NCBI GenBank assembly: GCA_000993405.1 | Contig: LBWB01000009.1 | Span: 77,848 to 141,847, forward strand | Reading direction: 5' to 3' | Origin: Candidatus Woesebacteria bacterium GW2011_GWB1_39_12 | GTDB taxonomy: Bacteria > Patescibacteriota > Microgenomatia > UBA8517 | Length of the DNA stretch: 64,000 nucleotides | Shown: positions 1 to 64,000 of the stretch, piece after piece | How positions within the stretch are numbered: the first letter of the stretch is position 1 | Layout of the letters: each line of letters starts with the position of its first letter | Translations under genes and position numbers: made by a program | The notes under the pieces: model-generated | The model's database searches: none | What the model saw: the letters and a program-made list of their open reading frames with translations, nothing else | What the model was told of the DNA's origin: nothing

Positions 1-223
1 ATATATCGTATCACCAAATCTTTTACCGAAAACTCGCGGAGGAATCCCGAATCCGAATTCTTCGACCCAGACTCCTGCACGCTTTGCCGCAAAAAAGTGT
101 CCAAGTTCATGAACGAGAACCAGAATGGATAAAACTGCAATGAAGGCGATTATGGAAAAAAGCATACACTAGAGATTAGCACAAAAAACTACAAATTTCT
201 ATTTAGATAATTTGAAAATTAAA

Positions 224-778
224 TTATATCTGAAGTAGTTCTTCTTCTTTGGTTTTTCCTGTCTTGTCTATTTTCTCAATATGCTCATCAGTTACTTCCT
301 GCAAATGTTTCTCCTGACCAAACTTCTCGTCCTCGCTTAACTCTTTTTTCTCAAAACTCTCTTTAATATCGTGCATTGCATCTCCTCTAATCTGGCGAAT
401 CATTATCCGACCATTTTCAAGTTTTGTATGAAGAAGTCTTACGTAATTTTCTCTGTCCTCGGAAGTTAAGGGAGGAAGGCTTATCCTAATAAATTGTCCG
501 TCAATCGAAGGGTTCAGGCCAACATTTGCCGCTAGAATTCCCTGTCTTATCTCACCGACTATTGATTTATCCCAAGGTTCAATGACAAGACTCTGGGTAT
601 CAGGCGCAGAAATCGTAGCAAGCTCCTGGATCTTCAGTTTTTGCTGGCCGCCGTAAACTCCTACGACTAAATCTTCAACTAGTGCCGGGGTTGCCCTGCC
701 TGTGCGAATTGAAGCAATATCGGAAGTCACTAAATCTAATACCTGTTGCATCCGTCTTCTAATGTCATCTTCGTTCAT
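224..778 (-). CDS. frr: ribosome recycling factor
   Basis: 184-aa ORF with typical RRF sequence (…DGQFIRISLPPLTSEDRENYVRL…); conserved neighbourhood with tsf and rpsB. Confidence 0.9.
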   Translation of the reverse strand: MNEDDIRRRMQQVLDLVTSDIASIRTGRATPALVEDLVVGVYGGQQKLKIQELATISAPDTQSLVIEPWDKSIVGEIRQGILAANVGLNPSIDGQFIRISLPPLTSEDRENYVRLLHTKLENGRIMIRQIRGDAMHDIKESFEKKELSEDEKFGQEKHLQEVTDEHIEKIDKTGKTKEEELLQI

Positions 779-822
779 CTGGAGTATTTTACTTTTCTCC
801 CGCCAGCAATATAGCTAAAGCT

Positions 823-1287
823 TTAGCTTTTTGCAGGCTGACCTAATTCTACACGAAAAACTCGGCCTATGCGACTATTCTCACCCGTTTTGGCAATAAC
901 TTCCTTAATCAGATCTTCGACCTTCTTTGAAGGATCTTTTATAAAATCTTGTTTTTCAAAATCTTTATCTCCCATTGAAGCAACTTGCATTGCAAGATCT
1001 TTACCTAACTCTTGAAATAATTCGTTTCTTGCCACAAAATCCGTCTCGCAAAAAAGTTCTACCACACCAACAACTTTCTGGTTATGGTGAGTATATGTTG
1101 CTAATATTCCCGCAGTAGTGGCACGCCCTGCGCGCTTTTCAACTTTTTCAAAACCTTCTTTCTGCAAAAGCATTTCTGCCTTCTTCATATCCCCCTTTAG
1201 TTCCTCCAAAACCTGCTTCGCCCTCATTACAGGAGCTCCGGTTTTATCTCGCAACTCTCTTATTTGACTAGCAGACACCTTAATCAT
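823..1287 (-). CDS. tsf: elongation factor Ts (short form)
   Basis: 154-aa ORF; N-terminal EF-Ts motif …ASQIRELRDKTGAPVMRAKQVLEE…; lies immediately downstream of rpsB as in most bacteria. Confidence 0.9.
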   Translation of the reverse strand: MIKVSASQIRELRDKTGAPVMRAKQVLEELKGDMKKAEMLLQKEGFEKVEKRAGRATTAGILATYTHHNQKVVGVVELFCETDFVARNELFQELGKDLAMQVASMGDKDFEKQDFIKDPSKKVEDLIKEVIAKTGENSRIGRVFRVELGQPAKS

Positions 1288-1411
1288 GACTTTGGATAAT
1301 TATCCAGATTTTTAAAAACTCTAAATCCTAAATTCTAATATCAAATTTTCCAAACATATTTTGTTTTGAATTTTTAATTTTGAATATTGTGATTTATTTA
1401 GGATTTAGATA
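1288..1411. repeat. AT-rich dyad-symmetric intergenic element built from AAATCCTAAAT / TTTTGAATTTT words
   Basis: ctctaaatcctaaattctaatatc … atttaggatttagatattaggatttgg are imperfect inverted repeats; related elements lie at 16353-16458 and 17542-17700. Confidence 0.5.
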
Positions 1412-2109
1412 TTAGGATTTGGTTTTATTCTTACTCTCACTCTTACTCTTACCACCCTTCCCATCCATTATCACATCTCTCATTAACTCCAACACATATT
1501 CCAGCGCCCTTGTTGCATCATCATTCATTGGAATTGGATAGTCAACTAGGGTCGGATCACAATTTGAGTCAACTAACGCAACTGTCTCAACTCCTACCAT
1601 AGCTGCTTCACTAACGGCCGTTTTCTCGCGTCTAATATCAATAATAATCAATATATCGGGAATCTTGCTCATCCCGACTATGCCGCCAAAAAAATTGGAA
1701 AGTCTCTGAATTTCTCGATCAATCAGAAGTCTTTCTTTTTTGGTTCTGTCATTAAAATCTCCCCTCTCCATCCCGCTTTTTAACTCTTGCAGCTTTTTTA
1801 CGGACTTAAGGATTTGGTCAAAATTAGTCAAAGTACCCCCAAGCCAGCGTTCATTAACGTAAAAAGAACCGGCTTCTTCGGCAATCTCTGCCAATTTATC
1901 CTTAACTTGTTTTTTTGTTCCTACAAAAAGAATTGTCTTACCCTCTTTTGATCTTCCAATTTCTCTTTAGTTTTGGTCAAATCAAAGATATGAACCCCAT
2001 CTTTTTCCCCATAAATATAAGGGGCCATCTTAGGATTCCAGCGTTTTACCTGATGTCCAAAATGTGCTCCAGCTGAAACTAATTCTTTGAGTGATACTTT
2101 AGTTGTCAT
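1412..2109 (-). CDS. rpsB: 30S ribosomal protein S2, interrupted by an apparent single-base frameshift near 1943-1947
   Basis: The N-terminal fragment (1921..2109, …[18 protein letters not shown]…) and the C-terminal fragment (1412..1920, …[12 protein letters not shown]…WLGGTLTNF…) are both clearly S2. They lie in different frames. Reading through, one extra G in the GGG run restores [10 protein letters not shown]. Confidence 0.85.
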
Positions 2110-2219
2110 ATGTCTCCTTTTACCGCCACCGATCAGAAGTGCTCAGGAGACCTGATCGATGTGTGAACTTCTTGGTATGTTAGCAAACAAGGATTCGAAA
2201 AGCAAATATGATTCCCCGC

Positions 2220-3041
2220 TTAATTCTTTGCAGCTTCAACCAAATTTTCCAAAAGACATGAAATCGTAACTGGTCCGACGCCACCTGGAACGGGAGAAAC
2301 AAATGAAGCCTTTTCGTAAGCCCCTTTTTCAATATCACCATACGGTGCGCCAACGTCAATAACTACTGCGCCTTTTTTGATGTCATCTCTGCCGATAACT
2401 CCTGGTGAGCCGGTTACACTGATTAATATATCCGCCATTTTTGTCTTTTTCTTCAAATTTCCCGATTTACGATCTAATCCTTCAACTTCATATCCCATCT
2501 TTTTCAAATTTTGATAAATCTTTTTTCCCTCAAATCCCATCGCCCCAACAACTACTACTTTGCAGGGTCGTACCCTGTTTTTAATATAAGGTTTTCCTAT
2601 GCGAAGAATCTCCAAAACCGCTTTAACTGTTGGAGTCAAATGCAAACTGTCTTCACGAAGACCATCAACGTCTTTTTCTTTCGCGATTGTGTTAAGTATT
2701 TCATCTCTATCTCCTTTCGAAAAATTATCCGGTAGCGGCAACTGCACCATTATCCCGTGTACATTGTCATCATTGTTAAATTTTACAATTATTTTTTGGA
2801 TTTCCTTTTTACTTATACTTAGACTTAAACTTATCACTTCTACCTTCGCCCCTATTCTCTCTGCCACTTTTCTCTTGAGATTCACATACAGGGTACTTGC
2901 AGGATTATCCCCCACCAAAATCGATACCAACCTAGGAGTCACCCCCCCCAATCTCTTACGACCGAAGGTCGAATTCATCTCTTCTTTTAACTTATTCTCT
3001 TTTTCCCAAGCAAACGCTTTTCCGTCAAAAATATGTGTCAT
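2220..3041 (-). CDS. folD: bifunctional methylenetetrahydrofolate dehydrogenase/methenyl-THF cyclohydrolase
   Basis: 273-aa ORF; FolD family pattern (…ILVGDNPASTLYVNLK…, …VVVGAMGFEGK…, …GGVGPVT…). Confidence 0.9.
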   Translation of the reverse strand: MTHIFDGKAFAWEKENKLKEEMNSTFGRKRLGGVTPRLVSILVGDNPASTLYVNLKRKVAERIGAKVEVISLSLSISKKEIQKIIVKFNNDDNVHGIMVQLPLPDNFSKGDRDEILNTIAKEKDVDGLREDSLHLTPTVKAVLEILRIGKPYIKNRVRPCKVVVVGAMGFEGKKIYQNLKKMGYEVEGLDRKSGNLKKKTKMADILISVTGSPGVIGRDDIKKGAVVIDVGAPYGDIEKGAYEKASFVSPVPGGVGPVTISCLLENLVEAAKN

Positions 3042-3091
3042 ATTATTAAGAATTTTAATTCATTTGATAAAAGTAAACAATTATTGAAGCC

Positions 3092-3307
3092 TTAAATTTT
3101 ACTTACTGTTCTATTGCATCGTTCTTGTAGACTTTCAGGGTTCGATTGCGATTGTTCTCTAAACTCATCGTAATATCTTCTTCTTGTTTTATTGCTGATA
3201 AATCCTCCTCTATTTACCCACATCTTTAAAAGACACCTACCAGTTTCATAATTAGGACAGTTAATTCCGGCACACCAATCGGGTCTTTCGGAACCACCTT
3301 TTCCCAT
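3092..3307 (-). CDS. small Cys-containing hypothetical protein
   Basis: 71-aa ORF between folD and glyA on the same strand; no recognisable family; could be spurious. Confidence 0.3.
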   Translation of the reverse strand: MGKGGSERPDWCAGINCPNYETGRCLLKMWVNRGGFISNKTRRRYYDEFREQSQSNPESLQERCNRTVSKI

Positions 3308-3336
3308 AATAATTTCTATTCCTAAACAATCGGAAA

Positions 3337-4551
3337 TTAAGTATTTCTTGCATCTTTATTCTGTGGAAGTTTATACGCTTTAACATAGTCGATTACTTTT
3401 AAAATCCATTCAGCAATTTGCTCCATTTCCTTTTCCTTCATACCTCTTGCGGTTATTGCCGGCGTCCCCAGTCGAATCCCCGATGGATAAAAGGGTGGCA
3501 TCGGATCATTCGGAACCGAGTTTCTGTTAACAACAACTCCGGCTATCTCGAGTGCTTCTGCTACAACATTTCCGGAAAGTCCAAGCGGCATAAGGTTTAC
3601 TACTACTAAGTGGCTCTCAGTTCCGTCACCATAAAGGCTAAGGCCGCCCATTTTAAGAGCAACTCCTAAGGCTATAGCGTTTTTTACAACCTGTTTTCCA
3701 TATTTTTTGAATTCGGGCATTTCAGCTTTTTCAAGAGCAACAGCAATTCCTGCCGTTGTATTATTATGTGGCCCGCCTTGAAGACCAGGGAAAACTGCTC
3801 TATCAATTTTTGATGGCAACACCGGGTCCTTTTTTAAGCCTTTATTTGTCACCCAAATAATCGCTCCTCTTGGCCCGCGAAGAGTTTTATGAGTCGTTGA
3901 AGTAATAACGTGTGCATAATTAATTGGGGAAGGATAAGCACCTGCAACAATTAGACCAATAACATGAGAAATATCCGCAACCAACCAGGCACCTATCGAA
4001 TCAGCAATTTCTGAAAACTTTTTCCAATCAAAAGCCAAGGGATAAGCCGTAGTTCCTATAAGCATCAATTTTGGCTTCTCAACTTTTGCAAACTTGGCGA
4101 TTTTTGAATAGTTCAATCTCCCATCTTCATCAACGCCAAACTGTACAGACCTAAAGTATTTTCCAGAAAATGTAATGTCGGGGTGACCGTGAGTAAGATG
4201 CCCTCCAACTTTTAACTGCATCCCCATTACGGTTTCGCCAGGGTTGACTAAAGCAAAATAAACCGCTGAATTGGCAGGAGAACCGGAATATGGCTGAACA
4301 TTTGCATGAGGAGTTCCAAAAAGTTTTTTTGCCCTTTCAACTGCAAGCCTCTCAATGTCATCAACTATTTTGTTACCCTGGTAATATCGTGCACCCGAAT
4401 AGCCCTCTGAATATTTATGCATGAGGATTGATCCAACCGCTTCCCGAACCTCGGGATAGGTATAATTCTCCGACGGAATCATCATAAGCGTCTCCGCCTG
4501 CCTTTTTTCCTCTTTCTTAATTAATTCCAATATTTTATCCATGTATTTCAA
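3337..4551 (-). CDS. glyA: serine hydroxymethyltransferase
   Basis: 404-aa ORF; SHMT hallmarks (…LKVGGHLTHGHP…, PLP-lysine region …TTHKTLRGPRG…). Confidence 0.95.
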   Translation of the reverse strand: MKYMDKILELIKKEEKRQAETLMMIPSENYTYPEVREAVGSILMHKYSEGYSGARYYQGNKIVDDIERLAVERAKKLFGTPHANVQPYSGSPANSAVYFALVNPGETVMGMQLKVGGHLTHGHPDITFSGKYFRSVQFGVDEDGRLNYSKIAKFAKVEKPKLMLIGTTAYPLAFDWKKFSEIADSIGAWLVADISHVIGLIVAGAYPSPINYAHVITSTTHKTLRGPRGAIIWVTNKGLKKDPVLPSKIDRAVFPGLQGGPHNNTTAGIAVALEKAEMPEFKKYGKQVVKNAIALGVALKMGGLSLYGDGTESHLVVVNLMPLGLSGNVVAEALEIAGVVVNRNSVPNDPMPPFYPSGIRLGTPAITARGMKEKEMEQIAEWILKVIDYVKAYKLPQNKDARNT

Positions 4552-4576
4552 TATTTTACTCTACTTTGATTATAAA

Positions 4577-5494
4577 CTATATCCTCTCGGCTCGTCTTGA
4601 AGAAGCCTTGGAATCAAAGAAGAACTCGCGGGCAGGCCAATACTTTTCCCACCCCGGGGCAAGAGTGGACCAAGAATGTCTTACTCCTATCTCAAGCTCA
4701 TAATTTGCTCTGTTTAATATCTCTCCAATTGTACCCGTTTCTCCTTCTCTAAAAACTCTTCCCAGAACTTGCTCATTGAAATCAACAAAACGTCCACATC
4801 TTTCTCCATTTCCTCTAATACCCAGCCTTGGACCTACAGCTTCCAAAATTTGTCTACTTACACCTTCTGCTGACAAATTCTTCCTATCAATTACAACCCA
4901 ATCCTGCTCAAGCTGAATATAATGTTTTAGAATACCAGCTCTTGTATTATAGGCTGATCTATCTACTTCAAAAGAGTCGTCCTTTAAACCCCTATCTATA
5001 TCTCGTCGTGCCCGCGAGACATCTGCTTCTTTAGTACTAACATCCAAAAAGAATTTAAAGGTAGGAGTCCCTTCAAACAACGAAAAAAATTGCTTATCTA
5101 TTTCTTTTAAAAATCTAAACTCTTGACTAGCAGTAGTTTTGAATCTTTTCACCTCATCAAGTATCGACAGTGCATTACTGGAGGGCCACCTTTCTATAAC
5201 AAAAGACCATCCCATTACAATTCCACTTTCAATAAACTGGGAAATTTCACCACGGTTGACCGCGAAAAGTTCTTGCAACGATCTTCCCTTAGGAATAAGC
5301 GTATATCCGTCAGGCCTCAGGATTGATTCTAGAATTCGACCTGTCGGAGTTTCATAACAGGGAAGTTTTAAAGAACACACATCCATCCCTCTACTTACTA
5401 CTTCCTTAATCAGTAACTCTGCGGTTGTAGATTTGCCCGAGCCGCCCAGACCTTCCAAAACAATTGCAAGCTGCTGATTAGTCTTAGCTGACAT
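4577..5494 (-). CDS. thymidylate kinase-like P-loop kinase with ~90-aa C-terminal extension
   Basis: 305 aa; N-terminal AIVLEGLGGSGKSTTAELL resembles the dTMP kinase P-loop (IEGxxGxGKST); the C-terminal third is unrecognised. Confidence 0.6.
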   Translation of the reverse strand: MSAKTNQQLAIVLEGLGGSGKSTTAELLIKEVVSRGMDVCSLKLPCYETPTGRILESILRPDGYTLIPKGRSLQELFAVNRGEISQFIESGIVMGWSFVIERWPSSNALSILDEVKRFKTTASQEFRFLKEIDKQFFSLFEGTPTFKFFLDVSTKEADVSRARRDIDRGLKDDSFEVDRSAYNTRAGILKHYIQLEQDWVVIDRKNLSAEGVSRQILEAVGPRLGIRGNGERCGRFVDFNEQVLGRVFREGETGTIGEILNRANYELEIGVRHSWSTLAPGWEKYWPAREFFFDSKASSRRAERI

Positions 5495-5788
5495 CTCTGG
5501 CTAAAAATAGACTATTATTAGAAAAACCGCAAGAGTGCAAAATCAAGAAGTGTCAATTGGAATATAATTCTCTGACGGAATCATCATAAGGGTATCCCTC
5601 TGTCTCGTCCCCTCTTTCTTAATTAGCTCGAATATCTTATCTTCTTTTTTCATGGCTACTGATTAAAGCTTGGCCAAGCTGAGCTTGGTAAGCGTCTCTA
5701 TTTGTCTTTTCTCCTCCTTTTTAATTAATTCAAAGATCTTGTCCATGAGAGATAAAATTTGTTAAGTTAGATTAGCATTCTATTTTGT

Positions 5789-7504
5789 CTACATCAATGA
5801 CGGCAAAGGTTGTCTAACAAAATCTTCCGGTTGATTTACACAACTAATGTGTCCATTTTTGCAACATACTGGTTCATATTGCTCCTCACCCGCAACAAAG
5901 GTTTTGTCATCGTAATCAGCTATTTCCCCATACTGGTTATACCTTCGCGTTCCTTGTGCCTCGTTATCACAATACTTACAGGTAGTACCCAACTCTACCT
6001 CATGCCAATCTGGACGAACAGTTGCCTCTCTTATTAATTTATGAGCAAAATTAAATGGTTCTTCTTGGAATGTGTAGTCTATAAAATCGCAAACCACATG
6101 GAAACCCATCTGTCTTAACTCTTCAACTGAACTAACTGCCTCATCTGCGTCACTCTCATAAAACAACATTGTCTCATCAATAAATAAGTAAGTCTTTCTC
6201 GGATCAATATTATCAGACCCAATCCTTCTCTTCACATCCTCTAAAATCTCTGAAAGTTTATTACTCCATATCGTATTAGCCGGTATCTCCACACCGTCTC
6301 GATTTTTTAATTTAGTTTCATACTCGGGTCCGTATCTTAATGCTGCGGCAGGTTGAAAGGCTAAAATATTTTCATCTCCCACCATTTCGGAAATGTAAGT
6401 AAGCACACTTGTTTTCCCAGCAAACATACTTTTACTATGAGCAATAACTACTTGTGGTCCCATGTTTGGTGAAAAAATTCTACTTACTATATAATCAGCT
6501 ACTTCCTTTGGATCTTGCTTCAAATATTCTCCCAATATCTCAAGTTGATCTCTTATTGAAAACAAAGTTGCATACTTCAAATCTGGATTCCGATAAAATT
6601 CAGGAGGATCAACTACAATTGGCAAAACCTTTATACCTTCTTCTCTCAATGGTTCTATTGCTTCCCTCTCTACCCGAACCATCACCTCTAGATCCTCCAG
6701 TGTTATTTTTCTTTCCATGTCTCGAACTTTTGGATTCCCTTCTATCCTCTCCTGAAGTCCCTGATATAATCTCTCAACAGAAGTAGGAAGCATAAGGACC
6801 AATAAATCGGGTTTTGATATCAATGGTTTTAAAAGCTCAACTGTTTTTTTATAAACTTTATATTCTTCATCTGTAACTTGGCCTCCCTCCACCCTTGCTC
6901 TCATGAATATAAAATTATCCGACCAAACACTTGTGTCTCTCGCCCATCTCCCGTCATAAAGTTTTCCTCTTAACCCGGTAAAAATACTGTCTAAGCCAAA
7001 ACCTAGTTCTGTTCTTAACCAATAATCGTTGTCTGAATAAGCCAGGCTTAAAAAAGGATTCTCTGATGAATGAAAACGTTCGCTTTCCATTTTCGCTTTA
7101 ATTTCTGGCGAAACAAACTCTGTAAGAGTGGATTTACCAACTCCAACAACTCCTGCAGCTTCGAGTACGAATTCCTGTTTACCTTCCCCCATCATAATTT
7201 CACAAAACTCCGGGAAATTATCAAAAGGAGGCAAAGAATATTTTATAGAAAAAAGATTAAACGTCTTTTCGAATAACCCAATTTCATCCGGGGAAAATTG
7301 TGTATGAAAGTCTGTAAGCTGTCCTCTCACCAATTCTGTAAACTGTCTTTTCTGACCTTGATCTGCGTTTGAAAGAACCTCTTCTGACAAATTTAAAGTC
7401 TCGATAAAATTTGAAAATTCGCCCAAAAATACTTCTCTCGGAGCAAATTCTTTGGAAGCATAACCTTCTCTTTCAGGGGCAGCAGTTTTTCCCTGTGAAG
7501 TCAT
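5789..7504 (-). CDS. fusion protein: deoxynucleoside kinase-like domain (N) plus thymidine kinase TK1-type domain (C)
   Basis: 571 aa; N-terminal P-loop AAGVVGVGKSTLTEF is dNK/dCK-like. The C-terminal half has the TK P-loop VIAHSKSMFAGKTSV and a Cys4 zinc-ribbon lasso (…CKYC…CCKNGHISC…) typical of TK1. Confidence 0.7.
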   Translation of the reverse strand: MTSQGKTAAPEREGYASKEFAPREVFLGEFSNFIETLNLSEEVLSNADQGQKRQFTELVRGQLTDFHTQFSPDEIGLFEKTFNLFSIKYSLPPFDNFPEFCEIMMGEGKQEFVLEAAGVVGVGKSTLTEFVSPEIKAKMESERFHSSENPFLSLAYSDNDYWLRTELGFGLDSIFTGLRGKLYDGRWARDTSVWSDNFIFMRARVEGGQVTDEEYKVYKKTVELLKPLISKPDLLVLMLPTSVERLYQGLQERIEGNPKVRDMERKITLEDLEVMVRVEREAIEPLREEGIKVLPIVVDPPEFYRNPDLKYATLFSIRDQLEILGEYLKQDPKEVADYIVSRIFSPNMGPQVVIAHSKSMFAGKTSVLTYISEMVGDENILAFQPAAALRYGPEYETKLKNRDGVEIPANTIWSNKLSEILEDVKRRIGSDNIDPRKTYLFIDETMLFYESDADEAVSSVEELRQMGFHVVCDFIDYTFQEEPFNFAHKLIREATVRPDWHEVELGTTCKYCDNEAQGTRRYNQYGEIADYDDKTFVAGEEQYEPVCCKNGHISCVNQPEDFVRQPLPSLM

Positions 7505-7595
7505 TTTTCAATAATTAATAAACTCAAGAAATCTTACTTATCATAAATTATAAAATTAACTTGATTTATTCAATACACGCAGATAATATACAACC

Positions 7596-8432
7596 ATGAA
7601 AGAATACCTCGACCTAGTTGAAGATGTTATGACAAACGGAAAACCAAGGCAAGGACCAAAACCAGAAGGAACAATTGCTGTATTTGGAAGACAAGTAAGA
7701 TATAATTTAGCTGATGGTTTCCCCTTAATAACTACTCGCGACCTAAGTAAATCTTGGTTAAAAGTCATAGTTCCAGAACTTCTATGGATAATATCTGGTA
7801 GCACAAATGCAAACGACCTCCACAAGTATGGCAGTAATTTATGGGATAAATGGGCAAAGGCAGCCGAGGAAAAAGTCGGTTATCAAAATGGGGAGCTGGG
7901 TCCAATTTACGGCCATCAGCTTCGTAATTTTGGGGGACAAGTTGATCAACTTACACAAGTAATCGGAATGTTACAGCGAGAACCAGAAACACGCAGAGCA
8001 ATAATTAGTCTTTGGAACTTGAGTGATGTCGAGACCCCAGAAGGCAAACACACAGTAGATGTTGCGCCATGCATTGCAATGTTTCACTTTGCTCAAATGG
8101 GTGGAAAATTAGATCTTATAATGACCCAGCGAAGTGCAGATATCCCAATTGGTGTACCAAATGACGTTGCCGAGTGGGCGCTTTTTCAGATGTTAATTGC
8201 GAAAGAGGTTAATTTACCACCAGGAGAATTCATTCATAACCTAGATGACGCACACATCTATGTTGACCAAATCCCTGCTATGAAAGAGTTGCTTACAAGA
8301 GAACCCAAAGTGCGTCCAGATGTAACCATTGCAAACTCACTAACGGGAACTATTTATGACCATGTAGTGGAAGACTTTCAGCTACTCAATTACAACCCCC
8401 ATCCGCCAATTAAGATTCCCGTTGCTTTGTAG
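7596..8432 (+). CDS. thyA: thymidylate synthase
   Basis: 278 aa; ThyA family (…MKEYLDLV…, …PCIAMFHF…, …DAHIY…). Confidence 0.9.
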   Translation: MKEYLDLVEDVMTNGKPRQGPKPEGTIAVFGRQVRYNLADGFPLITTRDLSKSWLKVIVPELLWIISGSTNANDLHKYGSNLWDKWAKAAEEKVGYQNGELGPIYGHQLRNFGGQVDQLTQVIGMLQREPETRRAIISLWNLSDVETPEGKHTVDVAPCIAMFHFAQMGGKLDLIMTQRSADIPIGVPNDVAEWALFQMLIAKEVNLPPGEFIHNLDDAHIYVDQIPAMKELLTREPKVRPDVTIANSLTGTIYDHVVEDFQLLNYNPHPPIKIPVAL

Positions 8433-9252
8433 AGCTAACTCTTTTTAACTCAACTCCATTTTCTACCAAGAGTGGGACTGCCTCAGACAGTCCATATGAG
8501 TCTCTTTCAAAAATCACCGTTTTTATGCCCGCTCCTATTATTTCCATGGCACAGGGCCTACAAGGAAACTTAGTCGCATAAATAGTTGACCCTTCTAAAG
8601 AAATGCCATCTTTAGATGCATGGGATATTCCTACCCTTTCCGCATGCAAAGAATCACAAAATAACATCCTTTCACCAGGATTCAAATGTAATTCTCTGAA
8701 ATCTAATGGTATCTCTCTACAATTAGAGTTGTTAAAACTTGTAGATGCGCTTTCCAGTAAAACACCATCACCCCTAACAAAGACGCAGCCTGCAGGATCC
8801 AACCAGCAATTACTTGATTCGGCCGCCCTTCTAGCCTTCGCTATCATTTCCACATCAAATGGGTCGGTCGATTCATTAATTGGAACTCCTGTGTCAATTT
8901 CCTCTGCAATCGCTCTCTCTGGTTTACTCCATCTTACTTGCCCCTCTATTTTCACAAGAGCCCAGTTATTTCCCACCTCTTGGTTTGCGGATTCGTAGTC
9001 CAGAGGCATTACTCCTTTTAACCGTTCTGTTACTGAAGCCAAAATCTGGGCTTTTGCCCAGCCCCTAGTACCTTTTTGGTATTGATAATCTGGCATTACC
9101 AATATCGCATCAATACCTACTTCAGTAATCATTTCCTTAAATTCACGGAGATTAACACAGCTTATATTTCTTTCATCGCATACAAGTAACATCAGTCGAG
9201 CTTTTTCTGATACATTTAGACTCTCTGGTGATAAGACATCAAGCTCTCTCAT
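8410..9252 (-). CDS. dCMP deaminase domain protein with ~130-aa unknown N-terminal domain
   Basis: The C-terminal half has the cytidine/dCMP deaminase zinc motifs HAE…PCRPCA. The track ORF starts at 9357. An internal ATG at 9250-9252 shares the TG of the upstream HIT gene stop in an ATGA overlap, so I take 9252 as the start. It is convergent with thyA. Confidence 0.7.
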   Translation of the reverse strand: MRELDVLSPESLNVSEKARLMLLVCDERNISCVNLREFKEMITEVGIDAILVMPDYQYQKGTRGWAKAQILASVTERLKGVMPLDYESANQEVGNNWALVKIEGQVRWSKPERAIAEEIDTGVPINESTDPFDVEMIAKARRAAESSNCWLDPAGCVFVRGDGVLLESASTSFNNSNCREIPLDFRELHLNPGERMLFCDSLHAERVGISHASKDGISLEGSTIYATKFPCRPCAMEIIGAGIKTVIFERDSYGLSEAVPLLVENGVELKRVSSTKQRES

Positions 9253-9737
9253 TTTTCTAGTGCGCCTCTCAATCTCTCTGCTAAATCTAAAGGGGTAATA
9301 CTGATTTCCTGAAAATGCCAAGTATTTAATCCCTCGATATATGGCATTATATTCCAATGTAAGTGGCTTACGGTTTTTCCAGCTATAGGCCCTTGACGTA
9401 AAATAATCCAGTAATTTTCAATTTCAAGCTCTCTTTGAAGAAGCCCAATCCCAGTTTTAACTAACTCATGTCCAGCTAAAACATCTTCATTAGTTAAATC
9501 ATGATAGTTTTCAATATGTCTCTCGGGAAGTACTAACACTTGACCATCAATGTAGGGGAAAATATTTACAGTCAAAATCCACTGGTCTTGTTTGGTAACA
9601 ACGTACTTGTCTCTTAAGTCACAAAAAACACACTTGCCAACATTTTCAGCAATATTGTGATATTTCCCCTCTAATCTCGCGTTGAGCTGATTTTTAGTCC
9701 TAAATGGATCATCTCGATCTACCATAAAATTAGGCAC
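9249..9737 (-). CDS. HIT-family (histidine triad) nucleotide hydrolase/transferase
   Basis: 162 aa; histidine triad SHLHWNIMP near the C-terminus. Confidence 0.8.
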   Translation of the reverse strand: MPNFMVDRDDPFRTKNQLNARLEGKYHNIAENVGKCVFCDLRDKYVVTKQDQWILTVNIFPYIDGQVLVLPERHIENYHDLTNEDVLAGHELVKTGIGLLQRELEIENYWIILRQGPIAGKTVSHLHWNIMPYIEGLNTWHFQEISITPLDLAERLRGALEK

Positions 9738-10395
9738 TTTTATTTCTTTCTGACATGAACCTTTGGAAATCGGAAATTATTTGTTGTGTATTTTGTTCAG
9801 ATATCTTATGAATTATATCTGTGGTTGAAAGAAAAGGATCCTGTCTTGGGGTACGGAAAACTTGTCCTCCTATTTCGGTCATTGCTATAACTTCCGCTTT
9901 GGTTTCAATATCGCCCTCCCAACTTCCTTCAACACACAGGTAGGTATCAGGTTTTAAGATTCTTATTACCTCGGCTCCATTATCTTCAGGAAAAGGAGTA
10001 ATATAATCCACAAACTGTATAAAACTTAGCATTTCCGCTCTCTCACTCTCTCTCAAAACAGGTCGATTTGGTCCCTTCAGTCTCTTTACAGATTCGTCAG
10101 TGTTGAGTCCTACAAAAAGCACGTTTCCCAATGATCTTGCCAACTCCAAATACCTGGCATGTCCAATATGGACCATATCAAAAACACCAGTTGTAAATGA
10201 TAGTTTGTATCCTCTTCTTCTCAAGAAATCGCCTACTGAAGCAAGTTCCCCTCTAGGTATTAATTTATTTTGTAATAATGGGTGTGTTTCCTTTGTTGAA
10301 TTTCCTTCAAGAAAATGAATACTTACCTCATTTCCTCCTATCTTAACCTTTAATCCAAGCGGTCTTTCCATGCTTACAAAGATAGTTATTATCAA
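9730..10395 (-). CDS. nucleotidyltransferase of the cytidylyltransferase superfamily (HxGH motif; RfaE domain II/TagD-like)
   Basis: 221 aa; …GVFDMVHIGHARYLELAR…VGLNTDESV… matches the (H/T)xGH cytidylyltransferase fold signature. Confidence 0.6.
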   Translation of the reverse strand: MIITIFVSMERPLGLKVKIGGNEVSIHFLEGNSTKETHPLLQNKLIPRGELASVGDFLRRRGYKLSFTTGVFDMVHIGHARYLELARSLGNVLFVGLNTDESVKRLKGPNRPVLRESERAEMLSFIQFVDYITPFPEDNGAEVIRILKPDTYLCVEGSWEGDIETKAEVIAMTEIGGQVFRTPRQDPFLSTTDIIHKISEQNTQQIISDFQRFMSERNKSA

Positions 10396-10474
10396 AAAAA
10401 AGGAGTTGTTACAAGCTCCAAAATTTCATATACAGTTCTGAACAAATTTTTATAACTTAGTACTCGCTAACCAA

Positions 10475-11389
10475 TCATACCCTAGTCGAAGCAAGATAAT
10501 CTTTCCAAAACTCTTTGATCATAATTTCTGTCCAAGTTTCAATTTTGGGTTCTTTTCCCCTATTCCAATCACCCTGTCTTTTTTCCATCTCTTCTTCCAC
10601 TTTACTAAATGGAACCCACCAAGCTTTTGCAATCTCACTTGTAGGAAATGTTAAATGACTGACTACTCGGGAGTTAATCTCTAAAACTGCCGCAATGCCT
10701 GTGTGCACCCAACCAACTTGTACTGGTAATAACGGGTCTTCAATCCTTTTATCGTAAAATGCGCCCAATAGTTTTAAATTTTCAACTCCGTCTCTGGTTA
10801 TCCCTATTTCTTCTTCAACCTCACTGAAAAAACCACGATTCAAACCTAAAACTGTCCCAACTTCATCTTGAACGGCGGGTAGTAAACCTTTAAGAAAGAT
10901 AAGTTCTTCACGGCTTATTGATATATCTTCTTGAGTTTTATGTCCGCCAAAACCAACTGTAAAACGACCCTGAAGTCGTGGATCACCAATAAACTTTCTA
11001 CCTTTTTTAGCTTCGGGACTTGAACGTTGATACCAAAGAAGATTTTCTTGACAGGTAACCATGGTATAAATAATTATTTGCTGTCTAGTAGGATCATTTT
11101 CTAAACCATTCTCGCCATATCTTCTCGCAACATCACCGTATTTAAATACAACTTTCAAAACTTCTGGTACATTTCGAGTTACTAAAACATCCGGAGAAAA
11201 AAAGGAAGGCAAAAACTCTGTTCTGTCATTGAATAAAACTTCGGTTGGCACAAAAAGCGATGTCTTATCAAGAGTTGGTAAAGCTTCTTTTTCAGACTTG
11301 ATAGAAACCGGAATTGGAAGCATAAACGTCTTTTTGCCTTGTTTCGCTTCTGCGCTTCTTTCTGTCACCATTTTCTTTTTTTTACCCAT
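10475..11389 (-). CDS. hypothetical protein (weak Nudix-like segment)
   Basis: 304 aa; only a loose GX5EX7RExxEE-like stretch (…GGHKTQEDISISREEL…); function unknown. Confidence 0.4.
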   Translation of the reverse strand: MGKKKKMVTERSAEAKQGKKTFMLPIPVSIKSEKEALPTLDKTSLFVPTEVLFNDRTEFLPSFFSPDVLVTRNVPEVLKVVFKYGDVARRYGENGLENDPTRQQIIIYTMVTCQENLLWYQRSSPEAKKGRKFIGDPRLQGRFTVGFGGHKTQEDISISREELIFLKGLLPAVQDEVGTVLGLNRGFFSEVEEEIGITRDGVENLKLLGAFYDKRIEDPLLPVQVGWVHTGIAAVLEINSRVVSHLTFPTSEIAKAWWVPFSKVEEEMEKRQGDWNRGKEPKIETWTEIMIKEFWKDYLASTRV

Positions 11390-11613
11390 TAAAAACCTCC
11401 TTGTTAAAGGAGGGCAGTAATTTGTCTATTTTACAACAAATAAAGTTTTTTAGAAGTATTATTATTTACTTTTAAGGGACAGCTCCTACGAGGTGTATAT
11501 AGTTTTAATTAATTAATTTCCCTTTCTGAACCTGTAGCGTTTTCTCTCTCCGCTCTGGGTTTTCGCCGAGTCTAACTCGGCTTACGCCAGCTGGCCATTT
11601 GCGTTCTGGGGTC

Positions 11614-12099
11614 TTAACAAATTTCATTAATCACCTCAGTGGAATATGATTTACCGTCGATCCAATCTCTAATTGCTGGAATATTATATTCAGGTTTATA
11701 TAATTTATTTTCTTCTATCAGCTTTTCTAATTCCGAAGTACTGAAATAATTAAAACCGGTTATTTCAAACCCGTCTGGCGTTACTTCACCTTCAACAATT
11801 TCTCCTCTGAAAACAAACCCTAAACCGGTTGCATCATCTCCCCGATCAGTTGGATAAATCCTAATTAGATCTAAAAGGTTTATTTCAACTCCGATTTCTT
11901 CCTTGGCTTCCCTTTTCGCAGTCATCATAGGATCTTCGTGTGGTTTCATTTTGCCGGAAGGGGGTGCCCATGCAAACTTTTCTTCCTCTATTTTCTTTTT
12001 TAAAAGGAGCAGTCTCCCTTCTCTATCCCCGATAAAAACACCGCTTGAAACACTTACTGGCAGTTTTTCTCTCGAGGATATCCTTTCTTTAGACATCAA
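11614..12099 (-). CDS. NUDIX hydrolase
   Basis: 161 aa; good Nudix box GKMKPHEDPMMTAKREAKEEIGVEI. Confidence 0.8.
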   Translation of the reverse strand: MMSKERISSREKLPVSVSSGVFIGDREGRLLLLKKKIEEEKFAWAPPSGKMKPHEDPMMTAKREAKEEIGVEINLLDLIRIYPTDRGDDATGLGFVFRGEIVEGEVTPDGFEITGFNYFSTSELEKLIEENKLYKPEYNIPAIRDWIDGKSYSTEVINEIC

Positions 12100-12460
12100 G
12101 AGTAAAATGCTTACATTCTTCTGAACCAGGATCAGTAAACATCTCTCCTAAATTTTTCCCTAATCCTTTAGCGATTCTCTGCGCAAGTTCGATGTCCATG
12201 GCGGCCATTGGACTCGAACCATCTCTCAACATATATAAGTAATAACGCATGGTATCAAAAACCTTGGCAGCTTTTTTAATTCCACCCAAATCACCAATTC
12301 CGCTTTCCAAATTTCCACGAAAATTTTCAAGTAATCGCTGAACTTCCTCTTCAGAGACCTCGTTACCAGTTGCGTCCTTGTATCTTCTCGCTTGCTCCTG
12401 TATAACCATTCCTAAACTCGGATTGGGTTTTTTAATTTCTTCTGGAGACATACTTGTCAC
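12089..12460 (-). CDS. hypothetical protein
   Basis: 123-aa ORF in a same-strand array; no family recognised. Confidence 0.4.
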   Translation of the reverse strand: MTSMSPEEIKKPNPSLGMVIQEQARRYKDATGNEVSEEEVQRLLENFRGNLESGIGDLGGIKKAAKVFDTMRYYLYMLRDGSSPMAAMDIELAQRIAKGLGKNLGEMFTDPGSEECKHFTLDV

Positions 12461-12500
12461 CTTTAAGGGTTCCTTTAAGGGTCGTGCCCTATAAGGTACG

Positions 12501-12755
12501 CTAATCGTACGGTGGCATGTGATCGATTGAGTTTTCTCTAAAATAATTATCTATTTTTTCATCTCGCATTTTTAAAGCCAGATTTATTTCATCATCAGTT
12601 AAATCCTTCCGAGCAGCTGCTAAATTTTCATTCTCTAACCATACCTCAACTGAAAAATGGTTTGTATATAAAATTCTCGCAAGTTTTTCAGCCAGACCCA
12701 CTCGAACCCCCGCCTTTTCTCCGGTTAGCAAATCGATTCTTTCTGACATATTCAT
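12501..12755 (-). CDS. hypothetical small protein
   Basis: 84-aa ORF; no family recognised. Confidence 0.35.
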   Translation of the reverse strand: MNMSERIDLLTGEKAGVRVGLAEKLARILYTNHFSVEVWLENENLAAARKDLTDDEINLALKMRDEKIDNYFRENSIDHMPPYD

Positions 12756-12829
12756 GCAAATATAACTTTATAAAAATAATAAAGCTTGACTTAATCCGTT
12801 GGGCATCTTTGACTTGTTTTTGACATTTT

Positions 12830-13927
12830 TTGACAACCTTGTTCCATTCTGGTATAAACCTAATCCTAAATAGGATTTTTGACATGAATCAGGCTTATTT
12901 TGAAACTTTGTCCAAGGATTATTTTGGTAACCTTTACCAAAAAGTTTGCAGTGCATTAACTAAAGGTGAAAATGTTTGCATTTCCGTGATACCTGGTTTT
13001 GGAGAAAAAACAATTTTTAATTTCCTGAATTTTAATTTCAAAAACGACAAACTGTTTAACGAAATTTATATTTATGATCCCGAATTGGAAAATGAAAGTA
13101 TTATCGACTATACCAAAAAATTGGAATCCCATAAAACTTCTAAAACTAAACTTCTCATTATCAGATTCTTTGAACAAATTGAAAAAAAGAGAGAGACTTT
13201 GGAAAAACTTGATAACATCAGAAGGAAAAATCCAAAGAGTCTCACCTATTTAGCCGTTTCCAATCAAGAAGCTTTTTTAAATCCCTCCTCGCACCAGGCA
13301 TTAACAACGGTGTTCTTTTCTGAACTAATTTATTTTTCTCCTTTTGATTTTGCTCACACAGAAAAAATGGTTGAGTCGTTGGCGTCTTATTATGGCTGGA
13401 AAATTGAGCCTTCCAGCTACAAAGAAATTTATAATTTGTCTGGTGGAATCCCTAGAATTATAAAATACTTAACTAAAGAGCTTTATGAATCTCGAATCCC
13501 GCTAGCCAATAAAGACAAGTTAACACTAATTCCCCAAATCGGCTTTCAACTTAGACTTATGACAAGAATTTTGATTACCTATGATCAAAAACAAATTCAA
13601 TTGATGGGATTAATCGATGAAAAATACCGATTGAAATCAGGACTTTTAAAATACTTCTTAAAAAATTTCAGAAGCGATATGATTAGCAACCTCTACCCAC
13701 AGCTAGGTGACACCGAAACAAAGATTCTGTCTTTTTTCAGCGAGAAGGAAAGTAAAATTGTAACTTTAGATAATTTAGCCCACTTAATGAAGATGTCTGA
13801 TGATGATTTTTCCTTATGGGCAATTTATAAGTTAATATCGCGCCTTAAAGTGAAAGTAAAAAATAACTTTAATATAAAAAATCTCAAAGGCCGAGGGTAT
13901 ATTCTTAGTAAATCAGTGAATCAATAA
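12830..13927 (+). CDS. hypothetical protein (possible degenerate P-loop GFGEKT)
   Basis: 365-aa ORF; unknown family. Confidence 0.45.
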   Translation: MTTLFHSGINLILNRIFDMNQAYFETLSKDYFGNLYQKVCSALTKGENVCISVIPGFGEKTIFNFLNFNFKNDKLFNEIYIYDPELENESIIDYTKKLESHKTSKTKLLIIRFFEQIEKKRETLEKLDNIRRKNPKSLTYLAVSNQEAFLNPSSHQALTTVFFSELIYFSPFDFAHTEKMVESLASYYGWKIEPSSYKEIYNLSGGIPRIIKYLTKELYESRIPLANKDKLTLIPQIGFQLRLMTRILITYDQKQIQLMGLIDEKYRLKSGLLKYFLKNFRSDMISNLYPQLGDTETKILSFFSEKESKIVTLDNLAHLMKMSDDDFSLWAIYKLISRLKVKVKNNFNIKNLKGRGYILSKSVNQ

Positions 13928-13928
13928 G

Positions 13929-14294
13929 TCATGAGTTAAATTTTGTAGATATTGATGAGAAGATCTTCACAAATTCTTTTGCTTCACGAAGTAATTCAGT
14001 TAATTCGTTTGTAAAATTTGGATTAATTTCAATTAATAATTCTAACCAGTACAAGGTTTCTTTAGACTCTTTCTTGCAAATTCTTATTTTGTGAACAAAA
14101 TCTTTGCCAGACTCCGCTTCACAAGCCTCTCTATAATTCGCACCTATAGAAGTACCCGAACGGATAGTCTGTTTTATTAATATTTCATTTGGAATTGTTT
14201 TGGGAAATCTACTTAATACTTCGATTAAATTTAATGAGAAATCTTTTGTTCTTTTTTGCATCTTCTCTCTAAATTCTGTATTTTTATATACCAT
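13929..14294 (-). CDS. four-helix-bundle protein (TIGR02436-like, formerly called 23S rRNA intervening-sequence protein)
   Basis: 121 aa; characteristic …IRSGTSIGANYREA…KDF…KIRICKKESKETLYWLELL…. Confidence 0.75.
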   Translation of the reverse strand: MVYKNTEFREKMQKRTKDFSLNLIEVLSRFPKTIPNEILIKQTIRSGTSIGANYREACEAESGKDFVHKIRICKKESKETLYWLELLIEINPNFTNELTELLREAKEFVKIFSSISTKFNS

Positions 14295-14306
14295 TGACTT
14301 ATTGAC

Positions 14307-16352
14307 TCACTGACTAACTGATTTACTATCAGATGGTTTTTTCCAAGAAGCCCATTTACAGTCGGGGTAGCGGGAACAGCCGAAGAATTTTCGACCGGTT
14401 TTTGTATTTCTTATAATGACATCCCCTTTAGCGCACTTAGGACATTTCATACCAAGCTTTTCTAAATACTTTTCGGTGTGTTTGCATTCGGGAAAGAGTG
14501 AGCAGGAAATAAATTTGCCAAAACGTCCTGTTCTTATAACCAATTCACCTTGTTTATCTCCAACCCTTCCTTCTTTCTCGCAAGTTGGGCATTTTTTTCC
14601 AAGTTTTTCAGCCTCAATTTTTACTCTTTTAGAATTTTTCTCGACGTCTACCAATTTTTTATCAAAAGGGGCATAAAATACTTTCATCATTTTTTCCCAT
14701 TCCAATTCCCCTTTTGCAATATCGTCCAATTCTTTTTCCATCTCTGCCGTAAATGAATAATCAACAATATCTTTAAAATTCGTGACCAAAAAATCATTTA
14801 CCGCAACGCCGATAGGGGTCGGTATGAACTTTCCCTCCTCTTTTTCGACATAATTTCTTACCTGTATTGTTGTTATTATCGGAGCATAAGTCGAAGGTCT
14901 ACCGATTCCGAGAGCTTCCAAAGTTTTAATCAACGACGCTTCGTTATAACGAGGGGGTGGTTGGGTAAATTTCTGTTCTGATAACACTTTTAACAGATCC
15001 AATAGTTCATCTTTTTCGACCAAAGGCAACTCCGGCTCTTCTTCTTTGGTTAATGGTATTATTTTTCTCCATCCGTCAAACTTCAGAACTTGCCCGGAAG
15101 CTCGTAAAAAATACACCTCCGAGGTGTGAATGTTTTTCACCTCGGAGGTGATACTGGCTTCAATGTCAATTATTGTTTCGTCAAAAACACAAGCTGCCAT
15201 CTGACAGGCAACAAAGCGCTTCCAAATAAGTTGATAAAGCTTCTCGAAATCATTACTAAATTTTCCATCTGTAATTTGTAATTTGTCATTTGTAATTTCA
15301 ACATTAGTCGGCCTGATTGCCTCATGGGCTTCTTGTGCAAGTTTGGAAGTTCTTTTAAAAAACCGTGGTTTCTCGGGCAAATAGTTTGCACCATATGTCT
15401 TGCCTATATATTCCCGGGCTTTTTCAACCGCAGTCGCAGCCAAATTCACCGAATCGGTCCTGTGATAAGTAATTAAGCCCTCTTCATAAAGCCTTTGGGC
15501 AATACTCATTGTTCTTTTGGCCGACCAGCCAAAAAGTCTGGCTCCTGCTTGAGTCATGGTTGATGTTGTAAAAGGGGGATACGGAGACTTAACTACTTCG
15601 CGTTTTCGTACATCGAAAACTTTATAACCGGATTTTTCAAGATCGGAAACTACAGATTTTGCATTTTCTTCATTTTTGATTTCAGCTTTTTTGTCATTTA
15701 TTTTAATCAACTGAACGGTAAATTCGCCATCTTTTACCTCTTGCCTTTTACCTTTTACCTGACAAAAGATTTCCCAATATTCATCCGATTTAAAAGCCTC
15801 TATTTCTCTTTCTCTCTCTACAATCAAGCGTACCGTAACCGATTGTACTCGTCCGGCAGACAAACCTCGACGAATTTTTTTCCATAAAAGCGGCGAAAGC
15901 TTATAACCCACAAGTCTATCCAAAACGCGCCTTGCAATCTGGGCGTCGACTAAATTCTTGTCTATATCCCTAGGATGAGCAATTGCTTCCTCTACCGCCT
16001 CTTTTGTAATCTCATGAAAAACGATCCTTCGGGGGTGATCGCTGATATGTGATCGGTGATCGGTGAGAATTTCTTTAACGTGTTGAGCTATAGCTTCTCC
16101 TTCACGGTCAGGGTCCGTTGCTAAAAATATTTGCTTTGCTTTCTTCCCCTCCTCCTCAATTTTTTTGATCGTATCTTTCTTCTTTTCGACCAATAAATAC
16201 TTTGGTTCAAAATTCTTTTCTATGTCAACCGCCAACTCACTTTTAGGAAGATCCTTAATGTGTCCCGTTGTGGCCTCCACAGAATAATCGTTCCCCAAAA
16301 AACGGGACAAAGTTTTAGCCTTTGTTGGTGATTCGACAATAATTAAATTCAT
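14307..16352 (-). CDS. topA: DNA topoisomerase I
   Basis: 681 aa; TOPRIM N-terminus MNLIIVESPTKAKTL; C-terminal C4 zinc ribbons; contains two in-frame word-repeat insertions. Confidence 0.95.
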   Translation of the reverse strand: MNLIIVESPTKAKTLSRFLGNDYSVEATTGHIKDLPKSELAVDIEKNFEPKYLLVEKKKDTIKKIEEEGKKAKQIFLATDPDREGEAIAQHVKEILTDHRSHISDHPRRIVFHEITKEAVEEAIAHPRDIDKNLVDAQIARRVLDRLVGYKLSPLLWKKIRRGLSAGRVQSVTVRLIVEREREIEAFKSDEYWEIFCQVKGKRQEVKDGEFTVQLIKINDKKAEIKNEENAKSVVSDLEKSGYKVFDVRKREVVKSPYPPFTTSTMTQAGARLFGWSAKRTMSIAQRLYEEGLITYHRTDSVNLAATAVEKAREYIGKTYGANYLPEKPRFFKRTSKLAQEAHEAIRPTNVEITNDKLQITDGKFSNDFEKLYQLIWKRFVACQMAACVFDETIIDIEASITSEVKNIHTSEVYFLRASGQVLKFDGWRKIIPLTKEEEPELPLVEKDELLDLLKVLSEQKFTQPPPRYNEASLIKTLEALGIGRPSTYAPIITTIQVRNYVEKEEGKFIPTPIGVAVNDFLVTNFKDIVDYSFTAEMEKELDDIAKGELEWEKMMKVFYAPFDKKLVDVEKNSKRVKIEAEKLGKKCPTCEKEGRVGDKQGELVIRTGRFGKFISCSLFPECKHTEKYLEKLGMKCPKCAKGDVIIRNTKTGRKFFGCSRYPDCKWASWKKPSDSKSVSQ

Positions 16353-16458
16353 AAACGAATAATTTTTATTTTACCAATTTTTAATTTTCAATGAATTTTC
16401 AATTAGTTAATTTATTAATTAAATATTGAATAAAAATTAGAAATTAAGAATTAGAAAT

Positions 16459-17541
16459 TTAAACCTTTTTGTATACCCCATTACCAATATTCTTCACTAT
16501 CCCTTTTAATTCCATAACAGTAAGTTTCCCTGAAATTTCAGAAACTTTCAACCCTGATATTCTAGCGCATTCGTCAAGATGCAAGGGTTCATTTGTCAGA
16601 ATTTCAATTATTTTCTTCTCATCTGCGTCAGTCGGCATAACCTTGTTAACGGCGTCTCTATCAACTTTAAGCTGTAAATCCAGTTCCTCCAAAATATCAT
16701 TAACACTCGTAACCATTTTGGCTCCGTTTTTAATCAAATAATGCGAAGCTGCTGACATTGGAGACGTAATCTGGCCGGGAACCGCAAAAACGGTCCTTCC
16801 TTGTTCGGCCGCATGTTTTGCTGTATGAATTGTTCCGCTTTTAATCATTCCTTCAACAACAATAACGGCTTTGCTCAGACCCGAAATTATTCGATTTCTG
16901 AAAGGGAAAAAATACCGTTGTGCCTCGGTTCCCGGAGGAAACTCCGAAACTATCGCCCCACCTGTCTTTATTATTTCCAAACCTAACCATTCATTAGACC
17001 TTGGGGTTAGTTCGTCAACTCCCGAAGCCAATACCGCAACACACCTTCCTCCTACACTAAGTACGCTTTTATGGGCTTCTAAATCCACGCCGAATGCAAG
17101 GCCCGAAACAATCGTTATTCCCAAAGACGCCAGTTCAGAGGATAATTTTTGCGTTACCTCTCTACCATAAGAAGTCATTTTCCGGCTGCCTACAATAGCC
17201 ACCGAGTTGGTGTCATTTTTACTTAATTTCCCCCTTATATATAAAACCAACGGGGCGTCGTCCAGATCTCTCAAATTTTCCGGGTAACTATCATCGTTTA
17301 TTGTGATTACATCAATTGAATGCTTCTTTAATCTATCAAAGTACTCTTGAGAGTTAAAATCTCTCTTATATCTTCCAAAGTCTTCAACAATATTTTTCTT
17401 CAGACCTATTTCGACTAAACTTTTACTGTTAGCATTCCAAGCATCTTTAGCACTACCAAAATACTGAATCAGAAGATTTGTCCTCGCGGGACCAAAGTAG
17501 ATAAATGCGTACAAAGCAATCAGATATTCACGGTCAGTCAT
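16459..17541 (-). CDS. dprA: DNA processing protein DprA (Smf)
   Basis: 360 aa; Rossmann-like DprA core …IVSGLAFGVDLEAHKSVL…VAVLASGVD…. Confidence 0.9.
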   Translation of the reverse strand: MTDREYLIALYAFIYFGPARTNLLIQYFGSAKDAWNANSKSLVEIGLKKNIVEDFGRYKRDFNSQEYFDRLKKHSIDVITINDDSYPENLRDLDDAPLVLYIRGKLSKNDTNSVAIVGSRKMTSYGREVTQKLSSELASLGITIVSGLAFGVDLEAHKSVLSVGGRCVAVLASGVDELTPRSNEWLGLEIIKTGGAIVSEFPPGTEAQRYFFPFRNRIISGLSKAVIVVEGMIKSGTIHTAKHAAEQGRTVFAVPGQITSPMSAASHYLIKNGAKMVTSVNDILEELDLQLKVDRDAVNKVMPTDADEKKIIEILTNEPLHLDECARISGLKVSEISGKLTVMELKGIVKNIGNGVYKKV

Positions 17542-17700
17542 ATACCGAATCAGAAATCCTAAACTCTAAATCCGAAATCCTAAATAAACTCAAAATTCAA
17601 AATTACAATGCTCTATGCGGTTTGAAACATTTGAATTTGGAAATTAAAATTTGTTTAGAATTTAGAAATTAGGATTTGGAATTTTAGTCTGGTTTTAAAA

Positions 17701-19317
17701 TCACTCTTTTATATTAGAAAATTCATTCGACACTTTAAACCAGTAGTCGAATATTTCCCTTGCAATCGGTCCTGCAACACGCGAGCCTTCTCCGCCATTT
17801 TCTATCAAAATAGTGGCAATTATTTGAGGATCCTCAAGTGGCGCGAATGCCACAAACCAGGCGTGCGGATCACTATTTTCAGTTTCGGCTGTACCCGTTT
17901 TACAACCAACATCAATTCCAGTTTTTTCTTTAAAATCAAAAAAAGTAAAGCCGGTCCCACCCGTACTACACGCCTGTCTCATTCCCTCTTTAACCAAATC
18001 AATATTTTCTTTTTCAACTCCCAAGTTTTTGCACCCGCCTGCATCGCTATGCGAAGCATTGCGGGCAGGTTGGAAATCTTCTAATTCTGAAGAGGAAACA
18101 AGATGGGGTTGGCAATACTCTCCGCCATTTGCAATGGTAGCAATCGCTGCATTAACCCCCAGAGGAGTCAAAGCAATATCTCCCTGTCCGATTGACATAT
18201 GATAGGTATTTCCCAAAAACCAGCGCTCGCCCTTGGTCCTCATTTTCCAGGCCGGACCTGGAACCAAACCTGCAACCTCACCGGGGATATCGATACCTGT
18301 TTTTTCGTCAAGCGAAAATTTGTGTGCCCAATCACCGAGTTTCTCAACACCGATAATTTCCCCTAAAGTATAAAAAAAGGTGTCGGTTGACCTTGCAATT
18401 GCCCGCTCTAGACCAATCTTACCTTCCCTCCCTCCATACTGATTAAAAAACCAGTTGGTATAGGAAAAAGTCCCGTACAAAGTTTTAATGGTTATGACAC
18501 CCGTATCTTCAAAGGTAAAATTCTTGTCGATTTTCTCTTCTTCTAGAGCTGCAATTGCAACAATCGGCTTAAAAGTAGATCCCGGGTGATATACTCCGCC
18601 CATCACTCTATTAAACAAAGGTAAATTGACGTCTTGAAACAAATCCGAAATTTGATTTTGATTATCCTTAGTTATGAATAGGTTAGGATCATAAGAAGGC
18701 GAAGAAAAAAGCCCAAAAATTTCCCCATTTGCGTCACTTACAACCACCGCTCCCTTTTTGCCTTCCAACGATTGAGCGATCTTTTTTTGTAATCCATAAT
18801 CAACAGTTGTCTTCAGGTCTCTTCCTTGCCTCGGTTTTACTTTTCCTAAAATTCTTACCTTTCGGCCCATCGCGTCAACTTCGACCAACTCCTCGCCTTC
18901 ATATCCCGAAAGAGATTTTCCCAATTCTTCTTCGGAAACTTCACCCAAATAGCCAGATAAGTGAGCAAAATCGGCCCCCATCGGATAGTTTCTAACCCAC
19001 TCGGAAATCAATTCTGAGGAGTCCCCTTCTTTTACTTCTTCTTTTCTAACTCCTTCGGTTTCGTCGAAAATCAGCCTCATTTTTACCTCCTTACTGTCGA
19101 CTAAGATTTCTCCACCCCGCGCCAGAATTTTTCCCCGGGGAGCGGAAATCGGAATTCTCCTTATCCTGTTCTCTTCGGCCAGAGCCTTAAAATACCTTCC
19201 CCGGATTATCTGTAAGTCGATAAGTCTTCCAAAAAGAACCAGAAACCCCAAAATTAAAACTCCACGTAAAAACCAAACTAACCAACTTTGAATTTTTGTT
19301 GAGGACAGTGTCTGCAT
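17701..19317 (-). CDS. mrdA: penicillin-binding protein 2 (peptidoglycan D,D-transpeptidase)
   Basis: 538 aa; N-terminal TM; transpeptidase motifs STFKP, SxN-like, KTGT. Confidence 0.85.
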   Translation of the reverse strand: MQTLSSTKIQSWLVWFLRGVLILGFLVLFGRLIDLQIIRGRYFKALAEENRIRRIPISAPRGKILARGGEILVDSKEVKMRLIFDETEGVRKEEVKEGDSSELISEWVRNYPMGADFAHLSGYLGEVSEEELGKSLSGYEGEELVEVDAMGRKVRILGKVKPRQGRDLKTTVDYGLQKKIAQSLEGKKGAVVVSDANGEIFGLFSSPSYDPNLFITKDNQNQISDLFQDVNLPLFNRVMGGVYHPGSTFKPIVAIAALEEEKIDKNFTFEDTGVITIKTLYGTFSYTNWFFNQYGGREGKIGLERAIARSTDTFFYTLGEIIGVEKLGDWAHKFSLDEKTGIDIPGEVAGLVPGPAWKMRTKGERWFLGNTYHMSIGQGDIALTPLGVNAAIATIANGGEYCQPHLVSSSELEDFQPARNASHSDAGGCKNLGVEKENIDLVKEGMRQACSTGGTGFTFFDFKEKTGIDVGCKTGTAETENSDPHAWFVAFAPLEDPQIIATILIENGGEGSRVAGPIAREIFDYWFKVSNEFSNIKE

Positions 19318-19412
19318 AATAGCGATGCTAATATACTACTTTTCGCATCATTCGAGTTTTGATTCGCACTATTCGCATCGAGTTAAATACCGCTGGGATT
19401 GCACGTCAATAT

Positions 19413-20507
19413 TTAGATACCACGCGTAAACTTAATTCTAGTCAAAAGCGTAAGGTCTTCTAAGATTTTTCCACATCCTCTAACTACACAAGTCAGGGGG
19501 TCATCGGCTATATAGGTAGGCATTTTGGTAGCTTCTGCAACAAATTCACCAATTCCAGGCAAAAGCGATCCTCCTCCGGCCATAACAATCCCTTTTTCCA
19601 TAATATCAGATACAAGTTCGGGCGGTGTTTCCTCCAACGTCTCTACGATATTTCCAACAATCTCCTGAATAACTGGCGCGAGAGCCTCTCTTATTTCTGA
19701 ACTTGAGAGTTTTATTGATTTCGGTAGACCGGTTTCCAGGTCTCGCCCTCGAACCACAAAGTACTTCTCCTCTTTTGTGGGTTTGGAAGTCCCGATTGAT
19801 ATCTTCACTTCCTCTGCGGTTGGTTCTCCCAGTAAAAGTGAATATTTAAGTCTGACGTAGCTAACTATCGCCTCATTCATTTCGTCTCCGGCAATTCTTA
19901 TTGATCGCCCAACAACGGTTCCCCCCAAGGAGATTACAGCCATCTCGGAAGTTCCTCCACCGATGTCTACAATAAAAATGCCCTCAGGTTTTTCAATGGG
20001 TAATTCTGCCCCGATTGCAGCAGCCATTGGTTCCTCGATTAGATGAGCTTCACGCGCCCCAGATGTAACCGCAGCATCAGCAACCGCCCGCCTTTCGACC
20101 TCTGTTACTCCTGACGGAATTCCGATAACAACTCTTGGTCGGGGAATTTTGGGTATAATTCCGCCAGATTCATGAACGCGCTTTATGTAATGAGAAAGCA
20201 TAGCTGCAGTTGCGTCAAAATCAGCAATAACTCCGTCTCTTAATGGCCTAACAGTCTCAATTGTTGATGGAGCACGTCCTTCCATTTTTTTTGCAGATGT
20301 TCCAATTGCCAGAATTTCTTTCGACTTTTTATGCCTGGCAACAGCAGAGGGTTCCCTTATGACAATCCCTTTACCCTTAACCCAGACAAGTGTATTAGCA
20401 GTTCCTAAGTCGATACCAACATCATGAGAGAAGATTCCAAAAAGTCTATTTATATGCAAAGAAGGCAAGATGCCGCCAACATTTTTAAGTTTCGTAGATA
20501 TCTTCAT
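19413..20507 (-). CDS. mreB: rod shape-determining actin homologue MreB
   Basis: 364 aa; …VGIDLGTANTLVWVKGKG… and actin-fold phosphate motifs. Confidence 0.95.
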   Translation of the reverse strand: MKISTKLKNVGGILPSLHINRLFGIFSHDVGIDLGTANTLVWVKGKGIVIREPSAVARHKKSKEILAIGTSAKKMEGRAPSTIETVRPLRDGVIADFDATAAMLSHYIKRVHESGGIIPKIPRPRVVIGIPSGVTEVERRAVADAAVTSGAREAHLIEEPMAAAIGAELPIEKPEGIFIVDIGGGTSEMAVISLGGTVVGRSIRIAGDEMNEAIVSYVRLKYSLLLGEPTAEEVKISIGTSKPTKEEKYFVVRGRDLETGLPKSIKLSSSEIREALAPVIQEIVGNIVETLEETPPELVSDIMEKGIVMAGGGSLLPGIGEFVAEATKMPTYIADDPLTCVVRGCGKILEDLTLLTRIKFTRGI

Positions 20508-20745
20508 ACCTTACCGCAGTATAACTTTTTGCTTAAAAGTTGCAAACCCCAACACTAAGTTAGCAGAAAATATTAAACTGATTTGCAACGTAAGATTATT
20601 AATATCTTACTGTTATTGAATGTTCCAAAATTATTATAATTAGGAGCATATTTTGTAAAATCAGCTACTAACTTGGTGTGAGGGCAAACCCCAACACTAA
20701 AATCTCGTTTAAAAGATATTGATTTTGTTGTAAATTGGAGTAAGT

Positions 20746-23001
20746 ATGGTCGAAAAAATTAAAAATAGTATCACAGTAGTTTATTATCTGTTGTTTTTTA
20801 GTGTACCTCTTATTTTTCATCCTCAAACTTCAGAGCTTTTTGAATTTAACAAAATGGTACTAACCTACGCGTTAACAACATTTATTGTTTCGTTATGGCT
20901 TATCCGCATGATTCTCGAGAAAAAGATTATCTTTCGTCGCACAATATTGGATATACCTTTAATAATTTTCCTGATTTCTCAATTCCTAAGTACCTTAATC
21001 TCCATAGATTCAAGAACTTCCCTTTTAGGCTACTATTCCCGCTTCCATGGAGGTTTGGCATCAAGTCTTTCTTATTCGCTTCTCTACTGGGCATTTGTTT
21101 CAAATATGCATCGTTTAGAGGTAATAAAATCAATAAAAATTCTTATCACAAGCGCATTTTTAATAAGTATCTGGGCGATATTTGAGCACTTCGGCCGCTC
21201 ATTCAGCTGTCTTTTAGTTCCGGAGTTTCGTAGCTTCGATGCTTCATGCTGGGTACAGGACGTTCAAAATAGAGTCTATGCAACCCTTGGGCAACCCAAT
21301 TGGTTGGCGGCTTGGATAGTAGCACTCACACCATTAACGTGGGGGTTCGCTTTAATATCAAATATCAATCCTTCGGCAAAGTTCAGGATTGATGCTGAGC
21401 GAAGTCGAAGCATCAAAAATCAAAAATCAAAATTACAAAGCAAAAAGACAAATATTTTAAAGTTTGTTTTTTGGGTTACCCTTTCAATTTTATTCTTTTC
21501 AACTTTATTGTTCACCAAGTCTAGATCTGGATTACTTGGATTTGGAGTAGCAAACTTGACTTTCTGGGCACTGTCTTTCTTATTCTCCCTTAAACATAAT
21601 ATTGAAAAAAAACACTTTCTCAAAACATTTGTAATTTGTAATTTGGCGTTTGTAATTCTCGCCCTGGCGAGCGGCACTCCTTGGACTCCGAATTTAAAAA
21701 ATGAGGGCTTGCCCGCCGAAGCCCTGAGCGACGCCGAAGGGGTGAAGGCGGGTCCTGCGCTCGAGGTAGGAGGTTCGTCTTCCGTAGAAATTAGAAAAAT
21801 TGTCTGGAAAGGGGCAATCGATATTTGGAAACACTATCCAATCTTGGGTACGGGCGTAGAAACTTTTGCCTTTTCCTACTATAACTTCCGGCCGGTAGAA
21901 CATAATTTGGTTTCGGAGTGGGACTTTCTTTACAATAAAGCACACAATGAATACCTTAACTATGCTGCAACTGCAGGCACGGTTGGACTCCTCGCATATC
22001 TCTTACTAATATGCTTCTCTGTCTACCAAATTTCTAATATCAAATTTCTGGGACAAAGTCCAAAGGATTTATCCGCCATTTCTAAACAAATCCCAAATTC
22101 CAAATCCCAATTAGGCCAATCAGAGCAATCAGAAATTAGTCTTTTGAGCATAGCATTATTATCTGGCTTTATATCAATCCTTATGACCAACTTCTTTGGC
22201 TTTTCCGTCGTCCCCGTCGCACTACAATTTTTCCTCTTTCCTGCATTTGCAATTACGCTTGCAGGACAAAGTGCAGAGGACAAAGTGCAAAGATTTGAAA
22301 AAATCGAATCATCTAACTCACAAAAAACCCTAGTCTTCTTTGTTTTTTGTACTATGCTCTTTGCGCTATTTTCCATAGGAAAATACTGGTATGGAGACTT
22401 TCTTTATGCAAAAGGAAAGATGTTTAACGATTCGCAGGAATATATTAAAGCCCAGGCTACACTTGCGAAAGCCGCAATGCTTTCTCCAAAAGAAAGCGTT
22501 TATCATGGAGAACTGGCTGACGTTGCATCAACTCTAGCAATCATCGCTTACGAGGAAGGCGATGAAGATCTTGCAAAAAAATTCGTGGAAATTGCAATTT
22601 ATGAGTCTGATATGGCAGCAAAACTTTCACCAGCAAATATCACTTTAAAAAGGGATAGAGCCAACATGTTTATCAAATTGTCGATAATCGATCCGAGTTT
22701 TCTGATCAGTGCTCGCAATACATTAATAGAAACGGTAAAGTTTGCCCCAACCGAAGCGAAACTTTCTTATAATCTGGGCGTGACCTATCTTCGTACCGGC
22801 GATTATGAAAAGGCAATTGAAATTATCCAAAAGGCGGTTGAGATGAAACCGAATTATAAGGAGGCTCACTATGCCCTTGCCCTTTTGTATATTGATAAAG
22901 GCGAAAAGGAAAAAGCCAAAGAAGAACTTCTTTATATTTTAGAAAATATCTCTTCCAATGATCCCGAAGTTAAGAGGGAGTTAGACGAATTAGGAATTTG
23001 A
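20746..23001 (+). CDS. polytopic membrane protein with O-antigen ligase (Wzy_C)-like core and C-terminal TPR repeats
   Basis: 751 aa; many TM segments; …NKAHNEYLNYAATAGTVGLLAYL… resembles the O-antigen ligase motif; C-terminal ~200 aa TPR-like (…YNLGVTYLRTGDYEKAIEIIQKAVEMKPNYKEAHYALALLY…). Confidence 0.7.
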   Translation: MVEKIKNSITVVYYLLFFSVPLIFHPQTSELFEFNKMVLTYALTTFIVSLWLIRMILEKKIIFRRTILDIPLIIFLISQFLSTLISIDSRTSLLGYYSRFHGGLASSLSYSLLYWAFVSNMHRLEVIKSIKILITSAFLISIWAIFEHFGRSFSCLLVPEFRSFDASCWVQDVQNRVYATLGQPNWLAAWIVALTPLTWGFALISNINPSAKFRIDAERSRSIKNQKSKLQSKKTNILKFVFWVTLSILFFSTLLFTKSRSGLLGFGVANLTFWALSFLFSLKHNIEKKHFLKTFVICNLAFVILALASGTPWTPNLKNEGLPAEALSDAEGVKAGPALEVGGSSSVEIRKIVWKGAIDIWKHYPILGTGVETFAFSYYNFRPVEHNLVSEWDFLYNKAHNEYLNYAATAGTVGLLAYLLLICFSVYQISNIKFLGQSPKDLSAISKQIPNSKSQLGQSEQSEISLLSIALLSGFISILMTNFFGFSVVPVALQFFLFPAFAITLAGQSAEDKVQRFEKIESSNSQKTLVFFVFCTMLFALFSIGKYWYGDFLYAKGKMFNDSQEYIKAQATLAKAAMLSPKESVYHGELADVASTLAIIAYEEGDEDLAKKFVEIAIYESDMAAKLSPANITLKRDRANMFIKLSIIDPSFLISARNTLIETVKFAPTEAKLSYNLGVTYLRTGDYEKAIEIIQKAVEMKPNYKEAHYALALLYIDKGEKEKAKEELLYILENISSNDPEVKRELDELGI

Positions 23002-23044
23002 TGTACAACTAATTTTTGGCCGTTTTCATGATATAATCTGCAGT

Positions 23045-23605
23045 ATGGTTAGAGAAATTTTAAATACAAAAGATCGCCGCTTAAGAGTGGTTTCAAAACC
23101 GGCGAGCAAAGTTGATAAAAAAATTAAAGAGCTTATCAAAGATTTAAAAGAAACTCTTCTTGTCCAAAAAGATCCCGAGGGAGTCGGTCTTGCGGCGCCG
23201 CAAATCGGAAAAAATGTCAGGGTCTTTGTTATTATGCCGGATAGTAAAATCAAGGTTATTATTAATCCTGAAGTCGTTAAAACGGAAACGGAAATCAAAA
23301 AGGAAGAAAAGTCATCTAAAGGACGACCTCGTCCAACAGATGGGGCAGCCGGCAGAAAAATTATGGAGGGCTGTCTGTCGCTTCCTAACTATTACGGGCC
23401 GATTAAACGAAGCGCTGAAATTACCATAAAATATCTTAATGAGGAAGGCGTTACCAGAACTGAAACTTTTTTTGGGATTGAAGCCCAAATTATTCAGCAC
23501 GAAATAGACCATTTAAACGGCATACTTTTCGTTGACCGCCTCCTGGAGCAAAAAAAACCGCTCTATGAGTATATTGATGGAGAGTGGGAAGAAGTCGAAC
23601 TTTAG
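23045..23605 (+). CDS. def: peptide deformylase
   Basis: 186 aa; motifs GVGLAAPQIG, EGCLS, QHEIDHLNG; carries a ~25-aa basic insertion. Confidence 0.9.
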   Translation: MVREILNTKDRRLRVVSKPASKVDKKIKELIKDLKETLLVQKDPEGVGLAAPQIGKNVRVFVIMPDSKIKVIINPEVVKTETEIKKEEKSSKGRPRPTDGAAGRKIMEGCLSLPNYYGPIKRSAEITIKYLNEEGVTRTETFFGIEAQIIQHEIDHLNGILFVDRLLEQKKPLYEYIDGEWEEVEL

Positions 23606-23669
23606 TTCCATCTCTTCGAGCCTGAGCCTCAGAGCCGAAGGCCTGAGCGCAGTCGAAGGATGAATTATT

Positions 23670-24674
23670 ATGAAGATTATATTTTTCGGTACCCCAGATT
23701 ATGTAGTCCCCGTCTTAGAAAGCTTACATAGGACTTTCAAGCCTAAAACGGGCGAGTCACCAATTGCTGCAGTAGTTACTCAAGCTCCGAAGCCGACCGG
23801 AAGAAAACAGGAATTATCCTACTCGCCTGTTGATACCTGGGCATTCAAGAAAAAGGTTCCTAAGTTCTTCGATCCAGAAGACATATTAAAAAATAAAATT
23901 CAGGCAGATTTAGGCGTTTTAGCATCATATGGCACAATTATTCCAGCCGAAGTTATTAATCATTTCCCTCACGGCATTTTAAACATCCATCCGTCTCTTT
24001 TACCAAAGTGGCGCGGTTCGTCTCCCATTCAAGCCATAATTATCTCCGAAGATCAGGCGGGTGCAACAATTATTAAAATTGATGAAAAACTGGATCATGG
24101 TCCGATAATTTCCCAATTTAAAGACGAGGTTCTACCAGAAGACACAACCGAAACTTTACGTAGACGCTTATTTGAAAGGTCTGCAGAAGTTTTGACTACC
24201 CTCATCCCTCCCTATTTGTCAGGTAAAATTATCCCCCGCGAACAGGATCATAAGTTAACAACATTTACTCGTGAAACCAAAAAAGAAGACGCATTTATTC
24301 CACCGCAGATGTTGTGGTCAGTGGTCAGTGGTCAGTGGTCAGAAAAACAAAAGGAGTGGAAAATTAGTTTTATCGGGGATCTCACTGTTCACTGTACACC
24401 AATCACTGTCCACAATTTCATTCGCGCCATGCAACCATGGCCAACAGCCTGGACTTTCGTCCGGCTAGGACAAAGAGCTAAGGACAAAGAGCAAATAAGA
24501 CTGAAAATTCTCAAAGCCCATCTCGAATCAATCCAAGCTACTGGATCCAAGCTACCAGCTACTAAACTAGTGCCTAGTGCCCAGTGCCTAGTGCCTGACC
24601 TCATCCAACTTGAAGGCAAATCCCCCGTTTCCTGGAAGCAATTCCTCGAAGGCTACCCTGAAGCAAAATTCTAG
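23670..24674 (+). CDS. fmt: methionyl-tRNA formyltransferase
   Basis: 334 aa; formyltransferase N-domain (…LNIHPSLLPKWRGSSPIQ…); C-terminal domain riddled with in-frame DNA word repeats. Confidence 0.9.
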   Translation: MKIIFFGTPDYVVPVLESLHRTFKPKTGESPIAAVVTQAPKPTGRKQELSYSPVDTWAFKKKVPKFFDPEDILKNKIQADLGVLASYGTIIPAEVINHFPHGILNIHPSLLPKWRGSSPIQAIIISEDQAGATIIKIDEKLDHGPIISQFKDEVLPEDTTETLRRRLFERSAEVLTTLIPPYLSGKIIPREQDHKLTTFTRETKKEDAFIPPQMLWSVVSGQWSEKQKEWKISFIGDLTVHCTPITVHNFIRAMQPWPTAWTFVRLGQRAKDKEQIRLKILKAHLESIQATGSKLPATKLVPSAQCLVPDLIQLEGKSPVSWKQFLEGYPEAKF

Positions 24675-24683
24675 ATTGGCCAA

Positions 24684-24935
24684 TCAAACAACTGAAATAC
24701 TTTTATAATTCCTAACAGCTCCGAATTTTTTGATTCTTTTCAAACATTTTGCACATATGCGCATTTGGCGCTCTTCTCCCCGAATTCTGAGGGTAACTCT
24801 CTGCAAATTAGGTTTGAATAGACGCGGAGTCGGAGTTACTCTATCTATCCAACGTTTTCCCGCAACACCCCTTTTGTGCTTTTGAGAACTTCCGACGACA
24901 CTTTTTTTACCGCAAATTTGACAAATATATGACAT
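24684..24935 (-). CDS. rpmB: 50S ribosomal protein L28
   Basis: 83 aa; …CQICGKKSVVG…LFKPNLQRVTLRI… typical L28. Confidence 0.85.
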   Translation of the reverse strand: MSYICQICGKKSVVGSSQKHKRGVAGKRWIDRVTPTPRLFKPNLQRVTLRIRGEERQMRICAKCLKRIKKFGAVRNYKSISVV

Positions 24936-25088
24936 GGTTAAATGGTTAGATAGTTAAATGGTTAAGAATAATAATTATTATATTCATAAAAAAACCATTC
25001 AGCCATATAGCTATCTAACAATTATTTGCTTTGCTTCTGCAAAGCTTGTCTATTATACTAATAAAGCGCCTTAATATCAAAAGCAATT

Positions 25089-25718
25089 ATGGAAATTCTT
25101 ATACCCGTTATTTCCTTTCTAGTAGCCATAACAATCCATGAGACCGCTCATGCGTGGATGTCTTATAGATTGGGAGATCCAACCGCCAAACTTCAAGGTA
25201 GACTTTCACTTAATCCTCTGGCACATATTGACCCTGTCGGGACAGTATTGGTTCCACTTTTTCTAATTATCACCAGATCACCATTAATTTTTGGCTGGGC
25301 AAAACCTGTTCAATTTGATCCCTATAACCTGAAAAATCCCAGAAAAGATTCCGCAACAATCTCGCTGGCAGGACCTCTCTCAAATTTTTCCTTAGCTATC
25401 TTACTTTCAATAATATTAAGGTTACTTCTTTTCAACTTTCCTTCCACGTCTTTTTTAATAAATCTTCTTACTTATACAATAGACATTAATATTGTACTTG
25501 GATTATTTAACCTTATCCCGATTCACCCTCTGGATGGGGGGAAAATATTTATAGGATTATTACCTCAAGATCAGGCATATGAAGCAGACATCTTCCTTAG
25601 AAGATACGGCATGATTATATTGTTATTCCTTGTTTTTCCTATATTCGGAAGAGTAGCCCCACTCTCATACGTTTTATTCCCTATTCGAAGATTATTACTA
25701 AATATCCTTATACCCTAA
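25089..25718 (+). CDS. site-2 protease family (M50) membrane metalloprotease
   Basis: 209 aa; HETAHA (HExxH) in a TM helix and downstream …PLDGGKIF… (M50 LDG motif). Confidence 0.75.
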   Translation: MEILIPVISFLVAITIHETAHAWMSYRLGDPTAKLQGRLSLNPLAHIDPVGTVLVPLFLIITRSPLIFGWAKPVQFDPYNLKNPRKDSATISLAGPLSNFSLAILLSIILRLLLFNFPSTSFLINLLTYTIDINIVLGLFNLIPIHPLDGGKIFIGLLPQDQAYEADIFLRRYGMIILLFLVFPIFGRVAPLSYVLFPIRRLLLNILIP

Positions 25719-26102
25719 GGTTATTTTTGCTCTATTCAACTATTGACCTTTCTTGCTACAATATAAGTGACCCTGTGGAGGGGATTCGGGAAAGCCTTTT
25801 CTCACCGTTTTTTAAACAATGGGTGCCCATTAATTAAGGGCCTCGGGGCAAAGTTCCCGATTTCCACGGAGTCCCGAGAGAAATCGAGGGATTCTAAGGA
25901 CTTCGAGACAGCCTACCCACCTGGATTCATCCGGGAAAAGTCTTCTTCCGAACCCAAAGCAGGGTCATTCTTGAGCAAATCCAGCTTCAATAATAACTTC
26001 TGTAATGTTATAATCAGTCAGTCTCGCCGTCTTAGCTCAGTGGTAAGCAAAGCTTGGCCGAGTCAGACTCGGTAAGCAAAGCTTGGCCGCTGAGATGCGT
26101 TT

Positions 26103-26174
26103 GCCGTCTTAGCTCAGTGGTAGAGCAGCTGTTTTGTAAACAGCAGGTCTAGGGTTCGAATCCCTAAGACGGCT
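26103..26174 (+). tRNA. tRNA-Thr (anticodon UGU)
   Basis: Hand-folded cloverleaf: acceptor gccgtct/agacggc, D-arm gctc-agtggta-gagc, anticodon arm gctgt-tttgtaa-acagc, T-arm taggg-ttcgaat-cccta; CCA not encoded. Confidence 0.85.
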
Positions 26175-26199
26175 CAAGTGCAAACACACATTTTATTTA

Positions 26200-26284
26200 G
26201 CTGGAGTGCCGGAGTGGACAATCGGAGCAGTCTGTAAAACTGCCGCCCGGACGGGCTACCCAGGTTCGAATCCTGGCTCCAGCA
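26200..26284 (+). tRNA. tRNA-Tyr (anticodon GUA), class II with long variable arm
   Basis: Acceptor gctggag/ctccagc, anticodon arm gcagt-ctgtaaa-actgc, long variable arm cgcccggacgggctac, T-arm ccagg-ttcgaat-cctgg. Confidence 0.85.
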
Positions 26285-26316
26285 CAAGTAAAGAATCTTT
26301 CAAGAGAAGTACAAAC

Positions 26317-27528
26317 TTAGACCTGACTTACGACTGTTGGAGGGTCACCGGGGTTGCTTCTTTCTTCTTTCTTCTTTTTTAACTTCAGAAATAAAATTAA
26401 GATTAGCACTAAGATAACTACAGCCCCAAAAGCCAGACCACCGTAAAGTATCCAGTTTTGGATATTTGCAGTACTTTCAGAAAATTGTTCTTCGAAAGTT
26501 TGCAGAGTGTCGCTTTCTACAACATTAATTTTGGTTATTTTGGTCTTTCCTTTGTACTTGACAATTAGGCCGTGCTCCCCTGGCGCCACGTTTTCAAAAG
26601 TAGCTTCACCGTTTTCGTCTGTGACGCTTTCTTTGAGCTCAGAATATAAAGAAATACTAGCCCCTTCAACGGGAGATCCATTAATGTCTAATATCTTTAA
26701 CTTTATCGAAAAACCGGGTGTCAAAAAGGTCGTTGCATCACCCACCGCCTCGTTTTCTTTTGAATCGATAGATTTAACTCTTAAGTAGTAAGTTGTGCCA
26801 GGAATAAGAGTTCCTTCCGCCAAGATAACAACGTGGTCCTTTGTAAGTTCTTCTGAAAGAAAATTGAACTCGTAATTACCTGTTACCCCGTATTCGACAA
26901 TAGAACTTGCAGCAAGATTTGTATTCCATGTAACTTTAGCAGAAGTCTTAGTAATTTCTGTAACCTGGACATTACTAATAGTTAATGCCGCCACTCCCGT
27001 TGAAGTCTGGGTAGTTTGAGAACCGGAGGATGACTGCTCGCTACCTGAACCTGAAAGTGAAAGGTTGGCGGTTGAGCCTCCTGTGAAAATATTGGAATTG
27101 TCGGCATCTTTTAAAATTGCCGAATCGCCTGCGAAACTCAATGTCGCGGAGCCGGAGTCAGCTAAGACAATAAAATTTACAGAAGCTATGAATTTGCTGC
27201 CCGAAAATCCGGGTGTAGGCGTCCCTCCGCCGATTCTTACAAAACCTCCCCCACCCCCCTTTTCAGCAATTATTGTCAAAACCGAGCCGCCGGTAGATAC
27301 GCTTGAAAACTGAAGCTTGTCCGCAGGATAGATAATGTTAGCCTGAACCGCATTTACGTTTTCTCCTCCTGTCGCGACACTTACATTCATCTTTAAGGTA
27401 GAGCCTTTCGAATAGGTACCAGAAGTAGGACTAAGGCTGAATGTAGCCGCAAAGACAGACGAGGGAACGGCCAAAAACAAGACAAAAAAGCTAAAAAAGA
27501 CAAAGAGTTGGGCAGTTATTTTTTTCAT
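26317..27528 (-). CDS. cell-surface protein: signal peptide, cohesin-like domain, Ig/FN3-like repeats, C-terminal TM anchor
   Basis: 403 aa; N-terminal signal; …NAVQANIIYPADKLQFSSV… matches the cohesin consensus (GIxxxDFxxxYDPxxL); C-terminal hydrophobic helix then a KKKK tail. Confidence 0.5.
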   Translation of the reverse strand: MKKITAQLFVFFSFFVLFLAVPSSVFAATFSLSPTSGTYSKGSTLKMNVSVATGGENVNAVQANIIYPADKLQFSSVSTGGSVLTIIAEKGGGGGFVRIGGGTPTPGFSGSKFIASVNFIVLADSGSATLSFAGDSAILKDADNSNIFTGGSTANLSLSGSGSEQSSSGSQTTQTSTGVAALTISNVQVTEITKTSAKVTWNTNLAASSIVEYGVTGNYEFNFLSEELTKDHVVILAEGTLIPGTTYYLRVKSIDSKENEAVGDATTFLTPGFSIKLKILDINGSPVEGASISLYSELKESVTDENGEATFENVAPGEHGLIVKYKGKTKITKINVVESDTLQTFEEQFSESTANIQNWILYGGLAFGAVVILVLILILFLKLKKKKEERSNPGDPPTVVSQV

Positions 27529-28613
27529 TATTTATTATAGTTTGAGAGAATAATGCTTAGATCCAGTATAGTTACTCTTCCGTCGCCATTCAAATCTGCA
27601 CCACCCTGGGAACCAGTTTTGCCGAATTTTGAGAGAACTGTGGATAGGTCAATAATCGTAACTCTACCGTCTTTGTTAACATCTCCTTTTTTATTCAAAG
27701 TCGAGGTTGATGAACCTGAACTACCCGAAGAGGCCGATGAACCTCCACCACTGCTACTTCCTCCGTCACCCCCAGAGGATCCTGAACTTCCTGTTGAAGT
27801 TTGTGTAGTAGTCGTTGGCTGTACGGTTATCGCAGTTGCCGTTGGATTATTGGGAGAAAAAGTAACTGTTGGGTAAGGGGTTACTGTGGGTGTGACAGGA
27901 ACACTCGTTGCGGTCGGTTGGGGTGTTGGTGTATTAGTAGGAGCGGGAGTAGAGGTTGGAGTACTTGTAGGTTCTCCTCCAAATGTTCCACCTCCCGGTA
28001 GGGTCGGCGCCACGGGGGTAGCTGTAGGTGCTTCGGTCGGAATCTCTGTGGGCACAGGAGTCAAAGTAGCCGTGGGTTCGGGAGTTGGAGTTGGTGAAAT
28101 ATAATTGAGAACTAAATTAGCAGGATCAATGTTGCCGCCCAAAGAAGCAGCAGTACTATCGACTATTTGAATATCTGTATTGTCGATGAGGAGGGCCGTA
28201 GCATCATTTTCTGTACCAGAAATAGAAGTCAAAGAAAACTCGCTTACAACTGTATTAAGGCTACTTATCTGAATCTCGTCCAAAAGCTGGAGTTTGGTTG
28301 GATCAAAATTAAAAATTAGTCTAACAAAGGATATTTCAATTTCATTAGAATTTATCATTAGTCTAAAGTGAGCATCTGGGGGCAAGTTTTGTTCGCTTGG
28401 ACCAAAGAAAATGTCGACGGTCGGAGCATCGGCTTGTGTCCTTATGTCGGCGGGACGATTAACAAGGTAAATTATTAACGGGATACTTATAATTAAAGTA
28501 GCGGCGATAATAAATTGGGGAATTATTCCTTTGGGTAAATAGATCTTGAATTTCCAATAAATATCTTTGATGCGTTTTATGAATTTGTTAAAAGGCCTTT
28601 CCAATAATTTCAT
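27528..28613 (-). CDS. membrane-anchored adaptor protein: N-terminal TM, cohesin-like domain, Pro/Thr- and Gly/Ser-rich linker, C-terminal dockerin
   Basis: 361 aa; …FVRLIFNFDPTKLQLLDEIQISS… is cohesin-like. The C-terminus DVNKDGRVTIIDLSTVLSKFGK…DLNGDGRVTILDLSIILSNY is a classic duplicated type-I dockerin calcium-binding repeat. Confidence 0.6.
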   Translation of the reverse strand: MKLLERPFNKFIKRIKDIYWKFKIYLPKGIIPQFIIAATLIISIPLIIYLVNRPADIRTQADAPTVDIFFGPSEQNLPPDAHFRLMINSNEIEISFVRLIFNFDPTKLQLLDEIQISSLNTVVSEFSLTSISGTENDATALLIDNTDIQIVDSTAASLGGNIDPANLVLNYISPTPTPEPTATLTPVPTEIPTEAPTATPVAPTLPGGGTFGGEPTSTPTSTPAPTNTPTPQPTATSVPVTPTVTPYPTVTFSPNNPTATAITVQPTTTTQTSTGSSGSSGGDGGSSSGGGSSASSGSSGSSTSTLNKKGDVNKDGRVTIIDLSTVLSKFGKTGSQGGADLNGDGRVTILDLSIILSNYNK

Positions 28614-28706
28614 AATATTATACGAACTACAATTTAGAGTAAACTATCTCTGGTAATTATTCAACCCCTCACTCACTCCAATCGTTCGGGATGAGCCATA
28701 AAAAAT

Positions 28707-30026
28707 TCATACATAATTGTTTAACCAAAGAACATAATCAATACCGTCAACCATCCCGTCTGAATTAAAATCTCCATCGAGATATCCTCCATTTGTTTCC
28801 TGATTGTAATGATTTAGCCAAATTACATAATCTATTCCGTCAACTCTCCTATCCCCGTTCGCATCTCCGGGCAATGGCGGTTGGGTTGGAGAAGAAGTGG
28901 GCATTTGGGTTGGAATATCAGTTACACTAGCTCCAGGATTTATCGAGGGTGTTGGAGTGGAAGTCTGTGATGGTACTGGGCTCGGATTTACTCCCCCCGG
29001 ATTCCAGCCGGCAAGTTGTGCCATCAGAACCCAAAAGGCTTTTGCGATACGAATCCGAATCGGCCCCATGGTTAGATGACCATTCGTGGTCTCGACAGTA
29101 TAATGCTGACATATCGCTGGATAGTTAATACCGTCATTGGCTAAATTTTCACACACCCCGGGAGATTGACAATATTGGACACCGTCACGATCATCATAGC
29201 AGGGAGACCCATCGGGCAAGTGGGATTCAATATCGGCAAAATCCAGGAAGACCCTATACTTTCCCAAACTATCACGTTGTTGTATATATTGACGCATTTG
29301 GTTGTTGAAATCGGTAGCCACACTATTGCCAATACTTCGAGCCAAACTTGAAGTCATAAAGATAAAATATTTATTGGGGAATCTTGCCAACCGCGTTTCC
29401 AGATCATAAACATCGTTTTTATCCCCGGCATTGTTCCAAAAAAAGCCACCCGGTTGTTCAGCGATCGAGTCAAAATCAAGCACGTTTAAATAGCTGAATT
29501 GGAAGGTGTAAACCGAAAAGTTATTAATACTCCGTTGACCTTGGACTTGATTGTTATCCAAAAGAGCCATGTAGTCGGCAGTCATTGTATACCAAGTTTC
29601 GGCAAACGGTTCATGAATCCAGTTCGTCCGGTTATAACCTCCTGGTCTATACCAGTTAATGGTGTCTGCTGGAAGATTGTAAGTTGGGTCGGCGTGATCC
29701 AATTTTATACAGTCAAGCAGACAATTAGGCCTATTGTCCCAACAAGCTTCATCCGATTCCCATACTAAACAGCTGATCGCTTCATCAGTGTTAACACCAA
29801 CCGAGCGGTTGCCAAAGATCATAGGGATGGCCGCGGCCCGCTGGATATATAAGTCTGGAATTTGCTCAAACAGCGACAGGCTGGTGCGGTTAACGATGAT
29901 CGGGGCCTGTTGCAAACGAGTATTTAAATTAGGGTCAATCTGAGCACTAACTATCCCTACCCCCATAATATTTATGGAAAAATATACTGCTAAAAAAATC
30001 AATGAGTGTGTTAATTTTTTCTTCAC
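28707..30026 (-). CDS. secreted protein of unknown catalytic class with C-terminal dockerin module
   Basis: 439 aa; signal peptide. The C-terminus GDANGDRRVDGIDYVIWLNHY…GDFNSDGMVDGIDYVLWLNNY is a duplicated dockerin-type repeat. Confidence 0.6.
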   Translation of the reverse strand: MKKKLTHSLIFLAVYFSINIMGVGIVSAQIDPNLNTRLQQAPIIVNRTSLSLFEQIPDLYIQRAAAIPMIFGNRSVGVNTDEAISCLVWESDEACWDNRPNCLLDCIKLDHADPTYNLPADTINWYRPGGYNRTNWIHEPFAETWYTMTADYMALLDNNQVQGQRSINNFSVYTFQFSYLNVLDFDSIAEQPGGFFWNNAGDKNDVYDLETRLARFPNKYFIFMTSSLARSIGNSVATDFNNQMRQYIQQRDSLGKYRVFLDFADIESHLPDGSPCYDDRDGVQYCQSPGVCENLANDGINYPAICQHYTVETTNGHLTMGPIRIRIAKAFWVLMAQLAGWNPGGVNPSPVPSQTSTPTPSINPGASVTDIPTQMPTSSPTQPPLPGDANGDRRVDGIDYVIWLNHYNQETNGGYLDGDFNSDGMVDGIDYVLWLNNYV

Positions 30027-30072
30027 TGTCTATACATTATAATGGTTCAGTCCTTCGGCTTCACTCAGGATT

Positions 30073-32754
30073 TCACAACTGTGTTCCATAGTTGTTCAAC
30101 CATATTACATAGTCTACGCCATCAACTCGTCCATCAGAGTTAAAGTCTGCGTCAGATGACCCATTTGAGGTAGTTACACCATAATGATTGAGCCAGATAA
30201 CATAATCGATTCCATCAACACGGCGGTCGTTATTAGCATCACCCAGGATGGGTACTAGGGTTGGTATTGGTGTTGAGCTAGACTGATTATTAAATGCTAT
30301 CTGGTAACTTCCGCTTGATATCCGTATTCTAACCCAGTCAGTTCCGCTGGAAAGAGGGGTCTGAGCTTGACCATTCAAATAGATTGTTATCAATCCCGGT
30401 CGATAAAAAGTAATATCGCTTCCTTGAGAAATAACATTTCCTCCCTCATCACTCATATACAAACTAACCGAGTTCGTGGCTTCAAAACCTCTTTGAGGAG
30501 TGGCGGAATCGCGAAACAAACTTCCCTGGCGGACAAAGTAAGCGCTAGTTTGAGAATTCTGGGTTCTGTACCAAACCGCTTTCCCTCGAAAAGTCACTAA
30601 GTCATGCCGGATATCCGAAGTTGGAGCAGAAGATTCCAGGGCTGTGTCAAAAATACTTGCTGGATGTTGTACGGATGCTCCTGTGTAATTGCTCCCGCTC
30701 AGGCGGGAAAAACCGGCTGCGGCATGAGTGCTATCGTAAGGAAAAACAACAGTTACAATATTCTTCCGGCTACTGCTAAGCGGATAGGTAGAAAAAATGT
30801 ACTTGCCCACATAAGGAGCGTGGTCATCATAGTATTCCCAATGACAAAGTGCTCCGTCAAGAAGATCCACTCTTTGAGGCGGTGTGGCCAAAAATACGCT
30901 TATGCCAGCGCTTTGGTTGGTGAAAGCCACCGAACAAGAAAAAGGGTCGCCTGTTTCGGGATCATAGCAAGTCCGAGGAGTTGCGGGAATTGGAGCCCGG
31001 TATTCCTGATTTGAACTGACGGCAGCAGTCAAATCTGAATTTGGGTGTAAAGCAATATGGGCAGTACTTGTCCCGGCATTACCGGTTATTTCATCAAACA
31101 GTATAAAATAGCCGTTACTTCCAATTTGCGGGTGGACAAAAATAAAATTACGCTGATGCTTACCATTGGGTAAAGCCAGCCCGGAATCCCCGGATGCATA
31201 ATCAATTCCATTTCCGGTAAACCCTTCGCTAATTCCAGCACCAAACTTATACCGATGGTCATTTGCTTCACTTGGATCGTTCGGGTTACCAATATTGTAA
31301 TTTATCAGTGCCGTATTATTTCCTACCGCCCGGTGCGTCATATAGTTAGTGGAAAACCCTAAACACTCATCCGCCCCTTGGGCTCCCCCAGCCCCTTTGA
31401 AACCTACATTTAGAAGAAGCGGCTCTCCGTAAGCAGATACATGTATCGAGTTGGTATCATTGTGGGCATGGAAATAAACCATATTTGGGTCATTAAAATA
31501 CTCTTCGGTTGCCTTTACGTTCCACAAAGCGCCGTACAATGAATTTTTAGTCAAATTGTGGTCCATAAAAAAAGCTCCTCCGTCATTAAATATTCTGCTG
31601 ATTGGGGCAGTCGGAGCCGGCAAAGGATATGATAATAAAACATATTGGAGCAGTCGCCCCGGAAGAAATATCGGGTCTTGAGAAGGTTTGTCTGCAAACT
31701 GCGTCCGCCGCCACATGGCATATTGTCCGGCCTCTTGACTAAACTTGGATGCCTGTCCCGTATGAGCAGTATGTATTGTATAGTAGCCGAAATTCTCCGA
31801 CCAAACCGGGTAAAAATCCGAGCTGTCACCAAAGGGGGCTTGAATCCCTGCCGGGGTGGAAGCATAGCCAAAAAGCCACTCATACAGGTTTTGATATTTG
31901 GGATCTTGATAAAAACTGTAGTTGTCTGCTACCCCGTTCCCGTCAAAATCGATATTTCTAATGATATTGGTGTGTTCCAAAATATCTATAATATGAGATC
32001 TTTCCCCCCGCTGGTGTGCAAAAGCTACGGTACCGTAAAAAGGTCCCTCGTAATAAACCCCGTCCGGAGTAAAAAGCATATCCATCTGGGGCTTATAACC
32101 CACTATGGGCCGATAATCATCTCTCTGACCCCCTTTCACTAACGCATTAATATAAGGATCACTTGCGTCTTTACCTTTGTAAATGTTCCAAACCAACTGT
32201 GTGCCTTCAAATGCGGGTGGGTTGGCTGGAGGGGCATTGTAGTAGTGGTTATATTCCTGAAGTAACCAATTTTCTGCGCTGGTTTTCTCTGCTAAGGTTA
32301 AATCGTTGTAAATAATATCCATAGCCAGGATAGAATCTAAAAAAGCGGCGGCCGGAGCCATAAAGAAGGCTGCGGAGTAATTTGGTGTGCGCTGAACTAC
32401 CAAAATATCAGCCCACATCGGCATCACATTTAGAATTTTCTGTTTATACTGCATACGGTTAGCATCATCTAGTATAAAAGCCAAGGAACAGGCACTCATA
32501 ATATTTTGCATTCGGTACCCTTTATCGTAATCCTGAAGGTCGCCTGGGCTATAGGTTAAATTTTGACAATCGAAAATGGCATCGGCTTTCATACTTGACC
32601 AAGGCTCTTGACTGGCCCGGGCTCTGAGAGCAGGTAATTGGTCTGCACTGACAAGCATAAAAGGATGTGCCGGAGTCTGGGCAGAAATTAGATTAGTAAA
32701 TGCAGTAATCTGAAATAAAACCAAAACACCAACCAATATGACAAAGGTATGCAT
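30073..32754 (-). CDS. secreted putative polysaccharide lyase/hydrolase (heparinase II/III-like guess) with C-terminal dockerin
   Basis: 893 aa; signal peptide. The C-terminus GDANNDRRVDGIDYVIWLNHY…DFNSDGRVDGVDYVIWLNNY is dockerin-type. The catalytic family is assigned only by loose resemblance. Confidence 0.5.
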   Translation of the reverse strand: MHTFVILVGVLVLFQITAFTNLISAQTPAHPFMLVSADQLPALRARASQEPWSSMKADAIFDCQNLTYSPGDLQDYDKGYRMQNIMSACSLAFILDDANRMQYKQKILNVMPMWADILVVQRTPNYSAAFFMAPAAAFLDSILAMDIIYNDLTLAEKTSAENWLLQEYNHYYNAPPANPPAFEGTQLVWNIYKGKDASDPYINALVKGGQRDDYRPIVGYKPQMDMLFTPDGVYYEGPFYGTVAFAHQRGERSHIIDILEHTNIIRNIDFDGNGVADNYSFYQDPKYQNLYEWLFGYASTPAGIQAPFGDSSDFYPVWSENFGYYTIHTAHTGQASKFSQEAGQYAMWRRTQFADKPSQDPIFLPGRLLQYVLLSYPLPAPTAPISRIFNDGGAFFMDHNLTKNSLYGALWNVKATEEYFNDPNMVYFHAHNDTNSIHVSAYGEPLLLNVGFKGAGGAQGADECLGFSTNYMTHRAVGNNTALINYNIGNPNDPSEANDHRYKFGAGISEGFTGNGIDYASGDSGLALPNGKHQRNFIFVHPQIGSNGYFILFDEITGNAGTSTAHIALHPNSDLTAAVSSNQEYRAPIPATPRTCYDPETGDPFSCSVAFTNQSAGISVFLATPPQRVDLLDGALCHWEYYDDHAPYVGKYIFSTYPLSSSRKNIVTVVFPYDSTHAAAGFSRLSGSNYTGASVQHPASIFDTALESSAPTSDIRHDLVTFRGKAVWYRTQNSQTSAYFVRQGSLFRDSATPQRGFEATNSVSLYMSDEGGNVISQGSDITFYRPGLITIYLNGQAQTPLSSGTDWVRIRISSGSYQIAFNNQSSSTPIPTLVPILGDANNDRRVDGIDYVIWLNHYGVTTSNGSSDADFNSDGRVDGVDYVIWLNNYGTQL

Positions 32755-32763
32755 TTTTTCTCT

Positions 32764-35709
32764 TTAAGATCCGTAATTGTTTAGCCATATCACATAATCA
32801 ATTCCATCAACTGCCCCATCGCCATTAAAATCCCCACCAGAACTTCCGTTTCCTGCTGCCTGATTATAATGATTAAGCCAGATAACATAATCAATTCCGT
32901 CTACCACCCTATCTCCATTTGCATCACCAGGAACCGGCACTAAAGTTGGAGTTGGAGAATCAGTTACCCCGGCTCCAGGATCCACCCCAGAAGAAGGTGC
33001 TTCTATAGTAGCTACTAAATTTTGAATAAAGAAAAGGTCGCCACGTTGAAATGCAGGAGTATCCAAATACTTATAGAGATTTTCGCGTGACTCGTTTTGT
33101 ATCCAAGCTTTAGCTTGGAAAAGGGCCGGATAATCATAAAGCGACTGCATTACCGACTCTCCCTGGGCAGCTTCGTACCGGGCTACAAACCAATAAGGAG
33201 CGATTGTATTGTAGTCCGCAAGAGCCGAACCGACTTGGGCGTTTAAATTAGTTGCATAGGCATCAGCTATCTCCGGCACCAGACCCAGGAAGTTTCTGGC
33301 AATATTCATATTGCGTTTATGATAGGAAACTTCGTCTGTGCCAGTAAACGGAGTGTCCTTACTAAAGGTACTCCAGCGGTAAGTTTTGAGATTAGTCAAT
33401 TCAGTTTGGATACTGTTTTTCAAAGATGCATCTCCAGTACCAATCCCGGCCAGGGTGTGTAAATTCAAAAATCCCTGATACCCTGCCATCCAAGAATTCA
33501 TTTCCCAAACATTGGCACTACCGCTTAAGCGCGGAGCAGTTTGAGAAATTGTGCCATTGGTAATTAATGTTTTAGCCCGGTCATAAACTGCTCGAACCGC
33601 CGTAGTGTCCGTACCCAAAACATTTTTTGCATACAAATACATCGCATACAGATTTTGCGGCGGATAATTATAAGAAGCCCCAGAGGTCCCGTACCCCGGT
33701 CCAAAGGTGGCAAAATCTGGTGATATATCGGGGGGAAAATTCATATCTTCCCGCGCTATCCCTGTCGCCCAACCTACGCTCGCATAAGCATTAGTCTGAA
33801 AATAAGTCTGATATTCCTGCTGTAAAAATGTCTTTAGTCGGCTTTGGAGGTTCAAAGAGAGGTGGGGATAAGCTAAAGACAAGGTGTAAAGTGTGTCGCC
33901 CGGATTGTTAAAATAGTCAGAAATATAGTCATACATAAATTGATTGACGTTATAATATCCGGGTCGAAGGTGACCTGCGGATACGTGTTTATCAACTTCA
34001 TTTTCTAAGCGATTTTTAAGTGCATCGAGGGAAATGGCTGGAGCCGTATCACTCTTAGACGTAAGTGCCTGGGTAGCCAGCTTTCTGGCTCCCCCGTTTG
34101 GACCAAATGCAATAAGAGCGTTGCCCCTGTGAATAAAAACTCTATTTTGATGGGCAACAAATGCAGTTTGATCACCATGAGTGTGATATAACCCATTTAC
34201 TGAGTCATTCGGCCCGGAGTAAAAACCGCAAAGATTTGGGTGGCCGCAATCTAAAATCGTCCACATCTCATTATAATTAGGGGCTTTGGATGATAAATCA
34301 TATTGCCAGAACATACCGCCGCCGTTTAGGGAAAAATAATCAGCAAATCGATCACAACATACGCTGCGGAATATTACACTGCCCCCCATCGAAATGGATT
34401 GAGGCTCAGCCGTAGCCCCATTTCCAGCTCCAAAACCTCCTGTCCCAGCCAGAGCTAAATAGGTAGGGTTTAGTGGATTCCAAGCAAATACAGTTCCCCG
34501 CGGATCGCCGGAAGCTTGGAAAACGCTATTGTAATAGAGATTACCATTTGCTCCCACAATTGGGGGGTAATCATTACCCGATCCAGTACCGTAATAGACG
34601 GCCGGCATATACTCAGGATATCCATCACCATCGGAATCAAAGGTAAATTCGCTCCCATTACTTTTGTTGAGTACTACAAATGGCCGCCTCCAAGGTTTGT
34701 ATTTTCGTTGGTCTACCAAAGTCTGTCCATGGTTTTCAAAATATTCGGTTATTCGCGGAGCCGCATTATATGTAGTCATACCACTGGCCCATGCCGGGGG
34801 TGTCACTGTGGGACCAAGGTATGCCGAACCTGTATAATTTGTGCAGTTTAGTTCTGGAAACATATCACAGATCTGATCAGAGTATAAAGGACTATTTTGT
34901 CCTGGACGCTTACCGTTTCGAAAATCTTCTGAAGCCGAAAAAATGACATAATTTTGGTAGATTACCGGCCAGAATGATTGATATTGAGATCCGGGCAGCG
35001 TCGCGGATTCCCAAGCCTTGACCCCGGTCGTAGCATTAAGCGCATAGGCCTTCATATTTTGAGAAGCAAAATATAAAACGCCATTATCATAAGCTGGAGA
35101 AATCAGTATCGGACCTAGGGCTATTTGATTAGCGGCCGGATACTGCCAAACCAAATTCCCATTCGCTGCGTCGAGCGCATAGAAATAGCCGTCGCGGCCA
35201 CCCAAATAAACTCTGTTATTTACTACAATAGGGCTGCCGCTGAAGCCCGCCTTAGCCCCGCTAAATTCCCAAACTGCTGAGCCATTTGTAGCGGTCAAAG
35301 CATGGATCTTTTTATCGTAACTGCCGAAATAAACCACATTATTAACCACCGTCGGAGTAAAAATTGGCATTTCGCTATCGTATTTCCAAACGAGTACGCC
35401 ATCAGCCGCGTTATAAACATAAAGGCCGCGGCTTGTCGCTATGTAAAGCTTGCCCTGAACAGCGATTACTTGAGTTTTTTGGTCAATATATGCTTCTATT
35501 GGTCGATACCATTCAACACTTAAATTCCCAGTAGGCCCGGCATCTGTTCGACTTTCGCGTTTAAAATTACCTGCTGTTGTATACCAGTCCGAGCTAGATT
35601 GCGCATTAACCGGAGTCGCCAAAAAAACTAAACCCATAACGATTCCTAAAAGTGGAAAGACAACCTCCTTGAGTCTCATAGATTTATTATATAGCTTTTT
35701 GTTAATCAT
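32764..35709 (-). CDS. secreted PQQ-like beta-propeller repeat protein with C-terminal dockerin
   Basis: 981 aa; signal peptide; several …YALDAANGNLVWQY…-type PQQ/beta-propeller repeats; the C-terminus GDANGDRVVDGIDYVIWLNHY…GDFNGDGAVDGIDYVIWLNNYGS is dockerin-type. Confidence 0.6.
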   Translation of the reverse strand: MINKKLYNKSMRLKEVVFPLLGIVMGLVFLATPVNAQSSSDWYTTAGNFKRESRTDAGPTGNLSVEWYRPIEAYIDQKTQVIAVQGKLYIATSRGLYVYNAADGVLVWKYDSEMPIFTPTVVNNVVYFGSYDKKIHALTATNGSAVWEFSGAKAGFSGSPIVVNNRVYLGGRDGYFYALDAANGNLVWQYPAANQIALGPILISPAYDNGVLYFASQNMKAYALNATTGVKAWESATLPGSQYQSFWPVIYQNYVIFSASEDFRNGKRPGQNSPLYSDQICDMFPELNCTNYTGSAYLGPTVTPPAWASGMTTYNAAPRITEYFENHGQTLVDQRKYKPWRRPFVVLNKSNGSEFTFDSDGDGYPEYMPAVYYGTGSGNDYPPIVGANGNLYYNSVFQASGDPRGTVFAWNPLNPTYLALAGTGGFGAGNGATAEPQSISMGGSVIFRSVCCDRFADYFSLNGGGMFWQYDLSSKAPNYNEMWTILDCGHPNLCGFYSGPNDSVNGLYHTHGDQTAFVAHQNRVFIHRGNALIAFGPNGGARKLATQALTSKSDTAPAISLDALKNRLENEVDKHVSAGHLRPGYYNVNQFMYDYISDYFNNPGDTLYTLSLAYPHLSLNLQSRLKTFLQQEYQTYFQTNAYASVGWATGIAREDMNFPPDISPDFATFGPGYGTSGASYNYPPQNLYAMYLYAKNVLGTDTTAVRAVYDRAKTLITNGTISQTAPRLSGSANVWEMNSWMAGYQGFLNLHTLAGIGTGDASLKNSIQTELTNLKTYRWSTFSKDTPFTGTDEVSYHKRNMNIARNFLGLVPEIADAYATNLNAQVGSALADYNTIAPYWFVARYEAAQGESVMQSLYDYPALFQAKAWIQNESRENLYKYLDTPAFQRGDLFFIQNLVATIEAPSSGVDPGAGVTDSPTPTLVPVPGDANGDRVVDGIDYVIWLNHYNQAAGNGSSGGDFNGDGAVDGIDYVIWLNNYGS

Positions 35710-38413
35710 AATGATTTAGCCAGATAACATAGTCTATCCCGTCAACTGCCCCATCAGAGTTAAAGTCTGCGTCAGATGATCCATTTGAGGTAGTTGTATC
35801 ATAATGATTTAGCCAGATAACATAGTCTATGCCGTCAACTCTTCCATCGCCGTTTGCATCTCCCTGAACCGGCACTAAAGTTGGTGTAGGTGAAGGGAAC
35901 AAAGACGGACCAATCTGTGAATAATCTCCTACTTTAATTCCAGCATCTGCAACGCTTGACGGCAAATTATTTAAATTTATAACCAGATTCCCCTGACTGT
36001 CGGTGGTTAGCGACGAAAGGGGCGGCCTAGTTAACCCGGTGTTGGTATCAAAATACCACCACTCAACTGGTAAAATAGCATTTGCACTAAATCCGGCGAC
36101 TATAACACTTCCGGCTAGACGACTACTGTCCCAGACTTGGGGACAACCAGAAATATTCCCCGATACCGCACACCAAGTGTGACGTTTATTTTGAATCCAC
36201 AAATGGGCACGGTTTGTGGACGGATTTTTCTGCCCAACAACCCGTACATTAGCATCAGAAACAGTTGCGGCTAAGTTCTGATAACCACCAAGATTGAGGG
36301 GAATGTTTTTTACAAAATCAAAAACGTCTTTGAAATGGTGCCTGTGATCAAAATCCATTCTAATCGAGCAGGGTGGACCCCCGGGGCAGTCGTAAATATG
36401 CCAATTTTCAAACCAGTAAGACTCAATGAGCCCATTGGAATTAAGTCCTCCCCAGAGAAAGTTGTGCAACCAAACTCCATTTCTATCCGTATGAATATCA
36501 AGGTTGGGATCCAAATTATCACTGTTGACAAAACCCGTCTCCCCTCGGATTACCGGCCAGCGAGCGGAATTTTGCGGACCCCAAAGACTTGCGGCATCTA
36601 TGGTAGCTTGGGCGGCATCGTAGAAATCTTCCAAAGGAACACAGGCAGAACCGCTTCGGCGGTTATAACAATGGACATCGCCGAAATCAATTCCAGGATA
36701 ATTACTCAGGTTCCAACTCGAAGTTGTTCCATTCCAGACAGATGTGGCCGACAAATGTCTGGGTGTGAACTGATGAAAATACCGCCCCATCAAATCTGCA
36801 GCAACAGCGTGTTCGGTACCGGGCGTACCTTCATTGACAAATTCCCAGGAATGAATGGCTGTGGAATATCCCCAACGGGCTTGCAGGTATCGCCACCATT
36901 GCTTTTGCAACCAACGGCTTCGAGTCACCGAACCATCAGTCGGTCCATAAAGGTAAGCACTATTGGGGGAAGCAGTGTACAATCCGTTCCAGCCAAAACT
37001 GGCTAAAATTTCTTCCCGCCAGTCTAAAACTACCGGACGAAGATAAACACCATACTCTTCTGCCATGTTAACGACTTTATCAAAAGCAAAGGAATTGCGC
37101 TGATCAAAATAGCGGTGATGATCCATGAAAGGCTTGGGCAAAATATTGGAGCCATACTGACCATTACCCAAATCCTCTTCTATCCAAACATAACGAACTT
37201 CAGCCATACCGGCGCTGACATTTTCCAAAGCTAAAACAATAAAGTCGAGAAAACGCTGGTCGGCTTGGGTAGTAAAATTACCTTCAAGAGTCTGCCAGGC
37301 GGCAACGTTGTTGGGTTGTACTGGGGTAATCTTGGAACCACTTGCGGCAAGGTTGCAATTATCGCTGGTATTGGTAAATTTGACAACAAAACCGTAAGGT
37401 TGCCCGTTAACCGCCGGACCCTCTATACCCAAGGTTTTATAGTTCACGCGTAAACGATAACGGGTATTGGGTTTTACCGGCGGATGCGGAGAATTTAAGC
37501 CGTACATAAAACACCGGCTGGGATTAGAACTTATCTGAAAAGCAAACTCTGTTACCGGGTTGGTACCCGGATCATACATAAGCCAAGTCCAAGGCGGATC
37601 ATTCCCGTTGCTGGCAGCATCCCGCCATGGATTCCAGTGCGAACCAAAAATTGACCACTGGGAAAGCCAGACACGAATAAGCTGGATGCCGTTATCCCCC
37701 ATCGCACGAAAATGATCGATATTATCGCCCTGGCTGGTAGGACTATCAGCTTCGGGATCAATCCACTGAATGTGATTGTAATTCATGTTATAACCAAGGG
37801 CAGGGAAATATGTCCCGTCTTCAAATTCAAAGTATCGCTTATCCATTTGGGAAACTCGGATAAACCCCTTATTTTCCGAATTAACAACCTCAAAACCTTG
37901 AGAAGAAGATATTACAGTACCCGATGCATCTTGGACCTTGAGGCGGTACTGCCAAGTGCCTGCCTGATTAGGAGCATAGCGGACTTTCCAATAATAATTA
38001 GTGGTCGGGTAATACCAGTCAGTACCCCATTGGCTGGGATGGGTTTCATCTAGAAAATCTTGGTAGTAGAAAGCGGGTTGGGTGTAGGCTCTGGTCCAAT
38101 CGGATTGGCCCGGGGGAAGGAATTCTGCATCAACAGCGATACCTTGGTCAAAGGGATAATTCTCGGAACCGGGGTAAGGGCTGGTATTTGGTTCATAGGC
38201 AAAATTTAAGTTTTGGGCGACTGTATTTTGAATCTGGAAAGTAATTTCAAACTTTTCGTACTTGGGAATTTGAGAATTTGGATAAGAGCTTTTATTATCC
38301 GATATGTTGCTAATCGAAGGGCCGGTTTGGGCACTCACTGAAGGAACATAAAAGCCAAAAAAAACGACTAAAAAAGCAATGAAAAATACCCGTCTTACCA
38401 AGTTACAAAGCAT
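35702..38413 (-). CDS. secreted putative glycoside hydrolase (GH5-like / DUF5060-DUF4038-type guess) with C-terminal dockerin
   Basis: The track ORF runs to 38491, but the signal peptide starts at the internal Met (MLCNLVRRVFFIAFLVVFFGFYVPSVSAQ), so the start is probably 38413. WEFVNEGTPG resembles the GH5 NEP acid/base region. The C-terminus GDANGDGRVDGIDYVIWLNHY…DFNSDGAVDGIDYVIWLNHYD is dockerin-type. Confidence 0.55.
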   Translation of the reverse strand: MLCNLVRRVFFIAFLVVFFGFYVPSVSAQTGPSISNISDNKSSYPNSQIPKYEKFEITFQIQNTVAQNLNFAYEPNTSPYPGSENYPFDQGIAVDAEFLPPGQSDWTRAYTQPAFYYQDFLDETHPSQWGTDWYYPTTNYYWKVRYAPNQAGTWQYRLKVQDASGTVISSSQGFEVVNSENKGFIRVSQMDKRYFEFEDGTYFPALGYNMNYNHIQWIDPEADSPTSQGDNIDHFRAMGDNGIQLIRVWLSQWSIFGSHWNPWRDAASNGNDPPWTWLMYDPGTNPVTEFAFQISSNPSRCFMYGLNSPHPPVKPNTRYRLRVNYKTLGIEGPAVNGQPYGFVVKFTNTSDNCNLAASGSKITPVQPNNVAAWQTLEGNFTTQADQRFLDFIVLALENVSAGMAEVRYVWIEEDLGNGQYGSNILPKPFMDHHRYFDQRNSFAFDKVVNMAEEYGVYLRPVVLDWREEILASFGWNGLYTASPNSAYLYGPTDGSVTRSRWLQKQWWRYLQARWGYSTAIHSWEFVNEGTPGTEHAVAADLMGRYFHQFTPRHLSATSVWNGTTSSWNLSNYPGIDFGDVHCYNRRSGSACVPLEDFYDAAQATIDAASLWGPQNSARWPVIRGETGFVNSDNLDPNLDIHTDRNGVWLHNFLWGGLNSNGLIESYWFENWHIYDCPGGPPCSIRMDFDHRHHFKDVFDFVKNIPLNLGGYQNLAATVSDANVRVVGQKNPSTNRAHLWIQNKRHTWCAVSGNISGCPQVWDSSRLAGSVIVAGFSANAILPVEWWYFDTNTGLTRPPLSSLTTDSQGNLVINLNNLPSSVADAGIKVGDYSQIGPSLFPSPTPTLVPVQGDANGDGRVDGIDYVIWLNHYDTTTSNGSSDADFNSDGAVDGIDYVIWLNHYD

Positions 38414-38420
38414 AAATAAA

Positions 38421-39182
38421 TTATATTCTTCTTTTCCTACCAATCCTACCAATAAAATAGCCCGACAGACCACCGGAGATAAGTAAACCAAAAACTACCA
38501 AAAAATATATATAACTATTACCACTCAATTTACTGTCGTTATCGTCGCTTTTAATGGTCAGGCTATCTTCCGCCCCCTTAACGATTCCTTCTTTTTTCCT
38601 AAACGGATTCAGTTTTGAAGATGTGTCTTTATCGGAAGTATTGTCCGATGTCACACTAACACCAGGCGTCAACTCTGAAGCAGGACTCTCAACTTTAACT
38701 AGCAGGCTGCCGGTTCTTATTAAGATATCGACGCCCTCAGAAACAACAACATTGCTATCAGTTGAACTCCCGGGTGAAAAGTCAAAAGAAACATTTGTCG
38801 ACTCGGTTCTTTCTCTTCCCTCAAAAGTTATTTTTGCAACAGATTTCTTCTCGGTTGTAAAAACGCTATAGTCGTTTGAAAATGCGATTTCGACCGAGCC
38901 GCTATCGTTGTCGACCGATTGTGCCGGTGAAGTCGAAAATGCTTTTAAATCCTCGATTTCTATAACTTTTACATACTTGGGGTCATACTTTATAAAAAGG
39001 TCTATTCCGATAACTTCAGCGCCACCAGGATCCAGAACTACATCGACTTTCTTCTGACTGCCTTCGGCAAGCGATATAGCATTTTCGGAAAAAGAGATCG
39101 AGGAATTTGTAGCTAAAGCCGTCCTTGAAAGGCCGAAAAGCAGTAGGAACGAAAGAAAAAAAACCTTTTTTGCATCAGTCAT
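38421..39182 (-). CDS. membrane-anchored cohesin-domain protein: signal peptide, one cohesin, C-terminal TM anchor
   Basis: 253 aa; …VDVVLDPGGAEVIGIDLFIKYDPKYVKVIEIED… matches the cohesin signature (cf. GIANCDFVFRYDPNVLEII); C-terminal TM then RIGRKRRI. Confidence 0.6.
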   Translation of the reverse strand: MTDAKKVFFLSFLLLFGLSRTALATNSSISFSENAISLAEGSQKKVDVVLDPGGAEVIGIDLFIKYDPKYVKVIEIEDLKAFSTSPAQSVDNDSGSVEIAFSNDYSVFTTEKKSVAKITFEGRERTESTNVSFDFSPGSSTDSNVVVSEGVDILIRTGSLLVKVESPASELTPGVSVTSDNTSDKDTSSKLNPFRKKEGIVKGAEDSLTIKSDDNDSKLSGNSYIYFLVVFGLLISGGLSGYFIGRIGRKRRI

Positions 39183-40683
39183 TGGTCTTGAAGAAATTTT
39201 GAATTAAGATCCAGTAATCAAAAGTGTTTACAATTCCATCTTTGTTATAGTCGGCAGATCCGCCTCCAAACCAACTACCATACATCAAAGACAAATCAAT
39301 ATTATTAACTACCCCATCGTCGTTCATGTCTCCTGCCAATAGACTTCCAAAATTCACTAAATTTTCCCCCGAGTCAACCAGTAAGGTCGCTTTCTTTCTT
39401 AAAAAACCAGTTACTTTCGCGAAGAATTCGTAAGTGTTTCCAATAAACTGTGCAGGCAATTCAATTGGAGCGCTCACGCCCTCGGTGTCCGTTGAAAAAC
39501 TATTAGAAAAGCCGTCGCTACTTTCAACAATTCCTGCTACCTGATGCCCACTCGTCCCCTCAAAGGACGTTGTCAGTTTAACCTTAAGGCTGGCCTTATC
39601 AATTATCTCTATAGAAAGCGGTTGAGGGGGAGTCAAAATATCCTGGCCGCTGGCGGCTGCAATCACATTGCTTTCGCTTTTCGAGTTGGGCGCAAACTCG
39701 AAGTCAAAATCGGTAGTTCCGACAGATTTGGCCAAAAAGTTTACGGCTGCAACCGAACCCTTCCCTACATAGCTAAACCCCTGTGACTCGATTTGAGAAA
39801 TTCTAATCAGGCCAGCGGAATTATCAAAAGAACTGATAGTGTTTCCGCTTAAAAGTTTATTATCATCAATTGAAACTACTTCCACTTTTGATGGATCAAA
39901 GTTAACCACGGCATCTATACCCACGACGGGAGTGGAAGTTGATACCTGCAAATCAGTTGAAAACTGACTACCCAAGATAGGAGGGTTAATAAGACTTAAA
40001 GAAAGTGTTGTCGGATCTGGGGATGAAGGTGTATCGGTAGGCGTGGGAGTAGGAGTATCCGTTGGCAAGGGAGAATTGGTTGGCGTGGGAGTAATTTCAG
40101 GGGTTACTTCAATGTTAGCCAATAAATCCGCATTTTCCGTCAGAAAATCTAGATTTTGGGCATCTATGCTTACAATTTGTATGTCTTGACTATCTATTGC
40201 CAATTCCGAATGGATATTTGTTTCTTCTGTCTTTAACTCCAAAGGTATTTTTGCTAATTCAAAAACTCCTGAAGGTGGACTTTGCCGTTGTTCAGCAGAA
40301 AGACCCAGAACAAGCAGTATTTGCCCGTTTGTGTTGGCTTCATTCATGCCTGTCTTTTCTATCACACTAGCCAAAAGTGGCGTAGTTTCAATTTCCTGGG
40401 AAAGACTGAAATAAGTATTGTCAAAGTAAATTTTTACTCTTATAAAGCCGATTCCTTCGCTTTTGGAATCGACCGTCAAACTGAAAGTGGTATCTGGAGG
40501 AAATACTGCAATATTGGGCTCAAAATAAATATCGACTTGATCTTGAGCCTTAACAAGATTTAGTTTAAAAACCCAAAATGAAAAAGTATAAAAAAGAACC
40601 AAAAACAAGAGAGATAAAAGTGAAAATCTAAATACAAAAGTACTTCTTTTAAGGGCCTTGAATTTTTGGAATAAATTAATCAT
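39175..40683 (-). CDS. scaffoldin-like protein: N-terminal TM anchor, two cohesin-like domains separated by a Pro/Thr linker, C-terminal dockerin
   Basis: 502 aa. Cohesin-like 1 is …EGIGFIRVKIYFDNTYFSL…. The linker is TPTPTNSPLPTDTPTPTPTDTP. Cohesin-like 2 is …PVVGIDAVVNFDPSKVEVVSID…. The dockerin is GDMNDDGVVNNIDLSLMYGSW…DYNKDGIVNTFDYWILIQNF. Confidence 0.6.
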   Translation of the reverse strand: MINLFQKFKALKRSTFVFRFSLLSLLFLVLFYTFSFWVFKLNLVKAQDQVDIYFEPNIAVFPPDTTFSLTVDSKSEGIGFIRVKIYFDNTYFSLSQEIETTPLLASVIEKTGMNEANTNGQILLVLGLSAEQRQSPPSGVFELAKIPLELKTEETNIHSELAIDSQDIQIVSIDAQNLDFLTENADLLANIEVTPEITPTPTNSPLPTDTPTPTPTDTPSSPDPTTLSLSLINPPILGSQFSTDLQVSTSTPVVGIDAVVNFDPSKVEVVSIDDNKLLSGNTISSFDNSAGLIRISQIESQGFSYVGKGSVAAVNFLAKSVGTTDFDFEFAPNSKSESNVIAAASGQDILTPPQPLSIEIIDKASLKVKLTTSFEGTSGHQVAGIVESSDGFSNSFSTDTEGVSAPIELPAQFIGNTYEFFAKVTGFLRKKATLLVDSGENLVNFGSLLAGDMNDDGVVNNIDLSLMYGSWFGGGSADYNKDGIVNTFDYWILIQNFFKTND

Positions 40684-40702
40684 CTAAGAAATATGACCAA
40701 AA

Positions 40703-40735
40703 AAAACCCTGCATTTTTGCAGGGCCTCCGTTTGC
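40703..40735 (-). terminator. rho-independent terminator downstream of capA
   Basis: On the minus strand, ccctgca-aaaa-tgcaggg is followed by a T9 run. Confidence 0.6.
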
Positions 40736-40810
40736 GGTCGGCTCTTTCTTTTCTAATTGTAACAGATTACCCTATTTTGGAACATAAAGTCAACCCTGGT
40801 GGTTAGTTTG

Positions 40811-41767
40811 TCATTCCCCTAAATAGGCTGAAGAAAAAACGGGTTGACCGATCTCAGATATGTAAGAGCGGTAAAGGTTTGAAGAAAAAAGTCTCCCACC
40901 TCTATACATTAAGTCGACTACGAGACCCTTCTTTGTTTTCTCACTCCACATTTGGTCGAAAATAAAATTGCCCAAAGAATAATAAACAGGTACTCCATTA
41001 ATTATTTCCGAATTTTGAACCCAATGTGGGTGGTGGCCAATGATAACATCCGCTCCCGCATCAACCATCTCCTTAGCCCATTCTCTTTGCTTCCTGGTAG
41101 GCTTATCTGTATATTCAACCCCCCAGTGAACCCCAACTATTACAACATCAGCTTTTTCATTAGCGCTTGTTATCAATTCAAGATCAGCATCATTCAGTAA
41201 ATCTACGGTAAAATCGAAGCCGAGGAAACCAAATGACATATTCCTATATTGTTTTATGACTATATCGCCAAGTCCGGTTACTAAAATACCATTTTCTTCC
41301 AAGATTTTTACGGTCTCATTTATTCCCTCTTTACCATAATTCCCAGAGTGATTGTTGGCCAGACTCGCTACATCTACTCCTGCAAAGGTGAGTCCCGCAA
41401 CCATTTTAGGATCGGCACAAAATTTAAAACCGCTATCGTTCTTTGGACAATCAGGGATTATTGGATTCTCCAGATTGATAAAAACTAAGTCTGCCTCTCT
41501 TAACTTATCGGCCACCTTTCTAAACGGATAAATCGGATCCTCCTTTTCTTCCGCCTCAATCATCACCGTTCTTCCAAGCATTACATCACCAGTTGCAATT
41601 ATTGTTATCCTTTCAGGGTCCTCGTTTTGAAGTTTCGGGGTAAAACTTATTACCTGTTTTCTACCATCCATAAAAACAACAAATACAAACACTAGAGATA
41701 AAATCGCTAAAAATAAAAAAACGAAGCCTTTTAAATATGGCTTAGAGTTTGCCAATTTAGCGGACAA
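40811..41767 (-). CDS. CapA-family (poly-gamma-glutamate/capsule synthesis) metallophosphoesterase-like protein
   Basis: 318 aa; N-terminal TM; …TGDVMLGRTV… and …IGHHPHWVQ… are typical of the CapA/PgsA family. Confidence 0.7.
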   Translation of the reverse strand: MSAKLANSKPYLKGFVFLFLAILSLVFVFVVFMDGRKQVISFTPKLQNEDPERITIIATGDVMLGRTVMIEAEEKEDPIYPFRKVADKLREADLVFINLENPIIPDCPKNDSGFKFCADPKMVAGLTFAGVDVASLANNHSGNYGKEGINETVKILEENGILVTGLGDIVIKQYRNMSFGFLGFDFTVDLLNDADLELITSANEKADVVIVGVHWGVEYTDKPTRKQREWAKEMVDAGADVIIGHHPHWVQNSEIINGVPVYYSLGNFIFDQMWSEKTKKGLVVDLMYRGGRLFSSNLYRSYISEIGQPVFSSAYLGE

Positions 41768-41862
41768 AAATAATCCCCGCGATCACAAACGCGAAAATCG
41801 CGCAGGCAATAAGGATGTATAACAAGGAATAATCCTTTTTGTTTGTTGCCATCTTTTTTTGA

Positions 41863-42681
41863 CTAGAGAGCTAAAAGCGCTGCTCCGATAATAACAAGAA
41901 TACCCAGTCCGATTCCAAAGTAAGTTGGGTATGAAACTCCCGCATCGGGTAGTCCACCCTTACCGGTTCCGGTCGGAGTTGCTGTAACACTAACCGCTCT
42001 TGTAGGCGTAACAGTTCCGGTCAGTCTCGTGGTCGGAGTCGGACTTCCTGTTACCCGAGTCGTTGGGGTCGGGGTTCCGGATATCTGCGTCGTAGCTCCG
42101 GCTACAGTATAGCTTCCTGTTGAAGTAGGTATGAGAAGAATGTCTTCGTTATTGGTCTTTCTGGTAATGATTGATTCTGCCGGGTCAAAACGTATAACTA
42201 ACGGCGAAACTGACGGTGTCCTATCGACCCTTAATGTTAAATTCGCCAAAAGTGTTGCCGTATTTGCGGTAAATCCAAAAGCACTGGTATTTGTACAGGA
42301 AATATCAACAACTACATTTCCACCCGAAAGACTGGAATTTTGTATCGGACAGGTCCAATCACCTGAAGATAAAAGAGCAGAGTTAACTTCGATTGACGAA
42401 ACGCTTACTTCGGGAGTTGTTCCCGAAAAGGGATAAGTAAGTCTTACCGCTACTCCTGATATTGCGATATTTGCCGGATTAAAATAAATGCTTGAGTTGA
42501 TCGTGTCGCCGACGTCATAATCCCCTGTCTCCGGGGAAATTGAAACCTCGGCCTGGCCGGTTGGAACAGACGCTTCCTCACGCAGCTCCTGTCGTTCTCT
42601 TAAAAGCACAAGACCTGCCACAAAACCTCCCACCGCAACTATGATTATTAGAAGTGCAACAATTATCTTTTTCGCAGGCAT
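41863..42681 (-). CDS. membrane protein with cohesin-like domain, Thr/Pro-rich linker and C-terminal LPDAG+TM sorting-signal-like tail
   Basis: 272 aa; N-terminal TM; …ISGVAVRLTYPF… beta-rich domain; …GTPTPTTRVTGSPTPTTRLTG…; the C-terminus GKGGLPDAGVSYPTYFGIGLGILVIIGAALLAL is an LPxxG-like motif followed by a hydrophobic helix. Confidence 0.45.
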   Translation of the reverse strand: MPAKKIIVALLIIIVAVGGFVAGLVLLRERQELREEASVPTGQAEVSISPETGDYDVGDTINSSIYFNPANIAISGVAVRLTYPFSGTTPEVSVSSIEVNSALLSSGDWTCPIQNSSLSGGNVVVDISCTNTSAFGFTANTATLLANLTLRVDRTPSVSPLVIRFDPAESIITRKTNNEDILLIPTSTGSYTVAGATTQISGTPTPTTRVTGSPTPTTRLTGTVTPTRAVSVTATPTGTGKGGLPDAGVSYPTYFGIGLGILVIIGAALLAL

Positions 42682-42741
42682 ATTTATATTCTAATCAATT
42701 AAAGCACCATTTGCAAAGTCTTTGCAAGTGCTATTTTGAAA

Positions 42742-42996
42742 TCACTGAGTAGGACACCCCCCAAGAATGTCTCCGTGATTCAAATGCTCTTCCAAGTCGC
42801 TTTCTTTTAGTTCGATCAAACTCCAATAATCTCCCCCTTCCTCCTTGTGACAGACAACAAAAGTTTCTTTTTCTAACTCTTTGGCCTTATTTCTGAAATC
42901 CTGAACTTGTAAAACTAATACAACTCCTGCCGCAACACCTATGACTAATAGTAGTATCCCCAAAAGACCAAATGTATTTTTCCCTTTCTTTGCCAT
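42742..42996 (-). CDS. small membrane protein, hypothetical
   Basis: 84 aa; one TM; conserved-looking Cys/His (…VVCHKEEGG…HLNHGDILGGC…). Confidence 0.35.
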   Translation of the reverse strand: MAKKGKNTFGLLGILLLVIGVAAGVVLVLQVQDFRNKAKELEKETFVVCHKEEGGDYWSLIELKESDLEEHLNHGDILGGCPTQ

Positions 42997-43062
42997 TCCA
43001 GTATATTCAATTTAACTTCCTTGGTTTTTAAAGTCAAATATTGATATAATCGAGTCGAATCA

Positions 43063-43267
43063 AGCCGAGATAGCTCAGGGGTAGACCTGCCCGCCGAAGT
43101 CGTGCCGTCGTAGCTCAGTTGGTAGAGCGTGCCCTTGGTAAGGGCAAGGTCACCGGTCCAATTCCGGTCGACGGCTCCAAATACGTAGGCGGGGCACTTT
43201 CTTGCCTGCCTTTGGCAGGCGACTTCGTCTAAAGAAAGGGGTCGTGGGTTCAATTCCCACTCTCGGC
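43063..43267 (+). ncRNA. split tRNA-like shell (degenerate tRNA-Thr-like 5' and 3' portions) enclosing tRNA-Thr(GGU)
   Basis: 5' piece gccgaga-ta-gctcaggggtagacc-tgccc is 43063-43091. The 3' piece runs gggca, a 42-nt hairpin insert, gggtc, gtggg-ttcaatt-cccac, tctcggc, t (43191-43267). The acceptor has 7/7 perfect complementarity and the anticodon-stem halves tgccc/gggca match those of the inner tRNA. Confidence 0.4.
43103..43178 (+). tRNA. tRNA-Thr (anticodon GGU), CCA encoded
   Basis: Perfect cloverleaf: gccgtcg/cgacggc, tagctcagttggtagagc, tgccc-ttggtaa-gggca, aggtc, accgg-tccaatt-ccggt, t, cca. Confidence 0.9.
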
Positions 43268-43320
43268 TCAAATCAGTTAGATTGTTGCATGGTTACATTA
43301 ATAAAAGTAAAATACCTACT

Positions 43321-43506
43321 ATGGCTAAAAAAGGGGCAAGGGAAATAGTCGCATTAGTCTGTACTGTCTGCAAAAGTCAAAATTACGTGACTGAGCGGAA
43401 TAAGGTTAATATGGATTTGAAAGGCAAAGGCAAGCTGCAGATTAAAAAATGGTGCAAACGATGTAAGAAAGTCCAACTACATAAGGAGACCTCTAAACTA
43501 AAATAA
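43321..43506 (+). CDS. rpmG: 50S ribosomal protein L33 (zinc-ribbon type)
   Basis: Real start MAKKGAREIVALVCTVCKSQNY…KWCKRCKK (C4). The upstream in-frame Met of the track ORF is probably not used. Confidence 0.85.
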   Translation: MAKKGAREIVALVCTVCKSQNYVTERNKVNMDLKGKGKLQIKKWCKRCKKVQLHKETSKLK

Positions 43507-43581
43507 GTTCACCTATAAAGCCAAGTCTGATATTTGATATATACAAAAATGCTATCATTAGTATGATATATCGAACTATTA

Positions 43582-43983
43582 ATGACACATTTATCTCGCA
43601 GAATTTTGCAGTCAAAAACCGAAAAGGAATTAAAAAGCATCTTAAAAGAGGCGCTTCTTAATTTAAAATTCAGTGAGTACGATAAAGTATTTTACTCTCT
43701 AATCACCAAGACCGAGGAGCTAATGATAGCTAAAAGACTTGGAGTAATATTAATGCTTTCAGAGGGTGCAACTTACGAGGAAATCTCAGAATCTTTAAAA
43801 TTAACAAACGAAACTATATCAAGAGTTCACTTTGAAATGAATTCTCATCCTGCAACTTACAAATTTTTGTTAAATAAATTAAAACCATGGAAAAGAAGGA
43901 AACTCTTAAAAGAGATTCTCGGAGATCTTGGATTTAGAGCTTTAAAACTTACCGCCAAACATGTGGGTGGTCGAATTTATTAA
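43582..43983 (+). CDS. TrpR-like (YerC/YecD family) helix-turn-helix regulator
   Basis: 133 aa; …RLGVILMLSEGATYEEISESLKLTNETISRV… HTH; the gene is bracketed by a 20-bp palindrome and a half-palindrome. Confidence 0.55.
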   Translation: MTHLSRRILQSKTEKELKSILKEALLNLKFSEYDKVFYSLITKTEELMIAKRLGVILMLSEGATYEEISESLKLTNETISRVHFEMNSHPATYKFLLNKLKPWKRRKLLKEILGDLGFRALKLTAKHVGGRIY

Positions 43984-44142
43984 CTTATTTTCTCTTTCGA
44001 TCTCTAAAGGTTGCTTAGTTCGATATATCGAACTATAAGGCAGGAAATTTACAGTAAAGTTCGAAGGTGTTAAAATATACAAGTTAAGGATTACAATTTA
44101 GGACTGTCGGTTAATACTAAACCATAGTTCTTTAAACAATAT

Positions 44143-44213
44143 AGGGTCGTGGTGAAATGGTATCACGGCGGTCTCCAAAACCGCTTTTCCGGGTTCGAAT
44201 CCTGGCGACCCTG
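44143..44213 (+). tRNA. tRNA-Trp (anticodon CCA)
   Basis: agggtcg/cgaccct acceptor, gtga-aatggta-tcac D-arm, gcggt-ctccaaa-accgc anticodon arm, ccggg-ttcgaat-cctgg T-arm, discriminator g; CCA not encoded. Confidence 0.85.
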
Positions 44214-44395
44214 CAAAACAAAAGTGACTCTCTTGTGGAGTCTATTTTTGTTTTGTGGCCAGGATGAGAAATTTACACTGAGCGAGTGAAACGAGTCGAA
44301 TGTGAATCCTGGCGACCCTGCCAATTCTTTGAAATTCCAAGTGTGTCAAGCTATTCCACTCCAGGTGTGGTTTAAACAAGTGATATTATTAATTT

Positions 44396-44722
44396 ATGCT
44401 TAGAGAATACGATCGAAAAATCAAAAGGCTTCTTGATTCAAAACGTGCAGACACGGATTGGAAAGAAATCTTTAAAACCCATCAAGAAATGGTATCAATT
44501 ATCCGGCACGAAAGACTTTTACATCTTCTGGTTATGCTGACTGTGGCAATTATAGTAACAATTGTATTTGCTTTAATTATTGTGTTTGAAAAAACCATTC
44601 TTCTTTTATTGGGTATTCCGCTTTTTGCATTGTTTATCGGATATATCATCCACTACAGGTTTTTGGAAAATACAACTCAAAACTGGCACAAATTGTCCAT
44701 GGAAATAAAGAAAAATATTTAA
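44396..44722 (+). CDS. hypothetical membrane protein
   Basis: 108 aa; two hydrophobic helices. Confidence 0.4.
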   Translation: MLREYDRKIKRLLDSKRADTDWKEIFKTHQEMVSIIRHERLLHLLVMLTVAIIVTIVFALIIVFEKTILLLLGIPLFALFIGYIIHYRFLENTTQNWHKLSMEIKKNI

Positions 44723-44830
44723 CTATTGTGACCTCTTGCAAATATTCTTAAGATATTTCAATTTGGTTGAAACAGTCCTTCGATCCCACTCGGGATAAAT
44801 CCACTAATCCCTGCAAAATAGCCTCTGGCA

Positions 44831-45301
44831 TTATAAATTTATAAACTGAAGATATTTCTCTAATATAGGATACATTCCTACCATTAAATCTTTATATCCC
44901 AAAAGTACTTCAGGACTCTCCCACTTGTATTTATCATGCCCTTCTAAGTTTAAATCAATTTTTGAGTTTGAAGTTAACGTTGTTTCCGCTAACCAAACAT
45001 CGTAATTAATTTGCTTGCGGACTACGTAAAAATTAAAGGTACCCAGATGAGTTAAGTTTTCCTGATTAAACTCTAACCCTATTTCCTGCCTGGTTTTTGA
45101 AACTGCTGTATCTATAAAGGACGCCCCCTCAGCAACCTTACCACCTGGCAAACCCCAACGATTACCTTCTGGAACATTGCCTTTCCGATGCAGCACTAGC
45201 AATTGTCCGCCCTTATTTACTAACAGTATTCCTGCTGCTCTAATAGCCATATAAATGAAGATTAGCATTTGAATAAGCATAATTAAAGAAGCTCCTGACA
45301 A
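44831..45301 (-). CDS. NUDIX-like hydrolase
   Basis: 156 aa; …GLPGGKVAEGASFIDTAVSKTRQEIGLE… approximates the Nudix box. Confidence 0.6.
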   Translation of the reverse strand: MSGASLIMLIQMLIFIYMAIRAAGILLVNKGGQLLVLHRKGNVPEGNRWGLPGGKVAEGASFIDTAVSKTRQEIGLEFNQENLTHLGTFNFYVVRKQINYDVWLAETTLTSNSKIDLNLEGHDKYKWESPEVLLGYKDLMVGMYPILEKYLQFINL

Positions 45302-45338
45302 AGTTTACTAGCCCCTGCCGCGTAACCTCGGTGGTATA

Positions 45339-45881
45339 ATGCGTTTGATGGAAATTGTTGATTTATCACAATCTCTCTTTGATGGAATGGAAGTTTATCC
45401 AGGCGACCCAGAGGTTCGCATAAAACAAATTCATACCTTAAACAAAGAAGGTTGGAGGCTTAGATATCTCCAATTCTCTACCCATATCGGTACTCACGCA
45501 GACGGCCTTTCTCATATGGACAAAAAGGGCACAACAATTGACAAGATGCCTATCAGTAAATTCATAGGTAAGACAGTTCTTGTTAAACCAAGCGACAATT
45601 TTCCTCAGGGAATAGGACTAGCGTTTAGGGATAATATATTGGGTTTAGATATTTTCAAAAAGATAGTAGATGCGCGACCTTTGTTTGTTATCGCTGGAGA
45701 TAAATGTGACTTTGAACTTGAGATGGAAAGAAAACTCCTGCAAGCAGGAGTTCTTACAATGGCTGGGCTGGTGAATATGAATAAATTACCAAGAAACAAG
45801 CCGTTTACGTTTTATGGTGTCCCTCTAAATATTAAAAATGGTGATGGCTCTCCAATTAGGGCTTTTGCAGTGTTGGGCTAG
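45339..45881 (+). CDS. cyclase-family protein (kynurenine formamidase/arylformamidase-like)
   Basis: 180 aa; …QFSTHIGTHADGLSHM… is the HxGTHxDxPxH-type cyclase-family motif. Confidence 0.65.
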   Translation: MRLMEIVDLSQSLFDGMEVYPGDPEVRIKQIHTLNKEGWRLRYLQFSTHIGTHADGLSHMDKKGTTIDKMPISKFIGKTVLVKPSDNFPQGIGLAFRDNILGLDIFKKIVDARPLFVIAGDKCDFELEMERKLLQAGVLTMAGLVNMNKLPRNKPFTFYGVPLNIKNGDGSPIRAFAVLG

Positions 45882-46063
45882 TGTAAAAATAGTTCCCTAC
45901 AAAATTCACTAGCCCCTGCTTAAAATTCCCTAAATTCCCAATGTGTCAGATGTTTGATTCTGAGCGGTGGACTTTTCGCTCAGACTCGAAGAGCTATTTA
46001 ACTCCTGGAATTGTTTAGTGTGGCTAAATCAATGTACTTTAAGAATTTCGTAAATATTTAGAC

Positions 46064-46432
46064 TTACTTAGAAATACAGTCAAACTCATAGCCGCCACTA
46101 TCGGATATTGGTACTTCAACCTCTTTACAGTTTTCAATCGAAGCATCGCACATCTTAATTTTTTGACCGGTATAAAACTCCCTTTTATTAACAACTTGAC
46201 ATCCTGCTTTTACACATTCTTTTGCTTCTGTTTCGCCTTCCATATAACCAGCACTGCCTGAAAATTGGCTACAATATCTATCGTTATTCATACTGACCCG
46301 GTAAAGTAAAAATACTAGCAATATAACGAAAATTAAAACCACTGGCAAATAAACTTTTTTCATAGTAAATAAACTACCGAGGGTTAATAACCCACGGTAT
46401 TCTCGCCCTTTGGGCTCAACAAGTTTGTTCAC
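46064..46432 (-). CDS. small secreted Cys-rich protein, hypothetical
   Basis: 122 aa; N-terminal signal/TM; 6+ Cys in the mature part. Confidence 0.4.
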   Translation of the reverse strand: MNKLVEPKGREYRGLLTLGSLFTMKKVYLPVVLIFVILLVFLLYRVSMNNDRYCSQFSGSAGYMEGETEAKECVKAGCQVVNKREFYTGQKIKMCDASIENCKEVEVPISDSGGYEFDCISK

Positions 46433-46637
46433 TCCTCCCTTTCATCCGTGGACTAAAAGTCCACAGTTTTCAGGGAGTTTGAATAAATTATATATCATCC
46501 CTAAACCATCTCAAATGAGCTTATTTCATACCAATGGTTTGACCATGCTCACGATTTGTAATTGCTCGTTTATCCTGAGACATCTTGAAAGAAAGTCCAG
46601 CGCATAATCTCTGCTATTAAGTGTTATTATTTAAGAG

Positions 46638-46997
46638 GTGTTATTAAAATTTACTAAGTATCTGATTATTTTTTACTTCATCTTTATGTCGCTGTTTTTT
46701 TTATTCGGTTTTGCCGTTGTTATTGATTCGGGGAGCAAAAATTTATATCTTACCTTCAGTTTGTCAATCTTTGGAATATTGTTTTTGTTATCGGGAGTAA
46801 AGCTCCTAAAAAACTCTCAAAAGGCTTACTTATTTTCTATCACTACACTTACTCTCGAATTTATTATTACCGCTGCTTACAGGTTCTTTCTTGTTACAAA
46901 CCACAAACTTCAGATAATCGATTTAAATAATCTACTGCTGTTTGGAATACCGTTAATTCTTATAATAGCGATCAGCAATAAATCTGAGTATCGCTAA
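46638..46997 (+). CDS. hypothetical membrane protein
   Basis: 119 aa; 3-4 predicted TM helices. Confidence 0.4.
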   Translation: MLLKFTKYLIIFYFIFMSLFFLFGFAVVIDSGSKNLYLTFSLSIFGILFLLSGVKLLKNSQKAYLFSITTLTLEFIITAAYRFFLVTNHKLQIIDLNNLLLFGIPLILIIAISNKSEYR

Positions 46998-47031
46998 GTT
47001 TAAACATGACACACTTGGGGTATTCACGAAA

Positions 47032-48273
47032 CTATTCCCACTTCTTTATTTCCTCCTGAGGAAGTTTTAACTTTTTGGGAGTAGTAAGTAAAAGAACTGC
47101 CGAAACGACAACTACGGTAATACCAACCGCACTAAATGTAAGTCTTTCTCCAATAGTACTCGCTATAAACCCCGCCCAGGCAGGACCGATTATATAGGCA
47201 ATACTTATTGTCGAGCGTGATAGGCCAATGAGATGCCTTCTCTCTCTACCCATCCTGGCAACGATATCCGAATAAACCCCGTCGGTCAGAGGAAAAGATA
47301 CTGCCAAAAGAGTACTTGAAACAAATACAAATAAAAGCTGAAAAAAGATGGCATCAGTTAGTCCAAGCATTGCCAAGAAAATTCCGGAAAAAAACAAAAA
47401 TTTCTCCGCCAGGCGTTTCTTACCTTCAAAAACTTGCCACTTGGCGACAACAAACCCAACAAAAAGTGAGGGTAACGTATAAAGAGGTAAAAACATCCCT
47501 CCCCACCAACTTCTTTCTGATAAAGTATGACTCCAAACCGCGCCAGTCGTCCAAAAAGTCGCATCAACCAGCCCCATAAAAATACTCATAATTACAATTG
47601 GCCAGACGTGAGAAAAAAGTACTTTCCAATGGGCCAGTTCCCGAATCAAATTTACTTCGTGAACATCAATTTCAATCGGTCTTTTATGCTTTTCCCGAGC
47701 CAACATCAAAAAGACTAATCCCAAAAACGTAAAGAGAATTGCAAAATAGGCTGGCGTTCTGTCCCCTCTTGCCAAGAGTAACCCGCCGATAATGGGACCC
47801 AAAAAGTAGGCCAAGCTTCTGAATATGGACATTACTCCCCAAGCGGCCGAATGAAGTCTTAAAGGAGTTGAATCGGCCACAAATTGCTGTTCACCAAAGC
47901 CCAAAAGTTCGTAATAGATTCCCCAAACAGCCATAGCAAGAAGAAAAATAACAAGATAAGGCGCCGCGGTAGCACCAAGAAGAATTGCTGAAAACAAAAA
48001 ACTTGATAGAATCCCCAGAAGTATCAGTCTTTTAACTGTAAAACCTCTCAGAATCTGGGGAAAAATAAGATCAGCCCCGAATCCAACGACTGACGAAAAA
48101 CTGATAACAAGACCCATTAAAAAAGAACTTTGCAAAGAATCTTGGATAAAATTGGGAACCCAGAAGGATAAAATTGCATCTGCCAATAGAATCAGAAATA
48201 AAATCATACCTAAGGTCAGAACTTTCGACCAAACTTCGTCTTTTAATATCCTCGGAAAGGTTTTAACAAACAT
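47032..48273 (-). CDS. MFS-type transporter
   Basis: 413 aa; about 12 hydrophobic helices and the conserved loop …LARGDRTPAYF… typical of the major facilitator superfamily. Confidence 0.65.
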   Translation of the reverse strand: MFVKTFPRILKDEVWSKVLTLGMILFLILLADAILSFWVPNFIQDSLQSSFLMGLVISFSSVVGFGADLIFPQILRGFTVKRLILLGILSSFLFSAILLGATAAPYLVIFLLAMAVWGIYYELLGFGEQQFVADSTPLRLHSAAWGVMSIFRSLAYFLGPIIGGLLLARGDRTPAYFAILFTFLGLVFLMLAREKHKRPIEIDVHEVNLIRELAHWKVLFSHVWPIVIMSIFMGLVDATFWTTGAVWSHTLSERSWWGGMFLPLYTLPSLFVGFVVAKWQVFEGKKRLAEKFLFFSGIFLAMLGLTDAIFFQLLFVFVSSTLLAVSFPLTDGVYSDIVARMGRERRHLIGLSRSTISIAYIIGPAWAGFIASTIGERLTFSAVGITVVVVSAVLLLTTPKKLKLPQEEIKKWE

Positions 48274-48381
48274 ATCTAAAGTATCGGATAAACATATAAA
48301 ATAGTAAACAGGAATAGATTTGTTCCATTCTTTTTACTTCTTTACTTACTCTTCTACTTAAACTTATACTTAAACTAACGT

Positions 48382-49788
48382 ATGGATCCTGTCCAAAATT
48401 CAAACAATAACCTACGAGATTCACCAGCCCAAACAGAAACACCAAAACCTGCCTTCGTAACCCAGGAAATTTCCTCTTCTGACCAGGTTCAGACTTCCAC
48501 TACTGAAGAACCTTTACAGTCTTCTCAAATTGAGACTACTCCCCAACCCGGACCCCCGCAAACTATACTTTCCCCGGCTCCATCATCCCAAGTATCTACT
48601 GAATCTCAGGATTTTCCAAAGTCGGGAAAAAGGAGAATCATACCTTTTGTCGCCGGATTATTATTATTAATATTTTTCATCCTAATAATCACCGGCGGTG
48701 CTACCTATGCCGTTGCTTATGAAAAAATAAAACTTAATAAGAATCCCGAACTTCAGAAAAAAGTAGCCTATTTTGTAATGTCACTTCCCTTCACGCCAAA
48801 AACGCCGAAGTTTTTACTGGCAAAAACCGGCATGGCTCATCAGGATGTAACCAAGGAATCATTTGATATTTCGCTTGCAATAGACTCAAAAGACTTTGTA
48901 AGTTCACTCGGTCTAAGCGGACTGGATATAGAAGCCAAGGGGAATGTTGACTATTCTGACCCTAAAAACGTAAAACTTGTTCTTGACACTTCTATTACCA
49001 AAGACTTCAATTTTGAATTGAGAAAAAAAGATAAATTTCTACACTTTAAGATAAATAAGCTTCCTTCGGCACTTCTGGCACTTCTTGGACTAAAGGTTGA
49101 GGAATTTGCACCGATTCTTGACAAATGGGTCTCATATGATACAACTCCTTTGGATACCGAAGCCAGAAGATCAATTCAGGATGAAGAGATAGACCCTTTG
49201 AGTGAAGAGTATTTAGACGAAACCTTTGAGAAATACATTGACGATGAAGTGCTTTCTAAAATGAGGCTCGTTGAGGTCACCGAAGAAGGCAGGGAAATGT
49301 ACAAAATAACGCTTGATGCTGACCCGGCATTAATTGATCATTTGGGTCAAAAGCTTGAAGAAGAGAGGAAAAAGACTGGTGGAGCTTATCTTGACCAATC
49401 AAGCGAGTCCGTCAAACTTTCGGATATGATAAAAGCCCTTAAATGGGAAATCTATATAGATAAAGATAGTTACTACACAAGAAAACTAATAGTCACTGCC
49501 GATCTTGAAACCGACAAAATGGATTATGGCAGCATATTCACGGGCACTTCTGGTTCACCAAGCGAGAAAAGTCAAGCAAAAATTGCATTCGCCGCAAAAT
49601 TTGACGACTTTGGAGAAGAAGTAGTTGTTCAGGAACCAGAAGACGCAATTACCTTCGAAGAATTTACAAATATTGTTTCAGAGATATTGAAACAGGTTTA
49701 CGGAGAATTCTTCAATTCACAATACTCCTCCGGACTGGATAATCCGGACATACCGGATGCCGAACTCGAACTTCCCGACAATCTTTAA
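48382..49788 (+). CDS. hypothetical membrane-anchored protein with Pro/Gln-rich N-terminus
   Basis: 468 aa; low-complexity N-terminus, single TM, then a large extracytoplasmic domain of unknown family. Confidence 0.45.
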   Translation: MDPVQNSNNNLRDSPAQTETPKPAFVTQEISSSDQVQTSTTEEPLQSSQIETTPQPGPPQTILSPAPSSQVSTESQDFPKSGKRRIIPFVAGLLLLIFFILIITGGATYAVAYEKIKLNKNPELQKKVAYFVMSLPFTPKTPKFLLAKTGMAHQDVTKESFDISLAIDSKDFVSSLGLSGLDIEAKGNVDYSDPKNVKLVLDTSITKDFNFELRKKDKFLHFKINKLPSALLALLGLKVEEFAPILDKWVSYDTTPLDTEARRSIQDEEIDPLSEEYLDETFEKYIDDEVLSKMRLVEVTEEGREMYKITLDADPALIDHLGQKLEEERKKTGGAYLDQSSESVKLSDMIKALKWEIYIDKDSYYTRKLIVTADLETDKMDYGSIFTGTSGSPSEKSQAKIAFAAKFDDFGEEVVVQEPEDAITFEEFTNIVSEILKQVYGEFFNSQYSSGLDNPDIPDAELELPDNL

Positions 49789-49837
49789 ATCAGTTTTTGA
49801 GTTGACTTTGAAAAAAATCTGACGTACTATCACGCCA

Positions 49838-50671
49838 ATGGAAGAGCAGGTAATTACGCCCCAGGAAAAAGTCACAGAAGTAAAAGAATTGAGTTCCGGA
49901 AAAAAAGTCTTGATAGTTTTGGCGGGAATTCTTCTCCTAGCCGGAGTCGGTGCAGGATCGTATTTTTTAGGAAATAAGGGTAAATCACAAGATACATCAA
50001 TTTTGTCTCCAACCCCCGCTGATTTAATTTCCGAAACTCCTACAACCACACCAACTCCTGAAATAAATATTTCAGGAACAATCTCTCCTACAAAAAAACC
50101 AACAGTAACTCCAAAACCCACTCTTACGCCAACACCCGTGGTCAAACAAAAAACCCTGTCTTCAAACACTTCTCTTGACGGATTTCAATCTAGTAACGGA
50201 GGCGGAAATAAGACTCTTGAAATTCGGGCCGGAAGAAATGTGAATTTGGTTACGCGGGGATTCGTAAGTTTTGACCTTTCTGAAATTCCTGCCGGAGCGG
50301 TAATTAAAGAGGTAAATCTCAGGCTCTACCAGGCAAAAATAATCGGAAATCCTTACGGAGTCGGAGGCTCGCTTAAAATCGATCATCTAAACTTCGGAGA
50401 TTCTCTTGATAACCCGGATTACGGCTTGGCCGCGCTTTCATCAAGTTTTATAACATTAACCAGTAATAACGTAATAGAATGGAAGGACGCTATAGTAACC
50501 GACCAAGTCAAAGATGATCTTGCCAACGCACGCTCGCGCAGCCAGTTCAGAATCCATTTCCAGACCGAAAACACCGGAGGCGACGTAACCGGCGATTTCG
50601 CCTACTTCGAGGCAGCGGAAAATAATATGGCTACAGGCAACTCTCCTCAATTGGTTGTTAAGTACTATTAA
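49838..50671 (+). CDS. hypothetical membrane-anchored protein with Thr/Pro linker and C-terminal beta-rich domain
   Basis: 277 aa; TM, PTPADLISETPTTTPTPE…TPKPTLTPTP linker, unknown C-terminal domain. Confidence 0.45.
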   Translation: MEEQVITPQEKVTEVKELSSGKKVLIVLAGILLLAGVGAGSYFLGNKGKSQDTSILSPTPADLISETPTTTPTPEINISGTISPTKKPTVTPKPTLTPTPVVKQKTLSSNTSLDGFQSSNGGGNKTLEIRAGRNVNLVTRGFVSFDLSEIPAGAVIKEVNLRLYQAKIIGNPYGVGGSLKIDHLNFGDSLDNPDYGLAALSSSFITLTSNNVIEWKDAIVTDQVKDDLANARSRSQFRIHFQTENTGGDVTGDFAYFEAAENNMATGNSPQLVVKYY

Positions 50672-50738
50672 ATAAGAACCATCATTTGTTTCCTCGTGCT
50701 TCCCGGGTGTATAATTCCCGAAATTTACCCCAATTAAC

Positions 50739-52685
50739 ATGACTCACGAATTAAATTCCGGTCAACGAACACGTTGGTGGATACAAAATCCACGTCGGAC
50801 TTCGGCCGAACCTCAAATACAACCCCCCGTTTATGAAAAACCTTTAACTATCAGAGAATGGTTAAATCAAGAACCTGATGGAAAAGTGGCTCAATCTTAT
50901 AAACTTGCAGAAAAAATCCATGAAGGTCAGGTAAGATTCTCCGGCGAACCCTATATATCTCATCCCGAAGCTGTTACTGACATAATAAACACCGAATTCT
51001 ATAATGGCGCTCTCCCTGACGTGGATTTAATCTGTGCCGCTCTTCTTCACGATACTCTTGAGGATACGAATGACGAACAAAAACTTCTTATTTACGAGAA
51101 AATAAAAAATGATTTTGGGGAAGGTGTAGCCTACTTGGTAGAAAGTGTATCTCAATTCAGATCAGATGGAAGTGAACAATCAGACACCGAATATCTTCAA
51201 AAACAGGCTGCTCATGGAATTCCGGATCCCCGCGTATTTGTTCTCAAACTGGCCGATAGACTTCACAATATGCGTACCCTCCAATTCGTACCCGAGGAAA
51301 AACAAATTCCTAAAGCAAAGGAAACCCACATTTATGCAGGTCTGGCCGAAAGACTCGGAATGTGGGCAGTAAAAACAGAACTTGAAGATCTAGCTTTCAA
51401 ATATGAATCACCCGATCTTTATCAATCAATCAAAGAAGAGGTGGATTCCGATCCACGCCTTACTGCTGATTTTATCAGTAAAGTTGAAAACAGCTTAAAT
51501 CAGGTATTAAGAAATAACGAGGGCACGAAAGGTTCAATAAGTGTAAGAAAAAATGGCTTATGGGCATTATATGATAAGAGAATCAGGTTGGCGCAGGCAG
51601 GAAAAGGAAGATTGGGTACTTTTTCGCATATAAATGACTTAGTTAGCTTTCGCATAGTATGTGATACTGTTAATTCGAATAATCTTTTAGAACTGTATAG
51701 CATACTCGGCGCCATCCATAACCATCCAAAATTTAATGAGCCTTTAGATGAAACCAGATTGGACGAATTTTTAGCCAAACCTAAAGGTAACAAATACTCA
51801 GCACTCCAAACAACAATCGACTATCCCGAAGGATCATTTGAAATAGCAATAACAACGAAAGAAAGAGAAGAATTTAACAATTGGGGAATAATGTATTTAT
51901 TAAGGCGTGGTCAATTACAGGAAGCCACTCCCCTATATGAATTGAAAATAGTATTTGACGAAGAAGGTAAGGCTATATTTCTAAATAAAGATGCAACCGG
52001 AGTGGATTTTGTTTACGCAAAAAACCCCTGGCTGGGTGCTCAAGCAATAAGTCTAATCGTAAATGAAGTCCCTACAAAAATCGGACAATTCGTTCCAAAT
52101 GCATCAAGTATTAAAGTAGTAGCATCAGAAGATATACGAAGAGCTCCACCTGCACATTTTCTGGAACATTGTAGCCCTGAAACTCAAAAAATTATTGAAT
52201 CTCAATACGCACTTTTGGGTAGAGATTTTGACGTCGTCAGAGGTAGCGAATTACTTGAACCTATACTTTCCCGTATAGGTCTTCTCGTTGTTTCTGACTG
52301 GCCTCCTCTTGAAAGAATACTCCTTACTAAATTCGACGCACAAGATCTCCATGATTTATACCTCAAAATTGCAAGAACAGGTGAACATCTGTTAAATGAA
52401 ATAAGTCAAGTATTTCAGGAAGAAGGAATCAATAAAGAAGCTCTGAGTTTAACCACGATCAGGCTTCGGGGAAAAAACAGCCCTCACGTCCTAAGAGATG
52501 TGTCAAATCTCATTGACGATCTTAAGGTAGACACAAGACACATCTTGACAAGTAAACCGATAGCCTCAGAAGAAGGAGATTACGAGCTGAGAATTGTAAT
52601 AAATAATCCTTCTCAAGAAATCCTTAACACGCTTAATAAGAAACTAGGTAACGACCAGAGGTTTGATCAGGTAACTATAGTCTGA
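50739..52685 (+). CDS. RelA/SpoT-homologue (RSH) (p)ppGpp synthetase/hydrolase
   Basis: 648 aa; HD motif …ICAALLHDTLEDT…, …ADRLHNMRTL…; synthetase-domain motif …DEFLAKPKGNKYSALQTTI… (cf. DYIAxPKxNGYxSLHT). Confidence 0.8.
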   Translation: MTHELNSGQRTRWWIQNPRRTSAEPQIQPPVYEKPLTIREWLNQEPDGKVAQSYKLAEKIHEGQVRFSGEPYISHPEAVTDIINTEFYNGALPDVDLICAALLHDTLEDTNDEQKLLIYEKIKNDFGEGVAYLVESVSQFRSDGSEQSDTEYLQKQAAHGIPDPRVFVLKLADRLHNMRTLQFVPEEKQIPKAKETHIYAGLAERLGMWAVKTELEDLAFKYESPDLYQSIKEEVDSDPRLTADFISKVENSLNQVLRNNEGTKGSISVRKNGLWALYDKRIRLAQAGKGRLGTFSHINDLVSFRIVCDTVNSNNLLELYSILGAIHNHPKFNEPLDETRLDEFLAKPKGNKYSALQTTIDYPEGSFEIAITTKEREEFNNWGIMYLLRRGQLQEATPLYELKIVFDEEGKAIFLNKDATGVDFVYAKNPWLGAQAISLIVNEVPTKIGQFVPNASSIKVVASEDIRRAPPAHFLEHCSPETQKIIESQYALLGRDFDVVRGSELLEPILSRIGLLVVSDWPPLERILLTKFDAQDLHDLYLKIARTGEHLLNEISQVFQEEGINKEALSLTTIRLRGKNSPHVLRDVSNLIDDLKVDTRHILTSKPIASEEGDYELRIVINNPSQEILNTLNKKLGNDQRFDQVTIV

Positions 52686-53084
52686 AAAAAACCTTCTTGT
52701 AATGCGAGATCTATAAAGACCGTCGCACAATATTTATCTTTTCCCAGTTTGTCCACAAGGTCTTCCACTGTGCCTAGTCTTTAAAACTATCTTTCATACT
52801 AACTCCATCAAAAAACCTCCGTTTTAGAAGGTTTGTAAGTAAAAAAACAAATCACCGATTAGTATAGGAGGTACATGATTATCTGCCTAACACAAATTAA
52901 TTTCATACAGGGTTTACATTTTAACTGTCAATTTCGAAAATTACAAATAAATATCCTATAACGTTGATTTTTGGGGAAAAATTTGATATACTTTGGATTC
53001 CCAAAGTCGCAAGACCTAAGGATTGTATGGGAAACCATACAAGGGTTGGCACCCCTAGCACATTGACATACAGGAGATGATCAA

Positions 53085-53564
53085 ATGACTACAACCGCAA
53101 GGTTAGGTGGACTGCTTTTCGCGGTCCTGTTACTCGCGGCGCTCGCTTTGATGATGAGCCCCGCAAACCCAGCTGCACTGCAGCTGGAAATTAGCATACC
53201 CGGTGGCGCTGCGCCGGAACTGTCTGCTGCAGAGCAGGCGATGAAAAACGCCTTGGAACTTCTCCCAGGCGCCCAAATCAGCGTTCCTGCGCTCTTTTCG
53301 CCAAACGGTGGCTCAGTAACCTTGAACATGAACGGCATGTCGCTTCAGACAAACTGGAGCCCTGTGGACGAAGGGTGTGATTATCACGGGTTCATTAATG
53401 GAAAGAGAATCCCCCTTCTTCACTCGGAGGATCCTTGCGATCCTGCTGATTTCCTCGCGTGGCTGGTTGCCTACGCTTACAAGATCACCGAGGTGATCGG
53501 TAAGGAAAGGGGCGATTCCATAGTTCGTGCAGTTGTCGAGCTGATTCAGCCGTTTGTCCACTAA
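53085..53564 (+). CDS. secreted hypothetical protein encoded by a conspicuously GC-rich, foreign-looking segment
   Basis: 159 aa with signal peptide (…LGGLLFAVLLLAALALMMSPANPAA…). The coding DNA is visibly far more GC-rich than every other gene in the window. An RBS-like aggaga lies upstream. Overlapping minus-strand ORFs are probably GC artefacts. Confidence 0.5.
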   Translation: MTTTARLGGLLFAVLLLAALALMMSPANPAALQLEISIPGGAAPELSAAEQAMKNALELLPGAQISVPALFSPNGGSVTLNMNGMSLQTNWSPVDEGCDYHGFINGKRIPLLHSEDPCDPADFLAWLVAYAYKITEVIGKERGDSIVRAVVELIQPFVH

Positions 53565-53833
53565 GTTCTAAGCTAGGGTGCCAACCCGAAGGGGAGGGCA
53601 AGATTTGTTACGGGTATGGAGTGCGCATGCGCGTACTCAACAAAAATGTTAGCTCAAAGCTAACCAACATAACACATACCCAACACATTTCTTCCCTCCC
53701 CTAGTTCTTCTTTTAATAAATTCAGACAATTTAACTCGTTTATTAAAATAATTAAATTATGTATTTTTATTGCTAACCGAGAGTAAAATATAGGATATTA
53801 TGAATACAGAAATTTCCAGGCGCAATTTTTTAA

Positions 53834-54568
53834 ATGAAAAAATTACCGAACTTCTCCTATGAAAAACGACTTTGGAAAAAAGGCTATAAATTTGTCGCCG
53901 GCTGCGACGAGGTGGGAAGAGGATGTTTTGCAGGACCTGTAGTAGCAGCATGCAACGTATTCATGCCGCAAAATCCAAAAAACAAATTCCAAATTCCAAA
54001 AAATATAAAAATTGATGACTCGAAGAAGTTATCAGAAACCCAAAGAAATATAGCAGCAAAGTGGATTAAAGATAATTGTTTAACCTGGGGAATCGGCATA
54101 GGAAGAGTATCGGAAATAAATAGGTTAGGAATGACAAAAGCAACATCTTCGGCTTTTCGTCGGGCTATTACTAACGCTAATAAAAGGATGGCTTCCCGAG
54201 TAGATTACTTACTCATAGATGCATTTTATATACCATACACAAGGGGCTTACGGATGCCACTAAAAACTGAGAAACTAAAGAATAAAAGAATCAAGGAACT
54301 TAAATATTCAAAATTATCAGGACGACAGTTGGCAATAATAAACGGTGATGAAAAATCTCTTTCAATAGCCGCTGCCTCAATAATTGCCAAGGTTTATAGA
54401 GACAAGTTAATGAAAAACTTAAGTAAAAGACCCAAATTTAAGAAATATGGGTGGGACAAAAACAAAGGTTATGGAACTCGGCAGCATCGAGAAGCAATTT
54501 TAAAATACGGCTCAACAAAATATCACAGAAAAAAATTTGTAGAAACTTATCTTTCCAAAAATAATTAA
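53834..54568 (+). CDS. rnhB: ribonuclease HII
   Basis: 244 aa; …AGCDEVGRGCFAGPVV… catalytic DEVGRG motif; contains an in-frame ccaaattccaaa word repeat. Confidence 0.85.
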   Translation: MKKLPNFSYEKRLWKKGYKFVAGCDEVGRGCFAGPVVAACNVFMPQNPKNKFQIPKNIKIDDSKKLSETQRNIAAKWIKDNCLTWGIGIGRVSEINRLGMTKATSSAFRRAITNANKRMASRVDYLLIDAFYIPYTRGLRMPLKTEKLKNKRIKELKYSKLSGRQLAIINGDEKSLSIAAASIIAKVYRDKLMKNLSKRPKFKKYGWDKNKGYGTRQHREAILKYGSTKYHRKKFVETYLSKNN

Positions 54569-54762
54569 TAGTTTCTTTTTTTCTCCAGTTCTATTTGGAA
54601 CTTGACTCGGGCTTTTTGTTCCTTTCTTTTTTCAGATGGAGGCTTAAAGCGAGCGCGTTCCCTGGCTTCCTGCAGAAGACCTGAGTCCAAAACCTCTTTC
54701 TTGAATCTGGCGATCAACCTGTCTTCGGATTCTCCCCTTTTTTTGACCACGACGACCATCAA
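54565..54762 (-). CDS. rpsU: 30S ribosomal protein S21
   Basis: 65 aa; …LIARFKKEVLDSGLLQEARERARFKPPSEKRK… S21 pattern. Confidence 0.7.
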   Translation of the reverse strand: MMVVVVKKRGESEDRLIARFKKEVLDSGLLQEARERARFKPPSEKRKEQKARVKFQIELEKKRNY

Positions 54763-54890
54763 AAATCGCCTCCTCTCCCTCCGGGCCGAAGGTCAGAAAA
54801 ACCTGAGGCCCTGCTTGTATATAATAATTCATCATACAAATCACCACGCCTATTGTAGCAGAAAAAGCTATAATATGGTAGAATTTCCCC

Positions 54891-55076
54891 GTGAAGGCTT
54901 TATTGGAATATCTAAAAGGCGTTCGAAGCGAACTCTCTAAGGTTACCTGGCCCAAAAGAGATGAGGTCATGAGGTTAACTTTGACTGTTTTTATCATTTC
55001 TGGGATAATTGGAATCTACCTTGGCGTCCTAGATTTCGCCCTCACAAAGTTACTTGAGGTTTTAATTTCAAGCTAG
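54891..55076 (+). CDS. secE: preprotein translocase subunit SecE
   Basis: 61 aa; …ELSKVTWP… followed by a single TM; conserved position before nusG. Confidence 0.85.
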   Translation: MKALLEYLKGVRSELSKVTWPKRDEVMRLTLTVFIISGIIGIYLGVLDFALTKLLEVLISS

Positions 55077-55080
55077 ATCT

Positions 55081-55731
55081 ATGTCCGACGATAACACCCA
55101 AACCATTGCATCTCAAAATTCTGCCTTGGAAACCCCTGCAATAAGCGAGCGAGGAACCGGAAAGAAAAAAATTCCCGGCCATATCGTAATTAACACAAAC
55201 GATAATAAAGACGCAAACTGGTTTGTTGTTCATACAACAAGCGGCCATGAAGTAAGAGTTGCCGAAACCTTGCGTCAAAGGGTCGAAACCATGGGACTTC
55301 AGGACAATATATATGAACTTCTCGTTCCTACTCAGGACAGAGTCGTGATAAGAGGCGGTAAGAAGGCAACGGTCAAGGAAAAGATTTTCCCCGGTTATCT
55401 TCTTATCAAAATGGTAATGAACGATCCTACATGGCTTGCGGTGAGAACTACTCCGGGCATCACAGGTTTCGTGGGCGCCGGCAAAACTCCTACTCCTCTA
55501 TCGGAGACTGAAGTAACAAACATCCAAAAATTCGTTTCAGCTCCTGCAAAGCGCTTTAAGACAAGGTTTACGACAGGTGAAGCAGTAAAAATTACTGACG
55601 GACCTTTTTCGGATTTTCTTGGAACCATTAACGAAATCGATGAAGAAAAAGGGAAAGTAAAAGTTTTAGTCTCAATCTTCGGAAGAGAAACACCTGTTGA
55701 GTTAGACCTTTTGCAAATAGCAAAAGTTTAA
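55081..55731 (+). CDS. nusG: transcription termination/antitermination factor NusG (with ~45-aa N-terminal extension)
   Basis: 216 aa; NGN domain …WFVVHTTSGHE…; KOW …GEAVKITDGPFSDFLGTINEID…. Confidence 0.9.
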   Translation: MSDDNTQTIASQNSALETPAISERGTGKKKIPGHIVINTNDNKDANWFVVHTTSGHEVRVAETLRQRVETMGLQDNIYELLVPTQDRVVIRGGKKATVKEKIFPGYLLIKMVMNDPTWLAVRTTPGITGFVGAGKTPTPLSETEVTNIQKFVSAPAKRFKTRFTTGEAVKITDGPFSDFLGTINEIDEEKGKVKVLVSIFGRETPVELDLLQIAKV

Positions 55732-55744
55732 TATACAATAGATA

Positions 55745-55842
55745 CTACCTCGTTTAAGCTTGACTTAAATCGAGGAAGACAGACCGCCGAAAGGTTTGTC
55801 GAAGACAAAAAAACAAAAATCTTCGATTTTTTCTTCGGCGGA
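55745..55842 (+). promoter_or_regulatory. structured nusG-rplK intergenic leader (two hairpins; candidate L11-operon leader/attenuator)
   Basis: Hairpin cctcgtttaag…cttaaatcgagg; then nested hairpin ccgccgaa…tcgaaga-caaaaaaacaaaaa-tcttcga-tttttt…ttcggcgg. Confidence 0.4.
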
Positions 55843-55879
55843 ATTTCTAAACTAATCACCAATAACCAATCACTAACTT

Positions 55880-56308
55880 ATGGCATCTAAAAAGATAAAA
55901 ACCATTGTTAAAGTCAACTTGAAAGCAGGAGAGGCAACTCCGGCTCCACCCTTGGGTCCGGTATTGGGACAGCACGGCGTCGCCATAATGGAATTCGTAA
56001 AAGCCTACAACGAGCGTACTACCGAAATGAAGGGTGAAACAGTGCCTGCAGTAATAACGATTTACGAGGACAGGAGTTTTGATTTTGAGATAAAGAAAGC
56101 ACCCGTTGCCGATATGATCAAAAAGGCATTGGGCATTGAAAAAGGCTCAGGAACAACTCCGAGAGAAATGGTTGGAATGCTTACTAAAGCACAAGTTGAG
56201 AAAATCGCTAAGGAAAAAATGGATGATTTTAATACCCAGGATCTGGAAGAAGCAAGAAAGATTGTGTCAGGAACAGCAAGAAGTATGGGAGTAAAAGTGG
56301 AAGATTAA
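55880..56308 (+). CDS. rplK: 50S ribosomal protein L11
   Basis: 142 aa; …KAGEATPAPPLGPVLGQHGVAIMEFVKAYN… typical L11. Confidence 0.95.
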   Translation: MASKKIKTIVKVNLKAGEATPAPPLGPVLGQHGVAIMEFVKAYNERTTEMKGETVPAVITIYEDRSFDFEIKKAPVADMIKKALGIEKGSGTTPREMVGMLTKAQVEKIAKEKMDDFNTQDLEEARKIVSGTARSMGVKVED

Positions 56309-56312
56309 TTTT

Positions 56313-57128
56313 ATGGGAAAAACAAAAACAGCATTCGTCGGTGAGGTTGAAGAAAAAAAACTAAGCGGCGAAGAAAAATACAAAGAAAGACAAAAGAAAA
56401 AAGAATCCGTTCAAAAAGAGGAAAAAGTTCATGTTGCCGGATTAAAGGGGGGGCAGAGGATAAAAGTTGTGGAGGCAGAAACATTACCCACAGAGGTCGT
56501 AGAGGAATCCACAGAAGCCGGAGAAAAGAAAAAAGTCATCAAGAAAAAAATTCGTGGTAAAAATTATCTTCAAGTTAAATCAAAAATAGACAGAAACAAG
56601 TTCTATTCAGTCAACGATGCACTAAAACTGGTTAAAGAAACATCTTACTCAAAATTCAACGGAACTTTTGAAATGCATATTGTAGTCAAAAAGGTAGGCT
56701 TATCGGAAAATGTCACCCTCCCCCATTTCGAAGGAAAAGCAAAAAGAGTTGAAGTTGCCGATGATAAAACCATTGAAAAACTCAAAAAAGGCAAAATTGA
56801 TTTTGATGTACTTTTGGCAACCCCCGACATGATGCCGAAATTGGTTCCATTTGCCAAAATTCTGGGTCCTAAAGGACTCATGCCAAATCCAAAGAATGGA
56901 ACTATTATCAAAGGTAACAAAGACGTTGAGAAATTTTCAGGGAACTCTTTGACAATAAAAACCGAAAAAGACGCGCCGGTTATTCATACAGTCGTAGGCA
57001 AAGTCAGCCAGCCGGAAAAAGAGTTGGAAGAAAATATTGAAAGCGTCTTAAATGCAGTCAATAAAAAACAGATTGTCAAAGCCTATCTCAAATCCACAAT
57101 GTCGCCATCTGTAAAATTATCTGTCTAA
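56313..57128 (+). CDS. rplA: 50S ribosomal protein L1 (with ~50-aa Lys/Glu-rich N-terminal extension)
   Basis: 271 aa; L1 core …FDVLLATPDMMPKLVPFAKILGPKGLMPNPK…. Confidence 0.9.
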   Translation: MGKTKTAFVGEVEEKKLSGEEKYKERQKKKESVQKEEKVHVAGLKGGQRIKVVEAETLPTEVVEESTEAGEKKKVIKKKIRGKNYLQVKSKIDRNKFYSVNDALKLVKETSYSKFNGTFEMHIVVKKVGLSENVTLPHFEGKAKRVEVADDKTIEKLKKGKIDFDVLLATPDMMPKLVPFAKILGPKGLMPNPKNGTIIKGNKDVEKFSGNSLTIKTEKDAPVIHTVVGKVSQPEKELEENIESVLNAVNKKQIVKAYLKSTMSPSVKLSV

Positions 57129-57139
57129 AACCTAGAATG

Positions 57140-57175
57140 CTCGCCAGCCGAAGTCTTAACGTAGGCGGGAGCCTA
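57140..57175 (+). repeat. GC-rich hairpin element (empty copy of the GCCCGCCGAAG…GGCGGG family)
   Basis: gctcgccagccgaagtcttaacgtaggcgggagcc; the same arms flank tRNA-Thr(GGU) at 43088-43195. Confidence 0.55.
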
Positions 57176-57204
57176 TTTGTAAAAGCATAAGTATAATTCT
57201 TTAC

Positions 57205-58266
57205 TTAAATAGTCCTGTTCCCCGATATTGCAGAAGTAATGTCTTCAACTATTCCATTCTTACATTCCCCACATAAATTTTTTCCTGACATACAAGCTTG
57301 TAATACCTGCTCTAAAGTAGCATCTTTTAAGACTAGGTCTGCAATTTTAAAAAAAGAACATTTATGAGGATTTCCTCCAAGTTTTTCTTGTTCATTCACC
57401 GAACGACCTCCGCTTACTGCTTTTATTAATTTCTTCCGATTTACTTCAGGATCGTCTCCGAGAAAAACAGCCGTATTAGGAACTTCAATAGACATTCTTT
57501 GTCCATTATTGCTTTTTAAACTTGGCAAAAGTAAGCGGTAGGAAAAGCTGGGCGGACTGACATTCAGTCGTCTTGCAACTTTATTTGTAATCTCAGCATG
57601 AGTAACCTGCTTAACATCCGCTGTCACTAGAGTTGGTTTTTCTGGCGAAATTAGCTGAGGCAATAAGAAAGAGGCAGTGAGTGTACCCGGTGTATTTAGC
57701 TGGTTCATGGTAATTTCACCGGCATTCCACCCATACAATCTCAAGAGTTCTGCAATTTTTATTTTATTATCTACAACGGATTTAAGAGATCTTATTTCTG
57801 GTGAATCGACATCCGAATACACATATTGAGGAAAAGCTAAATCCTCTTTCAATACACCCCTTATAACAGTCTTCCAAAATTCTCCTACTTTTGCTCTTGC
57901 CTGATCAGTACTCAAAAAAGTATTTGCTTCATGACCGGATACTACAAAAAAGGGTTCAGCTCCGTGTTTTATATGCCAAGCGATCTCTCGTCCTAAAGTT
58001 ATATGACCCGCATGAAACCGAGAAGGTTTGAAACCAACCAAAAGATTATAACTTTGACCTCGGTCTATTTGATCGAATATCTGATCAGGATCCTTCATTG
58101 CCCAAACACCCGTCTTTGCTAAAGATCTAGCTAAATTTGTACGTAGTCCTTCATATTCTGATAGTGGTGTTAATCCAAATTGTTGAACTTTTTTTCGACT
58201 TTCCTCGCCTAAATCGCCCACCCAGGACATTCTAAGTTCTGACAATAAGCTTGCATTCTCACTCAT
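57205..58266 (-). CDS. class I aminoacyl-tRNA synthetase-like protein (TrpRS-like) with C-terminal Cx21Cx6Cx2C motif
   Basis: 353 aa; HIGH-type motif FKPSRFHAGHITLG; no clear KMSKS; the C-terminal Cys spacing resembles the [4Fe-4S] motif described for Thermotoga-type TrpRS. Confidence 0.5.
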   Translation of the reverse strand: MSENASLLSELRMSWVGDLGEESRKKVQQFGLTPLSEYEGLRTNLARSLAKTGVWAMKDPDQIFDQIDRGQSYNLLVGFKPSRFHAGHITLGREIAWHIKHGAEPFFVVSGHEANTFLSTDQARAKVGEFWKTVIRGVLKEDLAFPQYVYSDVDSPEIRSLKSVVDNKIKIAELLRLYGWNAGEITMNQLNTPGTLTASFLLPQLISPEKPTLVTADVKQVTHAEITNKVARRLNVSPPSFSYRLLLPSLKSNNGQRMSIEVPNTAVFLGDDPEVNRKKLIKAVSGGRSVNEQEKLGGNPHKCSFFKIADLVLKDATLEQVLQACMSGKNLCGECKNGIVEDITSAISGNRTI

Positions 58267-58278
58267 TTTTTCACCTTT

Positions 58279-59097
58279 CTAATTTATAATTGACTGATTT
58301 TTCAAGAAAGTTAATGACTCCATGTATTTTGGTTCGCTGAGATACTTATTGCATTTTTCAAAATATAAATCCGGAAAATCAAATCGGTCATGACTATAAG
58401 CTCCGAAAGCCCAAAACCGGGAAGTATACTCAACAGCTTTTCTATTTATATTTTTCAGTAATCCTCCAGTAAATCTATATTTGTTTCTGCTTATTTTTAT
58501 TACCAAATTTAATTTAATTAAAGTATTTGGCATCGTTTCTCCCATAATTCTCCAAATATCCTGAAATTTGGGTGAAACATAGTGCTTGAAAAAATACGAA
58601 TGATAATGCGGGTACAAAAAGGAGTAAGACTGAAACACACTGGCCACAATATTATTCCTATTTAAATTTTGAATATTCTTATTTTTACTAAGATACACCA
58701 TAAAGGGGGTTATTAATTCTAAAGAGACTGAAAGTATTTCCTTATCATCCATAAGATTTCCTATCGAAATAAACGGGTTTAAAGTCTTACCGCAGAAATA
58801 CCCACCATATTTTCCTTCTCGACCATCTTTTACGAACTCTTTCTTGGGTACGATATAAAGAGTTACAGGATGGTTTTTATAAGAGGCGCTAATTCTTCTG
58901 GGATTACCGTTTGAATTAGTAATCAACATAAAATCCAAATCACTGCCCTCTTTTAACTGATTTGTGATCAGACTGCCATAGACTATCCAGACATGATCTT
59001 TTTTATAACTAGATTCTAGATTTAGCCTCTCAGATAGATACTTGGTTGACTCGACAGCTAGCTTATAATTTTTCTCTGAAACAATAGATTTATACAT
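58279..59097 (-). CDS. nucleotidyltransferase-domain protein (Pol-beta superfamily)
   Basis: 272 aa; …VYGSLITNQLKEGSDLDFMLI… matches the GSx(n)DxD minimal nucleotidyltransferase motif. Confidence 0.6.
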   Translation of the reverse strand: MYKSIVSEKNYKLAVESTKYLSERLNLESSYKKDHVWIVYGSLITNQLKEGSDLDFMLITNSNGNPRRISASYKNHPVTLYIVPKKEFVKDGREGKYGGYFCGKTLNPFISIGNLMDDKEILSVSLELITPFMVYLSKNKNIQNLNRNNIVASVFQSYSFLYPHYHSYFFKHYVSPKFQDIWRIMGETMPNTLIKLNLVIKISRNKYRFTGGLLKNINRKAVEYTSRFWAFGAYSHDRFDFPDLYFEKCNKYLSEPKYMESLTFLKNQSIIN

Positions 59098-60202
59098 ATG
59101 TATGGTAGGACTTATCTATATATTGGAACGGTTGTCCTGCATTTCCAAAAGTTGTCTTTACTGCTTCGGCAATAATTGCGGGCATTAGTTTTTGCTTATT
59201 CCAATAATCTAAGAATCGTATTTCACCAAAATACAATAACCCCAAATATTTATTTATATCCTGAATATCCTTCCAGGTGCCGTTCATTCTTGTAAAGACT
59301 TCTACTGCGACTTTTTGATAATTTTGTATTTCATTATTAAAACCGTAATTATGATTGATGATTATTCTGCCAAACTCAATTTTCATTTCACCTAAAGTTT
59401 CTGCAGAAAAATATCTATAAGACCACCAACCATACATGTGAGAAAGCATTTGCCTCCAATCATTATGAAAACCAGACCACTCCCAATCTACCAAATACCA
59501 GCCGTTACCGCTTACTACAACATTCGATGGCTGAGGGTCACCATGACAAAGTACACCAAATGAAGGAGCATCTACTCTTTCCAAACGCGAAAAACACTCC
59601 TCTAAAGATGGATAAATGACCCCATTAATTTTTAAAGGTAAATTAAAATAATTTTCTAATTTTATATTATCTGAAATTTTTATTTCTTTTACCCCTTTGG
59701 TAATTCTTTCCAATCTTGGTTTATAAGGCCGAGGAGACTCCTCTGAGAGATAGTTATGTTTAGTTTGCTCCCAAACATCAACTAATGAAAAAACCACATC
59801 ACTCCATATAGACAAACATTTAGAGCATGTTTTAGGTTTACTACAAATCAATCGATGTAATGTTTCTGTGCCATATGCATTACTAATCATAATTTCATAA
59901 TTTCCTACTTTTTGAACATTTAAAACTTCTGGTAAATTTTTGTAGTACTTCGATAAAGTCAAATATCTCGCATACTCATCGAATAACGACAGTCTCGGAT
60001 CTTTTACGCATTTTACTGCATAAAATACTTCTTTCTGGGTGTCACCATAAATATAGACCTTTGAATTAGACGATCCTGAATGTACAGATAATAACTGCAA
60101 TCTGTCCGAACTAGTAAGCTTTGTAACTAACTTATGGGCAATTTTTTGAGACATATTATCAAATAAAAATAAAAACCTCCTTTTGGTAGAGAGGTTGTTC
60201 AA
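59090..60202 (-). CDS. phosphotransferase of the APH/choline-kinase (protein-kinase-like) family
   Basis: 370 aa; …LCHGDPQPSNVVV…YLVDWEWSGF… (Brenner HGDxxxxN motif and DWE motif). Confidence 0.7.
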   Translation of the reverse strand: MNNLSTKRRFLFLFDNMSQKIAHKLVTKLTSSDRLQLLSVHSGSSNSKVYIYGDTQKEVFYAVKCVKDPRLSLFDEYARYLTLSKYYKNLPEVLNVQKVGNYEIMISNAYGTETLHRLICSKPKTCSKCLSIWSDVVFSLVDVWEQTKHNYLSEESPRPYKPRLERITKGVKEIKISDNIKLENYFNLPLKINGVIYPSLEECFSRLERVDAPSFGVLCHGDPQPSNVVVSGNGWYLVDWEWSGFHNDWRQMLSHMYGWWSYRYFSAETLGEMKIEFGRIIINHNYGFNNEIQNYQKVAVEVFTRMNGTWKDIQDINKYLGLLYFGEIRFLDYWNKQKLMPAIIAEAVKTTFGNAGQPFQYIDKSYHTYV

Positions 60203-60379
60203 AACTTTATTCTTTAAACGGAATTAAGGAAACAACCTCCTATGTAAGGAGGACAAAGTTTAAGTAAATAAGATTTTTCAAAATAATCACGGTTATACTT
60301 ATTAGTTTAATATACTATAAGATATCTGTCAATCGTAAAATGATATAAAAAATCACCACCTGCTTGTCTAAAAATCTAA

Positions 60380-60556
60380 TTTAGACAATCCGAATTGTCA
60401 ACAAGTGAACTAACTCTTGACCAAACATTCAGATACACATATAATAATCCTGTCCTAAGATAGCGCGCAGTCAAAAGACATAAGACACGCCGAGGCAAAC
60501 AAAGTTTAAGACGCCTCGTGCGTCTTTTTTTTATCGAAGATACGCGAAGTATTGAA
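60380..60556 (+). promoter_or_regulatory. rplJ (L10) leader with attenuator-like hairpin plus T8 tract
   Basis: The hairpin gacgc-ctcgt-gcgtc (about 60510-60524) is followed by tttttttt, immediately upstream of the L10 start. Alternative pairing partners gacacgccgagg lie just upstream. Confidence 0.5.
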
Positions 60557-61075
60557 ATGAGAAAATCTGAAAAACCATTTTTTGTATCAAATTTAACCGA
60601 GGAGCTCAAAGGCGCGAGCTCTGTTATTCTTGTCGACTACTCTGGTTTAACAGTCAAGTTGCAGCAGGATCTAAAAAAGCGCCTGAAAGAGATCGGTTCG
60701 AATATGTTTGTCGCTAAAAACAGACTTTTCAAGTTAGCCGGAAATGAAGCCAAAATGCCTGAAGAAGTCCTGACAGATACCGCTTTAACCGGTCCTACTG
60801 CTTTTATTATTTCCGAAGAAGATCCTATTGCCCCCCTGCAAGTTATTTATAAATTTGCAAAAGAACACGAAATTCCGACTTTCAAGGCAGGAATTGTTGA
60901 CGGTAAATTTCAAGATAAAGAAGCTCTCAAAATATTAGCTCAACTTCCTTCAAAAGAAGTTCTTTACGGACAATTAATGGGAACCATCGCGAGTCCGATG
61001 TACGGATTGGTATCAACTTTGCAAGGAAACTTACAGAAATTAGTATATATATTGAAAACAAAATCACAAGCATAA
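60557..61075 (+). CDS. rplJ: 50S ribosomal protein L10
   Basis: L10 pattern …VILVDYSGLTVKLQQDLKKRL…. The track ORF starts at 60518 inside the leader hairpin; the internal Met MRKSEKPFF (60557) is the more plausible start. Confidence 0.85.
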   Translation: MRKSEKPFFVSNLTEELKGASSVILVDYSGLTVKLQQDLKKRLKEIGSNMFVAKNRLFKLAGNEAKMPEEVLTDTALTGPTAFIISEEDPIAPLQVIYKFAKEHEIPTFKAGIVDGKFQDKEALKILAQLPSKEVLYGQLMGTIASPMYGLVSTLQGNLQKLVYILKTKSQA

Positions 61076-61156
61076 GGGGATTATAAGATAAGAGTGACTA
61101 GTCTCTCTTTGACTCATCACTATCATCCTCTAATCCTTGAATCCTAGATACCAAAG

Positions 61157-61630
61157 GTGGTGATAATTATGACAGATGATATTAAAAAAGAAGAAGTAAA
61201 AACTGAAAAAAAGGATACAAAAGTATCTAAAGGTGTTGAAGCTCTCGTTAACGAAATCGCAAAACTTTCAGTTATGGAACTGTCCGAACTTGTAAATGCT
61301 TTACAGGATAAGCTCGGAGTCAGTGCGGCTGCTCCCATGATGGCCGCGTCGAACGTGGCTGCGCAGACAGCAGGGCAATCCGCAGAAGGCACAAGCGAAG
61401 CTCAATCTGCTTCCGGCGGAACCCAAACCGTAACAATGACTAATGCTGGAGGAAATAAAATAGCCGTAATTAAGGCTTTGAGAGAAATCAACCAAAATTT
61501 GGGACTAAAAGAGGCAAAAGATATGACAGAACAGGTTCCTGCAGAAATTCTAAAAGACGCTAAAGCTGAAGACGTTAAATCCGCTGCAGACAAACTCAAA
61601 GCAGCCGGCGCCACGGTAGAGCTGAAATAA
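61157..61630 (+). CDS. rplL: 50S ribosomal protein L7/L12
   Basis: 157 aa; Ala-rich hinge and C-terminal domain …KIAVIKALREINQNLGLKEAKDMTEQVP…. Confidence 0.9.
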   Translation: MVIIMTDDIKKEEVKTEKKDTKVSKGVEALVNEIAKLSVMELSELVNALQDKLGVSAAAPMMAASNVAAQTAGQSAEGTSEAQSASGGTQTVTMTNAGGNKIAVIKALREINQNLGLKEAKDMTEQVPAEILKDAKAEDVKSAADKLKAAGATVELK

Positions 61631-61671
61631 ATTTCAGTCTACGTGGTAAACCACAGTAGAATTAAAATAAT

Positions 61672-62274
61672 TCACTTAAATATTATCAGTGTGAAGTCTT
61701 TCATACGGTAGTGGTGGCGAAAAATAACTTTTGGGGATAAACTCAAGCAGAATTTTAAAATTTCTAAAGAGTTTGCATACCATACTTTGTATTTTTCTTT
61801 ATTTGTAGGCTGCGGATAGCCTCCTGCCATATTAAATACAACCGCCTCTTTCGCATGATCGAACATAATTTTTATTGCCTTTTCCCTGCAGTCCATAGGA
61901 TATTCAACATTTGAATTTAGAGTTCCCGAAGTAAGAACTATGTCAAACTTTTCTTGCAGAGGTTTGCCAAAATAATCTCCAATAATAAACTCGTGTTCGG
62001 GATGTTTTTTGCGAGCTATTTCTATAAATTCAGAAACCAAATCTATTCCTGTATATTCAAAATGTTTCGCTTTTGCAGAAATAAAGGGAATAATATCCCC
62101 AAAACCGCATCCGATATCAAGAACGCTTTTCCCTTCAATATCAACGTCTGCAACTAGATTTAGGAAGCGAACTTCTTGGGCAACCCTTGATCTAAACCTC
62201 AGAGCTTTAGGACCAACACCAAATTTTTTATAAGAGGCAAGATATCTTTCCTTAATTTTTGATGTTTCGCTCAT
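61672..62274 (-). CDS. class I SAM-dependent methyltransferase
   Basis: 200 aa; motif I …SVLDIGCGFGDI…. Confidence 0.7.
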   Translation of the reverse strand: MSETSKIKERYLASYKKFGVGPKALRFRSRVAQEVRFLNLVADVDIEGKSVLDIGCGFGDIIPFISAKAKHFEYTGIDLVSEFIEIARKKHPEHEFIIGDYFGKPLQEKFDIVLTSGTLNSNVEYPMDCREKAIKIMFDHAKEAVVFNMAGGYPQPTNKEKYKVWYANSLEILKFCLSLSPKVIFRHHYRMKDFTLIIFK

Positions 62275-63154
62275 ATAGAGTTTCGAAATATTTTATAATC
62301 TCTTCTGCAGCATTAATCCCGGTATACTTTTCGAATCCCGTAAACTGGGGACCCGGGTTAATCTCCAAAATATACGGTTTACCCGTATTTTTATTCACCA
62401 TTATGTCTACTCCTGCTATCTCTGTTGCGGTAATTTCACTCAGTTTCTCGGCAATATTTCTTATTTCAGGATACTTTTCTAGATCAAATTTCTCGCCTCT
62501 CCCACCAAGGCTAATATTACTTCTGAATTCATCTTTCTTCGTCGGAACTCGCTTCATGGCTCCGATTGCTTTATACCCAACGGTAAAAACTCTGATATCG
62601 CCGTCGTTTGGAATAAATTCACGAATAACAAACGAGGGTGATTTTTGTTTATTTTCCTCGATCACTTTCTCTACTTCCTCCGGAGAATCTACCTTGAAAA
62701 CACCCCTTCCCTGTCTTCCTTCTGAAATTTTAACAATTAAAGGAAATTCAAAATTATCTATTACCGACCTTACCGACTTTGAGTCAAAAACCAGTGCAGA
62801 TTTTGGGAAAGGAAGCAGATTTTCTGTTTGTTTCAAATAATCGGAGGCTGGGGTTAAGTAATAATTGTAAGAAGAATCAATTACCTTTTTATTAACAATT
62901 ATCGTACGCATCTGCCTATTTAAAAAATTGACGGCCGTATACCACTCCCAGCGTCTTTTCCCCACCGCCCAAAGGTAGATAAGATCGTATTTAAGTTCTT
63001 TACCGCGAAGGGTGGGTTTGAAAATATCGGGCGTTGAATAGATTGTAAGCTCTGACGTATAACATCCTTCAACGGTATGACCACGCTTCTTGCCTTCCTC
63101 TTTAATTCTTTTAAGTTGAGGATTTCTAACAAGACCGACGATTAGAATTCTCAT
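62252..63154 (-). CDS. ATP-grasp ligase of the RimK family
   Basis: 300 aa; …SEGRQGRGVFKV…, …RVFTVGYKAIGAMKR…, …GVDIMVNKNTGKPYILEINPGPQF…. Confidence 0.75.
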   Translation of the reverse strand: MRILIVGLVRNPQLKRIKEEGKKRGHTVEGCYTSELTIYSTPDIFKPTLRGKELKYDLIYLWAVGKRRWEWYTAVNFLNRQMRTIIVNKKVIDSSYNYYLTPASDYLKQTENLLPFPKSALVFDSKSVRSVIDNFEFPLIVKISEGRQGRGVFKVDSPEEVEKVIEENKQKSPSFVIREFIPNDGDIRVFTVGYKAIGAMKRVPTKKDEFRSNISLGGRGEKFDLEKYPEIRNIAEKLSEITATEIAGVDIMVNKNTGKPYILEINPGPQFTGFEKYTGINAAEEIIKYFETLYERNIKN

Positions 63155-63228
63155 GGTTAAATAGTCAAATAGTTATATGGTTTTAATGCTTTTTTAACAA
63201 TTCAGCTATTTAGCCATATAACCATTTT

Positions 63229-63996
63229 TTATATTGCATTTTTTATAGCATATTCGACAAATACTTTTGTGATATTTTCTCCGGTTGCGGCCTCCATTCC
63301 GATCATCCCCGCCGTATGATTTACTTCCAAAATATATCTCTTACTGTCTTTACTAATAAGCAAATCTACCCCGCCCACGCTTATGTCCACTGCGTCTAAA
63401 GCCGCCTTGGCAAGCTTTTCGTCTTCTTGATCAAGGTCAAATTTCTCAACGCTTCCGCCTAGAGAAAAATTGGCTCTGAATTCTCCCTCGCCGGGGATTC
63501 TTCTCATAGAGTATATTTTATCTCCGATAATTAAGACTCTAAGATCATATTTATAGTCAATGAATTGTTGTAAAAGGTAACTTTTAGCCTCGCCGCCATT
63601 TTCCTTTATCCTTGAAATAAATTCACCAAGCTCCTCTTCATTATCAAATTTATAAACTCCTGCGCCTTTACCTGTTCTTGTCAATTTAACAACGACGGGA
63701 TATCCGATTTCTTGGGCAGCTTCCGCGAACTTATCAAAATCGTGAAGATGATACGAATCTGGTACGGGTACGCCTGCATCTGCCAATTTTATGAGATCAG
63801 AAATTTTATTGATAGAATATTTATGGACTAATAAATTGTTGTCAAAAACCTTTACGCCTTTTTCTCTCAAACCGACAATATGAGAAGAAATGCCTTTGAT
63901 ATTATTGAAAATTCCCCGCAAAATAAGCACGTCAGGTAAATCATCCGTAGGTTCAATAAATAATTTGCCGTTCCTTATAGCATATTCAAACTTCAA
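63229..63996 (-). CDS. second ATP-grasp (RimK-like) ligase, possibly N-terminally truncated by the window edge
   Basis: 255 aa; …GKGAGVYKF…, …RANFSLGGSVEKFDLD…, …GVDLLISKDSKRYILEVNHTAGM…. Confidence 0.7.
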   Translation of the reverse strand: MKFEYAIRNGKLFIEPTDDLPDVLILRGIFNNIKGISSHIVGLREKGVKVFDNNLLVHKYSINKISDLIKLADAGVPVPDSYHLHDFDKFAEAAQEIGYPVVVKLTRTGKGAGVYKFDNEEELGEFISRIKENGGEAKSYLLQQFIDYKYDLRVLIIGDKIYSMRRIPGEGEFRANFSLGGSVEKFDLDQEDEKLAKAALDAVDISVGGVDLLISKDSKRYILEVNHTAGMIGMEAATGENITKVFVEYAIKNAI

Positions 63997-64000
63997 AAGA

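Follow-up and report, generated by a model that had tools for sequence, protein, structure and literature searches.

A horizontally mobile module of kinase, nucleotidyltransferase and TrpRS-paralogue genes between rplA and rplJ of a Woesebacteria genome may belong to a tryptophan-linked small-molecule pathway

What purpose might be served by three antisense genes that lie between rplA and rplJ in the genome of Candidatus Woesebacteria bacterium GW2011_GWB1_39_12? We analyzed a stretch of 64,000 nucleotides of this genome, hereafter the window, in which the three genes encode a kinase (K), a nucleotidyltransferase (N) and a paralogue of TrpRS (W2). The features of the locus are as follows.

55880-56308, plus strand: rplK
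56313-57128, plus strand: rplA
57140-57171, no strand assigned: weak hairpin between the convergent rplA and W2
57205-58266, minus strand: W2, 353 aa, archaeal/eukaryotic-type TrpRS paralogue with a C-x21-C-x6-C-x2-C motif; final gene of the operon
58279-59097, minus strand: N, 272 aa, Pol-beta-superfamily nucleotidyltransferase with a family-specific C-terminal helical domain
59090-60202, minus strand: K, 370 aa, small-molecule-type kinase of the APH / choline-kinase superfamily; first gene of the operon
60203-60517, no strand assigned: divergent intergenic region with promoter-like sites for the K-N-W2 operon (minus) and rplJ (plus)
60436-60540, plus strand: L10-leader-like element (Rfam RF00557) upstream of rplJ; context, outside the module
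60518/60558-61075, plus strand: rplJ
61157-61630, plus strand: rplL

The first-pass annotation had described an antisense block between rplA and rplJ made up of a TrpRS paralogue, a Pol-beta nucleotidyltransferase and an APH-type kinase, and our analysis bears this out: the block is foreign in appearance and consists of three open reading frames. The reading frames lie on the minus strand, and because the same arrangement recurs on nine contigs from independent assemblies, misassembly is excluded. The end of K overlaps the start of N by 8 nt and a gap of 12 nt separates N from W2, so the three genes look like a single operon. The GC content of K and N is 30-35%, compared with about 40% across the window, and no direct or inverted repeats were found flanking the block.

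The boundaries that had been proposed for the block, a GC hairpin on one side and an L10 leader on the other, hold up only in part. The hairpin at 57140-57171 exists and is a possible shared terminator of rplA and W2, but it is statistically unremarkable, with an unexceptional folding energy (z = -1.07 for the plus and -0.13 for the minus strand) and a single copy in the window even when up to three mismatches are allowed. Likewise, a match to RF00557 is present upstream of rplJ, but at 33.2 bits (E = 0.0077) it falls below the gathering threshold of 44; a terminator-like hairpin lies at 60508-60526. Between the divergent genes, promoter-like sites occur on the minus strand (TTGACA-17-TAGATT, 60401 to 60373, and TTGACA-17-TAAACT, 60332 to 60304) and on the plus strand (TTGACC-17-TATAAT, 60417-60445, 11 of 12 consensus positions). 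These are consensus matches only, and region 60203-60517 is not richer in them than shuffled sequence.

The family assignments hold at the level of superfamilies, through the match of W2 to PF00579 (1.4e-10, exceeding the cut-off), the Pfam matches and intact motifs of K, N and their relatives, and the structure model of K. Across the K family alignment (n = 29), residues G43, S44 and S45 of the G-rich loop, K64 of the AVK motif, E76, the catalytic loop residues H220, D222 and N227 (H220-G-D222-x4-N227) and D239 of DWEW are invariant or nearly so. The APH model matches 25 of the 29 relatives and Choline_kinase matches 12, and the window copy scores 20.9 against PF01636 (APH), below the gathering threshold of 23.2. 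The best folds for the structure model (pLDDT 87.9) are APH(3'), APH(4) and ethanolamine kinase, with a weak match to APH(3')/APH(4) (TM 0.4-0.54 normalized to query length, 11-16% identity). K is identical (100%) to the NCBI entry "hypothetical protein UT24_C0009G0154" of Ca. Woesebacteria GW2011_GWB1_39_12. Distant K homologues adjoin an IMPase-type phosphatase gene, and in one locus also a sugar-1-phosphate nucleotidyltransferase gene.

We assigned proteins to the Pol-beta superfamily by an hG[GS]-x(9-13)-D-x-[DE] motif together with a domain-model match, and N belongs there on both counts. Its motif is G41-S42...D53-x-D55 (YGS...SDLDF), with D91, K104 and H236 also conserved, and all 10 of 10 relatives match NTP_transf_2 (PF01909; best 3e-6), for which the window copy scores 15.6, below the gathering threshold of 21. 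A phmmer search of 1.84 billion representatives returned only 75 relatives of N, the full-length ones mostly about 250-300 aa.

W2 retains its ATP and amino-acid motifs and every residue that is invariant in its family. The HIGH motif is intact (F84-H85-A-G87-H88), and the KMSKS position reads R257-M258-S259-I-E, which is RMSxK/R across the family and KMSxS in archaeal and eukaryotic TrpRSs. Four cysteines (303, 325, 332 and 335) are invariant in the family, and the motif that they form is also present in TrpRS sequences of T. maritima and archaea. The AlphaFold model (pLDDT 92.8) is closest to the A. pernix and human TrpRS structures: in a Foldseek search of the PDB the best 41 matches are all TrpRSs (3a04 from A. 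pernix, 1.3e-19, TM 0.76), and TyrRS matches begin only at 4.7e-11. The fold is nearer TrpRS than TyrRS and the anticodon-binding domain is mostly kept, with a C-terminus about 20-40 aa shorter than in archaeal-type homologues. Against the curated TrpRS equivalog models, whose cut-offs are 176.75 for TIGR00233 and 320-891 for the PRK12285 models, W2 scores 103-144 bits and stays below the cut-offs of those it matches (176.75-451); its best scores are 144.1 bits with the archaeal-type model (cut-off 451) and 103.3 bits (cut-off 176.75). NCBI names its relatives "hypothetical protein."

Among diverse CPR bacteria and cultured Micromonosporaceae we found 27 non-redundant loci that hold K, N and W2, in an order that is either fixed or permuted yet complete; CP066697.1 is one of the complete genomes with the module. 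As to whether relatives share the arrangement, a point raised in the first-pass annotation, the K-N-W2 order is shared but the rplA/rplJ site is not; the flanks differ at every locus. A bacterial-type trpS that passes TIGR00233 is part of the module at 24 of the 25 informative loci. The window is the sole informative locus that lacks it, with no trpS found within its 64 kb or a few kb past its right-hand end. The linked trpS genes belong to at least five lineages with 32-45% mutual identity, and at locus L009 the gene lies downstream rather than upstream. Furthermore, L013-type cassettes carry a different trpS lineage, yet their K, N and W2 are as near to those of L001 as are those of L003. 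The linkage with trpS is therefore under selection and is not a passive inheritance. The products of the six linked trpS genes examined, from five lineages, contain no Trp residues; K proteins are rich in Trp (2.4-3.1%).

Comparison of L001 with L006 shows that the hosts' IleRSs are 39% identical, but their TrpS, K, N and W2 are 83, 62, 63 and 65% identical, which shows that the module has been transferred horizontally; the GC content of its hosts spans 35-69%. Together, K, N and W2 form the core of a rare, conserved and horizontally mobile module whose full form is trpS-K-N-W2, and we found no earlier description of it in the searchable literature.

The module also has larger versions. Actinomycetes of the genera Melissospora, Micromonospora, Verrucosispora and Salinispora encode W2 as a fusion with a HisC-like aminotransferase (AT), within the operon HAD-N-W2::AT-trpS-K-F420/LLM, beside an XRE-TPR regulator gene; here HAD denotes a phosphatase and F420/LLM an oxidoreductase. 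Some CPR versions encode a stand-alone homologous aminotransferase, a GFO/IDH/MocA dehydrogenase, a TylF methyltransferase that is 47% identical to its actinomycete counterpart, and a conserved 227-aa protein of unknown function. Across taxa, then, the W2 gene is accompanied by tailoring-enzyme genes or fused to one, and none of those enzymes is encoded in the window.

The reading that we consider most likely, and advance tentatively, is that the module serves a tryptophan-linked small-molecule pathway. Gene content, motifs, folds, the conservation of the module, its linkage to trpS, its horizontal transfer and the W2::aminotransferase fusion are established; we infer each catalytic role and substrate, as well as the purpose of trpS, in the following scheme. 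W2 would activate Trp, or a close analog, using ATP and ligate it to an acceptor. On the acceptor or the product, hydroxyl groups would be phosphorylated by K and nucleotidylated by N; a Pol-beta-fold nucleotidyltransferase usually transfers NMP to such a group. The bacterial trpS that travels with the module would act as an auxiliary or insensitive TrpRS that sustains translation, or as a supplier of Trp-tRNA. In the Woesebacteria genome the module has landed at the rplA/rplJ site and lacks its trpS. The catalytic motifs of K and N are intact and both proteins resemble small-molecule enzymes, K the antibiotic, sugar or choline kinases and N the antibiotic nucleotidyltransferases; the roles suggested here are drawn by analogy at 12-16% structural-alignment identity. 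Two features of the linked trpS genes also speak for this reading: the 63% identity of the L001-type product with D. radiodurans TrpRS II, an auxiliary TrpRS, and the absence of Trp from the six products examined. Because W2 is archaeal-type, scores below the equivalog cut-offs and is fused to an aminotransferase within a tailoring-type operon, a biosynthetic or ligase role fits it better than that of a spare target.

Several known systems are instructive here. MshC is a CysRS-like Cys:GlcN-Ins ligase, and the direct ligation predicted for W2 would be similar. AmgK/MurU and LicA/LicC are kinase and nucleotidyltransferase pairs for salvage or activation, and as in the module the gene for an APH/ChoK-fold kinase sits beside a nucleotidyltransferase gene, but N is of the Pol-beta fold and is not an NDP-sugar maker of the GlmU/RmlA type. 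The AlaRS-like AcmF (ascamycin) and IleRS-like SbzA (SB-203208) are biosynthetic enzymes that put an amino acid on a non-protein acceptor, and their products can be aaRS inhibitors (PMC12945691). They are the closest precedent for W2 as aaRS paralogues accompanied by tailoring enzymes, although they use aminoacyl-tRNA. By analogy, both such aaRS-like biosynthetic enzymes and second aaRS copies that shield organisms making aaRS inhibitors would favor a small-molecule pathway (PMC12945691; PMC9437257). Our searches found no TrpRS-derived biosynthetic example with a kinase and nucleotidyltransferase pair.

Some observations count against the pathway reading. CPR bacteria have little biosynthetic capacity. 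At most CPR loci, the window included, only the core genes are present, without aminotransferase, dehydrogenase or methyltransferase genes, and no exporter was recognized at any module locus, so the core-only loci show no evident biosynthetic cluster. Moreover, the logic of immunity requires trpS, which the window lacks.

Alternatively, and with a lower but still appreciable likelihood, the module may be an auxiliary system centered on translation, in which W2 is a genuine second TrpRS, called on when the cell is stressed, is short of Trp or has its main enzyme inhibited. TrpRS, tRNATrp or Trp-tRNATrp would be the targets that K and N control or modify, with HipT-like phosphorylation of TrpS and nucleotidylation of the tRNA 3' end as examples. 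W2 is a full-length TrpRS homologue that keeps the HIGH, RMSxx and four-cysteine motifs and most of the anticodon-binding domain, and this preserved architecture, in sequence and in the model, makes tRNA charging fully possible. Two positions that we take to be the indole contacts of human TrpRS are hydrophobic in W2, as they are in the genuine A. pernix TrpRS. The nearly universal linkage with trpS also suits this idea, as do the tRNATrp(CCA) genes that lie less than 2 kb from W2 in L001 and L014. However, the discriminator of these tRNAs is the bacterial G73, and no archaeal-type A73 or dedicated tRNA was found at the module loci. A role in translation is difficult to reconcile with the W2::aminotransferase fusion and with the methyltransferase, dehydrogenase, LLM and HAD genes that recur in the clusters. 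W2 lies far under every TrpRS equivalog cut-off, K and N resemble small-molecule enzymes and not HipA- or MenT-type toxins, and PADLOC gave no significant match.

The models for such a system are the proposals made for TrpRS-A and TrpRS II. TrpRS-A, a rare and laterally transferred archaeal-type TrpRS of unknown function, is present in CPR genomes as an additional enzyme, in some cases next to a bacterial-type TrpRS; one of its sub-clades has the four-cysteine motif of W2 (PMC5370408). TrpRS-A is accompanied by ORF1, a Trp-free protein of unknown function, and a dedicated A73 tRNATrp, with no mention of a kinase or nucleotidyltransferase (PMC5370408), whereas our module pairs its paralogue with the Trp-rich K and with N, lacks an A73 tRNA and extends to Actinobacteria. 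TrpRS II of D. radiodurans is a second, stress-induced, auxiliary TrpRS (PMC9437257) that binds NOS (PDB 2a4m/1yi8). Its likeness is to the linked trpS product and not to W2: the L001 type, which most CPR loci carry, shares 63% identity with TrpRS II across 325 aa. At the module loci we saw no NOS gene, and the named matches to K, N and W2 include no Deinococcus relatives.

Less probable still is a resistance cassette, with a drug-insensitive TrpRS in W2 and two antibiotic-inactivating enzymes in K, by phosphorylation, and N, by nucleotidylation, the drug being a TrpRS inhibitor or a compound of the aminoglycoside or nucleoside type. The likeness of the trio to antibiotic-modifying enzymes, noted in the first-pass annotation, holds for the architecture and fold of K and N, which recall APH- and ANT-type resistance enzymes in size and motifs as well, but does not extend to the curated models: K and N score 24 and 13 bits against APH/ANT cut-offs of 205-340 (K, 24.1 against 205 for the APH(3') model NF033068). 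The module is mobile and patchily distributed, as a resistance cassette may be, but we did not find it on plasmids or in viral contigs. Such a cassette would also need four redundant layers, two TrpRSs and two drug modifiers, and the aminotransferase fusion and tailoring genes would serve no resistance function.

Second aaRS copies are nonetheless a known route to resistance, and according to a review the known resistance TrpRSs are second copies that still function as TrpRS; indolmycin producers and strains with resistance (S. coelicolor TrpRS1, S. griseus) likewise have a second TrpRS gene, which would protect translation (PMC9437257). Compared with these, W2 is archaeal-type, scores below the equivalog cut-offs and is aminotransferase-fused in Micromonosporaceae. 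Its earlier designation as a classic self-resistance determinant is not supported in that form, and W2 is less likely to be a resistance TrpRS. Indolmycin-type resistance copies are bacterial-type, and the bacterial-type trpS linked to the module elsewhere, missing here, is the better candidate for a protective TrpRS.

It is quite improbable that the module carries out tRNA-dependent amino-acid conversion on the lines of SerRS/PSTK/SepSecS or SepRS/SepCysS: a precursor loaded on a tRNA by an aaRS would be phosphorylated there by K and converted by a PLP enzyme, the fused domain of aminotransferase fold. W2, K and N, with the fused PLP domain where present, would then make or remodel aminoacyl-tRNA and would have spread horizontally between CPR bacteria and actinomycetes; the outcome, just as doubtful, would be that Trp-tRNA is made by a new route or that a non-canonical aminoacyl-tRNA derived from Trp exists in nature. 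A kinase gene does co-occur with two aaRS-type genes and, fused to W2, a fold-type-I PLP domain, with tRNATrp near the module at two loci, but the PLP enzyme is missing from most loci, the window included, K is not PSTK-like, the loci hold no dedicated tRNA and N is left without a role. Least probable of all is a toxin-antitoxin or anti-phage module acting on TrpRS or tRNATrp: the module is rare and mobile and sometimes has prophage-like repressor, restriction-modification and GmrSD genes alongside (L003, L006), but its flanks vary throughout, it was not found in viral contigs, PADLOC defense models gave no match to K, W2 or the L001 copies and only generic nucleotidyltransferase matches to N (E of at least 6e-4), and the metabolic accessory genes and fusion speak against it.

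The six-gene operon in culturable actinomycetes makes the question directly testable at the bench. If the module does serve a tryptophan-linked small-molecule pathway, it would be a compact, mobile and hitherto undescribed Trp-activating pathway common to ultra-small CPR bacteria and cultured Micromonospora, Salinispora and Verrucosispora, built on a recruited archaeal-type TrpRS and equipped with its own TrpRS II-like synthetase. The few aaRS paralogues that serve as small-molecule ligases would gain a TrpRS-derived member, and the TrpRS II class would gain a genomic context besides NOS. Such a pathway could also lead to a new metabolite directed at TrpRS.

Between the ribosomal protein genes rplA and rplJ lie three minus-strand genes that encode an APH/choline-kinase-like kinase (K), a Pol-beta nucleotidyltransferase (N) and an archaeal/eukaryotic-type paralogue of tryptophanyl-tRNA synthetase (W2). 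With an 8-nt overlap between K and N, and only 12 nt separating N from W2, the three genes look like one compact operon. Promoter-like hexamers directed at it occur within the 315-bp spacer that it has in common with rplJ, where such consensus matches are no more frequent than in shuffled sequence. Like their ribosomal neighbors, secE, nusG and rplL are on the plus strand in the window.

Features of the window
44143-44214, plus strand: tRNA-Trp(CCA)
50739-52685: RelA/SpoT-like gene, in the gap after tRNA-Trp
53085-53564, plus strand: ORF of 159 aa
53834-54568: RNase HII gene, in the gap after tRNA-Trp
54565-54762, minus strand: S21-like ORF, in the gap after tRNA-Trp
55880-56308, plus strand: rplK
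56313-57128, plus strand: rplA
57205-58266, minus strand: W2, 353 aa
58279-59097, minus strand: N, 272 aa
59090-60202, minus strand: K, 370 aa
60518 or 60558 to 61075, plus strand: rplJ
61672-63996, minus strand: class-I methyltransferase gene and two RimK-like ATP-grasp genes

The order rplA-W2-N-K-rplJ is present on nine independently assembled contigs from GW2011_GWB1_39_12 and near-identical metagenome-assembled genomes, and is thus no assembly artefact. K and N have 30-35% GC, compared with about 40% across the window, and neither direct nor inverted repeats flank the block as an insertion scar. The first-pass annotation had placed a GC hairpin element and an L10 leader at its two edges. 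The hairpin exists (57140-57171), but as a single copy of ordinary folding energy rather than a repeated element, and the leader matches its Rfam model at 33.2 bits, below the gathering score of 44. On this side lies a strong promoter-like site for rplJ itself, TTGACC-17-TATAAT (region 60417-60560, plus strand). A terminator-like hairpin at 60508-60526, inside the leader-like region, covers the GTG at 60518, which makes the ATG at 60558 the likelier rplJ start. The rplA product, of 271 aa, begins with a Lys/Glu-rich extension some 80-90 aa long, and its Pfam Ribosomal_L1 match is confined to residues 152-265.

Other features of the window deserve mention in their own right. The 159-aa ORF between the RelA/SpoT-like and RNase HII genes lies in a local GC island (54% against a window average of about 40%); the ORF is conserved on the organism's other contigs and has no Pfam family on record. 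The tRNA-Trp(CCA) gene is often immediately upstream of secE-nusG; here it is about 10.7 kb distant, and the gap, which extends to 54891, may be what had been called a first insertion. Directly 3' of rplL, on the opposite strand, the methyltransferase and RimK-like genes are followed past the window end by one more RimK-like gene, the third, and by an ATPgrasp_ST gene (L055, 2064-5818); a peptide-ligase-type gene cluster beside the L10/L12 genes is unusual.

Homologues of the three proteins are rare: there are about 25 clusters for W2 and 29 for K, and N is limited to 75 representatives among 1.84 billion. From reference genomes, metagenomes (scanned with a kinase alignment as seed) and contig look-ups we assembled 27 non-redundant loci, comprising 26 K groups at 95% nucleotide identity and one further locus, L050. 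Carriers of the module include CP066697.1 (Ca. Berkelbacteria), Melissospora conviva GCA_049523575.1 and the Salinispora strain whose protein is WP_028569078.1. Every locus contains K, N and W2, in constant order save for three high-GC loci in which it is permuted. Chance juxtaposition of the three genes is ruled out by these 27 loci. The position between rplA and rplJ is incidental to the module, since no other locus uses it.

Nearly all copies also include a tryptophanyl-tRNA synthetase gene of bacterial type: in 24 of the 25 loci with readable flanks, a trpS scoring above the TIGR00233 equivalog cut-off lies within the cluster. The sole exception is the group from the window, where tblastn with three cassette trpS proteins found no bacterial-type trpS in the 64 kb, nor was one found just past the window end. 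At least five lineages, with mutual identity of only 32-45%, are represented among the linked trpS genes; at one locus (L009) trpS is downstream of W2 instead of upstream of K, and L013-type cassettes carry a different trpS lineage while their K, N and W2 are as close to those of the Berkelbacteria locus L001 as those of L003 are. The several lineages, the alternative position and the trpS swap together indicate that the linkage is selected for, beyond mere inheritance. None of the six linked trpS products examined, which represent five lineages and include Micromonosporaceae, contains a Trp residue; one of these Trp-free proteins is encoded at 7044-8060 of L001. The L001-type product shares 63% identity, across 325 residues, with Deinococcus radiodurans TrpRS II, which is documented as an auxiliary TrpRS (PMC9437257). 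Upstream of the cassettes, Rfam at gathering threshold found neither a T-box nor another riboswitch.

Flanking genes differ in every locus, and host GC content spans 35-69%. Between L001 and L006 the IleRS proteins are 39% identical (C-terminal 425 aa) whereas the cassette proteins are 62-83% identical (trpS 83%, K 62%, N 63%, W2 65%), so the whole module, trpS included, has been horizontally transferred. No copy was found on viral contigs or plasmids.

W2 matches PF00579 and scores 103-144 bits against archaeal-type TrpRS models, far under their curated cut-offs. Its AlphaFold model (pLDDT 92.8) matches the Aeropyrum pernix, human and yeast TrpRS along its entire length, and TyrRS is a much poorer match. 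The family alignment retains HIGH as FHxGH and has RMSxK/R where KMSKS is expected, together with four invariant cysteines (C-x21-C-x6-C-x2-C) whose spacing recurs in aligned Thermotoga maritima and archaeal TrpRS sequences. W2 is hydrophobic at the positions equivalent to human Y159 and Q194, which we take to be the indole N-H contacts; because the genuine A. pernix enzyme is equally hydrophobic at both, this is no evidence that W2 excludes Trp.

K has the complete set of APH/choline-kinase superfamily catalytic motifs, and its model (pLDDT 87.9) bears only a distant likeness to APH(3'), APH(4) and ethanolamine kinase. Trp makes up 2.4-3.1% of its residues, about twice the window baseline of 1.4%, and several Trp positions are invariant across the family. 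N carries the GS...DxD signature of Pol-beta enzymes, and each of the ten relatives aligned matches NTP_transf_2; against PDB sequences its match to nucleotidyltransferases is marginal (E = 0.15). With an N-terminal nucleotidyltransferase domain and a C-terminal helical domain, N would resemble small-molecule nucleotidyltransferases in size and layout. Both K and N fall far short of all curated aminoglycoside-resistance models, and isoelectric points, as a hint of nucleic-acid binding, do not discriminate. Two loci (L047, 1724-4768; L048, 5965-7982) pair a member of a sister family, with 25-28% identity to K, with an inositol-monophosphatase-family gene, and in L047 an RmlA-type sugar-1-phosphate nucleotidyltransferase gene accompanies them; this looks like a separate kinase/nucleotidyltransferase/phosphatase salvage module of low-GC uncultured bacteria.

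The strongest available functional clue is a fusion of W2 to an aminotransferase, together with tailoring-type neighbors that recur in two phyla. The three loci of 68-69% GC are from Micromonosporaceae (Melissospora conviva, several Micromonospora species, Verrucosispora and Salinispora), where the operon reads HAD phosphatase, N, a 659-aa fusion of W2 to a HisC-like aminotransferase, trpS, K and an F420/luciferase-like oxidoreductase, with an adjoining XRE-TPR regulator; in another version a TylF-type methyltransferase is present as well. Judged by alignment, the N-terminal half of the fusion is a bona fide W2 family member (hhalign probability 100%, E = 2e-38) and keeps both HIGH and all four cysteines. 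In CPR versions the accessory genes stand alone: the aminotransferase shares 31-33% identity with the fused domain and the TylF methyltransferase 47% with its actinomycete counterpart, and there are also a GFO/IDH/MocA dehydrogenase, with inositol 2-dehydrogenase as its best match, and a conserved 227-aa protein of unassigned function. Fusion and neighbors point to small-molecule chemistry centered on an amino acid. The flanks of the L001 cassette, with GCS2/amidoligase-like, AstE/AspA-family, tRNA-Trp(CCA) and group-II pyridoxal-dependent decarboxylase genes 3' of it (11284-14639) and FeeM/acetyltransferase-like and ThiF-like genes upstream, may be further amino-acid-modifying context.

The likeliest reading of the K-N-W2 module is, tentatively, a Trp-linked small-molecule pathway, an assignment that we consider possible while stopping short of calling it probable. 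Weighing on it are the lack of tailoring genes in the core-only form, the missing trpS of the window copy, the absence of a recognizable exporter from every locus, and W2 itself, which seems fully able to bind tRNA. The main alternative, a translation-centered system with an auxiliary TrpRS, along the lines of TrpRS-A/ORF1 (PMC5370408), seems rather unlikely: at two loci tRNATrp(CCA) is no more than 2 kb away from W2, but all three tRNATrp genes near cassettes have the bacterial discriminator G73, and no archaeal-type partner was found among them. TrpRS-A, the extra archaeal-type TrpRS of CPR genomes, is the closest published case, yet it has a dedicated A73 tRNA and, in place of K and N, a partner without Trp residues, ORF1; neither a kinase nor a nucleotidyltransferase is mentioned with it. 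The resistance cassette initially proposed suits the appearance of K and N but sits poorly with the W2 fusion, the tailoring genes and the redundancy, and we regard it as improbable. A PSTK/SepSecS-like tRNA-dependent conversion is very unlikely. A defense or toxin-antitoxin role is the least credible, given that PADLOC returned no significant match to an anti-phage system and that viral and plasmid copies are lacking.

Full-text literature searches found no description of a trpS-kinase-nucleotidyltransferase-TrpRS-paralogue module, which we rate as an aaRS-paralogue-centered gene cluster with a co-located aaRS. MshC is one precedent for an aaRS-like biosynthetic enzyme. AcmF and SbzA are others (PMC12945691), although they use aminoacyl-tRNA as substrate, unlike the direct ligation proposed for W2. 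Second aaRS copies occur in producers of aaRS inhibitors (PMC9437257). In a Trp-linked small-molecule pathway, W2 would activate Trp, or a close analogue supplied by the aminotransferase, as the adenylate and ligate it to an acceptor. Hydroxyl groups on that acceptor or on the product would be phosphorylated and nucleotidylated by K and N, and tailoring would fall to the HAD, dehydrogenase, methyltransferase and LLM enzymes in the loci that have them. The linked Trp-free trpS would then sustain translation if a product or intermediate disturbs TrpRS, or might instead supply Trp-tRNA.
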